Notes under the pieces: model-generated | The model's input: only the letters and a program-made list of their open reading frames with translations | Databases searched by the model: none | Told to the model about the DNA's origin: nothing | From: an archaeon | GTDB lineage: Archaea; EX4484-52; WAPT01 | Assembly (NCBI GenBank): GCA_029258795.1 | Contig: JAPDKB010000005.1 | Span: 1 to 54,041, forward strand | Length of the DNA stretch: 54,041 nucleotides | Direction: 5' to 3' | Position numbers and translations under genes: made by a program | Part shown: positions 1 to 54,041 of the stretch, one piece after another | Layout of the letters: every line of letters starts with the position of its first letter | Numbering within the stretch: the first letter of the stretch is position 1

Positions 1-2
1 TT

Positions 3-677
3 AGATTATATTATTCACTACTTACAAAATTTGTTGCCATTTCGCCTTATGTGATTGAAGAATTAAGATCCAAAGGTTTTGATACATCTAAAGCGATCAT
101 TATAGAAAATCCTATTACTGATGATTTTTTTGAAGTATCAAAAAAGGAAGAAAATATAATTCTCTATCCTGCCACAATAACTCCACGAAAAAACCAACTA
201 GGTTTTTTAAAAGCTATAGCCATGATAAAAGACGAAATCAAAGATTATGAGATAATTTTTACAGGTTCAGGAGATTTAAGATATCTATCCATGATTAAAA
301 CTTTCATAAAAAAAGAAAATCTGAAAGTTAAATTCCTTGGGAAAATCTCGTTTGAAAAAATTCTGGAATTATATTCAAGAGCATCTATAGTAGCATTAAC
401 CTCATTTCAGGAGACATTACCAATGGCTGTGCTTGAAGCATTAGCAACAGGAACCCCAGTAATTGCCTCAAAAGTTGGTGGCACTCCTTATGTGTTGAAA
501 AGCTGTGGTTTTGTTGTGGATCCTCACAACCACAAAGAAATAGCAGAGAAATTGTTAACTTTAGTATTGGATAAAAATCTTAGAAAAAAAATCGGGCTAA
601 AAGCAAAAAGAAATGCTGAAATGTTCAGGAGTGAAAGAATCGCAAAAAAACTACTGGAATTATACTTATCCATTTAG
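3..677 (+). CDS. GT4 family glycosyltransferase (5' truncated by window edge)
   Basis: Frame is open from base 3. Contains RKN and ETLPMAVLEALATGTPVIAS (GT-B EX7E motif). Confidence 0.9.
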   Translation, partial: RLYYSLLTKFVAISPYVIEELRSKGFDTSKAIIIENPITDDFFEVSKKEENIILYPATITPRKNQLGFLKAIAMIKDEIKDYEIIFTGSGDLRYLSMIKTFIKKENLKVKFLGKISFEKILELYSRASIVALTSFQETLPMAVLEALATGTPVIASKVGGTPYVLKSCGFVVDPHNHKEIAEKLLTLVLDKNLRKKIGLKAKRNAEMFRSERIAKKLLELYLSI

Positions 678-688
678 CGGTAAAAACA

Positions 689-1645
689 CTATTTGTGTTT
701 TATCATCCAATCAACAGTTAATTCAACAGCTTCCTTGCTAGAATATTCAGGACGCCACCCTAAAGCCTTTATTTTTGTAATATCTAATTGCATTATTGGA
801 ATATCACCCTTCCACCCCCTTTTACCCCCAGTAAACTTAAATTCTGGGTTTAGTCCCATCTTTCTACAGACAATTTCTGCAATCTCAACAACTCTTATTC
901 TATCCTCACTACCTAGGTTGAAAACATTGACGGTTTCCTTGGCCTTTTCTAAAGCAAAAAGCATTCCATCTATACAATCTTTCACATATATGTACGATTT
1001 GGTTTGATTGCCATCTCCTAAGATTTCTAACTCATTTGGATTTTTCCTCAATTTTTGCACAAAATCATATATCACGCCGTGCGTCAATCTTGGTCCTATA
1101 ACATTTGCAAGTCTGAAAATCCATGCTTTCATTCCGTAAGTGTAACAGTAAGAGGAGATCAAAGCTTCGCAGGCAAGTTTTGTTGCACCATAGACTGATT
1201 CTGGAAGCAGCGGACCGTAATCTTCTGGAGTTGGTATCTGCTTTGCTGTCCCGTAAACTGTTGATGTTGATGTAAAAACAATTTTTTCCACATCATTTTT
1301 TCTCATCGCTTCCAGAAGATTGTAAGTGGCAATAAAATTCTGATCTATGTGTTCTTTAGGGTTTATCGCGCTTGACCTCACATCTGGATTTGCTGCAAGA
1401 TGAAAAACAATATCGACATCCTTCATGAGAGGTGTTAAATCATCACTTGCCAAATCCTTCTTGTGAAATTCGAAATAATTCGCGTTAAGGTGATGTTCTA
1501 CATGATCTATTTTTCCGGAGGAGAGATTATCGATAGCAATTATTTTACAATTTCTATTACTTAGAGCATCAACAAGATGAGAACCTATAAATCCTGCTGC
1601 GCCAGTGACCACTATTGTAATACCTTCTTTTCTCTTCATTATCAT
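689..1645 (-). CDS. NAD-dependent epimerase/dehydratase (GalE-like extended SDR)
   Basis: TGAAGFIG, STSTVYG and YGATK catalytic motifs. Confidence 0.92.
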   Translation of the reverse strand: MIMKRKEGITIVVTGAAGFIGSHLVDALSNRNCKIIAIDNLSSGKIDHVEHHLNANYFEFHKKDLASDDLTPLMKDVDIVFHLAANPDVRSSAINPKEHIDQNFIATYNLLEAMRKNDVEKIVFTSTSTVYGTAKQIPTPEDYGPLLPESVYGATKLACEALISSYCYTYGMKAWIFRLANVIGPRLTHGVIYDFVQKLRKNPNELEILGDGNQTKSYIYVKDCIDGMLFALEKAKETVNVFNLGSEDRIRVVEIAEIVCRKMGLNPEFKFTGGKRGWKGDIPIMQLDITKIKALGWRPEYSSKEAVELTVDWMIKHK

Positions 1646-1708
1646 AAGTATCCTATTAACAATAGAAAAAATTAAATAAGTCTTCTAAGGCAGGATGAAC
1701 ATCAGCTT

Positions 1709-3022
1709 CTATACTTGTGAGTGGCCTTCAACATAATCTCTTGCTTGCTTCACAACAGCATCCATATTTAAGTAATCCCATCTTGCGAATCTACCAACAA
1801 GGTCAATCCCCATGTCTTTAAGGAATTTGTGAATAATTCTTAGATTTTCCTTATAATTTAGATCATAGATAACGTAAGCATACCTTATTCGATTAACGGT
1901 AATACAAATAATGTCTCTTTTGTCTATTATTCCGAGTTTGTCCAAGTCATCCAAAACCCTCTCGCTTATTTCTTTATCGCTCATTCTACTTATTTCGTCC
2001 CCCTCTCGATAGGTTATCTCAGCCAACAGAGATGATTTGCCTTCCGGAGCTACGTACGGTGAATAGTTTGATGGAAAACTGATCCTATGTGTCAGTATTT
2101 CTCTATCCGGAATATAAAGCCAAGAGAAATCATTAAGCTTGGGTCTGTCAATCCCAATCCCCACCGTTATTATAGAATTAAATTTCAAATTTTCTACAGC
2201 TTTTGTGATTTCTTTCGTAACATTTTCTAATGTTTTGAATAATTCTTGTAATGGTATTGTAGATATCAATTTATCAAACTCAAATTCACGTTTACCATTC
2301 GAAACGACCCATTTTCCGTCTTCTTTTTTTATTTTTTTGACTTCAAAATTTGTGATCACATTATCCTTTATCGATTCTTCAAAAGCTTTTGCCAAACTCT
2401 GTATTCCTCCAAATTTAGGATAATAAAAATAGAGCTGATGAGTGTATCCTTCGGTTGAAATCCCTAAGGATGACTTTATTATATCTTCGATAGGTGGTTG
2501 TGGTATTCGTTCTACCCAGACCATGCTCATTTCTTCAAGAGGAAATTTCCAAATCTTTTCATTATATGGAATCAGGTATTTTTCAGCAATCCCCTTTCCA
2601 AATGTATAGTAGAACCACTCTTTTAGGTTTACTGGTGGCTTTAACAATCCTCTCTCTTTTGCAATGAGATTTTGGACGAAATAATAAAGACATTCAAAGT
2701 TATCTTGTCTTGGTAAATCGGAGAGACCATTTTCAAATGGATACTTAATGTATCGACCTTTATATAGAATTTTTGTATTTCTTTTTCTTTTAATAATATT
2801 AGTTTTAAGCAAAGATACAAGAAATTCGAGGATTTCTTTGTCTTTAGAAAAGATAATGTGTGAGCCGCCAATATCAAACGTGAAACCGTCAATGTTGACC
2901 GATCTTAATAAACCAGAAGTTTCGGGATTTTTTTCTAAAATTTTGAAATTGTAACCTTTCAGGTGAAAAAAATATCCCAAAGAAAGACCAGCTAAGCCAC
3001 CGCCGAGTATCCCAATTTTCAT
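1709..3022 (-). CDS. FAD-dependent oxidoreductase, UDP-galactopyranose mutase-like / protoporphyrinogen oxidase-like
   Basis: GGGLAG dinucleotide fold, DIGGSHI, and C-terminal GRFARWDYLNMD resembling UGM; lies in a sugar cluster. Confidence 0.7.
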   Translation of the reverse strand: MKIGILGGGLAGLSLGYFFHLKGYNFKILEKNPETSGLLRSVNIDGFTFDIGGSHIIFSKDKEILEFLVSLLKTNIIKRKRNTKILYKGRYIKYPFENGLSDLPRQDNFECLYYFVQNLIAKERGLLKPPVNLKEWFYYTFGKGIAEKYLIPYNEKIWKFPLEEMSMVWVERIPQPPIEDIIKSSLGISTEGYTHQLYFYYPKFGGIQSLAKAFEESIKDNVITNFEVKKIKKEDGKWVVSNGKREFEFDKLISTIPLQELFKTLENVTKEITKAVENLKFNSIITVGIGIDRPKLNDFSWLYIPDREILTHRISFPSNYSPYVAPEGKSSLLAEITYREGDEISRMSDKEISERVLDDLDKLGIIDKRDIICITVNRIRYAYVIYDLNYKENLRIIHKFLKDMGIDLVGRFARWDYLNMDAVVKQARDYVEGHSQV

Positions 3023-4068
3023 TTTTTATCCCTCCTATATAGGATCCGTTTGGGTTTTTCATTATCAAAGATTCCTCTAACCCCGTCCATATAAGCTAAA
3101 GTTACAAATAACATTCTCCTAAGTTTGTGATCGTCAAATAAGATGACTTTGCCAATATCCCGAAAATACCTTTTTAACAATCCTACTATAAATATTAATT
3201 TATTTCTCGAATATATTTTCCAAAGATATGTCAAATTTCGAATTTCATAATATCTTTTCCAAAATTTTTCGTAAGGATCTCTATAAAGCGTTCTATTCAA
3301 GAACTGTTTTTTTATAGATTTATTTTTTTTCATTTCCTCTTTATGAACTATAATGCTGCTAGGTATCAAATATATTTTTCCAACTCTTCTTAAGCGAAGG
3401 CAGTATTCAACATCATCACAATAAATAAAAAACCTCTTTTCTGGAAATCCTATTTTTTTGATAGCTTTTGAGCTCACTAGAATGCCAACAAATGAAGCAT
3501 GATCTATTTCCGCATATTCTCTATTCTCATAATCTTCTTCTTTTATGGATTTTACGATGTGCTTGGAAGGATCCCTAAAATTGAAGCGTCCTCTGTGACC
3601 TATAAACTTCCCGTTTTCATCAACTTTTAAACAAGCTAGTGCAGCCGCACTAGGTAAATTGATATATTTTACAAGTTTTTCTAGAGCGTCTTCTTTTGGT
3701 TCAGCATCATCGTCCATTAGCCATACCCAATCATATCCGGCTTTGTAAGCTCTCTTTACTCCCTCGTAGAATCCACCAGAACCACCTACATCTTTGTAGA
3801 TCCTAATATAATGAATCTTTATCGGTTTGCCATTTGGACTATATATAGTATTTTCAGTTTCCCAAGAACAGCCTCTATGTCTCGTGGGAGGTAGCTTTTT
3901 AATAAATCCACACTCTAATAGTGATTCTGGGGTTCCATCAGTTGAAGGACCATCAACTATGAAAATTGCATCTGGGGGGTGTGTTTGACTTCTTAAACTG
4001 TTGAGACATTCTAGAAGAAGTTTTTTACGATTGAAGGTTACGACAATAGAGGCTATTTTGTAGTTCAT
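3019..4068 (-). CDS. GT2 family glycosyltransferase (GlfT1/rhamnosyltransferase-like)
   Basis: IVVTFNR, GGSGGF, WLMDDD and DDVEY motifs; 4-bp overlaps with both neighbours. Confidence 0.88.
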   Translation of the reverse strand: MNYKIASIVVTFNRKKLLLECLNSLRSQTHPPDAIFIVDGPSTDGTPESLLECGFIKKLPPTRHRGCSWETENTIYSPNGKPIKIHYIRIYKDVGGSGGFYEGVKRAYKAGYDWVWLMDDDAEPKEDALEKLVKYINLPSAAALACLKVDENGKFIGHRGRFNFRDPSKHIVKSIKEEDYENREYAEIDHASFVGILVSSKAIKKIGFPEKRFFIYCDDVEYCLRLRRVGKIYLIPSSIIVHKEEMKKNKSIKKQFLNRTLYRDPYEKFWKRYYEIRNLTYLWKIYSRNKLIFIVGLLKRYFRDIGKVILFDDHKLRRMLFVTLAYMDGVRGIFDNEKPKRILYRRDKK

Positions 4069-5381
4069 TCTGAATCCCTCTTATTGTAGCTTACTAGGGA
4101 TTGTATTATAACTTCACACCCCAAAGTCTTCTCAATGTCACCGAACACTAGTTTTTTTAATTTTAATTGTTTTCTCTTGTTTGAAAAATTTTGATCTAAG
4201 CTCTTTAATAGTTCATCAATTAAGCACTCAATTGTAGTACAGATGCGACTTGGTATTATTTCGTTAAGCTCAAAATAAAGTTCACGATCTCGTTCCTTGT
4301 ACATCTTGTAATCAGGGAAGAAATATACTATGGGCTTGTCTAGCAGCAAATAGTCAAATTGTACAGAAGATATATCTGTAATAAGAACATCAGAAGTTAG
4401 GAGGTACGGATATATATCTTCTTCCGATTTGAGATAGATTATGTTTTTGCTTTGATTTGATGTTACATATTCCAGTGTCACCCTTTTTAACATACGATCC
4501 CAAGGGTGAGGTTTAATAATAAATAATGCGTGTAACTTAGAACAAATAGCATCTATTGTCCTTAATTCTTCAAAAGACAAAACACGCCAGTTAGTATCTC
4601 TGAAAGTTGGGAGATAAAATATTAACTTATATCCTTTTGCTTTTTTAGATAGTAACATTTGATAACATTTCTTATCGATACCTATTTCCCATCCTTTAAA
4701 CAACTCTGGACGTAGAAGAAAATCATTTCTAGGATAGTTTCCGACAATGAGTTTATCTTCAGACACCCTGAATGCTGAGGAAAATATCTTTTTATATGCT
4801 TTTGACGGACAGAGTACTTTATCGTATCTCACGAAACGAGGGAAATGAATTAATCGTCTTAGATAAACACTGAATGTCGGATCGTTTTGAGCAAAATATT
4901 GAAGAACTATATCGTTCTTGTTGTCAAATTCGATCTTCTTTATTGGAATACCATGCCAAAGTTGAACTTTCCGTGCCCAAAATGTCAACGCATACACTAT
5001 TCCAAAACCCCTAAGAGACCAATCTAAATTATCGACAATGAGGACTTCCGCCCGAGTTAGCAATATAAATCCTTTAAGTGAATATAAATATGCTGTTAAA
5101 TAACCATTCTTTTTTAAACAATTATATAAGTCCTTATCTGAAGTAACAAATATAACCTTGATTGGAAATTCTGAAGTCTTAGTTTGAATATATAGATAAA
5201 AATATTTTGCATTATCCAAAAATTTTCCTCCATCTCTACCAATTACGATCCACAATCCATTTTCCTTTCTAACAAATAAGGAAAAAAAGACCAATGGATA
5301 AAATATAAGTAATCTCATAAAAATCGACATAACTGATTGTATGGTCTTAATTGACTTAGTAATAGAGTGATTAACTGACAC
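4065..5381 (-). CDS. CDP-glycerol:glycerophosphate transferase family (TagF/TagB-like)
   Basis: QLWHGIPIKK, GNYPRND, YLPTFRD, KPHP and LITDISSVQFDY are the conserved TagF-family motifs. Confidence 0.9.
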   Translation of the reverse strand: MSVNHSITKSIKTIQSVMSIFMRLLIFYPLVFFSLFVRKENGLWIVIGRDGGKFLDNAKYFYLYIQTKTSEFPIKVIFVTSDKDLYNCLKKNGYLTAYLYSLKGFILLTRAEVLIVDNLDWSLRGFGIVYALTFWARKVQLWHGIPIKKIEFDNKNDIVLQYFAQNDPTFSVYLRRLIHFPRFVRYDKVLCPSKAYKKIFSSAFRVSEDKLIVGNYPRNDFLLRPELFKGWEIGIDKKCYQMLLSKKAKGYKLIFYLPTFRDTNWRVLSFEELRTIDAICSKLHALFIIKPHPWDRMLKRVTLEYVTSNQSKNIIYLKSEEDIYPYLLTSDVLITDISSVQFDYLLLDKPIVYFFPDYKMYKERDRELYFELNEIIPSRICTTIECLIDELLKSLDQNFSNKRKQLKLKKLVFGDIEKTLGCEVIIQSLVSYNKRDSE

Positions 5382-5387
5382 TGGGCA

Positions 5388-6956
5388 TCACACTCCGAGA
5401 TGTTTTTCCAGAAAAGATTTAAAGAATTTAGGGTTCTCTCCTAATAAAATTCTCTCCATTAGGCTATCTAAATTCCATATCATCTCAAAACTTGTGTCTC
5501 CTGTCAAAAATAGAATTGGCAATATCCCACTTTTGAGCGCCATTTTGACATCAGTTTCTAATCGATCACATACATAACATGTTTCTGAAGGCTGGGTTTC
5601 ATTTTCCCTAATTGACTCTGTTAGCATCTTAGGATTTGGTTTTCCACCTACGAGTTCTGGTATTTTGTTCGTTACAAGTTCAATTATTTTACCAATACTT
5701 CCAGCGTCAGGAATAAAGCCACCGTCAATTGGACATTTAATATCCGGATGTATTAACCAGAATCTCGACCCACTCTCTATAAATAGACAAGCTTTTTTGA
5801 GTTTTTCGTAGGTAAGTTCTGTATCGAAACCAACTAACACAACATCTGGATGTTCTTCAGTAAAGTTTACTGAATATTTTTCTGCTAAATATTCAATCGA
5901 TTCTCTTGGCAATAGGGGATACACCTTAATCTTCCCAACCTTGTTAATTTCTTTTCCAATGTAATCTAGTGAACTAAAAATACAACTTACTGGAATGTCA
6001 ACATTTAATATTTTTGAAAGTCTCTCCGCATGAGATATATTCGACATTGAGGAATTGTTAGTAATAAAATACACCTTTTTTCTAGTGGCCATTAGATATT
6101 TTATTAATTCAGAACTTCCATCTATTTTTATGTTTCCTAAAATTAATGTACCATCTATATCAAATGCATATAGTTTTACTCGTTTAAGATGCTCTAGTGA
6201 ATTTAATAACTTCAAACGATATTCTGCCCGTTTTAGGTCTATCTCATTATCAATTTCCCACCAAATTAGACCGGTAATATCTTTAGGTACCATTACTAGC
6301 ACATCATCTTGAAGCGCTTTTTGTATTGCAACTTCTGTCCATTTGCCGAGGTCATTTTTATCGATGTACTGCCGTTTAATTACTTCAAAGAGCTTCATCA
6401 TATCAGTTTGTCGAAATCCGTAGAAGTCTATAGAAACCCCGTTAGATTCTTTTATCGGTATGTTTTTTGAGATATTAGTTATCTTACCATTTACTATGGT
6501 AACCTTCATAGACTCGTCCAAATATAACGAAGTATCAACAGCAATTGTTGAAATATTAACATTGTCTAGCGCTTTGGCTATTTTTGGTTCTATCACCACA
6601 TCTCCATTTATCACAAAATAATAGTCGTATTCTTTGAGATCTATCGAAGATAATGCTAAGAACAACGAATACATATTGTTTGTACACTCATAATTATCAT
6701 TTATGATTATAGTAACATTTTTTCTATTTTTTCTTTTTTTTATGTATCTTTCTATTTCATGCGATTTATATCCAGAAACAATAACAATATCTCTAACTGA
6801 AGTACTTTCCAAAGCTGTAAGCTGATACTCTAAAATGGGTTTTCCAAGCACTTCTACCAAACATTTTGGCCTTGAACATGTTTCAGGTTTTAATCTACTC
6901 CCAATACCTGCAGCTAAGATAATTGCAATTTTCCCATTTGCATTATTGTGAGACAT
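5388..6956 (-). CDS. Fusion of LicC-like NTP transferase and HAD-IIA (NagD-like) phosphatase
   Basis: N-half LAAGIGSRL..PKCL, NGDV, WEID. C-half FDIDGT, ITNNS, GKP, DRLETD. Confidence 0.85.
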   Translation of the reverse strand: MSHNNANGKIAIILAAGIGSRLKPETCSRPKCLVEVLGKPILEYQLTALESTSVRDIVIVSGYKSHEIERYIKKRKNRKNVTIIINDNYECTNNMYSLFLALSSIDLKEYDYYFVINGDVVIEPKIAKALDNVNISTIAVDTSLYLDESMKVTIVNGKITNISKNIPIKESNGVSIDFYGFRQTDMMKLFEVIKRQYIDKNDLGKWTEVAIQKALQDDVLVMVPKDITGLIWWEIDNEIDLKRAEYRLKLLNSLEHLKRVKLYAFDIDGTLILGNIKIDGSSELIKYLMATRKKVYFITNNSSMSNISHAERLSKILNVDIPVSCIFSSLDYIGKEINKVGKIKVYPLLPRESIEYLAEKYSVNFTEEHPDVVLVGFDTELTYEKLKKACLFIESGSRFWLIHPDIKCPIDGGFIPDAGSIGKIIELVTNKIPELVGGKPNPKMLTESIRENETQPSETCYVCDRLETDVKMALKSGILPILFLTGDTSFEMIWNLDSLMERILLGENPKFFKSFLEKHLGV

Positions 6957-7224
6957 TTTAAACTACCCTAGGTATTTTCTTATTTATCATCCATATACTT
7001 TTAATAATGGTCGTGATAATGACTTATTTTTTTGGTTAAGATAATTAGGACTCTCGTAGAAAATGTGGTTATAGTGGTTTGCCTAAATTCTGAAAATAAA
7101 CACAAAATAAACATAAATTAAATTTCAATCATGTTCATAGGAGAGCATCCCAAATTGAAGAAAAATCAATTAAAAGGCATCACTTCTAAAAATATCACAC
7201 CATACAAAACCACAAGGAGGCGAC

Positions 7225-7790
7225 ATCCCTTAGATACCCATCCTCCATCAAACAGTTTCAAAAAAAGCATTCAAATATAACAAAACATCTTTAAAACTAA
7301 GAATCCTCGCAGTTGTCTTATTCTTGCAGGAGCTGGGAATAAGGAGAATTAAGCAAGATAATAAACAACAGATCAAAAACTGCAATACCATTACTAGATC
7401 TTAAAATTTAGAGAAGATCTAAACTACAGAGCTGAAAGGGAAGAGAGAAAATGCATAGCCAATAGATGGACGAAGATAAGGTTAACAGTGTGGGTATTTT
7501 TATCTATGTTGCTGTGGATATAGACACAAAAAATTGATAGCGACAAAATCCTACATAACAAGAAATTGCCCCAAAATGTTTGATTTTATTAAAACGTGTT
7601 CTGGGTTTTTGTTTTAACAGAGATTTCAAGATAATAACCGATAAGATGCTCCTGCCATGGAGTGGGTTCGCAAGAGGTTGGGAACAAGATGGAAGCATAC
7701 AACTTTTGGGAAGAGAAATTATGTTGAGCATGTATTTACCTTCTCTTGTGGGTGAAGATGTTTATGTTTTTTATTGGAAGTAGTTGAGAA
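7225..7790 (+). pseudogene. Degenerate IS6-family DDE transposase
   Basis: Read across frameshifts: LRILAVVLFLQ.LGIRRI (HTH), RKCIA-ID-TKI (~7447-7478), YVAVDIDTK (7505-7531), IITDKM..PW (7631-7660), TFGKRNYVEHVF (7702-7737). Boundaries approximate. Confidence 0.8.
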
Positions 7791-7834
7791 GGAAGGTTGA
7801 AATTAGAATGATTTCAATCGTCCAAGTTTAAATA

Positions 7835-9376
7835 CTAGCTCATATCTTTTCTCCCAAGAATGGTAACTAATCGATCTAGGTTTATGCCAAGTCTTCTCTC
7901 GATCTTCCTCATTAATTCTATATCTTCCCTATCAACTGCTCTCAAAAGCACGAGAATCGTAACGTACAGTATGAGAAACGCAGCTAAAAACACCAGAGCA
8001 ACAATAATATTCACTCTGAAAAATCCAGAGATGATAAGGTTTATAAGAAAAAGGGAAAACAGACCGGCAACTATCGATTTAATGTATGTGGTTGTCAGCG
8101 GCTGTATTTTTGAAACTGAATAAAGTTTGGTTGAGGCAAGCAGATTAACAAGCAGAAGAGATGTTGCTGAAGCTGTGGCAGCCCCCACCACACCATATCT
8201 TGGTATCAAGACGTAGTTAAGAAGCACGTTTGAGAAAGCACCCATTAAGTTGGAAAACAGAATAAACCTTGTTTCTCCAATGACAACAAGCGTATAACTA
8301 TTCAATCCAAGCATAACATTCACCATGAACGCTGCAGCTAAGATTTGCAGAGCTTTGGAAGCGGCGAGATACTCTTTTCCAAAAAGAAGGTTTATCGTTG
8401 CTTCAGGGAACACGAAGAGCACAGCAAAAAACGGAAAAGCTGCAAAGAACACCCATTTCGTCAACACCTGATATATTCGCCCAATTTCTTTTATTTTCTT
8501 CTTGGAATAAAGAGCAGAGCAAAACGGACCGTAAATAAATGCCACAAGCCCCAAGAATAAACTCAGCTGCTTCGCAACAGGAACCGCAACGTTGTAGACA
8601 CCAACCACCCTATCCCCATAAAAGTAACCCAGCATGAGAGTATCGGTCCATGTCATCACCATGCCCAGAATCGAGCTGATGACAAGCGGGGTTGAGAAGA
8701 ACAGCAGTGTTTTTGCCGTTTTCTTGTTCACCTTAAAAATGGATATTTTTGTTAGATTCTTTGCAATCCGGAAATACGTCAGACTTAAGAAAAGATAGAG
8801 CATCCCAACACCCAAAATAAGAAAATGGATCGGAACATCCATCATCACACATGCGATTATCACCAAAAACAATCCGAAAGGAATTCCGAAGGAAGAAATC
8901 ACAGCATATTCTTTAGCTTTTTCAAAACCCCTCGCAACATTAGCCAGAACCGAAGTTATTGGCATGAAAAAAGCGGCAACAATTCCAAACGTTATCGCTC
9001 TTGAAGCTTCGGGATTGTGCAGCAACACCTCCGCAATTTCATCCCTCAGAATAAACAGAAACGCCGACACCAAAGATGATGTTGCGATAACCACGAATAG
9101 TGCGGAAGAGGCTATCTGACTGATTTTATCCTTTCTATCGCGGTAATATCCTATAAACCTTACCACGCCCTCCCCCAGGCCGAGAGTGGCAAGCACTGTG
9201 GTTATGGAGACTATGGTCAGGAACATTGAATAAACACCATACTCCCCTGGAGTATAATGTCTTGCAAGGATGATTCTGTTCAGGAAGGAGAAGATCTTGC
9301 CGGCAGCAGTACCCACAAGCAAATAAGCAGCTCCTCTTGCAATCTTGCTCAGTCCAACGCTGACCTCATCCTCCAT
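7835..9376 (-). CDS. Wzx/MOP-family oligosaccharide flippase
   Basis: Polytopic membrane protein with ARHYTPGEYG, TDTLMLGY..VGVY and LIPRYGVVGAA motifs. Confidence 0.9.
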   Translation of the reverse strand: MEDEVSVGLSKIARGAAYLLVGTAAGKIFSFLNRIILARHYTPGEYGVYSMFLTIVSITTVLATLGLGEGVVRFIGYYRDRKDKISQIASSALFVVIATSSLVSAFLFILRDEIAEVLLHNPEASRAITFGIVAAFFMPITSVLANVARGFEKAKEYAVISSFGIPFGLFLVIIACVMMDVPIHFLILGVGMLYLFLSLTYFRIAKNLTKISIFKVNKKTAKTLLFFSTPLVISSILGMVMTWTDTLMLGYFYGDRVVGVYNVAVPVAKQLSLFLGLVAFIYGPFCSALYSKKKIKEIGRIYQVLTKWVFFAAFPFFAVLFVFPEATINLLFGKEYLAASKALQILAAAFMVNVMLGLNSYTLVVIGETRFILFSNLMGAFSNVLLNYVLIPRYGVVGAATASATSLLLVNLLASTKLYSVSKIQPLTTTYIKSIVAGLFSLFLINLIISGFFRVNIIVALVFLAAFLILYVTILVLLRAVDREDIELMRKIERRLGINLDRLVTILGRKDMS

Positions 9377-9617
9377 GGAGAAATAAGCTGGCTGATTATT
9401 TTTTTAAAAACTCATTTCACGGAGCTTTGGGAGAGATAGAATTTGTTGAGAGTTAAGTATAATACTTTACTTTCAACTTTCTACGCGCTTCTTTACAGGC
9501 CATCGAAAATTAAGAACATGAGGACTAGCAGGCATGGTTGAATAATTTTAATTAATTAAAATTTAAATTTAATATATTGAACATAAATTTTATAAAATGA
9601 AAAACAAATTAAAAAAT

Positions 9618-10166
9618 ATGAGCTTGTTGAGAGAGCTCAGAAAATTTGTTCCGATAAAAGTGCTGGAACATTTCATTAAAAACCCCACACAAGAATTCTA
9701 TGCTCGCGAAATAGCTACAGCAATAAAAGCAAGCCCTGCAAGCGTTAAAAACTGTTGTGATCTGCTTGCTCGAGAAGGCATACTGAAATCGAGAAAAAGA
9801 GGGAGAATGATATTTTACAAGTTGGATAACGATATTTTTCTAGTCAAGGAACTCAAACGTGCATACCATCTTCTGCTGCTCAAAGAAGCGGGCATAGAAA
9901 AAATATGCAGCGAGGGTACGATTGCGATTTACGGTAGCATCTCCAGCGGGGATGTTGACGAGAGAAGCGATATCGACGTACTTGTTATTGGATACGGAGA
10001 AAACGTTGACTTTAACACAATTAAAAAAATCGAAAACAATCTTGGTCGTAAGATACATCTCACAATTTTCACACCGATACAGTGGGAGGCTTTGAAAAAA
10101 CGTGGAGATCCATTCGTCAAGAACGTTCTCAAAAACCATATTCTTGTGAGGGGTGCAGAACTATGA
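9618..10166 (+). CDS. wHTH + minimal nucleotidyltransferase (MNT antitoxin)
   Basis: ArsR-like HTH followed by YGSISSG..SDID; ATGA overlap with the HEPN gene. Confidence 0.85.
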   Translation: MSLLRELRKFVPIKVLEHFIKNPTQEFYAREIATAIKASPASVKNCCDLLAREGILKSRKRGRMIFYKLDNDIFLVKELKRAYHLLLLKEAGIEKICSEGTIAIYGSISSGDVDERSDIDVLVIGYGENVDFNTIKKIENNLGRKIHLTIFTPIQWEALKKRGDPFVKNVLKNHILVRGAEL

Positions 10167-10606
10167 AAGTGGAAGACTGCATTAAAAACGGGCTGATTAA
10201 GAAAGATGGGAACGCCAAGGGCAGGGTTGATAAATCCATTGAGATAGCTCAACGGTTTTTAGAATCAGCAAAAAGAAACTTTGAAATAGAGGACTATGTG
10301 ATGAGTAGCATAGCTGCTTATAATTCTGCTTTTCATTCGGCTAGAGCTCTGCTTTTCTCGAAAGGGTATGTTGAAAGAAGTCACACATGCCTGATAGTAG
10401 CTCTGAAAGAGATGTTCAAAAAAGAGATTTTGTTGGTTGATTTTCTCAACACACTGGATCGTTTGAGAATGACTAGACACAAAGTGCAGTATGGAGGATA
10501 TCTAATAACAAAAGAGGAAGCAGAGTTTCTGGTTGACTTTGCAGAGGAATTTCTGAACCACGCAAGAGAAATCCTCAAATCAGTATCAGAGCAGCAAGAC
10601 AGATGA
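10163..10606 (+). CDS. HEPN domain protein
   Basis: AYNSAFHSARALL, SH and RHKVQY motifs; translationally coupled to the MNT gene. Confidence 0.85.
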   Translation: MKVEDCIKNGLIKKDGNAKGRVDKSIEIAQRFLESAKRNFEIEDYVMSSIAAYNSAFHSARALLFSKGYVERSHTCLIVALKEMFKKEILLVDFLNTLDRLRMTRHKVQYGGYLITKEEAEFLVDFAEEFLNHAREILKSVSEQQDR

Positions 10607-11567
10607 TGGCTTCCAGCAGCAGAATGAACACCACCACATCCTTTTCATAAACCTTCTTTTTAATCCTTTTCAAAAACCAGATGGCAAAATGAGTAACATC
10701 ATAGATTCCATCATAAGGTAAATCTAGGCTATTGTCCTTTTTCACCTTTGCAAAGGCCTCCGTCTTGAATCTCTTTCTGAGGGGCAGCAGAAAATCAAAA
10801 TAATACGGCAGGAATATGGTGACCGCAAGCTTCTCCATATTACCAAGGATCGCCATACACGCTATGAAAGCTCCAACACCATAAGTTAACGTATCTCCCG
10901 GGAAAACCCTTGCAGGATACCAGTTAAAGATCAGGAAAGCTAAAAGAGATGCGACCATGATCACACCCATCGTCGCAAGCCAGATCAAGCCATCCCTGTA
11001 CGCTACATAACTGAGCGTTGAAAGGATTATGACCCCCATTCCCGCTTCAAGCCCGTTGTAACCGGCGAGCATGTTGAAGGCATTGCTTGCAAGCATTATG
11101 CCGGCAGGTACAATAAGCAAAGGATAAACAATCCCAAAATCCACCGCTCCAATAAAAGGCAGAGCCATCGTGCTCTTGCCGGCGTTAACAGCAGCAAGGA
11201 TGTAACCCGCCAGAAAGGTTATTATCGGCTTGTGAACCTGTCTTAATCCAATCTTCCATCCCAGAATATCATCTATCATGCCCATCACCGCTATTGCCAG
11301 AGTGGTTAGAGTAGCTCCGTAAATAAAAGGAACGAGGCCGGAATTATGATGAACGAAAACTTGAATACCAGCGAGCATAACAACTCCAGCCAGAAACCCC
11401 ACGATTACAGCTATGCCCCCCATCTCCGCAACTTCCGGCTTTTCATACTTGTTCATGTCCTTACCGACAAGACCCACACGTTTTGCAGCCTTTATCCATC
11501 TTGGAACAAGCCATAAGGTTGAGAGAAAACTTAGTAGGGGAGGGAGAAAAACAATCCAACCGTTCAT
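10575..11567 (-). CDS. aglH: UDP-GlcNAc:dolichyl-phosphate GlcNAc-1-P transferase (AglH/Alg7, MraY family)
   Basis: GKDMNK, EMGG, MIDD, NMLAGYNGLE and VFPGD motifs. Confidence 0.85.
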   Translation of the reverse strand: MNGWIVFLPPLLSFLSTLWLVPRWIKAAKRVGLVGKDMNKYEKPEVAEMGGIAVIVGFLAGVVMLAGIQVFVHHNSGLVPFIYGATLTTLAIAVMGMIDDILGWKIGLRQVHKPIITFLAGYILAAVNAGKSTMALPFIGAVDFGIVYPLLIVPAGIMLASNAFNMLAGYNGLEAGMGVIILSTLSYVAYRDGLIWLATMGVIMVASLLAFLIFNWYPARVFPGDTLTYGVGAFIACMAILGNMEKLAVTIFLPYYFDFLLPLRKRFKTEAFAKVKKDNSLDLPYDGIYDVTHFAIWFLKRIKKKVYEKDVVVFILLLEAIICLAALILI

Positions 11568-11579
11568 TCTGTGACCACC

Positions 11580-14126
11580 TCACTCCTCAAAAACGCTATA
11601 GTCCATGGCTTGGCTGACTCTGGCAGTACCATTATACACTATCAACCCCTTCCAATCGTATTTTTCCCACCACTTAACCAGCTGTTCCCTCGGCCTGTCG
11701 GGAATGATTGTGTGATTCACCTTGTAGATTTTCACCTCTCCGTTATCGAACACCTTGGTGAGGTAATCTATACCTTTTCCATCCATGAAGAACAGCTTAT
11801 GGAACACTGAGTTGAACATGTCCTCTGTGGCAAGTAGCAGAATGTTCGGGGTTATGATAACACATGCATCCAGAGCAGGCCTGTTTTCCGGAACATTCAG
11901 CATGTAAATTCTGTCGGAGGTGCACACATACTTTATGTAGCCTTCACCCATCGGACTCATGAACAGGATGCTGCCAGCCAAGCTTCCATTGTCATTCACG
12001 GGCACCCAGATGGAGTAAAGCCCGCTCCTGTAAACATACACGGTTGCATTACCCTTCCTGTAAATCTGGTTTTTATCCAGATAAAAGTAGTTGTAAGACC
12101 TTATCTTATCATAATCCTCCCTTTTAGTTATCATCTGAGCGATTTTTGACATGGCAGCGTACTTACCAACCATCGAGGCATCAACAAGAACATAGTCAGT
12201 GCCCATCATCTCGAGGAAGAACTTCTGCTGCGTCTCGTTCATCATACCAGTGAAGTACTGAGCAGTCGGTATGTTCCTCTCAGCATGAGCGTTGCTCCCA
12301 TCAAGATTTGTGGATCTGTTGCCCATCGTCTGGAACCAGTAGCCAAAATCCCACCATGAAAGCACTGTTGCGTTCGGCTCAGTATTCTCTCTCAAAAACT
12401 TCATCGCTTCATCCCAGTTCTGGTTGAAGCTTGGCGCCAGCGATTTTGCGATAATATTGGCATTGAGTGCGTATGCCACGGTTACCACACCAATTATGAA
12501 AATGAGAAGCCCATACGATATCCATCCCACCATGTTCTGATAGTTTTCACCACTATCCAGCATTTCTGAAAATTTTCTGAGAAGGCCACCAATGAATTCC
12601 AATGACCTGGCACCAAAATATCCAGCCATTAAAGAGAACATTATGCTTACTCCAAACATCCATCTCACTCTAGTAAAATAACCCAACATAGCGACGGCGC
12701 TCATAGCAAGATATATCGCAGCTTTTTCATTATACTTACTTATTAAGAATATAACTCCTATAAACGGAAAAATAAACAAGACCTGTGCGATATAACTTCC
12801 TTGTACCTTGAGAAAAGCACCATAACTGAAGAGAGAAATCAATGAAAGGAACAAAACACAAACTTTTACGTGTTTCTCAGTTATGCTTTCCAAAATTTTT
12901 CCTTTTTTCACAGAGGAAAAAGCCAATAAAATTATTCCTGCAAATGCCAGCAACCAAAAAGGAAACAGCCCAGATATATCTACAACCACATTTTTCAGTA
13001 TACTATCTTTTGCGTAATTATTCAGGTAGTAAAGGGATGTATCCCTGATAAAATCATTCCAGGTCGGGATAACGTTTTCCGCTACCGTTGATTCGACCAG
13101 TCCCTGCTGATAAAAAAGGTAATGCTTTATTCCCATTAAGATGCTGGCGATAGTTGAGGAAAAAAAACCGCCGATCATTAGAATGAGCAGACCAAAAAAG
13201 TAGATGGTCGGCATGAGGTAGTTGAGTGTGTGTTGAGTTACAAGTCTCTTTCTGATAATTATCTCCCTGAAAAACAACAAAACCAAAGCCATAATATTTA
13301 CGGTAATCATAACCGTTGTGAGGGAATAGCGATGCAGGATAAGCGGTATGCACCCTATGAAAACAACAACGAGATACGTCTTTTTGAAAGAATCACTGAC
13401 ATTGTTGACGAACAATAAAGCAAATGCGACAAGAGCATAGCTCAGATAGAGCTGCTGCACACCACCCCACATCGTTGCCATAAGCGCAAGAGATAATCCA
13501 GAGGAAACGGCAGCGAAAATAGAGTTCCTTCTTAATGCTCTAACAAAAAAATAGAAAGAAAGGAGCATGAAGAATCCCGCATTTGGCTCCTTCTCAAAAA
13601 ATCCTGCCGAGGTGCGGAACATTAATCCAGTGGCGGTAGCATAAAAAAACGCACTAATTAAGCCAGCTTTTCTGTTGTATAGTTCCTTCCCCAGCAAATA
13701 GATCAAAATCGGGAACAGAAGCCCTCCCATAATCGCGGGTTCTAACTTCGCGTAGGATAAGTAGGAGATGTTGATCCCGATTTTTGTTAGAATGAGGTAC
13801 AACAAAGCGAGAAAAAATTGCAACCCTATCAAACCTTCGTACGGATTAACACCAGTTGGGTAGTATTCCATAATATCCAAATGAGGCAGGGATATGGGGT
13901 GAGTGATAGCGTACCACACGTGTCTGTAGAATAAGTATGGATCAATGGCCAATAGGTACTTGTATTTGTAAGGCTGAATTCTGTAATAAAAAGAGAGAGC
14001 TATTATCAATGATAGGAGACACCAACATGCAAGATTGGTTTTATTTTCCTTTAGAAAGTTTTTAATCCGAATATTAAACATATTAAACTTTTGTTTTTTC
14101 TTCGTCCCTCGTTTTCTTTTCTTCAT
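11580..14126 (-). CDS. aglB: Oligosaccharyltransferase AglB/STT3
   Basis: DPY, FEKE, TVAE, SWWDFGYW and a DK-type motif; multi-TM N-terminal part. Confidence 0.95.
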   Translation of the reverse strand: MKKRKRGTKKKQKFNMFNIRIKNFLKENKTNLACWCLLSLIIALSFYYRIQPYKYKYLLAIDPYLFYRHVWYAITHPISLPHLDIMEYYPTGVNPYEGLIGLQFFLALLYLILTKIGINISYLSYAKLEPAIMGGLLFPILIYLLGKELYNRKAGLISAFFYATATGLMFRTSAGFFEKEPNAGFFMLLSFYFFVRALRRNSIFAAVSSGLSLALMATMWGGVQQLYLSYALVAFALLFVNNVSDSFKKTYLVVVFIGCIPLILHRYSLTTVMITVNIMALVLLFFREIIIRKRLVTQHTLNYLMPTIYFFGLLILMIGGFFSSTIASILMGIKHYLFYQQGLVESTVAENVIPTWNDFIRDTSLYYLNNYAKDSILKNVVVDISGLFPFWLLAFAGIILLAFSSVKKGKILESITEKHVKVCVLFLSLISLFSYGAFLKVQGSYIAQVLFIFPFIGVIFLISKYNEKAAIYLAMSAVAMLGYFTRVRWMFGVSIMFSLMAGYFGARSLEFIGGLLRKFSEMLDSGENYQNMVGWISYGLLIFIIGVVTVAYALNANIIAKSLAPSFNQNWDEAMKFLRENTEPNATVLSWWDFGYWFQTMGNRSTNLDGSNAHAERNIPTAQYFTGMMNETQQKFFLEMMGTDYVLVDASMVGKYAAMSKIAQMITKREDYDKIRSYNYFYLDKNQIYRKGNATVYVYRSGLYSIWVPVNDNGSLAGSILFMSPMGEGYIKYVCTSDRIYMLNVPENRPALDACVIITPNILLLATEDMFNSVFHKLFFMDGKGIDYLTKVFDNGEVKIYKVNHTIIPDRPREQLVKWWEKYDWKGLIVYNGTARVSQAMDYSVFEE

Positions 14127-14153
14127 GGTTGTGTTATACACATAATAATTTTT

Positions 14154-15788
14154 TTAAGGATTTTTGTGTTCACATTCAAAGGCAAAACCTGCAGGAACCA
14201 CCACAGCCCAATTCCCTATTTCACATACACTACCACCTATTTTAGAAAGATGATCAACATTCACATTCCTCAATAATATTTTTGGTGTATTTTTATTTAG
14301 CACCACTATGATATTATCTGGCAGATTGACAAGCGTTTCGTTCTGTAACTTTTCAGATAACATTATCATTTCTTTGTACATTTTTTCAGACATTTCTGGT
14401 GGAGATGTATAATATACGTGCGATTTCTGATGAAGCAAAGAAAACCCAAGAACAGGATCATAAATAACAAGCATTCTGAGATCGAGAGGTTCGGAAAGCG
14501 CTCTGAAGTGGGGATATTCTTTCTGAATCTCAGCAACGAGGTGAGCGACAGTTTGAGTATCTGAAGAGAGTGCTTGATCGTATAGGCCATATAAATTTTT
14601 TCCAAGGTTTAATTCGAGACCGAGAGAAGGCAAATCCCACACAGCCACAAAAAGAAACTCGACAAAACCGGCGATTAACACCACATAATAAATTCTTTTT
14701 CTATTCTTGCTCAGGGATTGCGATAGATAAGGTAAAAGGAGCAAGCCGGCTACGAAGGACAGCCTCCTGAGATAAGATGAAGGTATGACGGGAGAGAGGA
14801 ATAGAAGTGCAAAAATTAAAGCCACTCCCGATCTTCCCGCGAATTTGAACTGTTTTATTTTATTCCTTTTGACCATCAAGGACCAGAATGCAAGAAGAAT
14901 CAGGGAGGAGAAGATAAAAGAACACAGGAAAGAATTGAAAATCAGAACCACACCAATCATTTGATGGGTGGAGATCAAATGTAACTTGCTTAAAAACTGC
15001 ACATCTCCTCTAAGAAATACTGAGGTAAGCCATCTAACGACAGCATCTCTGGGATTAAAACGGATTTCACCTCCCATCCTTGCAAGAGGTGCGTGAAAAT
15101 ATTCGTGAATCATGTCCCTTACGAGCATCATCTGAACAAAAAATAAAGAAGAAAAAACTGCCAAGAAAGCAAGCAGTCCACCCAGCCATAACCTTCTCAT
15201 TTCTTCCCTGAGAAAATAATAAACTAAAATCCAGATGAGAACATTGGGCCACCATATAGCCGAGCTTACTCCGGAAAAGATAGAAGATAGGTATATGTAC
15301 TTTCTCCTTTTCATCTGGGATCTGCACTTCACGCCTCTTACCACCATAAGAAGAGCAAGAAGAACAAAATTCAAAGAAAAATTGAACGGGTTAAGCAGCA
15401 AGATGTATTTCCCTGTTGGGGCGTAGTATAAAAAAGGCAAAATAAAAAAAAGCAAAGGAAAAATGTTTTTATTCACTTCTCGAAACAGAAGTGCGGAAAT
15501 GATCAAAAATGAGGCATACTGTGCAATCCAAAGAATTTTGATTGTAAAGATGGACGGATGCAGTTTGTAAACCACACCGTAAATAATATGAAAATAAGCG
15601 GGATATACCGAATTTACGCCGAGTACCGGATCCAGAAACGGCGATCCTCGGGATGCACATATGATCTTCGAGATGTGAAACGCCACGTCCGGCGAGATGA
15701 GATCATAAATTCTTTGAAAATACAATAAAGCAATGTTGATACCTATAAGAAACGCTACAATTGACCAGTCACTTGAAGATTTTCTCAT
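14154..15788 (-). CDS. Polytopic membrane protein, putative GT-C fold glycosyltransferase
   Basis: First loop PDVAFH...DP..YPAYFH after TM1, many TM segments, soluble C-terminal domain; sits between the UbiA gene and aglB. Confidence 0.5.
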   Translation of the reverse strand: MRKSSSDWSIVAFLIGINIALLYFQRIYDLISPDVAFHISKIICASRGSPFLDPVLGVNSVYPAYFHIIYGVVYKLHPSIFTIKILWIAQYASFLIISALLFREVNKNIFPLLFFILPFLYYAPTGKYILLLNPFNFSLNFVLLALLMVVRGVKCRSQMKRRKYIYLSSIFSGVSSAIWWPNVLIWILVYYFLREEMRRLWLGGLLAFLAVFSSLFFVQMMLVRDMIHEYFHAPLARMGGEIRFNPRDAVVRWLTSVFLRGDVQFLSKLHLISTHQMIGVVLIFNSFLCSFIFSSLILLAFWSLMVKRNKIKQFKFAGRSGVALIFALLFLSPVIPSSYLRRLSFVAGLLLLPYLSQSLSKNRKRIYYVVLIAGFVEFLFVAVWDLPSLGLELNLGKNLYGLYDQALSSDTQTVAHLVAEIQKEYPHFRALSEPLDLRMLVIYDPVLGFSLLHQKSHVYYTSPPEMSEKMYKEMIMLSEKLQNETLVNLPDNIIVVLNKNTPKILLRNVNVDHLSKIGGSVCEIGNWAVVVPAGFAFECEHKNP

Positions 15789-15815
15789 AAAAATATTTAG
15801 ACCAACACCACGTTT

Positions 15816-16649
15816 TTAATAGTTAATGTAAATCCCAACAAAACACACAGCAATCCACACCATCAGTCCAGCAACCCACGCCTTATCCAGAAACACGAGC
15901 TCGGTGTTTCTTGCCACCCTTGCATCAAGCTCAGCGAGGTAGAAATAGCGCAACACCAAAAATGTTGCCGGAAGCAGGCTGAGCATGAGGAAAGTGTTGG
16001 CGTGCTCGCTCTGGAAGGAGTAGAGAGCATAGCTAACAATTATGGCTGAGGCGAGCATCAAGCGCATCCTCTCAAACATCTCAGCTTTTCTCTCATCCTT
16101 TTTGATCAGCGCATCTCCCATCCTCTTGTTGCAGGCAAGGAAAAGAGCTATGAAGAACACCATCACCACAAGCCACGGAGAAATTTTAACATCCACAGCA
16201 TACGCTCCAGCCACAGCCCTTACTATGAAGTTGAAGGCTATGCTGTGGATGTCAGCGATAGCCACCCTTTTTAAAAAGAGGGAATAGATGGTTGTGTTCA
16301 GCAGGAGCAGGAAGGGAAAAAGGAGGAAAGATGTGCTTATCTTCCAGCAGGCAAGTAAAGATAAAAGGAGCAGCAGGAGGGCAATGATCAAGGCCTGCTT
16401 AACACTCACAGCACCGCTCGCTATTGGTCTGTGCCTTTTTTCTTTGTGCTTCCTGTCCTCCTCCCTGTCCTTTATATCGTTGATGATGTAGTTGAAGGAG
16501 GAGATGAAAGCAAGAGAAAAAAAGGCAAGGATGCTTTTAACCACGCTGCCAGCATCAAAAAGCATGCCGCCAAAGAACAGCCCTATGAACACAATAAGAT
16601 TTTTGTACCACTGATGCATCCGCAGGAGTTTGATGTAGGTTTTGAGCAT
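15816..16649 (-). CDS. UbiA family, polyprenyl-phosphate phosphoribosyltransferase (DPPR synthase-like)
   Basis: LRMHQWYKNLIVF, YIINDIKDREEDRKH..KRHRPIASG and LFLACNKR are typical of this subfamily. Confidence 0.82.
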   Translation of the reverse strand: MLKTYIKLLRMHQWYKNLIVFIGLFFGGMLFDAGSVVKSILAFFSLAFISSFNYIINDIKDREEDRKHKEKRHRPIASGAVSVKQALIIALLLLLLSLLACWKISTSFLLFPFLLLLNTTIYSLFLKRVAIADIHSIAFNFIVRAVAGAYAVDVKISPWLVVMVFFIALFLACNKRMGDALIKKDERKAEMFERMRLMLASAIIVSYALYSFQSEHANTFLMLSLLPATFLVLRYFYLAELDARVARNTELVFLDKAWVAGLMVWIAVCFVGIYINY

Positions 16650-16702
16650 ATTTACCGTAGTGAGCTCCTGATTTTTAAATTTTTATGTTCTAAAATTGAA
16701 AC

Positions 16703-17224
16703 ATGTGTTTCATAATCAGAACATTGTTCTATCATGAGCCCCTCACCTTAAGGGAGCTGAGCAAGCTTGCAAACTGCAGTCTATCGAAGACGAGCAGAAA
16801 AATCGAAACATTAAAAAGAGATAAGCTTGTGAGCGTTTCTGTTAAGGGCAGAGCATATTTGCTTAGTGTGAACATCCAGAACCCTCTCCTGAAGTACGTT
16901 CTTCTGAAAGAGGAAGCAGGATATACTGCCTTAACGTTCGAGAAGTACCCTTGGCTTATGGAAGTGCTGAAAAAATGTGATGGAGATATTATCCTTGTGT
17001 TCGGATCTTACGCCAAACACGAAGCGGATGAAACGAGCGATATAGACACGCTTACAGTAAACGGAAAGGGCGGCGATTTCAATCTGAGCTACGAGGAGTT
17101 CAGGAAGCTGATTGCAGAGGAGAATAACACGATGATGAGCATACTCAAACATCACGTTATCGTTAAAGGTTTCGAGATGTTTATCGATGAGGTGATGGAA
17201 TGGAAGAGGAGGAGATGCCGATAG
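16703..17224 (+). CDS. wHTH + MNT nucleotidyltransferase (no intact HEPN partner)
   Basis: HTH followed by FGSYAK..SDID. Confidence 0.78.
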   Translation: MCFIIRTLFYHEPLTLRELSKLANCSLSKTSRKIETLKRDKLVSVSVKGRAYLLSVNIQNPLLKYVLLKEEAGYTALTFEKYPWLMEVLKKCDGDIILVFGSYAKHEADETSDIDTLTVNGKGGDFNLSYEEFRKLIAEENNTMMSILKHHVIVKGFEMFIDEVMEWKRRRCR

Positions 17225-17293
17225 AACCATGTTTAAACTAAACTCTAGATAATAGGGCTTGTTCAGAATGTAACAAAAAGTTCGAATGAATGG

Positions 17294-18373
17294 TCATGTT
17301 CCAAGAAAATCCATATCCGCCATCCTCAGAAAAGATACTTTATTCTCCCCCACAATTCTGAACAGCTCTTCCAGCTCACCCTCATCAAGAGCATCCATGA
17401 GTTTTCTTATGGCCATTCCGACCTCGATCTTTCTCCCTATCTCGTCTTTCCAGACATTTTCATAGTGTTCCGTGAAAAACTCTTTGCTGAAATTGTTCAT
17501 CTCCAGAGCTTTGGTTATCGCATCGCTACCAATCCTTGCGCAAATCAATGAATAAACCGCGCCTCCCCCCGAAAACGGCTTGACCTGCGAGGCAGCATCA
17601 CCCAAAAGCAAAATGTTATCATCGCAGCTCCTGTCTATCAACCCAAGGGGGATGAACCCCACCTTAACATCCCTCCTACCGACCTCATGCCCGAATCTCT
17701 TGCAGAATTTCACGAGATTTTCAACAGCATTTCCACTATCTGTCCCCAGCCCGTACTCAACCGTTCCATCCCCTCTTGGAATTCTCCATGCAAAGAATCC
17801 GGGAGCAAGTTTCCTGTCGTAATGAAGCTCCACCACATCCTCCTCCACCCTTTCCTCCTCAACATAAGCAAGCGCTCCAGTTATAACTTTCAAATTCTTA
17901 CCCGCACCAATGAGTTTCCTTGTGGTGCTCAAAGCGCCGTCAGCCCCAACAACAACTCTGGCTTTCACCTTTCTAATATCTCCACCCTTCTTAAGCGTGC
18001 AGATGGCATAGCTATCCTTCTTTTCAACACCAACAATCTTCCACCCGAACTCCACATCACAATGTTTGGAAGCTTTCTCAAGAAGATGAAAATCGAGCAC
18101 ACTCCTATCCATAACATAAGCTTGCGTTTTTTCCCTTTTCAACTCAACAAAATCCTTACCCGCAAAAAATCTCGCACCTCTAACCTCATTCAGCACAGCT
18201 TTGCTTGGGTAGCGCAGCAGGGAATCTATCCTTACGCTTATCAATCCAGAACAAACCTTCGGAATGAAATGAGGCTTGGCATCAACAACGAGAACATCAT
18301 AGCCAGCTTTTCCAACCCACGAGGCAAGAGCACACCCGGCAATTCCCGCTCCCACAACCACAACATCCCTCAT
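17294..18373 (-). CDS. Geranylgeranyl reductase family flavoprotein
   Basis: GAGIAG, CSG, GADG, PGFFAWRIP and GDAASQVKPFSGGG motifs. Confidence 0.88.
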   Translation of the reverse strand: MRDVVVVGAGIAGCALASWVGKAGYDVLVVDAKPHFIPKVCSGLISVRIDSLLRYPSKAVLNEVRGARFFAGKDFVELKREKTQAYVMDRSVLDFHLLEKASKHCDVEFGWKIVGVEKKDSYAICTLKKGGDIRKVKARVVVGADGALSTTRKLIGAGKNLKVITGALAYVEEERVEEDVVELHYDRKLAPGFFAWRIPRGDGTVEYGLGTDSGNAVENLVKFCKRFGHEVGRRDVKVGFIPLGLIDRSCDDNILLLGDAASQVKPFSGGGAVYSLICARIGSDAITKALEMNNFSKEFFTEHYENVWKDEIGRKIEVGMAIRKLMDALDEGELEELFRIVGENKVSFLRMADMDFLGT

Positions 18374-18426
18374 ACTCCAAATATTCAGCACTAAAATTTA
18401 ATAACAGAAAAAACCATAAACCAATT

Positions 18427-18936
18427 ATGTCATACGAGTTTTTTGTTGCAGGAATGCTGTGTTTTTTGATAGCTGGCGTTGTAGAGCTGAAAAGCAGAAA
18501 GAAACCCAGAAAAATAAAGCATGGAAAAGCGGCTTACGTTGAGATACCCCACACCAGAGAAGAGAGGAAAGCTAGCAACACCAAAGAAGTGGATGAGATG
18601 GTTGAGGAGAAAGGCTCAAAATTTGATCACCTTTTCAAGTTTTCATTCAAAGGCAAAAGTGATGAAAAGGTGAAGGAGCAGCTGTTAAAGGAAGCGGAAG
18701 CTCTGCCTGACATTCCAAAGGTTGGAGAAGATGACGACTTATCTTCATACTTCAGAATAGAGGAAGAGAGAAGCGAGAGAAATGTTGTTTCTGCTCAGCC
18801 AGCAAGAAAGGGGGTAAAGCCGGAGGACTGGCTTTTCGTGGATCCGAAAAAGTTAGAAGAAAAAGAAGCCGAGAGAAGGGAAGAGAAAAAGGATAACGAG
18901 TGGAGCCCGCCTATTTTCTTCGGAGATGATAACTAG
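18427..18936 (+). CDS. Hypothetical protein with N-terminal membrane anchor and charged tail
   Basis: Hydrophobic N-terminus; E/K-rich composition like that of real neighbouring genes. Confidence 0.65.
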   Translation: MSYEFFVAGMLCFLIAGVVELKSRKKPRKIKHGKAAYVEIPHTREERKASNTKEVDEMVEEKGSKFDHLFKFSFKGKSDEKVKEQLLKEAEALPDIPKVGEDDDLSSYFRIEEERSERNVVSAQPARKGVKPEDWLFVDPKKLEEKEAERREEKKDNEWSPPIFFGDDN

Positions 18937-19819
18937 CTTTTTTCTCTCCCCTCAGCATCGCCTCGAGCACAGGAATCTCAGCCTTAATCTCCACCAGCCT
19001 CTTCCTGTACTTCTCCATCCTTATCTTGTACATTTTATCAGATATTTTTCCCTCCCTGAACCTCTCCACCTGCGTTTTTTTCATGAGCTCTTCTATAACT
19101 TCCTTTTCCAGCTTCAACTTCTCTAGCTCAGCTTTCAGCTTCATTTTTCTATACTTCTTCCACACAACCATCGAGCATGCAATTCCGACAACCGCAACCA
19201 CTGTCAAAGACTTCCAGTGTTTTTCAACAAAACCCCTCCCGCTGCTCAACGCTATGCTGGTGACCATGAGCTGAGCTCTCGCCTCTTCCAGCTCATCATC
19301 TGCTTTTTGAATTAGAGATTCAGCGTCCTCATACCTCTCCTCCTCAAAAGCCACCTTGCTCTGATTGATGAGATCCATGGCCTCGCTCACATTAACACCG
19401 AGAGCACTGTATTCCTTTGCCTTTATCTCAGTTGCCATTATCTTGTCGTTCAGCTGGAATGCCCATTCCTTCCTCTTCATTATCTCTTCCGTGTATTTGA
19501 GCACTTCATCATAAGTAAATCCCTTCCAGTTCAGCCCTTCTAGAGCTTGCCTTGCCTTTTCAGCCAGCTCACCTTCTGCCTGCGTCCTCAATATCTCAGC
19601 AAACTCCGCACGCTGAAACGCTTTTTTCGCTTCCATGAGCGTGTCATTCACATACTCAACAGAAAAACCAGCTTCCACCATTTCCTGTATGGCTTGTTCC
19701 GCCTGCTGTATCGCTTTGAGCGCATCCTCCCTTGTGACGTTTTGGGTTTGCTCAGCCATAACAATGTGTAGGAGCATGATGATGGTGATTACAACAGCAA
19801 ACGAACTACTTCTTCTCAT
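18911..19819 (-). CDS. Signal peptide + helical ectodomain + TM + cytoplasmic helical domain; paralog of the C-terminus of the giant surface protein
   Basis: GGTGG SD before ATG 19819; signal peptide; KHW-TM; ..QVERFREGKISDKMY...RLVEI. Confidence 0.8.
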   Translation of the reverse strand: MRRSSSFAVVITIIMLLHIVMAEQTQNVTREDALKAIQQAEQAIQEMVEAGFSVEYVNDTLMEAKKAFQRAEFAEILRTQAEGELAEKARQALEGLNWKGFTYDEVLKYTEEIMKRKEWAFQLNDKIMATEIKAKEYSALGVNVSEAMDLINQSKVAFEEERYEDAESLIQKADDELEEARAQLMVTSIALSSGRGFVEKHWKSLTVVAVVGIACSMVVWKKYRKMKLKAELEKLKLEKEVIEELMKKTQVERFREGKISDKMYKIRMEKYRKRLVEIKAEIPVLEAMLRGEKKASYHLRRK

Positions 19820-22800
19820 TTTTTCCACCATTCTTCTTTGCTTCCATTTTCTTTCTGAGCTGCAGCATGAGATACTCATCCTCTATTTCCGCGAGCCTCT
19901 CATACAGAATCTCCTCCTCGATCAGATACTGGCTGCGAGGTATCTTCTTTTGTTTGAAATATTCCATTTGCAATTTCTTCACTTTCTTCAAAATCTCTTC
20001 CCTCTCCTTCTCAAGCAGTGCTATTGCGTCCTCTACCTTCAAGGCGCGAAGCTTTCTGTGTCTGAGTTTCACGCGCTCCTTCCCTATTTCCGCAAGCCTG
20101 CGCTGATAGTTCTTCATCATTTGTTCATACGCTTCTTCCGACATCTCCCTTTCTTTGTAGTAAGCGATCTGCAAATCTCTCATTAACTTCTTTATATTCT
20201 CCTCCTCCCTATCCAGCTTGCGAAGCTTCCAGCTTATTCTGTAGGAGGTGTAAGCTCTCTTAAGCTGAATGAACAGAAAAATGAGAGCGATAACAATTAT
20301 CGGCACGGCCCACCAGTGTCTCGCAACAAAATACATCCCGCTTATCCCCTGCTTCTCCATCGCAAACACGAGCTTTGCTTCATTCATTCTCTGAAGCGCA
20401 TCATCGTAATCTCCTCTTTCATAGGCTGCCTTTGCAAGGGCAAGCACAGCCCTGGTTTGGGGGAACAGGAAGAGAGCTCTGAAGTAATGAGGGGTGGAGG
20501 AAGCGTAACTGTTCATCTCGGCTTCCAGTGAGGTTAACTCCTCATGGACTTTCCTTGCCTTATCCAGCTCTTCCATCGCTTGTTCCAGAAGGGACATGGC
20601 AGCATCGTATTCATGTTCATGGTAAAGTTGCTCAGCCCTTTTTACCAGCGCTTCAATCTTTTCCACCTTCACACCATTTTTTTCAGCTTCACTCAAACCG
20701 AGGTTGAGCTGGGAAAGCGTTTCGTTAACCTCTGTTCCGGAAACTTCATGCACCACAAGCGTGATTTCCCTCACGTCTTTTAGCTTTCTGATGGTCGTTC
20801 CACTCACAAGCTCTCCCTCAATGTACGCCACAAGCCCGTACTGACCCCTTTGCAGGTACTTGGGAGAGGTGATGGTTATGTTGATAACTCTGCTCTCATT
20901 GAAATCGAGCAGGTCTATTGTGGAAGGCACAACTTCCAAATATCTGGAGGGGATGTCACCTTCCACCCTTATCTCAACGTTTTTCATCTTGTACCCTTTG
21001 AACAGATTCGATATTTTGATTGAGAAGCTTGTGCTTTCTCCCTTCACAAGCTCCACAAGCTTGGTAGAGCTGACAACTTCCTCCCCCCCGTACACCACTC
21101 CACCCACACTTGGAATGGTAGATGTGGGCGGAGCTTCGCCCCCACCAGATGAGCTTGGTGGAGGAGATGGGGGAGGAGCTAGAGAAACAACCTTAACAAG
21201 CTTGGAATCCTGACCCTCCACACCCTGAGCGCAGGAAGAGTAAGCAACAATTTCAACACTCTTGCCTTCCAGCGAGCTTGAAGGCGTTATCTTTATGGTG
21301 TTTGTGAGTTTTGAACCTATGGGTAGAATGGTTGCGTTTCTCGACAGCGAGCCATCAACAACCACCACACCATCAGGAAGCTGCCACATCAACACCACAT
21401 CTGTTGCGTCAGAAGTACCAGCATTTGTCACGCTTGCGGAGAGAGTGTATTCATTCCCCACATTCATCTCTGAGCTGTAACTCTCTATCGTGACGTCCAG
21501 ATATGGACCTGCAACATTCTGAATTATGAAAGTTCCATCAAGGATTTTTCTGTCTTCAACCAGAGTCGAGTTGATAGTAACTTTAACCCAGATGCTGTAA
21601 TAATAAGTGCCAACATCAAAGCCGGTGGAGTTTATTATTATGTCAACGCTCTTGTTCTCTCCTGGATTGAGCTGGATGGTGCAGGAAGATGTGTTCGTTA
21701 CATTGCACAGAACCCAGCTTCTGTTCGCATGGATGGTGAAGTTCATGACAAAATCTCCCGTGTTCGTGAGGTTTATCGTGCCGAGTTTGAAAACACGCGG
21801 ATCAGTCCTGACTATGGATTTGGTGGACGGTATGTTGTTTTCCTGCTCCCACGTTTTGTCCCACAGAACAGGAAGAATTATCGTCTCACTGTAATTTGTG
21901 TTGTTTGATGTATCCACAGCAACAATTCTGGCAGTATAGTTTCCTTCAGGGAAGGTCACGTTCACCTCGTAAAGATTGGGAGATATTTCAACCATGCTCG
22001 TGTTTTCCCAGGAGGATGAAGAATTTCTGTACTGGAGCACAACTCCGGAAACGTTAACGTTATCCTTAACATTTGCTCTGAACCTAACTGTAACATTGGG
22101 ATCAAGTAGGGCTGTAGTGTTTGGCACATAACTCATATTTGCTATGATGGGCGGGGTAGCGTCTTTCACGCTTATCGTCATTTCATATTTAGCATAATTC
22201 CCTGCTTTGTCCCAGACGTGAAATATGCAGGTTATGTTGGATGGCTCTAACAAATCACCAGTTATTGTGTGGTTGAGCCAGCCCTGCGCTGAGGTGAAAG
22301 AGAATGTGGTTGAGTTTTGGAAGATGCCTGTGGCGTTGTGCTCCACCACACCATGGCTGAGCTGAATGTTGTCCTGCCATTCAGAAAAGCAAAGCAGAGA
22401 TGTGTTGTCGAGAGCAGGGTATGGAGTGTGGTTAGCCACAATCAAGGTCGGAGGCGTGACATCGACAAAAAAGGTAGAAGTTGCGTTACCAACATTTCCC
22501 GCAAGGTCAACAGCATAAAACACAACTTCATGCTGACCTTCAGGAAGGTTGGTCACGTTCGCAGCCCAGACACGTTCATCTATTTCGGTTAGGTTGCCAA
22601 CAATAGCGCCACCATCTGTACTGTAATTCACATAGGAAGCGTTTTCATCCAGCGTTACTTTGAGCGTAACGTTGGTTGAGGCGATGTAACTTCCATCAAC
22701 CGGATTTCGGATCGTTATGTAAGGTGGTGTTGTGTCCTCCTCGCTTGAATTGACCGTGAAATGAATTGTCTGGGTGGATGCTATGTTTCCCACGGTGTCG

Positions 22801-24821
22801 TTAGCGTAAAAGGTGACGTTGTGAGGGCCGTTTTTGAGGTATATCGTCGCAACCCATCTCGTTGTGGTAATCATTTCCATGGTTTCGTTTTTTGTGCAGT
22901 TATCCACGCAGAACCATGCCAAGCTTAAAGCTTCATCAGATGAAATATCAAGGGTTATATAATTATTGGTGTAGGTCGTGTTTTTTGGAGAGCTGATTGT
23001 GATGGTTGGCGGATCGGAATCGGTGGTGTAATCTCCCGACATTGGATTGGATTCGGAGCCCTCTCCAAGAGAATCAAATATGAACGCATACCAGACATGC
23101 ACATCCGAATCATTTTGAGCCTGAAAGGTGCAGGAAACGTTAGCTGTGCCTTCAGCGGAACAGTAAGTTGTGTCCGCACAACCATCCGAGGTTGCAGAAG
23201 GTGTGGAACAAACATAAAGGACCAAGCTTTGACCTGCATCAGGGTCATAGCTTGTCGTGGTTATGGTGATGTTAGCACCACCTCTCACAACATCCACACC
23301 ATCATCCGCAGAGCTAAAAACGGGAAGCTGGTTTATGTTAATGACCTTCGATACTATGGGCTGGACGTTTCCAGCATCATCGATGGATTGATACCTCAAA
23401 TAGTTCCTCCCTCTGTAAGATTCGTTGAAAGTTATGGTTTGCCTGTTGTCGATAGGTAAGCTGGGAGTGCACGTGTTATCTCTGTCAACACAGTAATAGG
23501 TTTCGGGATCTCCATCTATGTTGTCCCACTCCACTATTGTCACTTCGTAAGGCGGAACCTGAACCACATCGCTAGAGGTATCGTAAGTGGAGGGAGGGGT
23601 CCAGTCCACCACCACTATAACATCAAGGTTGTTTGTGTCATTTTGTTCATTTCCGTATCTGTCCACACAGCTTATGTAGAATGTGTGTACGCCTTCAGGA
23701 GGAGAAGGTGAACAGATCGCTTGCGTTCCATTAATCAAGCAGTCGTTGCTCATGGAAGAATAACTCACATCCTGCGTGCTCCACCTGCACATCATCCCCT
23801 CCTCTCCATCCACCGTTATGTTGGTGTAGCCATCATTCTTTTTATCATAATATGTTGGCTCGGTATCTCCAGCAACGTTATTTATGGAGGTTGAGGGCGG
23901 AGTGGAATCGGTGCGATAAGTTAAATTCACAACGTCAGAATACTGGTAACCATCATAAAGCCTACAATAAACTGTGTGGTTGGCATCATCAACTGGAGTT
24001 GGGAAAGTACAGGTAAGCTGGTAGGGGGGAGAGGAGTCGTAAGTTGTTCCGCCAGTGCATATTGTGTTGGAAGCGTCAGGAAACTGGTTGTCGCTACAGT
24101 AAAGGTAGAGAGCATCACTGTCTCCATCATCCACACCATTATGTGTTGTGTTGGTATAGATGGTGAGCAAGCCCCCACCTTTTATCACAGGTGTGCTTGT
24201 GCTTATGTTGTCGATAACGGGCTTTTCGTTGGCAAGACAGGTTATGTTGAAATCATCAAGATAGACGTATTTGGAATTTGTTAAAAATTCGACATCGATC
24301 TTGAACCTTATATCCTTCTGCACAAAATCGGTGAGGTTCACAACTTTCATGTGCCATTTACCATCGTTAAAGTTGGAAGCTGTAATGGAATCGTAATTCT
24401 CATAAGAAACTTCGTCTGAGTCATCATAAATATGGATGTAGATGATGTCTGAGGTCAGAGTTCCGCCCACTTTGAACATGAAAGTCAGGTTACAGCTCAA
24501 AGCTTTTGGGAGGTGAATCAAGCCGGGTTGAGTTGTTATTGCCGCTTCCCCCACCTTTCCATAAGTAAACCTAGCCGAATAGTTACCTGAACAAACCTCT
24601 CCTGTGCTTGCGTTCACTATTTCAGCATCATCACCCTCACCATATTCCACTTTCCATACAGAAGTGTTGAATCCATACAAACCGGTACCATTCGAATCCT
24701 CAAACCCGTTGGAAAAGATGGTTTTGTATTCCCATGCTTTGGCAGGGTGAGTAGAGAGAAATATGACTACAAAAATCATGACTGTCTGAAGGAAAAGTAT
24801 GCGTTTGTATATCCTCACCAC
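19806..24821 (-). CDS. 1671-aa cell-surface protein with Ig-like/CARDB-type domains and C-terminal TM
   Basis: Signal peptide, repeated DxTPP domain boundaries and DxAGN motifs, many N-x-S/T sequons, PPPSSSGGG linker, HWW-TM, duplicated cytoplasmic module. Confidence 0.9.
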   Translation of the reverse strand: MVRIYKRILFLQTVMIFVVIFLSTHPAKAWEYKTIFSNGFEDSNGTGLYGFNTSVWKVEYGEGDDAEIVNASTGEVCSGNYSARFTYGKVGEAAITTQPGLIHLPKALSCNLTFMFKVGGTLTSDIIYIHIYDDSDEVSYENYDSITASNFNDGKWHMKVVNLTDFVQKDIRFKIDVEFLTNSKYVYLDDFNITCLANEKPVIDNISTSTPVIKGGGLLTIYTNTTHNGVDDGDSDALYLYCSDNQFPDASNTICTGGTTYDSSPPYQLTCTFPTPVDDANHTVYCRLYDGYQYSDVVNLTYRTDSTPPSTSINNVAGDTEPTYYDKKNDGYTNITVDGEEGMMCRWSTQDVSYSSMSNDCLINGTQAICSPSPPEGVHTFYISCVDRYGNEQNDTNNLDVIVVVDWTPPSTYDTSSDVVQVPPYEVTIVEWDNIDGDPETYYCVDRDNTCTPSLPIDNRQTITFNESYRGRNYLRYQSIDDAGNVQPIVSKVININQLPVFSSADDGVDVVRGGANITITTTSYDPDAGQSLVLYVCSTPSATSDGCADTTYCSAEGTANVSCTFQAQNDSDVHVWYAFIFDSLGEGSESNPMSGDYTTDSDPPTITISSPKNTTYTNNYITLDISSDEALSLAWFCVDNCTKNETMEMITTTRWVATIYLKNGPHNVTFYANDTVGNIASTQTIHFTVNSSEEDTTPPYITIRNPVDGSYIASTNVTLKVTLDENASYVNYSTDGGAIVGNLTEIDERVWAANVTNLPEGQHEVVFYAVDLAGNVGNATSTFFVDVTPPTLIVANHTPYPALDNTSLLCFSEWQDNIQLSHGVVEHNATGIFQNSTTFSFTSAQGWLNHTITGDLLEPSNITCIFHVWDKAGNYAKYEMTISVKDATPPIIANMSYVPNTTALLDPNVTVRFRANVKDNVNVSGVVLQYRNSSSSWENTSMVEISPNLYEVNVTFPEGNYTARIVAVDTSNNTNYSETIILPVLWDKTWEQENNIPSTKSIVRTDPRVFKLGTINLTNTGDFVMNFTIHANRSWVLCNVTNTSSCTIQLNPGENKSVDIIINSTGFDVGTYYYSIWVKVTINSTLVEDRKILDGTFIIQNVAGPYLDVTIESYSSEMNVGNEYTLSASVTNAGTSDATDVVLMWQLPDGVVVVDGSLSRNATILPIGSKLTNTIKITPSSSLEGKSVEIVAYSSCAQGVEGQDSKLVKVVSLAPPPSPPPSSSGGGEAPPTSTIPSVGGVVYGGEEVVSSTKLVELVKGESTSFSIKISNLFKGYKMKNVEIRVEGDIPSRYLEVVPSTIDLLDFNESRVINITITSPKYLQRGQYGLVAYIEGELVSGTTIRKLKDVREITLVVHEVSGTEVNETLSQLNLGLSEAEKNGVKVEKIEALVKRAEQLYHEHEYDAAMSLLEQAMEELDKARKVHEELTSLEAEMNSYASSTPHYFRALFLFPQTRAVLALAKAAYERGDYDDALQRMNEAKLVFAMEKQGISGMYFVARHWWAVPIIVIALIFLFIQLKRAYTSYRISWKLRKLDREEENIKKLMRDLQIAYYKEREMSEEAYEQMMKNYQRRLAEIGKERVKLRHRKLRALKVEDAIALLEKEREEILKKVKKLQMEYFKQKKIPRSQYLIEEEILYERLAEIEDEYLMLQLRKKMEAKKNGGKNEKK

Positions 24822-24827
24822 CCTTAC

Positions 24828-26450
24828 TCAAAAAAATTCCTTCATTCCAAAAGCTTCCTGCTGCGGGTAAATGATTATACCGGTGTCGGTTATCTCCATT
24901 GGCACTATTTTTTTCACATGTTTTTCTCCCCTCATTTTCAACACTTCTATCGCATTCTCCCTTATATCTTTCTTGCGGAGGTGGTACAGGACTATAACTC
25001 CATCAGCGAGGAATTCTTCCGCTCCTGTTATGCTAAACCTCGTTGGCATGGGTTCTGTTTCAGTGATGAGAAATGATGTGACACCGAGCTTCTCAAAAAA
25101 CCTGAACAGCTGCTCTATGTAGATTCTGTAGTTTTCCATTCTGCCCATAAATGCCGAGCCAATAGCACTTAAGCTATCCACGATCACCACATCAGGAACG
25201 AAGTTCTCAGGCAGGATGACGGGATCGATATCGATTAAAAGCTCACCTCTCTGTTTTGCGAGCAGAGCTTCTATCGAGCGTGACATGTCAAAAGCATTGT
25301 ACTGTTCTATCCTGAACAAGTTCTTTTTGATGAGTGGCTCGGGGTCCATCCCAAAATCCTTCATGTGTTCGATAAGTCTTTTCGGCCTCTCCTCAAAGCT
25401 CATGAAAAGAGTCTTTATTCCCGCTCTTGCAAGGTTGTAGCATATTTGGAGGCAGAGGATGGTTTTGCCAGAACCGGCCCCTCCCGCCACGATGACAGCA
25501 TTACCTTTGGGTATGCCGTGAGTAAAGAGATCATCAAAACCCGGCACTCCAGTCTTTATGAATTCTCTCTCTTCTCCCTTTATCGTGTATTTAACTATTC
25601 CAGCTCCAATCTCTTCGTTGAAAAGCCTCTCCTCACCTTCCTTCTCCTCTTTACCCTCACTTTCCTCTGGTTTTTTTGCTCCTGGAACAACCTTTTCAGC
25701 TTCACCCTTTGTTCCACTTTCCTTCTTCTCCTCACCACCCCCTCCACTCATCTCCTTTACAGCTTCATCCAACATTTTCTCCAACTGTGAGAAATCCACA
25801 CTTTGAGATGGAGTAGAAGGTTGGAAGGACGGAACCTGACTTGGCTGAGCTTGCTGCTCCTGAACCGGCTTCTCCACCACAACAGGCGGCTTAGTAACTT
25901 CCTCCTTAACTGTAGGAATCGCTTTCTTACTTTCTTCAACCTCAGCTACTTTATCTCCCTTTGTTCCACTTTCCTTCTTCTCCTCACCAGTTTTTCCTCC
26001 ACCCTCTTGCATCTCCTTAACCGCTTCATCCAGCATTTTCTCCAGCTGGGCAAAATCCACACCTTGAGATGGAGGAGTGGGTGGAGGTGTTGGTGGTTGT
26101 GGAGCTGTTGTTTGTTGAGGAATCTCAGCTTTTTGCACAGGTTTCTCCTCCGCTTCCTTAACCTCCTTCTTAGGAGGCTCCGGCGTTTTTTCAGATGTCA
26201 TTTCCTTTACAGCACTTTCAAGCATTTTATCGAGCTGAGCAAAATCCACGGCTTGGGGTTGAGAAGGAGGTTGAGGTGGTGAAACCTGACTTGGCTGAGC
26301 TTGCTGCTCCTGAACCGGCTTCTCCTCCACAATCTCCTCTTCTTTTTTCTTATCCTCCTTCTCCTCCTTTTTGGACTTCACCATCTCATTTACTGCTTCC
26401 TCAAGCAATTTGTCCAATTCAGCGAAGTCCACCTGAGCATCAGGGCTCAT
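24828..26450 (-). CDS. KaiC/RAD55-family ATPase with a long repetitive N-terminal extension
   Basis: TGVPGFD, GGAGSGKT, SFEE, VIVDS, EEFLADG and KMRG; about 290-aa low-complexity N-terminus. Confidence 0.9.
   Translation of the reverse strand: MSPDAQVDFAELDKLLEEAVNEMVKSKKEEKEDKKKEEEIVEEKPVQEQQAQPSQVSPPQPPSQPQAVDFAQLDKMLESAVKEMTSEKTPEPPKKEVKEAEEKPVQKAEIPQQTTAPQPPTPPPTPPSQGVDFAQLEKMLDEAVKEMQEGGGKTGEEKKESGTKGDKVAEVEESKKAIPTVKEEVTKPPVVVEKPVQEQQAQPSQVPSFQPSTPSQSVDFSQLEKMLDEAVKEMSGGGGEEKKESGTKGEAEKVVPGAKKPEESEGKEEKEGEERLFNEEIGAGIVKYTIKGEEREFIKTGVPGFDDLFTHGIPKGNAVIVAGGAGSGKTILCLQICYNLARAGIKTLFMSFEERPKRLIEHMKDFGMDPEPLIKKNLFRIEQYNAFDMSRSIEALLAKQRGELLIDIDPVILPENFVPDVVIVDSLSAIGSAFMGRMENYRIYIEQLFRFFEKLGVTSFLITETEPMPTRFSITGAEEFLADGVIVLYHLRKKDIRENAIEVLKMRGEKHVKKIVPMEITDTGIIIYPQQEAFGMKEFF
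25705..26435 (-). repeat. Intragenic repeats of the KaiC N-terminus
   Basis: Four VDF(A/S)(E/Q)L(D/E)K(L/M)L..AV.EM units. Exact 43-bp duplication at 25833-25875 and 26283-26325; exact 33-bp duplication at 25705-25737 and 25957-25989. Confidence 0.9.
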
Positions 26451-26708
26451 GAAATCACACCAAAACACCTCTTCACTATTTTTTTGTTTTATTCGAAATA
26501 TATTATTATCGATATATCTTCATGAAACCACAGAAACATTTCGCCAGAATAACATCTTTATACATCCAAAACTCGTGACACTTCACAAAACCTTTATATA
26601 TTTTAGCAGGCAATATAAAAGGAGACGGTGCTCGTGCCAGTAAGCGCGTGATTTTCTCCACATCCCGGTAAGGGGGGTAAAACAGGAATCTTGTAGTGGT
26701 GAGTAGGC

Positions 26709-26831
26709 ATGTCAATGGAATTTGACCTGCAGACCCTGCTTGAGATGAAAAAACAGATGATCTTTAAGGGCAACTGGAAGGAAGTTAAGAGGATAAACAA
26801 GATGATAGAACTCAGGAAGAGGAATATGTAA
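26709..26831 (+). CDS. Small 40-aa basic protein (not in ORF track)
   Basis: MSMEFDLQTLLEMKKQMIFKGNWKEVKRINKMIELRKRNM; GGTGAG SD upstream, TATA-like TTTATATA near 26593, T-rich tract after the stop. Confidence 0.6.
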   Translation: MSMEFDLQTLLEMKKQMIFKGNWKEVKRINKMIELRKRNM

Positions 26832-26930
26832 TCTCTTTCTCCTTCTTTTTCAATTTTTTAAATTTGAGTGACTATAATTTACTTCAGAATATCCGGATAT
26901 GGACTGCTGTCCGGGCCCGTTGTGATAGGA

Positions 26931-27305
26931 ATGGATGAAGAGGACCAATCCCGGTATGGTGGTTTGGGAGGGTTGTACTTAGCTGCGCTGTTGTTGATAG
27001 GGGATCGTACTTATTCTGACGGAAATAGCAATGGAAAAAACGAAGAGAAATTCATTTCCGCTTCAAACCTGTATCGTGAAATGCGAGAAAATCTCGGAAT
27101 TTCTGGAGGTCTCTGCCCGGATATAATCGGGGAGCTAGGGCGTCAGGGCTTGATTAAAATTGAGCAAAACAATGGTGGCGCAGGGATTGCATTGAGTGAT
27201 AAAGGGCTCGAACTCTATGCTAAAGAAAGAGGAATTGAGTATGTAAATCCGGGAAAGAATGCTAATTCAAATGGTCTGAAGGACTTTATCATGCCCTTTT
27301 TATAA
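26931..27305 (+). CDS. Hypothetical protein, possible winged helix
   Basis: ELGRQGLIKI...IALSDKG resembles a wHTH wing. Confidence 0.5.
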   Translation: MDEEDQSRYGGLGGLYLAALLLIGDRTYSDGNSNGKNEEKFISASNLYREMRENLGISGGLCPDIIGELGRQGLIKIEQNNGGAGIALSDKGLELYAKERGIEYVNPGKNANSNGLKDFIMPFL

Positions 27306-27339
27306 AACATTTAAAAGGCTTCTATGCCAATATATCAAC

Positions 27340-27966
27340 ATGCCTATCCGAAGGTTTCTGAAGTTCATCAACCGACTTTTCAAGAAGAAAAAACAAATCC
27401 GTCTTGGTATTTATGGTCCTCCCAATGGTGGTAAGACAACTCTTGCGAACAGAATCTGTCTTGACTGGATTGGAGAAGAGCTGGGAAGCGTTTCCCATAT
27501 TCCTCATGAGACAAGAAGAGTTCAGATGAAGGAAAAGATCGTGATACAGAGCGGGGATGGAAAAACGCTTGATTTGACCATAGTGGATACACCGGGCATA
27601 GCAACAAAGATAGATTACGAGGATTTTGTGAGGAAAGGTCTTTCCAAGAAAGAGGCGAGGGTACGCGCAAGAGAGGCAACGAGAGGGGTTATAGAGGCGA
27701 TAAAGTGGCTGGATAATGTGGATGCTGTGCTGGTCGTGCTCGATGCCACAAAGAATCCAGTGGATCAGGTGAACATAACCATACTGGGCAATCTCGAAGC
27801 AAGAAAGATACCGTTTTTGATTGTTGCAAACAAGATAGATTTGAAGAAGGCCAACGTTACCAGGATAAGAGAAGCGTTTCCAAACGCGAAGGTCATAGGA
27901 ATAAGCGCAAAATACGGGCATAACATGGACAAGTTTTATGAGGCGTTATTTGACATGGTGGAGTGA
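27340..27966 (+). CDS. oapA: Small Era-like GTPase OapA/ArvA
   Basis: GPPNGGKTT, HETR, DTPG, NKID and SAK; first gene of the conserved three-gene cluster. Confidence 0.88.
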   Translation: MPIRRFLKFINRLFKKKKQIRLGIYGPPNGGKTTLANRICLDWIGEELGSVSHIPHETRRVQMKEKIVIQSGDGKTLDLTIVDTPGIATKIDYEDFVRKGLSKKEARVRAREATRGVIEAIKWLDNVDAVLVVLDATKNPVDQVNITILGNLEARKIPFLIVANKIDLKKANVTRIREAFPNAKVIGISAKYGHNMDKFYEALFDMVE

Positions 27967-27975
27967 GGGGGTGAA

Positions 27976-28341
27976 ATGAGCAAGAAAATAAGCATAAAGC
28001 TTGTGCCTTACGAGGAAATGAGAAGGGATATGGATGCGGTTTTCAACGAGTTAAAGAAGGGATCCATAGTTTTAATCGATGCAAAGATTAGCCCGGAAGA
28101 AGAGAGCGAGATAATCGCAAAAACCATGGAAAACATTGATTTGCGTTTTAAGGGAATAGAGATTTCAACCATAGATGTGAAAAAGGAAGAGAAAAAAGGC
28201 AAGGGAAGCAAGATATTCCTAACGCTTGAAAAGATAAAGAAGGCTCTTACAGGTAAGGAGAGGGGCATAACCATAATAGGTCCAGCCAGCTTGATCAAAA
28301 AGATGGAGAAAACTCCTGAAGAAATCTACTTGTACATGTGA
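27976..28341 (+). CDS. oapB: OapB/ArvB (DUF2073)
   Basis: SPEEESEIIAKTM, FKGIEI and GITIIGPA motifs. Confidence 0.85.
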   Translation: MSKKISIKLVPYEEMRRDMDAVFNELKKGSIVLIDAKISPEEESEIIAKTMENIDLRFKGIEISTIDVKKEEKKGKGSKIFLTLEKIKKALTGKERGITIIGPASLIKKMEKTPEEIYLYM

Positions 28342-28345
28342 TATC

Positions 28346-28726
28346 ATGCCCCACAAATGTGTAAAGTGCGGGAAGATACATCCGGATGATGCGGACTATT
28401 TACTTGATGGTTGTGATGTCTGTGGCTGTCGCTTCTTTCTCTATGTGAGTTATGAAAATTTGCAGAAGAGCGAAGATTTGATGAAGGATTTGAGCAGTGA
28501 GGAGATAGAGGAGATAGAGAAAGACATAAGGGCGATAATAGCGCAGGAATACGGGGAGAAATCAAAAGATGATGTTGTGGTTCTTGATGTTGAGTCGATA
28601 AGAGTGATTAAGCCGGGAAAATATTTGATAGATGTGGTCAATCTTTTCAATCAGCGCCCCATCGTCATAAGAGTTGCGCCGGGCAAGTACAGAATAGACC
28701 TCTCTTCCATTCTCCCGAAAGAATAA
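28346..28726 (+). CDS. oapC: OapC/ArvC Zn-ribbon protein (DUF2072)
   Basis: MPHKCVKC..GCDVCG..FFLY, ESIRVIKPGKY, GKYRIDL. Confidence 0.88.
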   Translation: MPHKCVKCGKIHPDDADYLLDGCDVCGCRFFLYVSYENLQKSEDLMKDLSSEEIEEIEKDIRAIIAQEYGEKSKDDVVVLDVESIRVIKPGKYLIDVVNLFNQRPIVIRVAPGKYRIDLSSILPKE

Positions 28727-28731
28727 TCGCT

Positions 28732-30210
28732 TTATTTTATTATGTATTCTAAGAGTTTTGAATACGCAGGTCTCGTGAAGAGAACACCTATCCAGACGCC
28801 GGCAAGAGTTGTGACTGCAAAACCTTTCATTAAAGAGATTCCTGACATGGTTAAGAGAGGGAACATGGCTGCTGTTAATGTTGCTGCGGCAGTTAAAATT
28901 ATGGTTAGTGCCCTTTTCAAGCGTTGTTTCAAGCTTAATTCCACCTTCCTTTTCTTTCTATCCTGAATACTTTCGTCCGTTATGATGATCTGGTGGTCAA
29001 CACCACTGCCGATTATTGCAAGAATACCTGCTATGGACGCAAGATCTATGTTCCATCCTATTGCTGCCGCAAACCCCAAAATTATGATGAGCTCAGCGAG
29101 AAGAGTTAGGGTTATACCTCCCGCTATCAGCACGTTTCTATAGCGAAGAAGAACTATCACACCCACACCAATTATCGCGAGCAACATTGAAATGAGAGCG
29201 GCTCTCATAAACTGCTCTCCCAAAGCTGGGGAAATGCTATCAAGTCTAACTATCTCTATTTTGCTGGGTAATGCTCCGCTCTCCAGAATGGATTGAAGTT
29301 TCTTCATATTTTTTATTGCTTCTTCCTTTGTTTTCGCCCATCCTCTTATGGACGGCATGGTCAGCTCTTCTCCTTTCAGACTGCATACTATATTCAGAGA
29401 GTCAAGAAGCACGTTATCCATGTAGAGATTGAGCTTCTGATCAAGATAGCACTCGCCACCCCTGAAAACCTCATTCATGTCTTTGGTAACCTTCGCAAAT
29501 CTCTTCGCGGATTCGGGTGTGGTGGTTATGGCGAAAACGAACCTGTATCCATTCGCTTCAGGCGCGACTCTTGCATGATCAACATCTCTGAAAACATGTT
29601 TAATGTCCGTGCCAGTATAGACGACTGCAGAGAGCACAACCGTGTTTGTGGTGTAATTTTCATAAATCCACGTCACATTTTCAACCACTAATGTCTGGTT
29701 GGGGGTCAAACTCACATCGATTCCGTTGCCTTCAACTTTAATCAGACCGGTGGTGGAGTTAAGAACAACAACCTCGTACTTTTTCCCATCAAAAAGGAAT
29801 GTTCCACTTCCGTCCTTCAGCTCGACAATTCTTGGAATTCTTGCTTCAAACCTGCCCTGACTTTCTATCAATTCGTGCAGCGTTTCTTCATCATAGCCCG
29901 ACATCTCGATTTGTATGTATTTATTACCCTCTATCACAACAGGCCGTATGCTTACCTGCTTTAAACCATAAGCATTAAGTCTTGTTTGAAGGACGCTGAT
30001 TGTCTTGGTTATCGCTTCATCACTCTGGTCCTCCACATAAATTAATGCGCGTACCCCTCCCTGTATGTCAAGCCCAAACTGAAGCCTTGTTTTTATGTGA
30101 GCTTTGCCATCCTCTCCCACATAATAGGAGGGCGAGAGCGCGATTATAGCCAGTACTACCAGCAAAGCCAAAGCAATTATTCTGGGTTCCTTCAATATCT
30201 TTGTGTTCAT
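28732..30210 (-). CDS. secD: Protein translocase subunit SecD
   Basis: FGLDIQGG, RLNAYG, LESGALP, ISPALG, GSGVD, KGFAVTT. Confidence 0.93.
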   Translation of the reverse strand: MNTKILKEPRIIALALLVVLAIIALSPSYYVGEDGKAHIKTRLQFGLDIQGGVRALIYVEDQSDEAITKTISVLQTRLNAYGLKQVSIRPVVIEGNKYIQIEMSGYDEETLHELIESQGRFEARIPRIVELKDGSGTFLFDGKKYEVVVLNSTTGLIKVEGNGIDVSLTPNQTLVVENVTWIYENYTTNTVVLSAVVYTGTDIKHVFRDVDHARVAPEANGYRFVFAITTTPESAKRFAKVTKDMNEVFRGGECYLDQKLNLYMDNVLLDSLNIVCSLKGEELTMPSIRGWAKTKEEAIKNMKKLQSILESGALPSKIEIVRLDSISPALGEQFMRAALISMLLAIIGVGVIVLLRYRNVLIAGGITLTLLAELIIILGFAAAIGWNIDLASIAGILAIIGSGVDHQIIITDESIQDRKKRKVELSLKQRLKRALTIILTAAATLTAAMFPLLTMSGISLMKGFAVTTLAGVWIGVLFTRPAYSKLLEYIIK

Positions 30211-31082
30211 TTTTTACCCCTCTCCATGTAGAGTTTTAGCAAGGAAACGTTTTGTATCCATGTGAATGGTATGTCCGCGCATAATCCGAAGATTATGACT
30301 GCAGAGAGCTGCTTTAATGTTTCTGATGGTGTTAACAAATTGAGTATCAGCATTGCCAGTATGGAGGTTGTGGTCATGGTCAGCCCTGTTTTCACAGAAC
30401 TCTTTATCCTTTCGTTAATGTTGCCTTCTCCCCTTTTCAAAACTCGTGTTGAAAGCAGTATGTCCGTATCAACAGAATAACCCAAAAGGATGAGCAGTGC
30501 TGAAAATGTCGCAAGAGTCATTTTTATTCCGAAAACATCCATGAGCGCTACAGCAGTAACCATGTCCGAAACAGCAGCCAGAATTATTGCTATGGAAGGC
30601 ACAGCCACCCTGAAGGTTATGAACACCACTATAGCCATCCCTACAAAAGCTATGATGAAAGCTTTGATAGCTTGCTTCCAGAAAGCGGCACTAACCGCAG
30701 CACCAACTGTGTAGATGGAAGCTCCTTCATATTCATAACCTTTTTCGGTTAGAAGGGATAACAATTCCTCTTTCTCTATTTCCTGCTGAGATTCCACTAT
30801 AAGAAGGTACTGGTCTGAGCTTTTGGCTTTTTTAACAACAACATCGTTGCCAAATTTCTCTTGGATGATGCCGGTTAGTTCATTGAGATCAAAATCGCTA
30901 TTCATTATAACAACTATTTGAGTCCCGCCAGAGAAATCAAGTCCCTTCTGAAATATCTCACCAGTTCTCGTGTAGTTGTAAACAAGAACGGAGGCAAACA
31001 CCGCCAGCAAAATCAGGGATGACACTAGCATGAGATGTGGTTTTTCCAGAAACCGGTCATAAATACCAGCTAGCTTTTTCAT
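30207..31082 (-). CDS. secF: Protein translocase subunit SecF
   Basis: GLDFSGG and GYSVDTDILL; ATG at 31082 chosen over the longer ORF that overlaps polB. Confidence 0.93.
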   Translation of the reverse strand: MKKLAGIYDRFLEKPHLMLVSSLILLAVFASVLVYNYTRTGEIFQKGLDFSGGTQIVVIMNSDFDLNELTGIIQEKFGNDVVVKKAKSSDQYLLIVESQQEIEKEELLSLLTEKGYEYEGASIYTVGAAVSAAFWKQAIKAFIIAFVGMAIVVFITFRVAVPSIAIILAAVSDMVTAVALMDVFGIKMTLATFSALLILLGYSVDTDILLSTRVLKRGEGNINERIKSSVKTGLTMTTTSILAMLILNLLTPSETLKQLSAVIIFGLCADIPFTWIQNVSLLKLYMERGKK

Positions 31083-31145
31083 GGAAGATAAATACCTTGA
31101 ATTAATTTTATAAAGTTTAAAATGTTCTCCGTGCAAATCCTTAAC

Positions 31146-33593
31146 ATGGAAAAGCTCCTTGCTCAACTTCTCCATGTGGATTACGTGGTGGAGGACGATA
31201 AACCAGTCATAAGGATGTTGATGAGCGATGAAAAGAAAAGGAAGGTTGTTGTGCTTGACGACACGTTCGAGCCCTATTTCTATGCTATCCCTGCGGGAAC
31301 CACAAATCTTGATGAACTGGCAGAGAAAATCTTGAACACGAAATTGCCGGATTCTGAAGGAGTCATCAGACCAAAAAGAGTGGAGACCACAACAAAAATT
31401 GTGGGGGTTGAGGAAAGAACAGTGCTAAAGATCGTGTGCTTCCTCCCATCTCATGTCCCGAAGCTTAGAGAAGTAGTTGCCATGCTTAATGGGGTTGAAA
31501 CGATAAGAGAGTTCGACATTCTTTTCCATAGAAGGTACATGATAGACCGCGGAATTGAGCCGATGGACTGGTATGAGGTGGAAGGCAATACCATAAGTTA
31601 CGATGATTATCCATGTGATCTCGCCATCAAACTAAATAACATGAAGCGGCTTTACAGGGCTGACGAAATCTTCAGCATGGCGAGTTTTGATGTTGAGAGT
31701 GTGATGGAAAAGAATGAGATGAAGTTAATCATGGCGGGGATGTATTTCAATGATGGTAGAGCCAGAATAGCCACAGGCATTGATGTGGATGGAAGGGAGT
31801 TCGTGGAAAGGGTGAGCGGGGAGAGAGGGATAATAGAGTGGTTTGCAAGAACGCTGAAGGAGGAAAAACCACACTTCCTAATAACTTATAACGGAGATGC
31901 TTTTGATCTGAAGTTAATAAAGGAAAGAGCATCCAAACTAAATGTAGATCTTAAATTTGGCAAAAACACTTTTTTGCGATTTAAAAGAAGGGGTAGAACG
32001 AGTCAGGCAGAGATAGAGGGTGTGGTGCATATAGACCTGTATCCGTTCGTTTCCACCATCATGGCATCAAGCTTGAACACGGAAGTTTTTACCCTGGAAG
32101 CGGTGTGTCAGGAGATTCTGGGAGAGGGTAAGTATGAAATCACATGGGAGGAGATAGAGCACAGCTGGAAAACAAAGACGAATCTGGAAAAGATTGTGGA
32201 TTACAATTATAGGGATGTGGAGCTCACCATGAAACTGGCGAAAGCGCTGCTCCCAAACGTGTTTTCTCTTGCTTCATTAACCTACATGACTCCTTTTGAA
32301 GTTGCCAGAGCAAGCTACAGCCAGCTGGTCGAGAACTTTGCGATAAGAAAAGCCTACAAGATGAATTATGTTGTTCCAAACAAACCCACCGTGGAAGAGA
32401 TGGATATAAGGAGGCAGGAGGAGAGCTATGAAGGAGCCATAGTCATAGAGCCAAAGCCCGGCTTACATGAGAACATAGCTGTGTTTGACTTCCGATCTCT
32501 GTATCCATCCATAATAATAACTCACAACATAGACCCCTACACCATAAACTGTTCCTGCTGTAAGGCGGAGGAGGCGTATCGTGTTCCCAACAAACCGTAC
32601 TGGTTCTGCAAGAAGAAGAGAGGATTCATACCCGCCATACTGCAGGAGTTGATAGAGAAGAGGACGGAGATAAAGAAGAAGATGAAGGAGACGAAGGATG
32701 AGCTTCTCAAAAAGGTGCTCGACTCACGGCAGCAGGCAATGAAAACCGTTGCCAACGCTTTCTACGGGTATCTGGCCTTTGTGGGCTCACGCTTTTATGA
32801 CAAGAGGTGTGCCGAATCCGTCACCGCCTTTGGCAGGCATTACATAACGATGATTGCTGAAATGGCAAAACAGCACGGATTTGAGGTGATATATGGCGAT
32901 ACGGATTCCATATTCCTGAAGGTGGGTGAAAAGAGCAAGGAGGATGTTATGCAATTTTTAAACGAGGTTAACTCGAAGCTTCCCGGCATAATGGAGCTGG
33001 AGTTTGAAGGGCTTTACAAAAGGGGGTTGTTCGTCAAAAGGAAGAGCGGGGAGGGTGGAGCAAAGAAAAGGTACGCTTTAATTGATTATGAGGGCAACAT
33101 GGTGATAAGGGGTTTTGAAAGGGTGAGGCGTGACTGGTCGAAGCTTGCCAGAGAGACGCAGGAAAAAACCCTCTATTATGTTTTGAACGGGGAAGTGGAG
33201 AAGGCAGTAGAATATGTTAAGAGTGTCATAGAAAGATTGAAGAAAGGTGAGGTGGATAAGGAAGAGCTGTGCATCTACACAACCATAACCAGGGGGCTCG
33301 ATTCTTACGAGCAAATTGGTCCGCATGTGGCTGCTGCAAAAAAAGCAGTTGCCAGAGGGCTTGAGATAAAACCGGGAGAGACGATAAAATACATAATAAC
33401 GAGAGGGAGCGGTAGCATATCTGATAGGGCCGAGCTATCTGTTTTTGCGGAGAGTTATGATCCGGAATATTACATCCACCACCAGGTTCTTCCCGCTGCG
33501 ATGCGCGTGCTGGGTGTGCTGGGCTACACGGAAGACATGATACTTTCGGGCACGAAACAGACAGGGCTTTTCCAGTTCACGAAGAAATCATAA
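31146..33593 (+). CDS. polB: Family B DNA polymerase
   Basis: Exonuclease FDVE, YNGDAFD, YNYRD; polymerase DFRSLYPS, KTVANAFYGY, YGDTDS; no intein. Confidence 0.96.
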   Translation: MEKLLAQLLHVDYVVEDDKPVIRMLMSDEKKRKVVVLDDTFEPYFYAIPAGTTNLDELAEKILNTKLPDSEGVIRPKRVETTTKIVGVEERTVLKIVCFLPSHVPKLREVVAMLNGVETIREFDILFHRRYMIDRGIEPMDWYEVEGNTISYDDYPCDLAIKLNNMKRLYRADEIFSMASFDVESVMEKNEMKLIMAGMYFNDGRARIATGIDVDGREFVERVSGERGIIEWFARTLKEEKPHFLITYNGDAFDLKLIKERASKLNVDLKFGKNTFLRFKRRGRTSQAEIEGVVHIDLYPFVSTIMASSLNTEVFTLEAVCQEILGEGKYEITWEEIEHSWKTKTNLEKIVDYNYRDVELTMKLAKALLPNVFSLASLTYMTPFEVARASYSQLVENFAIRKAYKMNYVVPNKPTVEEMDIRRQEESYEGAIVIEPKPGLHENIAVFDFRSLYPSIIITHNIDPYTINCSCCKAEEAYRVPNKPYWFCKKKRGFIPAILQELIEKRTEIKKKMKETKDELLKKVLDSRQQAMKTVANAFYGYLAFVGSRFYDKRCAESVTAFGRHYITMIAEMAKQHGFEVIYGDTDSIFLKVGEKSKEDVMQFLNEVNSKLPGIMELEFEGLYKRGLFVKRKSGEGGAKKRYALIDYEGNMVIRGFERVRRDWSKLARETQEKTLYYVLNGEVEKAVEYVKSVIERLKKGEVDKEELCIYTTITRGLDSYEQIGPHVAAAKKAVARGLEIKPGETIKYIITRGSGSISDRAELSVFAESYDPEYYIHHQVLPAAMRVLGVLGYTEDMILSGTKQTGLFQFTKKS

Positions 33594-35459
33594 AATTTGG
33601 AGCATTTTGAGCAGAACGCTTCTCATAACCCTTCTGACCTTTCCGAGAGGTGTTGTATCGTAAATCAGCGCAGAGCTCATACGATTATGCGAACTGAGGG
33701 ATGAACTGTTTACATAATTTTCTTTAATTTCTCTCACATATTTATGCGAACTCGCCGGTTGTTTTGCGGAGAAGTTCAGCAGAAACACGGGTTTTTCCAA
33801 CACACAGTTCTTGTCGTGGTACCACAACTTCACTTTCAAAGTACACGGCCTGATCTCATCAACTTCTTTGACAACATTCATAAGGGTAATGTTCACAACG
33901 CTTTGGTTCTCCACCACCACATCTATTTCGTTACCTTTCCACCCACCTTCGGTCGCGAGCTTTCCCCCGCATATTATGTAGGAGTATGCTGAAAGATTTA
34001 TGCTACGGTTCATTTTGTTGTGAAGCACAAGAAACGTGCTGATATTGGAGTTGCTCAACGCAATTTGTGGTGTGGTGACGTTTTCAACCTCAACGAATGC
34101 ACACGACACTTTCCTCTTCTTCTCACGAGTTATGGGTTGGGCTCCTTGCGTCTGGCACTGGCATGAAGACCTCACGATCTTTCTACATGAGCTTGCAGCA
34201 CCGTCCTTAATCGTGAGTTCTGCAATATCTGCATCACCCCACGAAGCATCAGCCCACAAGATGTATTTTCCACCTTTCAACCTGCCGTCACAATTCGGTT
34301 TGAGCTGTACGGGCACAACCACCACATACTCCGCGTTTTTCTCCATTAACTGCACCGATAGTTTTTCGGACGCATACCTCCCGTTTTCTGGATTCTTCAC
34401 GTAAACGTATATTGTCCTCTTATCGTTATCTCCTCTATTGGCTCTTAGTTTGACTCGCACAACGTCACCAAAATTAAGCTCAGTTCTGCTCACACTTTCA
34501 ATTTTAACAAATGACGGCATATCCACATCTCCATTCATCTTTGCATCTTTCCTTCTGACTATCAGCATTAATGATGACTTGTTGTCTGGCAGGATGGTGG
34601 TGTTGGATGTCGTGTTCACCATCATCGCTTCCACAAAAAACACCTCACCCTCAATACCCGGGGGTGTCCAGCTGCGCTCGGAGGTGCAGATTTTTGAATA
34701 TGTGGCTTTAGCTTTCAGCGTTGTGCTGTACGCTTTCTTAACCTCTCTTCCATAAAGGTCTGAGATCCAATAAAGCACCGTTATGTTCATATCCCTTCCA
34801 AACGTTGAGGTGTTGGGATACGCGCATATCCTGTAGTTTATTGTTTCGGATTCGTTGCAGATGAAGCAGGAAATGTTCTCTATTTTTAATTCAAGCGCTA
34901 TCATGCTTGAATTTTCACTCCTGTTGCACGCGTTTTCAGCTAGAGGAGTTGGTAAAGCGACAATCCAGCTGCCATTGCAGAGCTGGATGGAATAACCCTC
35001 CACATCCATCTCAGCTGTGTAATTCACGGAATCAACAACGCTTCCGTTAGCGAGCGAGAGGGTTATGTTCATGCCATCATTGTTCAGACCTTTTCCGCAG
35101 ATATAACTTGTGTTTGTGTGGAAAATGTATGTTGTGTTGTTTGTGTTGAACTTTTCAAGAACGTCAGAGCCAGAGCCGCCATCAACAACAAGAGCATAGG
35201 TGTAAGGTGGAAGAAGAGTTGTGTTTGTGGTTATGGTGTTGTTGGCATCTTTTGAGATATATCCTGGAATGAGGGAATAATTGCATAGTAAGTGGGAGGA
35301 TATGTTAACGCTTGTGTTTTCATCATTGAAAAGCTCAATATATTCAGAATAGTGGTCATCACCCGCGGGGTCAAACATAACTTCAGTTATTTTTAGCTGG
35401 TGGGCTTGTTTTGGGAAAACCGCGAACAACAAAAGAATTAAAACAAGCCATTTTTTCAT
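33588..35459 (-). CDS. Secreted lamin-tail-domain protein
   Basis: Signal peptide then KITEVMFDPAG..EYIELFN...PTP..N (LTD); rich in sequons. Confidence 0.82.
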   Translation of the reverse strand: MKKWLVLILLLFAVFPKQAHQLKITEVMFDPAGDDHYSEYIELFNDENTSVNISSHLLCNYSLIPGYISKDANNTITTNTTLLPPYTYALVVDGGSGSDVLEKFNTNNTTYIFHTNTSYICGKGLNNDGMNITLSLANGSVVDSVNYTAEMDVEGYSIQLCNGSWIVALPTPLAENACNRSENSSMIALELKIENISCFICNESETINYRICAYPNTSTFGRDMNITVLYWISDLYGREVKKAYSTTLKAKATYSKICTSERSWTPPGIEGEVFFVEAMMVNTTSNTTILPDNKSSLMLIVRRKDAKMNGDVDMPSFVKIESVSRTELNFGDVVRVKLRANRGDNDKRTIYVYVKNPENGRYASEKLSVQLMEKNAEYVVVVPVQLKPNCDGRLKGGKYILWADASWGDADIAELTIKDGAASSCRKIVRSSCQCQTQGAQPITREKKRKVSCAFVEVENVTTPQIALSNSNISTFLVLHNKMNRSINLSAYSYIICGGKLATEGGWKGNEIDVVVENQSVVNITLMNVVKEVDEIRPCTLKVKLWYHDKNCVLEKPVFLLNFSAKQPASSHKYVREIKENYVNSSSLSSHNRMSSALIYDTTPLGKVRRVMRSVLLKMLQIL

Positions 35460-35512
35460 GAGAGTGACGTAAGAAACAATTTATTTCAATTTTTTCGTTC
35501 GACAATTTGTGT

Positions 35513-36400
35513 ATGATTTCGGAAGAAGCGATTGGAAAGTACATTAGGGCTGGAAACGTGGCAAGAGAAACTCTCGAGTTATCGAAAAAACTGGTTAAAC
35601 CAGAAGCAAGTGTGTTTGATGTGGTTACCGAGCTCGAGGAGTTCATAAAGAGCAAAGGGTGTGAGCTGGCCTTTCCTGTCAATCTCTCGATCGATAATGC
35701 TGCAGCTCATGATACCGCAGATATTATGGATGGTAGAACGATACATGAAGATGCAGTTGTTAAGGTGGATGTTGGAGTGCATGTTGATGGATATATTGCG
35801 GATAGCGCAATAACAATAGACCTAAGCAACAGGTATAATGACATGGTCAAAGCTGCGGAAGAAGCGCTGGAGGAGGCGTTGAAGCTTTTCACCCCTGAAA
35901 GGAAGGTGGTTGAGATAAGCAGAACGATACAGGAGGTTATAGAGAGTCATGGCTTTAAGCCGGTGGTTAACCTCACAGGACACAAGCTTGAGAGGTATGT
36001 GCTCCACGGAAATGTCTCTATCCCGAATGTTGAGTACGATATTCCTTACGAGCTGAAGGAGGGGGATGTGTTTGCAGTTGAGCCCTTCGTTACCAATGGT
36101 TCTGGCAAGGTTAAGGAGGGAGGAGAAGCAAAAATCTTCGCGTTTTTGAAGAAAGTGAGATGCAGGGGTGATGTGGCAAGAAAAATCCTTGAGTTTGGAG
36201 AGGGGAGGAAGGGCTTGCCTTTCTCTCTTAGATGGATGTTTGAGGAGAAGAAACCCTCCGTAGTTCTTGCCCTTAGAGAGCTGGTGAACAGCAACGCTCT
36301 ATACGATTACCGCGTTCTTAAGGATGTGGAGGGAAGCATAGTTACTCAGGCAGAGCACAGCGTGGTGGTTGGAGACAAACCATTAGTTTACACAAAATAG
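35513..36400 (+). CDS. map: Methionine aminopeptidase type II
   Basis: AFPVN..AAH, KVDVGVHVDGYIADSA, NLTGH, AVEPF, QAEHS. Confidence 0.96.
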   Translation: MISEEAIGKYIRAGNVARETLELSKKLVKPEASVFDVVTELEEFIKSKGCELAFPVNLSIDNAAAHDTADIMDGRTIHEDAVVKVDVGVHVDGYIADSAITIDLSNRYNDMVKAAEEALEEALKLFTPERKVVEISRTIQEVIESHGFKPVVNLTGHKLERYVLHGNVSIPNVEYDIPYELKEGDVFAVEPFVTNGSGKVKEGGEAKIFAFLKKVRCRGDVARKILEFGEGRKGLPFSLRWMFEEKKPSVVLALRELVNSNALYDYRVLKDVEGSIVTQAEHSVVVGDKPLVYTK

Positions 36401-36473
36401 TTGTGCTAATTTCGTACTTGAAACTTCGAAAAAATAAACAAAATTTTTTGAAATAGGAACTGGTGGTTCGTTT

Positions 36474-37532
36474 TTAGATAATCGCATTTTTCCTTCTTCT
36501 TTTTCCGAACGAGTTGATCATCACCGCCAGCAGTAACATGAGGCCCACTATCACGAGAGCTTTTGCCAGGTTGGTTAAGGTCAACTCGTTTACAAGTATG
36601 AGGTTTGTGGTGACATCAGTTAGGAATGCGAAGGCAACTATCATTAGTTCAACCCCAAGCAAGCTGCGGACATTTTTTATTTTCTTGTCCAGATATGCAC
36701 CCACACACCATGCCATGGCGCTTATTCCGAAAGCGTATACTGAGGTATTGACGAACAGCACCACTGTATTTAATATACCCTCTGGCTTTACCGCCGTGAC
36801 TTTGGAAGCACCTATTATCAATCCGGCAATGAAAAACGTGATGGATGTTAGGTAAAGGAACAGGGAGAAGCGCATTTTGGAAGCTGATTCTGAAAGAGAG
36901 TGAAAAACACGAAATACAGTGTCTTCAAGCTGAAAACCCTTGAGGAACAGGTATATTCCTATGAACCCGATTATAAGACGGATGGCTGCCGAACCGAAAA
37001 AAGCGTAAAATATCAGGGCTATAGCGGGCACTCCTAAGAAAAGGCGGGAGTAGCGTGGATTATTTATCATGTTCTTTATGAAATTGTAAATCACAAAATA
37101 GGTGCTTTCTAACTTAACAGCCTGATTGACCACTATTCTCTCAACATAAACATTTGGCACCTTCCTACTTATGAGAGGTATAACTTGTTCATCGCTTGCC
37201 CCATCCGAAACGAAAACTATCTCATCAGCATCAAACCTTTTCAGCACTCTATCTAGCTGATCGCTTATTTTTCTATCGGATTCTATTCCCATACTCTCAC
37301 TTCCAGTTATAACTGCAACCTCAACCTTCTCACCCTTTCTTCTTAACTCATCATAAATTTGCACCGCTCTGAACATCGCATTCACATCAGAATCGGAAGG
37401 ATCTGCTAACCCTAACATTTGGGTGGCTTTCAAAACCTCGTTCTTACCTATTATCGGAGCTCTCACATTCGCCTTTACACCCAGATCATCATCCCGATCC
37501 ACACACAAAACCAGCACTTTCTTTTTAGCCAT
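36474..37532 (-). CDS. DUF373 family membrane protein
   Basis: VLCVDRDDDLG, DSDVN and SDGASDE; TM C-terminal half. Confidence 0.88.
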   Translation of the reverse strand: MAKKKVLVLCVDRDDDLGVKANVRAPIIGKNEVLKATQMLGLADPSDSDVNAMFRAVQIYDELRRKGEKVEVAVITGSESMGIESDRKISDQLDRVLKRFDADEIVFVSDGASDEQVIPLISRKVPNVYVERIVVNQAVKLESTYFVIYNFIKNMINNPRYSRLFLGVPAIALIFYAFFGSAAIRLIIGFIGIYLFLKGFQLEDTVFRVFHSLSESASKMRFSLFLYLTSITFFIAGLIIGASKVTAVKPEGILNTVVLFVNTSVYAFGISAMAWCVGAYLDKKIKNVRSLLGVELMIVAFAFLTDVTTNLILVNELTLTNLAKALVIVGLMLLLAVMINSFGKRRRKNAII

Positions 37533-38450
37533 GATGATTTTATCGAACTTTAACAATAAAAAGTTGGCTGATGTGTTGTCTTAACTCTCACATTTAGGAT
37601 ATTACTGTTTCTTTTATTTGGGTCAGCTTGTCGTTTTTTGTTCTATTCTTTCATTTGAATACATTTCTCATTTTTGGCCCACCTTAGTGGAGTCATGGCT
37701 TACTTTGTGTTATGATCCCATATTCTTTTCCAGCATGCGTTTTCTCTCACAAACAGCGCAATTTTTGGAATTATTTCGAGGAACTATTTCCCATTTATTA
37801 CATTTAACTCTCATATTCTGACAAAATTTTCACAAATTTTACTGAAATTTATATTTTCAAGAAATCAAAATATATTGAGATATTGATATGATATGCTATC
37901 AGGATTTAAAAATTTTGGCATGCAAAAAATCAGCATACATAAAAAAAGTTATATAATATATTTTTTCAAGTTTTTATTTTTTATTATATTTTTAACACAT
38001 GATTTATTTAAAAATATTTTTTTGAAATTAATTTATTTGATTTATTTTTTGTAGAATATAATTCAATAATATGGAAGAATTTCCCATTTTCCTGAGAGTT
38101 TCGGACGGATTTTTGATCCCCTTTATTAGCCCTAAAAAGTACCATACTTCCAAAATTATGTTATTTGAGTGCCGGGAACCTATATTATGAGCAAAAAATC
38201 ATAGAAGATTTTCATATTCTCTAAAAAAGTGCATGAGGTGTTGTGTGTAGTTGGGACTAATTTCCCATTTATTCTCCAAAATGTTCTGAAAAACCCTCAC
38301 ACTTTTTTATTATATTTTGGCCTTTTACCTATATTACGGGAGACATAATCGACCTAGCTTCACCATTCCCGGAGTTCTATTCTTTTCTAAAAAAGTATAC
38401 AATATACAACAATACTATATAATATATCAAAAATCGATATACGCAAAACA

Positions 38451-38478
38451 AGTTCGCATAAGGTTCATTATGCGAACT
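38451..38478. other. dif-like Xer recombination site (11-6-11 palindrome)
   Basis: AGTTCGCATAA-GGTTCA-TTATGCGAACT: perfect 11-bp inverted arms with inner CATAA/TTATG, intergenic, xerA about 8.8 kb away. Confidence 0.8.
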
Positions 38479-38643
38479 GAAGGGTATGGATGGAAAGTGT
38501 AGAGAAAAGAATATTTTGTATAATATAAAATAAAAAATATTTTCCTAAAAATATGAAATGAAAGTGGGAAGAATTGACAGGAAATATCGTGAATTCTCTT
38601 CCAAATTTTACAATTTTATATATTTTGAAATCTAATAAATATC

Positions 38644-39069
38644 ATGTTTGATGATATTTTCGGTTCTCCAAAAAAATCCAGAAAAAAGAAAAATCCGTTT
38701 GATTTTGATTTAAGTTTATTTCCTTCTCAAGAAGAAAAGAAAAATAAACGAGGATACATCTATAAGGATTACAGAAATAAGTTATGGGAAAAACAAAAAG
38801 GGAAATGTGCTAGATGTAAGAAGAAATTAGACCCTCATAATTATCACATAGATCATAAGAAACCCGTCGCACTGGGAGGCAAAACAACATTATCCAATCT
38901 TCAACTTCTATGTCCCCTATGCCATATGAAGAAAACTGCAGAGGATAGACGAAAAATATCTCAAAATAAGAAACGACAGAAGAAATCTAGCGCAAAAGAC
39001 CCATTTACCGTTGATCTTTTCGGCTCTTCTTCAAGATCTAGAAAGAAAGATCCTTTTAGTTTGTGGTAA
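38644..39069 (+). CDS. HNH endonuclease (zinc-binding, McrA-like core)
   Basis: CARC, HIDHKKP..LGG, NLQLLCPLCHMKKT. Confidence 0.9.
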   Translation: MFDDIFGSPKKSRKKKNPFDFDLSLFPSQEEKKNKRGYIYKDYRNKLWEKQKGKCARCKKKLDPHNYHIDHKKPVALGGKTTLSNLQLLCPLCHMKKTAEDRRKISQNKKRQKKSSAKDPFTVDLFGSSSRSRKKDPFSLW

Positions 39070-39071
39070 GT

Positions 39072-40049
39072 CTATAATGTATGTTCCTGAATGTTCAACT
39101 TTTTGCCTAACTCTTCAAAACTCATGACGTCAGTTTTCCAATCTATATCATATCTTAATGCTACCATTTCCTTCCCAAGCTTCTCAAGTGCGCGCTTCGT
39201 GAAATCTCGTGCAATCAAAACTCCTTTTAAACACTCATTACCTAGCTCAGAAACATAATACTTTAGTTGTTTGAAATCATTTTCTGAAGCTTTTCCAAGT
39301 TTGACTTCTATCACAATTTTCCTTGAAACTCCTATAGGTACTGCTTCTTTGATCAATATATCTACATGTCCTTCTGGCAGTGCTTTTTCACTTAAGACTT
39401 CAAGGTTGTTTATATCCAATTCCTTTATTCCACAAACATCCATAAGATTTTCCAAATTAGAATTTTTTGATAAGTATTTCTTTATTAGTGCTTGAAGAAT
39501 AACTTCCTTAAATGAAAATACTTCAGGTGGATTTTCATTTTCTCTCCTTAAACAGAATTTTGGTTTAAAAGTTTCGTATTTCGGCATTTCCAAAGTCTCT
39601 ACATTTTCTTTAATGGTCCTACCTACTTGAGAAACATATTGAAGCGTGGTTTGATCTGCTTGAAAATGTGTTTTCCTATAACCTCCACGCAAAAGCAAAT
39701 TTTCAGCTACATAAGCAAATTCGTTTCTTATGAGGAGCTCTTCAAACTGCCTTACTGGTTCAAGATACAATCTAAAAGGAAACCAGTATGTTCTATTTGA
39801 TGGTTTAAATGTTATCGGTTTCCATGGTGGGAGATCTTTAGCGTCTCGTATTGCTTCTTTTTTCTTAACCCTATAAAGATTATGCGCTCTTGCGCCATAA
39901 AGAAATGAAACAAAATCCCCTTCGTTTATTTCTACATATGCCCATGCGCCATTAATACTATTTGTGAACCCTGCCAGAGCGAATTTTTTACATAGTTCTA
40001 GGTTTTCTCTATTTGACACTGATATTAAAAAATAGTTTGGCTTGTTCAT
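39072..40049 (-). CDS. EVE/PUA-like domain + PD-(D/E)XK (NucS/Mrr-like) endonuclease
   Basis: N-terminal YFLISVSNRENL...EGDFVSFLY is EVE-like; C-terminal E..GHVDIL..VIEVK..QLKYY. Confidence 0.7.
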   Translation of the reverse strand: MNKPNYFLISVSNRENLELCKKFALAGFTNSINGAWAYVEINEGDFVSFLYGARAHNLYRVKKKEAIRDAKDLPPWKPITFKPSNRTYWFPFRLYLEPVRQFEELLIRNEFAYVAENLLLRGGYRKTHFQADQTTLQYVSQVGRTIKENVETLEMPKYETFKPKFCLRRENENPPEVFSFKEVILQALIKKYLSKNSNLENLMDVCGIKELDINNLEVLSEKALPEGHVDILIKEAVPIGVSRKIVIEVKLGKASENDFKQLKYYVSELGNECLKGVLIARDFTKRALEKLGKEMVALRYDIDWKTDVMSFEELGKKLNIQEHTL

Positions 40050-40102
40050 AATTAAGTAAAGCTAATAGAAATCTTATAAATATCACTCCTCTTGATCTAT
40101 TC

Positions 40103-40285
40103 ATGATGAAATATGGTGTTTTATACTGCGTTTGGGATAGTGAAAACGTTATAAAGTTCTCTGAAATTATCGAAGCAGAAAATCTAAGGGAAGCAATCGA
40201 AAAAACAGATAGAAATCTGGAATTAAATGTTGTGATCCCACTTACAAAAGCGAACAAAGAACACCTTAAAAGATTACTCGAATAA
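40103..40285 (+). CDS. Small hypothetical protein
   Basis: 60-aa ORF with protein-like composition filling the gap. Confidence 0.5.
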   Translation: MMKYGVLYCVWDSENVIKFSEIIEAENLREAIEKTDRNLELNVVIPLTKANKEHLKRLLE

Positions 40286-40300
40286 AACAAGAAGCGTTAT

Positions 40301-40516
40301 TCATCCTACTTTCAAAACCTCAAACCCATAACCACTTTCTTTAACAAATTCTATAAATTCAACATCTTGCTCCACAAACCTTTTCCATGCTTCTTCATCA
40401 TTTTCAGCATTGCCTATCCATCTTACCGTTATGTCGTTCCTTTCTATTGTTTCATTCTTGTTGTTTAAATACTCTATCGCATGCGGCGGAACACAAAGGA
40501 CCATGAACTTTGCCAT
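40301..40516 (-). CDS. Small hypothetical protein
   Basis: MAKFMVLC... preceded by TATA-like TTTAAAAAGG. Confidence 0.55.
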   Translation of the reverse strand: MAKFMVLCVPPHAIEYLNNKNETIERNDITVRWIGNAENDEEAWKRFVEQDVEFIEFVKESGYGFEVLKVG

Positions 40517-40725
40517 GAATTTTACTTCCTTTTCAAACCTTTTTAAACTATCTCGTATTGGCTTGCCGAAACACAAAACATACAACTTTGTATAATGCCT
40601 CTACAAAATTACTGACAAAGTAAGGACACCTAGTTGCCACATGCCACACACCGCATGTTAGAAATCGATCTAATGTTAGTACAAACTACTAACTGTAGAA
40701 GGGAAATATTAGCCAAATTAAAAAC

Positions 40726-41067
40726 CTATAATTTCCTTATTCTGATCTTATCTGGTCTAACAATTATTAAACCTTCTTTGTCTTTTAGCTTATCAAACGA
40801 TTTTTCGAGCAAGCTTATTATCCCTTGAGGCGTTAACTTTTTCGGTCTTAGGATTATAATGGTGCCTTTTCTGTATTTGAAATACAGAACTCCAAAATCA
40901 AGATCAAGCGTAATTAATTTGTAGTTATTTTTTAATGCGAATCTATACAGTTTGTCATCAGAGGCTCCTTTCAAGCCAACTTCGTAAGCTTTTACTACTT
41001 CATATCCTTTCGTTTCAAACCAGCTTTTCACACTTAAAGGAACATTGTCATCCAAGAGCAATTTCAT
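40726..41067 (-). CDS. DUF5615 / Mut7-C-like PIN-domain toxin
   Basis: MKLLLDDN, SD and ITLDLDFG motifs. Confidence 0.88.
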   Translation of the reverse strand: MKLLLDDNVPLSVKSWFETKGYEVVKAYEVGLKGASDDKLYRFALKNNYKLITLDLDFGVLYFKYRKGTIIILRPKKLTPQGIISLLEKSFDKLKDKEGLIIVRPDKIRIRKL

Positions 41068-41269
41068 AAAGCTCCTCTCTACTCATAACTTTGGACGCGT
41101 ACCTTATAGCATCCCTTATATCCTCTTCCGTCAGCTCAGGATATTCCTTCAAAATATCCTTCACACTCATACCTTCTGCAAGTAGCTGTAGCACCAAATG
41201 AACTGGAATCCTGGTGCCTTTAATTACAGGTTTACCTCTCAATACCTTTGGGTTTATTTCTATGGGCAT
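41048..41269 (-). CDS. DUF433 antitoxin
   Basis: GKPVIKGTRIPV...EYPELTEEDIRDAIRY; overlaps the PIN gene. Confidence 0.92.
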   Translation of the reverse strand: MPIEINPKVLRGKPVIKGTRIPVHLVLQLLAEGMSVKDILKEYPELTEEDIRDAIRYASKVMSREELYEIALG

Positions 41270-41427
41270 AATACAATCACCTAACCTAAACTTATTTCAT
41301 CTCAAACCTTTTTAAAGTATCATGCACACACAACCTCCAGCTTAGGCACAAACAACGGTAGCCTTGCTTAAGTGATTTTTACCTGTTAGTCCAATACGTT
41401 TTTAAATTCCAAGATGAATTAAAAAAT

Positions 41428-41637
41428 ATGGAGGCTGAAATTGAAAAAAGAATTTTAAAGGAACTTTCGGAAATAAAGAAAGAGCTGAAGATTATGAAAA
41501 AACAGCTCATGGACTTGGATATTTTCTTGACAGAGGAAGAGCACAAGCTGGTTAATGAGAGCATAAAACACGAAAAGGAAGGAAAATTAATCACGTTGGA
41601 CAGCGTTCTCAAAAAACTCGGTGTAGAGGATGTTTGA
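41428..41637 (+). CDS. Putative RelB-type antitoxin
   Basis: LTEEE...EGKLITLDSVLKKLG; overlaps the start of a RelE-like frame. Confidence 0.7.
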   Translation: MEAEIEKRILKELSEIKKELKIMKKQLMDLDIFLTEEEHKLVNESIKHEKEGKLITLDSVLKKLGVEDV

Positions 41638-41725
41638 AGTACTTTTGGACAAGCAACCAATAAAATTCCTTGAAAAAACCGAGAAGGAAGTTGCCAAGCG
41701 GATTCTTATCAAGCTCAAAGCTCTC
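41630..41725 (+). pseudogene. Truncated RelE/ParE toxin
   Basis: MFEVLLDKQPIKFLEKTEKEVAKRILIKLKAL then loses similarity; the catalytic YR.RVGDYR part is absent. Confidence 0.7.
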
Positions 41726-41803
41726 TTTTGCTTTTTTATCACTCATGTAAATATACAAACTATCGTTTTCGTAATCATAATCAAACATTATCTTCTTTTC
41801 CAT
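41706..41803 (-). pseudogene. Truncated DUF2283 protein
   Basis: AGGTGAGG SD, then MEKKIMFDYDYENDSLYIY..AKESFELD, running into relE antisense sequence. Confidence 0.65.
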
Positions 41804-42039
41804 AACCTCACCTTCTTTTGCATTTTTGAAGTTCCTTTTTTCAGAAATTTTATCAAATAATTCTTTAACTTCGTTTTGAAATTGTTTGAGATCCATAATC
41901 ACAGTTATTCGAGATCTTTTATAAACTTGGTGTTCCCGCGATTACTCATGATATTTTGATGACCTTACCGAAAAATAAAAAAGGATTTTCAAACACACCC
42001 GCATTTAACTATAAATGTCTCAAAAACCCAGGAATATTA

Positions 42040-42694
42040 ATGATAAAAGGTATAATATTTGATCTCTACGGCACGCTTGCTTACAAACCAAAATCTGTAG
42101 ATCCTGAAAAGTTTTGCGCTTTTCTAAGGAAAAATGGATACGATGTATACCCTCAAGAATATCAGACAACTTACAAATTTGTATTTTTTTGTGGAATATC
42201 CGAAGGGCCATATAAATTCCTACGAGGGTTTTTATCGCAAGGTTCTTGAACTTCTGGGTTTTATTCCAGATAAGGACATTCTAGTCAAGATAGTAAATTA
42301 TGTGAAGAAGCGGGACGTGTTCCGTCTTTACCCAAACGTAAAGTTCATTAAAGGCCTGAATGTTCACAAAGCAATTCTCACTACCACACCAATATTCATG
42401 TTTAACTATCTCCATCTTGACGAATTTGATCCAATATTTACTGGAAAAGAGATAGGAAGAGCTAAACCACATCCAAATGGATGGTTGAAAATCCTCAATA
42501 TATGGAAATTAAGGCCTTCAGAGGTTCTCATGGTTGGGGATGAAGTGGATGGAGATATAATTCTTGCAAGAAAATTGGGAATAAAAACAGCTTTCATCAG
42601 CAGAGAAGGACAGAAATGCGATAAAGCAGATTATAACATCTCATCCCTTAAGGAAATTTTGGAAATATTGGGTAATGAGTATGCGAGCGAATGA
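42040..42694 (+). pseudogene. HAD-IA hydrolase split by a +1 frameshift in a T7 run
   Basis: IIFDLYGTL in one frame; KPHP and MVGDEVDGD in the next. Removing one T at 42184-42190 restores KFVFFVEYPK. Confidence 0.85.
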
Positions 42695-42762
42695 AGCGAA
42701 TAAAGAATAAGCTCGGGGTTAATTCCTATAATTTTATGTACTTGCGTGATGAATTGTTCATC

Positions 42763-43212
42763 ATGAAAAAATATTTGGTTGTTGGTGGAGCAGTTATTTT
42801 TAATGCATTATTAATTCATCTATCTCTTGCTTATATAATCCCCTCAGTATTCGGTTATACTTCCTCTGCTTTCGCCGTTTATTTAATCCTGGCAATAATA
42901 GGATATATCCTTGGTAGGATCTATACTCTATACTTTTCCAGAAAATTACAGCTAGATAAACGAGGGTGGTTAATTATCGGGATTTTAATGGCGTCTTTAA
43001 TATTTGTTCAATTTGTTTTATCATTTTGGTATGTTGAACAACAGACTCGACAGATAGAAACTGTTCTTCAACAGGCTGGAGAGCTCACAGGTTTTCAAAT
43101 AGAACTCTATAGGACGCCTCTCAGCCCATTTCTAATGATATTGAGTTTCCTGGTTCCGTTTGTATTTCCTTTTGTTAGAGCCTATTTGAATATCAGTTCA
43201 ATTCGTACATAG
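42763..43212 (+). CDS. Hypothetical 4-TM membrane protein
   Basis: Four hydrophobic segments. Confidence 0.65.
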   Translation: MKKYLVVGGAVIFNALLIHLSLAYIIPSVFGYTSSAFAVYLILAIIGYILGRIYTLYFSRKLQLDKRGWLIIGILMASLIFVQFVLSFWYVEQQTRQIETVLQQAGELTGFQIELYRTPLSPFLMILSFLVPFVFPFVRAYLNISSIRT

Positions 43213-43287
43213 CCCTTCTACTAACCAAAGATACCTAGAGATGGATCGCAATTTAATTTATGTATCAAAACTTAATGTGTGTTTGGT

Positions 43288-43878
43288 ATGACCCAACTAA
43301 AAATAATCACCACCAATAGGAACAAGTTTAAAGAACTGAGCAGAGCTTTGGAAGGAATTGCTGAAGTAAAATGGGTCAATTTACAAATTCCAGAATCAAG
43401 GGATCTGGATGTTGTGGATGTTTGTAAAAATAAGCTATGGTTGGCACATAAGATAACAGGAGAAAGAAACATCGTGGTGGAGGATAGGGGTTTTTACATA
43501 AACGAACTAAATGGGTTTCCCGGCTCAATGGTTAATCTTGTACTGCAAACTATTGGCATCGAGAGAATCATCAAGCTTGTGGAAAAGGACAAGAAATGCT
43601 ATTTCAAGTACGCATTGGGATATCTTGATGAGAACAACAAGACGCATTTTTTCACAAGTGTGGAGCAAGGCATGTTAGCTGAAAATGTAAGAGGGAACAA
43701 TGATAGAGGATGGAGTCCTTTAATGAACGTGTTTATAAGTCCTATGTTCCCAAAGAAAACCTTGGCTGAGCTGAATGATGAAGAATGGAGAAAATACAAG
43801 GAAGTATTCCACAAGAACAGCCACATAAGCAAGTTTGTTGAGTTCATTTTATCAGACAGGCAGGCATCTTCCTGTTAA
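43288..43878 (+). CDS. Ham1/ITPase-family NTP pyrophosphatase (divergent)
   Basis: ITTNRNK, VEDRG..LNGFPG, KTLAEL, SH. Confidence 0.85.
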   Translation: MTQLKIITTNRNKFKELSRALEGIAEVKWVNLQIPESRDLDVVDVCKNKLWLAHKITGERNIVVEDRGFYINELNGFPGSMVNLVLQTIGIERIIKLVEKDKKCYFKYALGYLDENNKTHFFTSVEQGMLAENVRGNNDRGWSPLMNVFISPMFPKKTLAELNDEEWRKYKEVFHKNSHISKFVEFILSDRQASSC

Positions 43879-44083
43879 CCCACAAATACACCACAACAAG
43901 TATCGCAAAACAAGCCCTATGTAGGTGTGGAGCACACTCCACTGGTGTTTCCTCCATCCCTAAAAAACTTCAGTACTTGCTTCCCGGTCCGGAGGGAGCA
44001 AAGTAAACCGTGATTCCACCCAAAGCAATAATAAGAAAGGTCACCACAGGCAAAAATATCGATTACAAGCAGACCCTTCTCAT
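43866..44083 (-). pseudogene. Decayed DUF4405-like membrane protein gene
   Basis: Read across frameshifts and one stop: LLVIDIF/PVVTFLIIALGGITVYFAPSGPGSKY*SFLGME/KHQWSVLHTYIGLV/AILVVVYLWVN. Confidence 0.6.
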
Positions 44084-44105
44084 GTTCGTGAAGTTCCACC
44101 ATCCT

Positions 44106-45293
44106 TCACATCCAAAATTCATACTTCTCCAAGTATTCGAGAGCTTCCTTCTTTCTTAAGTTCACTTCCCTCTCTTTATCGGATATTATCTCCCTCTCCA
44201 GCTTATCCTTCACGATCTCAAACACGTCTATGGCATTAAAGCCCTCGTATCTCGCAACGTAAACTTTACCGGGAGTTATCAATCTCAGCTTTATAAGAAA
44301 ACGCTTTGCATCAGGCCTTGTTGCCTTAATCTGCTTGAAGTGCACGAAAAGCATAGCTTCATCAAACATTTTCTTGGCAAGGTCAAGCAGTTTTTCCACA
44401 TCCTTTTTGATGTGTTCCATCTCAAAAGCATCAACTTTATCATAATCCCCGGCAAACTGCACCACGAACTTGCCTTCGGCAGGAAGTTTTGCATACTTCA
44501 GCAGGGCTTCAAGCACATCTCTCTTGGTTATGATACCCACCGCCTTATCGCTCTCGTCAGCTATCACAACGCTTGAAATATCATGCCTCTTCATCAAACC
44601 AACAACCTCTTTGAGTTTTGCATCAGCACCCACACTTATGACAGGAGAGCTCATTATTTTTTTGACTGGCGCGGAAAGCGGATGGACTTTCTCACCCTTC
44701 ATCTCACCCCTTTTAGCTCTCTCACGAGGTATCAAAAACCTTATAACTATATCGTGCATGGTGACTATTCCCACAACTTTACCTCTATCTATAACAGGAG
44801 CTCTGGATATGTTGTTGTCCCTGAAAACAGCAAGAGCTTTCCCTATGCTGTCGGAAGGAAGAAGGGTTATCAGGTCAGCTGTACAGTAATCGATGGCTTT
44901 CTCATCACCGAACGCCTTCTCAACAACCTTGACAAGGAGGTCAACATCACCCACAATACCCGCAACAACATCCTCATCTTTATCAAATACGGGCACTGCC
45001 TGCACATAGTTTTCAATCATCCTTCTGGCAACCTCTACAAGAGGTGTGTCCTCATAAGCTTTAGGCACGTGTCTTGCTAGTGTTTTCACCTTCGTTTTTG
45101 TAGGATCAACTCTCGCTCTATAAATCCACCTTTCAGAAAGCACGCCAACATAATTGCCTTGGCTATCCACAACCATTATAACATCCGGCTCCTTTTCCTC
45201 AAACACAGTTATCGCTTTGGAAAGCTTCTCATCTTCCTCCATTATCGCGAAATTCTTGCTCATCACATCTCCAGCCTTTAAAGTCTCCACCAT
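44106..45293 (-). CDS. Four CBS domains + C-terminal HPF/RaiA-like domain; putative ribosome hibernation factor
   Basis: Two Bateman modules (GIVTMHD, GIITKRD), then a beta-alpha-beta3-alpha-like tail ending FEIVKDKLEREI. Confidence 0.75.
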   Translation of the reverse strand: MVETLKAGDVMSKNFAIMEEDEKLSKAITVFEEKEPDVIMVVDSQGNYVGVLSERWIYRARVDPTKTKVKTLARHVPKAYEDTPLVEVARRMIENYVQAVPVFDKDEDVVAGIVGDVDLLVKVVEKAFGDEKAIDYCTADLITLLPSDSIGKALAVFRDNNISRAPVIDRGKVVGIVTMHDIVIRFLIPRERAKRGEMKGEKVHPLSAPVKKIMSSPVISVGADAKLKEVVGLMKRHDISSVVIADESDKAVGIITKRDVLEALLKYAKLPAEGKFVVQFAGDYDKVDAFEMEHIKKDVEKLLDLAKKMFDEAMLFVHFKQIKATRPDAKRFLIKLRLITPGKVYVARYEGFNAIDVFEIVKDKLEREIISDKEREVNLRKKEALEYLEKYEFWM

Positions 45294-45349
45294 AATCGAC
45301 CACCCTCGACAAACAATCCTGTATTAAGAAAGGGAATTTTTAAATTGTT

Positions 45350-46036
45350 TTAAAGTGTGTCGACTCTCACCACCATGCCATCATCGGTAATCTCCAGAGG
45401 GAAGGTTCCGTTGCGGTGGTTGGTCCTCCTCATCTTCCTCACTTCTATGTTTCTGAACACGCCCTCTCCTATCCCCATATAATAAAGAACTATCACGCCA
45501 TCACAAACAAACTCCTCAACCCCAAACCTGCTCAGCTGGTTTGAGTTCTCCGGAATCTCTGTGGAGAGCAGGATCGTGGATCCGGTTGACTTTACACTCT
45601 CTATCAGCTTGTAAAGCATCTTTCTTATTTTATAGAGGTCATTCACATAAAGTCCAAATAGGGCTGTGGAATCTATGGCGACTCTTGCATAGTTGTTCAT
45701 CTTTATCATGTCCGAAAGCCGGTTTGCCAAATCCCCAAGCTCAAATGGATCGAAGTACTCTATGCGCAGCTGTCCGTTTTGCTCGTAGGTTTCAAAATCC
45801 CAACCGAAAACAGCAGCATCGCCCTTTATCTCTTCCGGCGTCTCCTCAAGCGTCACAAAAAGGCAGTTTTCCCCTCTCTTCAAACCCTCCCAGATGAACT
45901 GGCTGAGAAAGGTTGTTTTACCTGTACCCGTGCCTCCAGCCACAAGAACAGCACTACCCTTCGGAAATCCTCCATCAATCAGTTCATCCAAGCCGGGTAT
46001 GCCTGAGGGAACCCTTTCAATCATCACTTTTGCCAT
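45350..46036 (-). CDS. Single-domain KaiC/RAD55-family ATPase
   Basis: SGIPGLD, GGTGTGKT, TLEE, AIDS, EEFVCDG, KMRRT. Confidence 0.92.
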   Translation of the reverse strand: MAKVMIERVPSGIPGLDELIDGGFPKGSAVLVAGGTGTGKTTFLSQFIWEGLKRGENCLFVTLEETPEEIKGDAAVFGWDFETYEQNGQLRIEYFDPFELGDLANRLSDMIKMNNYARVAIDSTALFGLYVNDLYKIRKMLYKLIESVKSTGSTILLSTEIPENSNQLSRFGVEEFVCDGVIVLYYMGIGEGVFRNIEVRKMRRTNHRNGTFPLEITDDGMVVRVDTL

Positions 46037-46070
46037 ACCTTATAATTTCAAAAGAAGTTGTATATAAAAT

Positions 46071-46436
46071 TTATTTCTTCTTCTTTTTCTTTTCGGTTTC
46101 AGCAGGATGAGCCATAACTCCGATTCCTATGGTCTGCGCGGCTTCAATCATTTTCATGATACCAACTGCCAGAAGTATCCCGAAAGTCGTGAAAAATATT
46201 ATGAAGAGTTTGAACATGCTGTATTGCAGCCATGATTCAAGCCCGAAGTAAATTATCATGCTTCCAGCAAGCAAGATATATGATGCCAACATGAATATCA
46301 TGAAGGACTGCTTGAATATCTTGAGCCTGAAAATTCTGTATGCTTCAAGCGAAACATAGACTAGGGCTACAGAAACACCTATGTTGACAAGCGTCACTAT
46401 CGCAAGCATGGAGTTTTTGAAAAGTCCCTCAAGCAT
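46071..46436 (-). CDS. Small 3-TM membrane protein (paralog A)
   Basis: Shares NI.VSVALVYVS..AY...LK.FK..F.IFM.ASYI with 46658-46990. Confidence 0.8.
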   Translation of the reverse strand: MLEGLFKNSMLAIVTLVNIGVSVALVYVSLEAYRIFRLKIFKQSFMIFMLASYILLAGSMIIYFGLESWLQYSMFKLFIIFFTTFGILLAVGIMKMIEAAQTIGIGVMAHPAETEKKKKKK

Positions 46437-46501
46437 GATTCTTTTTTTTTACAGAAACACTTTATATTATTTTTGTTCACGGGGAAGGTAGTACTAACAA
46501 A

Positions 46502-46605
46502 TGGAGCCCGGGGTGGGACTCGAACCCACGACCACGAGTTCTCCAGCACGTGGCTACGAGATTCACGCTACAAGACTCGCGCTCTACCAACTGAGCTACC
46601 CGGGC
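46502..46605 (-). tRNA. tRNA-Thr(UGU) with a 28-nt intron at 37/38
   Basis: GCCCGGG/CCCGGGC acceptor stem, CGAGT/ACTCG anticodon stem, CT-TGT-A loop, TTCGAGT T-loop, U73, encoded CCA; intron 46541-46568. Confidence 0.93.
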
Positions 46606-46657
46606 GCGAGAAAAATATATAATAAAGAAGAATATTGGCAAAACCTTTAAAATTTTT

Positions 46658-46990
46658 TCAGGACTTGGTGCCCATCCCCAAGGCTGTGATCGCATTGGCA
46701 AGCCTGAAAATTCCGAAGGACAACACTATGAGGAATGTCGTGAAACATGTAATGAATATTTTTAGTACGAAATCATTAAATAACAGGTCTTTGAGGCCCA
46801 AGTAAACTGTCATGTTCGCAGCCAGCCAAATGTAAGATGCGATCATGAAGATGAAAAAAGCGTCCTTGAACACCTTGAGCTTGACTTCCTTGTACGCGAC
46901 CATTGAAACGTAAACCAATGCTACTGACACCGCTATATTTGCGAGCAGCAGTATGCTCATCAAACTTTGCTCGCTTGCCATGGGGCTCAC
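46658..46990 (-). CDS. Small 3-TM membrane protein (paralog B)
   Basis: Colinear similarity to 46071-46436. Confidence 0.8.
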   Translation of the reverse strand: MSPMASEQSLMSILLLANIAVSVALVYVSMVAYKEVKLKVFKDAFFIFMIASYIWLAANMTVYLGLKDLLFNDFVLKIFITCFTTFLIVLSFGIFRLANAITALGMGTKS

Positions 46991-47244
46991 TTTTTCTTCT
47001 TTTTCAACAACCTCTCAACCAAAACCTTTTTTCCACATCCCTCACACTCTATTCTGTATGGCCTTCTTTTGAATGATGCTTTGCCTTTCTGTTCCTTCCC
47101 GCAGTAAGGACAGACCATCATGTAATGAAATTCCTCCTCGCCCCTAACCCTGTACATAACTACTCTGCCTTTCTTTTCCCCCTTGTCGTTGGCGAGGGTT
47201 CTCTTCGTGAAATAATCCAGCTCTTCAATCGGCGGAATCTTCAT
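46987..47244 (-). CDS. Small Zn-ribbon protein
   Basis: CPYC and CEGC; 4-bp overlap with the next gene. Confidence 0.75.
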   Translation of the reverse strand: MKIPPIEELDYFTKRTLANDKGEKKGRVVMYRVRGEEEFHYMMVCPYCGKEQKGKASFKRRPYRIECEGCGKKVLVERLLKKKKK

Positions 47245-47320
47245 GAAAAAGGATTATTTTTTAACTCCTATATAAAGATTTGGATAATGTTTTTATTCTC
47301 CAAAAACCACATCCTACATT

Positions 47321-48160
47321 ATGCGAACTTCGAAATGGATTGAGATGCTTGAAGCTGAGCTGAAACTTCGCGGCTTTACTGAAAACACGATCTCAAGTTA
47401 CACAATACTCGTGAGAAATTTTCTGGAAGACATGAACAAAGACCCAAAAAGGATTAGTGAGGGAGATGTCAAAGCTTACATATCTAAAAAGATGGTGGAT
47501 GAGGGGTTAAGCCCAAGAAGTGTGGTATGCATTATAGCTGCATTACGTTTCTTTTTTGAGGAGGTGGTGGGTAGGGATGATGTGGTGAAGATAAAGCCGC
47601 CGAAGCAGGATAAGAAGCTTCCAACTGTGCTGACAAAGGAGGAGGTGCGCTTGTTGATAGATGCTGCTGAAAATTTGAAGCACAGAGCGCTTGTCGAGCT
47701 CCTGTATTCTTCTGGTTTGAGAATAAGCGAATGTCTTAACCTGAGAGTTAAGGACTTGGACTTGGATAGGATGGTGGGCGTAGTAAGAGCAGGTAAAGGG
47801 AGAAAAGACAGGATGTTCATACTGTCCAGAAGGGCAGCTGAAGATGTGAGGCAGCTCATCCTGATGGAAAATAAAGGGAGTGAGGACTTCATCTTCACCG
47901 GGAAAAATAAAAGAAAGAGGATGACTTCTAGGGCAGCGCAAAAAATAATATCGAAACTTGCGGAAAAAGCAGGAATAACGAAAAATGTAACGCCCCATGT
48001 ATTGAGGCACAGCTTTGCCACACATTTGCTGGAAGGAGGAGTTGACATAAGAAAGATTCAGGAGCTGCTCGGTCATGCGAATCTTAACACCACGCAGATA
48101 TACACCAAAGTTTCTATGGAAGAGCTCAGGAAAATTAGAAGTCCGCTGGACGAAATTTGA
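47321..48160 (+). CDS. xerA: Tyrosine recombinase XerA (XerC/D family)
   Basis: SAM-like N-domain; GLRISE, GKGRKDR, HVLRHSFATH, LGH and TTQIY; all catalytic residues present. Confidence 0.9.
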   Translation: MRTSKWIEMLEAELKLRGFTENTISSYTILVRNFLEDMNKDPKRISEGDVKAYISKKMVDEGLSPRSVVCIIAALRFFFEEVVGRDDVVKIKPPKQDKKLPTVLTKEEVRLLIDAAENLKHRALVELLYSSGLRISECLNLRVKDLDLDRMVGVVRAGKGRKDRMFILSRRAAEDVRQLILMENKGSEDFIFTGKNKRKRMTSRAAQKIISKLAEKAGITKNVTPHVLRHSFATHLLEGGVDIRKIQELLGHANLNTTQIYTKVSMEELRKIRSPLDEI

Positions 48161-48162
48161 AT

Positions 48163-48450
48163 TTATTCTTTCCTTTCATCAATCTTTCTGAGAATTCTCA
48201 CCAGCTCATCCAGAAGGTCTGCAACCTCTTCACCAATATTCGTTAGCTTTATGTAGCGCGTCCTACCTTGCTTCTCTGACTGTATCAACCCCTTCTCTTC
48301 CAGAAAATCCACAATCTTCATGGTGTGGGAGTATGTGCAGTCAGCATATTTTGCTATTCTGGTGGTGTAGGAGGAGCCACCATTATTCCTGATACCCAGT
48401 ATCATCTTTACCGGCTTCTCGTGCAGCAGAACATTCATGAGTTTTTCCAT
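48163..48450 (-). CDS. Winged-helix transcription regulator
   Basis: IAKYADCTYSH...LEEKGLI..KQGR..IKLT..G. Confidence 0.85.
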   Translation of the reverse strand: MEKLMNVLLHEKPVKMILGIRNNGGSSYTTRIAKYADCTYSHTMKIVDFLEEKGLIQSEKQGRTRYIKLTNIGEEVADLLDELVRILRKIDERKE

Positions 48451-48545
48451 TCAGTTCACCATGATTTGTTTTCAACTCATTTCTATTTAGGTATATAGGT
48501 ATTTTTATATGTTTCCATTTTGTCTAATATCTATTTTAAAAAATA

Positions 48546-48875
48546 TTATTTCTGGTTGAGCTTTTTGCGTCCAGAAACTTTCTTTATGACCTTAAAATTG
48601 TGCACCACAACCCCCACATAAATAACCAAGAAACTCATGAGTAAGCTTGTCGCCATCCGTTCTGATTCAAATTTCAGGAGGAAAACGATTGTGAGCACAA
48701 CCACAAGATCTACAAGTTTGAAAAGAATAAAATCCTCTCTGCTTTTTTTCAGCATGAATCTTGCAACCGGATTTAGTTCTGCGGTGTAATCGAGCCTGCT
48801 AACAACTATCAGCGTTTCCATGAGGTCTATCATCCAGAGTATGGCTACACCCAACGCAAGCAATATGAGCAGCAT
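48546..48875 (-). CDS. DUF5658-like membrane protein
   Basis: D..T, ELNPVAR, K and HN motifs; 3 TM segments. Confidence 0.7.
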   Translation of the reverse strand: MLLILLALGVAILWMIDLMETLIVVSRLDYTAELNPVARFMLKKSREDFILFKLVDLVVVLTIVFLLKFESERMATSLLMSFLVIYVGVVVHNFKVIKKVSGRKKLNQK

Positions 48876-48900
48876 TAAATTTTCTTATACAGATCTCAAT

Positions 48901-49014
48901 TTATATTAGTTCGTAGTATCCTGCAATGACGACGAGCAGCAGAACTGCCAGCACAATCACACTCACAAGCTCAACATAATCCTCTCTCTTGAACTTGAGC
49001 TTTCTCTTTTTCAT
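48901..49014 (-). CDS. 37-aa single-TM microprotein (not in ORF track)
   Basis: AGGAGG SD; MKKRKLKFKREDYVELVSVIVLAVLLLVVIAGYYELI. Confidence 0.6.
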   Translation of the reverse strand: MKKRKLKFKREDYVELVSVIVLAVLLLVVIAGYYELI

Positions 49015-49047
49015 TCCATTCAACCTCCTTCAATGAAAGTTTTGGAG

Positions 49048-49155
49048 TGGTAGCCCCGCCAGGATTTTCGGCCGCAACAGAAAACAAATCAGCGGCATTC
49101 GAACCTGGGTCAGCGGGTCCAAAGCCCGCCATGCTTACCACTACACCACGGGGCT
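49048..49155 (-). tRNA. tRNA-Gln(UUG) with a 33-nt intron at 59/60 in the T-loop
   Basis: AGCCCCG/CGGGGCT acceptor stem, GCGGG-CT-TTG-GA-CCCGC anticodon arm, CCAGG/CCTGG T-stem, encoded CCA; intron 49065-49097 forms a strict BHB. Confidence 0.93.
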
Positions 49156-49197
49156 GTACAAAACTCTTATAATCTTTCCTATCCGAAAAATATTTTT

Positions 49198-50043
49198 ATG
49201 GTTTTCGTAATCAAGATGAACGGCGAGAAGGCAGAGTTCAACGAGGAGAAGATAATTCACACCGCAATGAGGGCAGGAGCATCGAGAGAGCTTGCGGAAG
49301 AGGTTGCCAAAGCCGTCAGAAGCAGGATTTATAATGGAATCACCACCCGGGAAATCCTAAAGATGGTTAGAGAAGAGCTGAAAAAGCACAGCCCATACTT
49401 GGCAAGGGTGTACACCCTCAAAGATGCGATTTCTCTTCTTAACCCCGATATCTATGAGTTTGAATATTATGTGGCATCCCTTTTCAGGTTGAAGGGCTAC
49501 AATGTAAAGAGAAGTCCCGAGCCCAAGCCGCGGGGAAGGTGTGTCGAGCACGAGATAGACGTGCTTGCAGAAAAGGATGGGAAAATAATCGTGGTGGAGT
49601 GCAAACACCATCACAAGGAAAGAACCTTTACTGGCTTGGATGTGGTTATGAGGCAGCATGCAAGGCTCATAGATTTAAAGGATGGCTGGAGGGATGGAAA
49701 GAAAAATTCGATAGACGTTCAGGAAGCGTGGGTTGCAACCAACACCAAGTTTTCAGAACACGCCATAAAGTATGCGAGGTGCAGAGGTATAAAGCTGCTC
49801 AGCTGGCGTTATCCAGAGGGCAATAGCCTCGCGGATTGGGTGAACAGCATGAAAGCTTATCCCCTCACCATAGTGAACCTGCCATTAAAATACAGAGAAG
49901 CGCTGCTTCCTTACGGTGTGTGGAACACTGTTGATTTTATGAATGCGGATGACAAAATTTTGAGGAAATCCGGGCTAACAGACGTTCAGATAAATGCGTA
50001 CAAGAGACGAATAAAGACCATGAAGGAGCTCATGGGAGGTTGA
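49198..50043 (+). CDS. ATP-cone domain + Mrr-like PD-(D/E)XK nuclease
   Basis: VIKMNGEKAEFNEEKI...ITTREI (ATP cone); FEYYV, EIDV, VECK. Confidence 0.82.
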   Translation: MVFVIKMNGEKAEFNEEKIIHTAMRAGASRELAEEVAKAVRSRIYNGITTREILKMVREELKKHSPYLARVYTLKDAISLLNPDIYEFEYYVASLFRLKGYNVKRSPEPKPRGRCVEHEIDVLAEKDGKIIVVECKHHHKERTFTGLDVVMRQHARLIDLKDGWRDGKKNSIDVQEAWVATNTKFSEHAIKYARCRGIKLLSWRYPEGNSLADWVNSMKAYPLTIVNLPLKYREALLPYGVWNTVDFMNADDKILRKSGLTDVQINAYKRRIKTMKELMGG

Positions 50044-50048
50044 TCTTT

Positions 50049-50549
50049 GTGGCAAAGCCAAGACCGAGAAAAAAGAAATCAAGCAAAGTAAGGGAGGAGA
50101 AAGATAAGCGAGGCTATTATTTCTCCCTTTTTGTGGCGTTTTTGCTTGTGTTCTCGATTTTTGCGGCCGCCTATAGCTCTGGCTTCTTCTCTTCAGGCAA
50201 GAAGTTGAAGCTTCCTGAAACGACGGAGGTGGGGAAGCTGAGCAGGGAAGAGCTGGATTTCATAGTTAAAAATGGCAGGGCTGTGCTTGAAATTGTGATG
50301 CCTGAGAACTGCACGGTGGAATGTGAGAGGGTGTATGGTGAAGCTGTTCAGCTTGCCCAGGAGTTTTCTCCCGTGCTTTACTTATCATCCTACAGAACTC
50401 CCAACGCAACCGCACTTAAAATAAGGTTATACACGCCACTCAGCTATTATGGTGTTGAGGTGGAGAACCTCGGCGTTGTCCAGGAAATGCTGTGCAACAT
50501 AACCTATCCCAAACCAGAGGTGTGCATACTGAAAGAGTTGCTTGAATAA
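50049..50549 (+). CDS. Membrane-anchored hypothetical protein with CxxxC
   Basis: Basic N-terminus, TM segment, CTVEC and C-terminal C..PEVC. Confidence 0.7.
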   Translation: MAKPRPRKKKSSKVREEKDKRGYYFSLFVAFLLVFSIFAAAYSSGFFSSGKKLKLPETTEVGKLSREELDFIVKNGRAVLEIVMPENCTVECERVYGEAVQLAQEFSPVLYLSSYRTPNATALKIRLYTPLSYYGVEVENLGVVQEMLCNITYPKPEVCILKELLE

Positions 50550-50627
50550 CAACGCTTCCCTAACCACTTTCTATACTGAAAGCTAAATGGTAGAAAAAGA
50601 AATGACTGAAAGTCCCTGCCATCGCTT

Positions 50628-50951
50628 TCATCCGAAGAGCGCGCTGAGACCTGCTGCCGCTTCCTCTTCCTTCTTCTCCTCTGCTTCCTCCTTCTTCTCT
50701 TCCTTCTTCTCCTCTGCAGCTGCTGCCGCTCCACCTTCAGCTCCAGCTGCAGCTGGAGCAGCTGCCATGGCAACGGTTGGAGCTTTGCTTATTGCCTCCT
50801 CTATGTTCACCTCTTCGAGCGCTGACACCAGTGCCTTTATCTTTGCCTCATCCGCCTGAATTCCTGCTGCCTCCACCACCTTCTTAATGTTCTCCTCGTT
50901 TATTTCTTTCCCTGCCTTGTGCAGGAGCAGAGCCGCGTATATGTACTCCAT
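50628..50951 (-). CDS. rpl12: 50S ribosomal stalk protein P1/L12
   Basis: [11 protein letters not shown]...[10 protein letters not shown]. Confidence 0.97.
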
Positions 50952-50968
50952 CTTTAACTACCTCCTTA

Positions 50969-51808
50969 TCATTTTTTCTGAGTTGCCTCATCCAGAGCAA
51001 GAGCATGCATCTGGGCTTTTTGGAGCAACAGCTCCATCACATCCTTCTCATATATCTCAGCATTGTAAGCAAGGTTGAATGCATGGCTGTATGCCTCCAC
51101 AAGCTTGAGCTCCACAACATCTCTTGCTGGATAGTCCGCATTGTAAGCAAGGTTGAACGCGTGCTGCACAGCGGTTATTATATTGTTCTCATACTCTGAA
51201 GCATCAACATCGAGCACGTCCTGAGTGTAAACCACACCATCCTCCCATGCTCCCACAAGCTTCAATCCAATGGATGATGCTTTTATTCCCAACTTCATGA
51301 GCACGTTGGCAACCTTTTCATTTATAACATCTCCAGCATCCAATAGTTTGCAGTCCTCCATAACCACAATGTTCTGGCCCTGAATCGACGCCTTTATACC
51401 GACTGATTTTAAATCACTAATGATTGGACCGGGAGGAAGGTCTGTTGGTCCTGCAGGCACAACAATTTCCCTTTCCGCCTTATCTCCTGCCTTTGCAAAC
51501 GTGGGTGTTCTCCTCTTCTTTATCAGCTTGAACAGTTTGAACGGGTTGTCGTTGGAGAGCAGTATGGCTGGCATCTCAACATCAAGTTCCATCAGCTTCT
51601 CCAAATTTGGCTTTCCAGCTGCTTTTAGAGCCCTTTCTATTATGCTCTTTTTCTCCACCTTGATGAAGGCGACATCTCTCAACTCCTTCCTTATCTTCTG
51701 GAATGGATCTGAAGGCAATCCCTTTATGTCTATTATTCCAATCACTCTGTGTTTCTTGATCATGTCAGCGAGCTCTTTTGCACGTTTTACCTTTTCCTCC
51801 TTCACCAT
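50969..51808 (-). CDS. rpl10: 50S ribosomal protein uL10/P0
   Basis: NPFKL, AKAG, GPTDLPPGP and stalk-binding helical repeats. Confidence 0.95.
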   Translation of the reverse strand: MVKEEKVKRAKELADMIKKHRVIGIIDIKGLPSDPFQKIRKELRDVAFIKVEKKSIIERALKAAGKPNLEKLMELDVEMPAILLSNDNPFKLFKLIKKRRTPTFAKAGDKAEREIVVPAGPTDLPPGPIISDLKSVGIKASIQGQNIVVMEDCKLLDAGDVINEKVANVLMKLGIKASSIGLKLVGAWEDGVVYTQDVLDVDASEYENNIITAVQHAFNLAYNADYPARDVVELKLVEAYSHAFNLAYNAEIYEKDVMELLLQKAQMHALALDEATQKK

Positions 51809-51819
51809 AGAGCACTACC

Positions 51820-52458
51820 TCAAAACTCATCCACTTTTACCGGAGAGCCCATCGTGGTTTTTATATATACACTTTTTATGTTGTTTCTGCCGTTTGGAAG
51901 CTTGTTTATTATGGCAGACATAACCGCATCAAAATTCTTTTTGAGGTCCTCATCACTCATGTTCTCAGTGCCTATGGGGCACTGGATTAGGGGAGCATCC
52001 TTAAGCACTATTCTAACGCTTCTCTTAAGCCTGTCAACTATCGTTTTTATGTCGGCCTGTGGGGGCACGGGCTTTGGCATTTTGTTGCGCGGCCCCAAAT
52101 ATTTACCCAGGCTCTTACCTATCCTAGCCATTAATTGTGGTTCAGCCAGGAAAAAGTCCACGCTCTTCACAAGCTTCTTTATCTTTCGCTTGTCTCCTTC
52201 GAGCTCTTCCAGCATCTTTTCGTTTACAACCTCATCTGCTATCCCCTTAGCCACCTCAGCCAAGCTCTTCCCTACAACACAAACCTTTGCATCTTTACCC
52301 CTACCTGCTGGAAGCATGACCTCCATCACAAACCTGTTTGATGGATTTTTGAGATCAACATCCTTGACGTTAACTATAAGATCTACTGTCTGCGTGAAAT
52401 TTCTCTTCTTGCTGTTCTCCCTCATTTTCTTGATGGCTTCATCAATCTTCATCGGCAT
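51820..52458 (-). CDS. rpl1: 50S ribosomal protein uL1
   Basis: KRNFTQTVDL, LGPRNKMP, KTTMG. Confidence 0.97.
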   Translation of the reverse strand: MPMKIDEAIKKMRENSKKRNFTQTVDLIVNVKDVDLKNPSNRFVMEVMLPAGRGKDAKVCVVGKSLAEVAKGIADEVVNEKMLEELEGDKRKIKKLVKSVDFFLAEPQLMARIGKSLGKYLGPRNKMPKPVPPQADIKTIVDRLKRSVRIVLKDAPLIQCPIGTENMSDEDLKKNFDAVMSAIINKLPNGRNNIKSVYIKTTMGSPVKVDEF

Positions 52459-52940
52459 CACTCCTTGAGCAGGTCATCATACTTACCTTCATCAATTTCA
52501 TTAATCACTTCCTTGGGGTGTTTACCCTCAACCGTAACGCCAAAGGAAACACAAGCCCCCACTATACATTTAACAGCACCTTTGAGTGTTTTTGCAAGCA
52601 TACTGTCTCTCTTCATCTTAGCTATCTTAACAACCTGTTCCATGGTTAGATTCCCAACCCATTCCTTGCCCGGTTCCTTGGCGAGCTTCTCAACCCCGAG
52701 CTCTTTCTTGACAAGCTGCGAAACGGGTGGAGAGCCAACCTCTATTTTGAATTCCTTGGTGTCAGTATCAACTATCACCTTCACAGGCACCTTCATTCCG
52801 GCAAAATCCTTCGTTTTCTCGTTTATAGCATCTATGACTTCCTTTATGTTGACTTTCAGCTGTCCGAGCGCCGGTCCTAAAGGTGGGGCAGGCGTGGCTT
52901 TCCCTCCTTCCACCAGCGCTTCAACGATTTTTTCAGGCAT
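52458..52940 (-). CDS. rpl11: 50S ribosomal protein uL11
   Basis: [21 protein letters not shown]. Confidence 0.97.
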
Positions 52941-52947
52941 AATGGCA

Positions 52948-53388
52948 TCACTCTTCCTTTATCACTTTAAGCAGGTCTGCCTTGATGGTTATAGGGATGG
53001 GCACAGCGGAGTCAATAAGCTCGATTTTCGCTTCCCTCTTATCCTCATCAACCTTAATAACTTTGGCGCGCTCTCTCTTGAAAGGTCCGCCGATTATCTC
53101 AACTAGATCTCCCTCCTTCACCTTTATCTCTTCAACCTCTGGCTTGAGGAACTTTTCAACATCATCTATCGTTACTTCCTTTTCTATTAGCCCTCTGACG
53201 TGAGGCACTCCTGTCACGAGCTTCCTTATCTCATCCTCACTCTCGCCCTCTATGAACACGTATCCTTTGAGCTCTGCTGGCGCAAGCAATGCTTTTATTG
53301 CAAGTTTTTTCGCTTTCACCTTAGCTTCCAGAGCATCCATCACTATCTTCTCCCTTCCTATAGTCACGCGTGCGGTCATGATGGTCAT
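52948..53388 (-). CDS. spt5: Transcription elongation factor Spt5/NusG
   Basis: NGN domain (KGYVFIE) plus KOW ([12 protein letters not shown]). Confidence 0.96.
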
Positions 53389-53401
53389 ACAAATCACTCG
53401 T

Positions 53402-53596
53402 TCACATGTTTATGTAAGAGCTGAGCAGCACGAACAGCGAAAATATGGCAAAACCGATAGCGCCGATTATTGCCATACCCGCCAGCGTTATCTTCACGGT
53501 GAGTTTTATCTCTTCCAGATTGGGCTTTTTCATTATCTTGAGCACTCTAACACATCTGTTGATGAAGTTTTTGGCACTTCCTGCAATGTCCTTCAT
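53402..53596 (-). CDS. secE: SecE/Sec61 gamma
   Basis: RVLKIMKKP..EE...GAIGF; GGAGGTG SD at 53605-53611. Confidence 0.93.
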   Translation of the reverse strand: MKDIAGSAKNFINRCVRVLKIMKKPNLEEIKLTVKITLAGMAIIGAIGFAIFSLFVLLSSYINM

Positions 53597-53620
53597 TCCG
53601 ATCACACCTCCATCAGAACG

Positions 53621-53656
53621 CGCCCCTCCTGCCCCCTCCGGGCAGTACAGCGGGCG
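53621..53656 (-). promoter_or_regulatory. GC-rich 5' leader hairpin, putative uL1-binding site
   Basis: CGCCC-GCTGTA-CTGCCC-GGAGG-GGGCAG-GAG-GGGCG: two perfect stems around a 6x3 internal loop, about 10 nt before the secE SD. Confidence 0.5.
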
Positions 53657-53788
53657 AGATAGCTTGCATTTATACCATCAAAATTTAAAAAAGTTTATGA
53701 TTCCGGTATTGGCAATTTTTACTAAACTATATATGCAGTGAAAATTTTATTTTTATATTGGTTGAAAAGCATGCAATCGCGTGGTTAG

Positions 53789-54041
53789 ATGCATGTCAGA
53801 ATCTTCATTTTGTTTGGGTTGGTAATCATTTTATTATGGAGCGGGATTGCCTCAGCTTCAACCCTCATAGTAAACCAGACCTCTCCCACATGTACAACAG
53901 GAGATGCTTACTTCTCAACCATACAGGATGCGGTCAACGCTGCAATTGATGGTGACACCATTATTGTTTGCCCTGGAACATACACGGAAAACGTGGATGT
54001 AAATGTGTCTGTTGAAATACGCTCTTACTCCCAGAACCCCA
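53789..54041 (+). CDS. Secreted NosD/pectin-lyase-like beta-helix protein (3' truncated, not in ORF track)
   Basis: MHVRIFILFGLVIILLWSGIASA signal peptide, then FSTIQDAVNAAIDGDTIIVCPGTYTENV. Confidence 0.85.
   Translation, partial: MHVRIFILFGLVIILLWSGIASASTLIVNQTSPTCTTGDAYFSTIQDAVNAAIDGDTIIVCPGTYTENVDVNVSVEIRSYSQNP

Follow-up and report, generated by a model that had tools for sequence, protein, structure and literature searches.

The 28-bp palindrome at positions 38451..38478 of the window, the whole 54,041-nt stretch of DNA that was analysed, is very probably the dif site of this DPANN archaeon, as judged by sequence comparison. Observed directly are the site, its uniqueness and conservation, its linkage to and co-occurrence with xerA, and polar words that converge on it; together with the 11-6-11 geometry, the intergenic position and a cognate XerA encoded in the genome, these features support the dif reading under the in silico criteria described for archaeal dif sites (Cortez 2010, PMC2958812). 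Counting against it are the 27 of 42 related genomes without a match, a terminus placement that is only partly supported, and the wide and apparently mobile occurrence of the same core elsewhere. The original prediction had proposed a chromosome dimer resolution site in a lineage with no described dif. Conservation, linkage, co-occurrence and polar words all lend support to the first part, and literature searches combining DPANN or Aenigmarchaeota with dif or XerA agree with the second. These searches, which left most subscription papers outside their reach, found no such description, and a 2021 review of archaeal tyrosine recombinases makes no mention of DPANN or Nanoarchae (PMC8371274). What is encoded here seems to be an ordinary Xer system, apparently undescribed before in this lineage. 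It offers a concrete candidate pair of dif and XerA in an uncultured DPANN phylum whose genomes measure about 1 Mb, and the site is a landmark of the probable terminus that can help in ordering contigs and finding origins in metagenome-assembled genomes (MAGs).

The site and its probable recombinase

The site is composed of a left arm AGTTCGCATAA (38451-38461), a spacer GGTTCA (38462-38467) and a right arm TTATGCGAACT (38468-38478). The two arms are reverse-complementary at 11 of 11 positions, forming a perfect inverted repeat, and the spacer differs from its own reverse complement TGAACC, so that the 28-bp site has a direction; the perfect arms and asymmetric 6-bp spacer first noted in this DNA are thus exactly as claimed. 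The inner ATAA-N6-TTAT is also present (...CATAA-GGTTCA-TTATG...). By our arithmetic, base composition would yield about 0.3 perfect 11-6-11 inverted repeats per genome and about 0.015 per window, and only two are found genome-wide, namely this site and an AT-rich repeat on C9. The window is contig C7 of an assembly (genome G000) of 1,168,407 bases in 23 contigs that is 96% complete, and the 28-bp site has one copy in the whole of it. When up to three mismatches are allowed, the site pattern matches once in the 54,041-nt window and in none of 100 dinucleotide shuffles, while a degenerate search for a second site returned nine other matches of at least 15/22, compared with 3-17 in 20 shuffles. 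Within this 96%-complete assembly, the chromosome therefore carries a single copy, and this copy lies in non-coding DNA.

The site is located in an AT-rich intergenic region of 1,087 bases (37557..38643) between a minus-strand DUF373 gene on its left (36474-37556) and a plus-strand HNH-endonuclease ORF on its right (38644-39069), both recognised by ORF and domain searches. Neither the site nor the intergenic region is assigned to a strand, and no Rfam family reached its gathering score in the latter. A sigma-70 promoter scan of the region was set aside, the host being an archaeon. The window's contig also carries family-B DNA polymerase (PolB), ribosomal protein L10 (P0 type), KaiC and other archaeal genes, among which PolB and ribosomal protein L10 identify the contig as chromosomal. 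To the right of the site begins a low-GC stretch (0.32-0.34; 38479-44100) with toxin-antitoxin-like and nuclease genes, containing the HNH endonuclease ORF, the gene of a protein of 325 aa whose C-terminal nuclease domain is of the NucS type, and small DUF5615 and DUF2283 genes; the site and xerA are separated by unrelated genes. A second low-GC block (0.33-0.35), made up of consecutive minus-strand ORFs, occupies positions 1-8000 of the window. In addition, an Rfam tRNA of 101 bases (62 bits) is found at 46505-46605 on the minus strand; it is not reported by ARAGORN and probably contains an intron.

The xerA gene (47321..48160, plus strand) lies 8.8 kb from the site and encodes a protein of 279 aa that matches Pfam Phage_integrase (PF00589) with an E-value of 1.9e-48 and possesses a SAM-like N-terminal domain. 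This protein scores 256.4 bits against the NCBIfam XerA equivalog NF040815, whose cutoff is 220, and stays below the NCBIfam cutoffs for XerC and XerD. Its closest solved structures are P. abyssi XerA (4a8e, 5.3e-56), followed by T. acidophilum XerA (5hxy). The motifs GLR, GKG, HxLRH, LGH and IYT, aligned with 4a8e, are all present, with GLR at residues 132-134 and IYT at 260-262; in P. abyssi XerA the catalytic residues are numbered R135 and Y261 (Serre 2013, PMC3646895). On this evidence, the chromosome encodes its own cognate recombinase of the Xer family, and the catalytic residues of this enzyme are intact. PF00589 has one match in the genome, which is xerA itself, the sole tyrosine recombinase gene, and a single XerA-type enzyme fits identical arms, as had been anticipated when the palindrome was first described.

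By analogy with the XerA proteins of P. abyssi and T. acidophilum, we infer XerA binding, the positions of cleavage and a role in dimer resolution at this site. One XerA monomer would bind each of the identical 11-bp arms, and two XerA-bound sites on a chromosome dimer would then synapse as a tetramer. The catalytic tyrosines are predicted to cleave where the 6-bp spacer GGTTCA meets the arms, and two sequential pairs of strand exchanges would resolve the dimer to monomers without an FtsK partner.

Conservation among relatives and linkage to xerA

Phylum-level and order-level searches returned the same 42 genomes, so that in this set the lineage constitutes a small single-order phylum. With the 22 arm positions and up to three mismatches, 6 of 41 genomes were matched, and an 18-base core, TTCGCATAA-N6-TTATGCGAA, with up to two mismatches was found in 13 of 42, compared with 1 of 42 for the reversed control. 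One 2-mismatch match, in G011, was rejected as a chance occurrence: it lies inside a 629-aa ORF and shows no synteny to G004. The search of related genomes that had been suggested as a check also used the inner core CG[C/T]ATAA-N6-TTAT[A/G]CG at zero mismatches: 15 of the 42 genomes contain it, each a single time (control 3/42), and they span six of the eight families (f1, f2, f3, f5, f7 and f8). The inner core has no match in the other 27 genomes, most of which are incomplete MAGs and which include all 16 genomes of f6. Between the window's genome and the same-genus genome G001, 21 of 22 arm positions agree and 3 of 6 spacer positions do; the arms are kept among relatives, while spacer and flanks diverge. 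Changes between families are symmetric on both arms, with T replaced by G in f3 (GTCGCATAA/TTATGCGAC) and C by T in f5 (CGTATAA/TTATACG), the pattern to be anticipated where a single protein recognises the two arms.

The site is also linked to the recombinase gene. In the sister families f3 and f5, five f3 genomes carry it approximately 70-100 bases ahead of xerA and three f5 genomes approximately 30-110 bases ahead of the host-clade xerA, and in three genomes of f1 and f2 it is upstream of xerA on the same contig at a greater distance (8.8 kb in G000, ~6.9 kb in G001 and ~9.7 kb in G003); in four genomes (G008, G014, G015 and G019) the two are on separate contigs. A XerA above the NCBIfam cutoff is encoded by 15 of the 15 site-bearing genomes, versus 11 of the 27 without the site (Fisher p 1.3e-4, uncorrected for the relatedness of the genomes). 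Another genome of the same genus, G002, which has neither the site nor a good xerA, was set aside: its best match to the neighbouring KaiC has only 41% identity, versus 92% in G001, so that the region as a whole was probably missed in that assembly and nothing follows from the absence.

The surroundings of the site are shared with G001. Gene order agrees between this genome and the window over a tract that takes in the ribosomal genes, xerA, the NucS-like gene and the site, the sole indel being at 40.6-44.1 kb. This synteny indicates that the neighbourhood is not a recent insertion. The block missing from G001 at 40.6-44.1 kb includes HAD hydrolase and Ham1 genes. Contigs of several MAGs (G001:C15, G008:C141, G019:C93, and G015:C96 and C40) stop 200-550 bases from the site, and such ends may reflect population variation or elements beside dif. 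Public contigs from four runs, aligned on 36500-40500, have no joint at the spacer. Of the joints listed, two would delete the site, and both are flagged as unreliable for having just 20-21 matching letters on their shorter side; the run that is the probable source gave no aligned contig. A variant of ~90% similarity in X2 and X4 keeps the site with the last base alone differing, its flanks diverging from 23 nt to the left. This variant is consistent with conservation of the site and is silent on recombination.

These same data bear on whether the palindrome could be the operator of a transcription factor or a terminator hairpin, with no connection to XerA, which is a highly improbable alternative. 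The perfect dyad does stand in a promoter-rich intergenic region, its single strand folds at -10.4 kcal/mol (z = -5.2), and a scan of the minus strand scores it as a hairpin of terminator type with TGTTTTG after it, a flank common to G001; the nearest minus-strand gene ends 594 bases upstream of the palindrome, with a plus-strand ORF in between. However, the hairpin with TGTTTTG is confined to G000 and G001, and the other families have no T-tract. The arms are kept as sequence and not as mere complementarity, with one copy per genome, and depending on the lineage the site is upstream of genes, downstream of them or kilobases away. An operator in particular is unlikely because the neighbouring genes change between families while the linkage to xerA persists.

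A tree of 40 XerA-like proteins places the window's XerA in a clade whose branching tracks family taxonomy, while the f3 proteins form a separate long-branched clade. The nearest named relatives of the window's protein are from DPANN MAGs, first Aenigmatarchaeota at 53% identity and then Woese- and Pacearchaeota at ~40-45%. At 16 distant DPANN XerA loci (Woese-, Pace-, Aenigmatarchaeota and others), no 11-6-11 repeat of at least 10/11 was found within ~900 bp of xerA. A third clade of the tree, absent from G000, mixes families and has a different palindrome directly after the gene, (A/G)TTATACGGA-ATAAAT-TCCGTATAA(C/T), approximately 10-70 bases past the gene end. Members include G036:C58, G040:C136, G016:C85, G004:C25 (2.8-3.6 kb), G018:C40 and G006:C1. 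Because the spacer ATAAAT is kept across families and families are mixed on the tree, this clade is probably a mobile module, and it looks horizontally transferred.

The symmetric core of the site is itself widespread. In 596 Gb of genomes it was found in at least 119 stretches, from many bacteria and several archaeal groups, where by our arithmetic ~9 would be expected by chance. It further occurs in 19 IMG/VR viral contigs, most of ~22-44 kb, and matches often have palindromic outer positions too. Identical 28-mers including the spacer (L091, L110, L136 and L173) come from two contigs of a Prevotella genome and from other MAGs, one of them labelled as an archaeon from horse feces. These matches suggest that mobile elements may carry or use this Xer-type site, and the presence of identical, mobile-looking 28-mers in unrelated organisms means that sequence alone is no proof of a chromosomal dif. 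The perfect symmetry emphasised in the original prediction is real but less special than that prediction suggested, given how widely bacteria and other archaea share the symmetric core.

It is accordingly worth weighing whether the palindrome belongs to a mobile module made up of XerA and its recombination site, or is an att site of integrating elements, and not the dimer-resolution site of the host. In f3 and f5 the recombinase gene sits beside its own site, a build known from mobile elements and large plasmids (PMC5357621), the family-mixing XerA clade with its own palindrome looks horizontally transferred, and the core recurs in viral contigs, with identical 28-mers in the Prevotella genome and an unrelated MAG. 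Close to the site itself, the low-GC (0.32) stretch with nuclease and toxin-antitoxin-like genes starts immediately to the right, and several relatives' contigs stop 200-550 bases away. Such an origin is nevertheless improbable for the copy in the window: its contig is chromosomal, and its XerA belongs to the taxonomy-tracking clade and is the only tyrosine recombinase of the genome. No attL/attR pair is present, as the nine matches of at least 15/22 fall within the shuffle range of 3-17 and no second match with three or fewer mismatches exists. The lack of a second site above shuffle level, combined with the retention of the flanking genes within the genus, makes an att site of an integrated element unlikely. 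A dif can, moreover, itself serve as an integration target, so that this explanation partly overlaps with the preferred reading of a host dif.

Terminus position and polar half-sites

Position relative to strand skew had been named as a check on the prediction, and the outcome is mixed. Plain GC skew is too noisy to place a terminus on four site-bearing contigs, including the window's contig. Words containing GTTG or GTTC are reported to converge on archaeal dif, and GTTG is the published core of the archaeal polar sequences (ASPS) (PMC2958812; PMC5357621). The word GTTGAG does flip at the site or close to it in two families, represented by G003 and G000. On G003:C1 its strand ratio is 37:14 to the left of the site and 6:15 to the right, and the best switch, at 80.5-86.0 kb, encloses the site (82.9 kb); in the window the ratio is 29:14 to the left and 3:10 to the right, with the best switch at 36.25-37.0 kb (36250..37000, no strand assigned), 1.5-2.2 kb left of the site. 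Inward-pointing copies in the window number 41 of 56 when counted from the best interval and 39 of 56 from the site. The flip is independent of gene strand, the ORF strands being mixed, and about 4% of null windows from other contigs of G000 (n=137) reach the same one-sided level. A further word, TGTTGAGA(A), is polar on G003:C1 and on the window's contig and switches strand at or near the site, with TGTTGAGA facing the site in 15 of 15 copies on G003:C1; together with GTTGAG it is a candidate for the ASPS-like words of the phylum. In contrast to these flips, neither GC skew nor GTTGAG flips on G004:C25 (f3), where the site adjoins xerA, and for all-tetramer skew on G003:C1 the strongest switch comes at ~100 kb, a distance of 17 kb from the site. 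Placement of the site at the replication terminus is therefore only partly supported, given the noisy GC skew, the fragmented assembly, the missing flip in G004:C25 and the displaced tetramer switch.

The arm of the site also occurs on its own. The 11-mer arm has eight copies in G000, where 0.3-0.5 are expected under Markov orders 1-5; at up to one mismatch there are 27 matches versus 20 for the control, which is no enrichment. On site-bearing sequences, 28 of the 30 exact arm-core 8-mers outside the site face it: 16/16 on G003:C1, 4/4 on G019:C93, 2/2 on G015:C96, 2/3 in G000, 1/2 in G001, and one each in G010, G008 and G004. Four 3-kb f3 windows and G015:C40 contain no arm-core 8-mers outside the site. 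On the 126-kb contig G003:C1, where 3,853 8-mers have at least 10 copies, none is more polar than a pair of overlapping arm words, whose switch interval (82.7-83.2 kb) includes the site. This contig, ~14% of its genome, holds 14 of the 21 arm matches of G003 at up to one mismatch; of the matches other than the site's own arms, 12 lie on its 126 kb versus 7 on the remaining ~774 kb. On the f2 contigs G003:C1, G019:C93 and G015:C96, each side of the site has 1-3 half-sites within ~200-750 bases.

The window contains three extra exact arm copies, and the polar effect in its own genome is weak. Two of these copies face the site: they are plus-strand occurrences of TTATGCGAACT at 33685..33695 and 33742..33752, 57 bp apart and in the same orientation, in the 3' part of an LTD-domain gene (33588-35459, minus strand). 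The third is a perfect plus-strand copy of the right arm at 47319..47329 that covers the start codon of xerA (TT ATG CGA ACT) and faces away from the site. The same 11-mer lies over the xerA ATG in G001 (G001:C15:71545-71555) with diverged flanks on both sides, and these two copies are the only half-sites that face away; an arm copy at the xerA start is absent from the other families examined. By our reading, a TATA-like TTTTTATT stands 23 bases upstream of the xerA ATG in G000. The copy over the start codon is a candidate for a XerA autoregulatory half-site, or for a relic of an older xerA-adjacent dif, and XerA bound there could block a leaderless transcript. In G001, four same-orientation arm-core copies occur within ~450 bases (G001:C13:13642-14092, L089) in different reading frames; this region is not homologous to the LTD gene that holds the 33685/33742 pair.

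Two possible causes of the half-site pattern were rejected. Relics of element integration at dif would be expected in the opposite orientation, with the exception of the copy at the xerA start, and a coding or gene-strand cause is at odds with the mixed ORF strands over the matches and the different frames of the clustered copies in G001. A more speculative idea, less likely than not, is that the XerA arm doubles as a polar word of chromosome architecture, so that copies around dif, read by XerA or a partner, would mark and orient the terminus domain, with the start-codon copy in the window's genus serving XerA in repression of its own leaderless transcript. If this were so, one motif would join roles that are split elsewhere between KOPS/ASPS and XerD/XDS.

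The half-sites likewise favour, to some degree, the explanation that XerA binds the site with a main role other than recombination, either in chromosome organisation (SMC unloading or a domain boundary, in the manner of XerD/XDS) or in regulation. Single arm-like half-sites cluster on dif-bearing contigs and face the site, a half-site covers the xerA start codon in G000 and G001, the genome encodes SMC and a ScpA-like protein, and both SMC unloading through XerD/XDS and a boundary at archaeal dif have been described (PMC11840125, PMC11894783). Nonetheless, a full 11-6-11 site paired with a XerA whose catalytic residues are intact is an exact recombination substrate, and the dif-associated boundary of T. 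kodakarensis needed neither XerA nor dif (PMC11840125). A role of this kind to the exclusion of recombination is hence unlikely, and organising or regulatory roles could coexist with the dimer resolution proposed for the site. The converging half-sites and the half-site at the xerA start suggest that XerA, in an organism that presumably lacks FtsK, may do more than recombine DNA, with an organising or self-regulating function as well; they are the part of the system that could be of specialist interest.

Comparison with known Xer systems

The closest counterparts are the archaeal XerA/dif systems of P. abyssi, T. kodakarensis, T. acidophilum and the Sulfolobales, with which the present system shares a lone XerA, a 28-bp 11-6-11 site that is intergenic, conserved and single-copy, the inner TAA-N6-TTA, and convergence of words containing GTTG (PMC2958812, PMC8371274). 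Among archaeal dif sites reported so far, no feature is more conserved than the inner TAA-N6-TTA (PMC11840125). By our count, the site in its better orientation is identical at 17 of 28 positions to the ChIP-confirmed T. kodakarensis dif printed in the same source. It differs from these systems in having its own arm sequence, identical instead of imperfect arms, extra half-sites that face the site, and a host in a DPANN lineage.

Xer genes with adjoining sites are also known elsewhere. A xerA/dif module is present in some archaea (PMC5357621), and dif-like sites have been reported upstream of the xerA operon in H. volcanii and H. salinarum (PMC11840125). The f3 and f5 sites directly upstream of xerA, and the f1 and f2 sites at 7-10 kb, are similar to these xerA-linked sites of haloarchaea and to the bacterial XerS/difSL arrangement. 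However, in the window a distance of 8.8 kb, occupied by unrelated genes, separates the gene from the site, and in difSL the central region measures 11 bp and the arms are unequal.

The bacterial XerCD system resembles the present one in its arm sequence. The claim that the left arm AGTTCGCATAA is identical to the E. coli XerC arm at 9 of 11 positions stands, by our count, against the E. coli K12 dif tabulated in PMC2731167, and identity rises to 10 of 11 for the XerC arms of Nitrosococcus oceani and Erwinia carotovora in that table. Unlike bacterial dif, both arms here are of the XerC type and no XerD-type arm TTATGTTAAAT is present; likewise, one recombinase takes the place of two, and it scores as XerA and below the XerC and XerD cutoffs. 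Archaea are described as being without an FtsK homologue (PMC8371274).

The half-sites find their nearest parallels in two bacterial or archaeal word systems. As with the XDS of B. subtilis, at which XerD unloads SMC in the terminus (PMC11840125, PMC11894783), sequences resembling a dif arm are scattered near dif and concentrated on the dif-bearing contig, most clearly in G003, G019 and G015; as with KOPS and ASPS, their orientation converges on dif. In contrast to both, the polar word here is the predicted binding arm of the recombinase itself.
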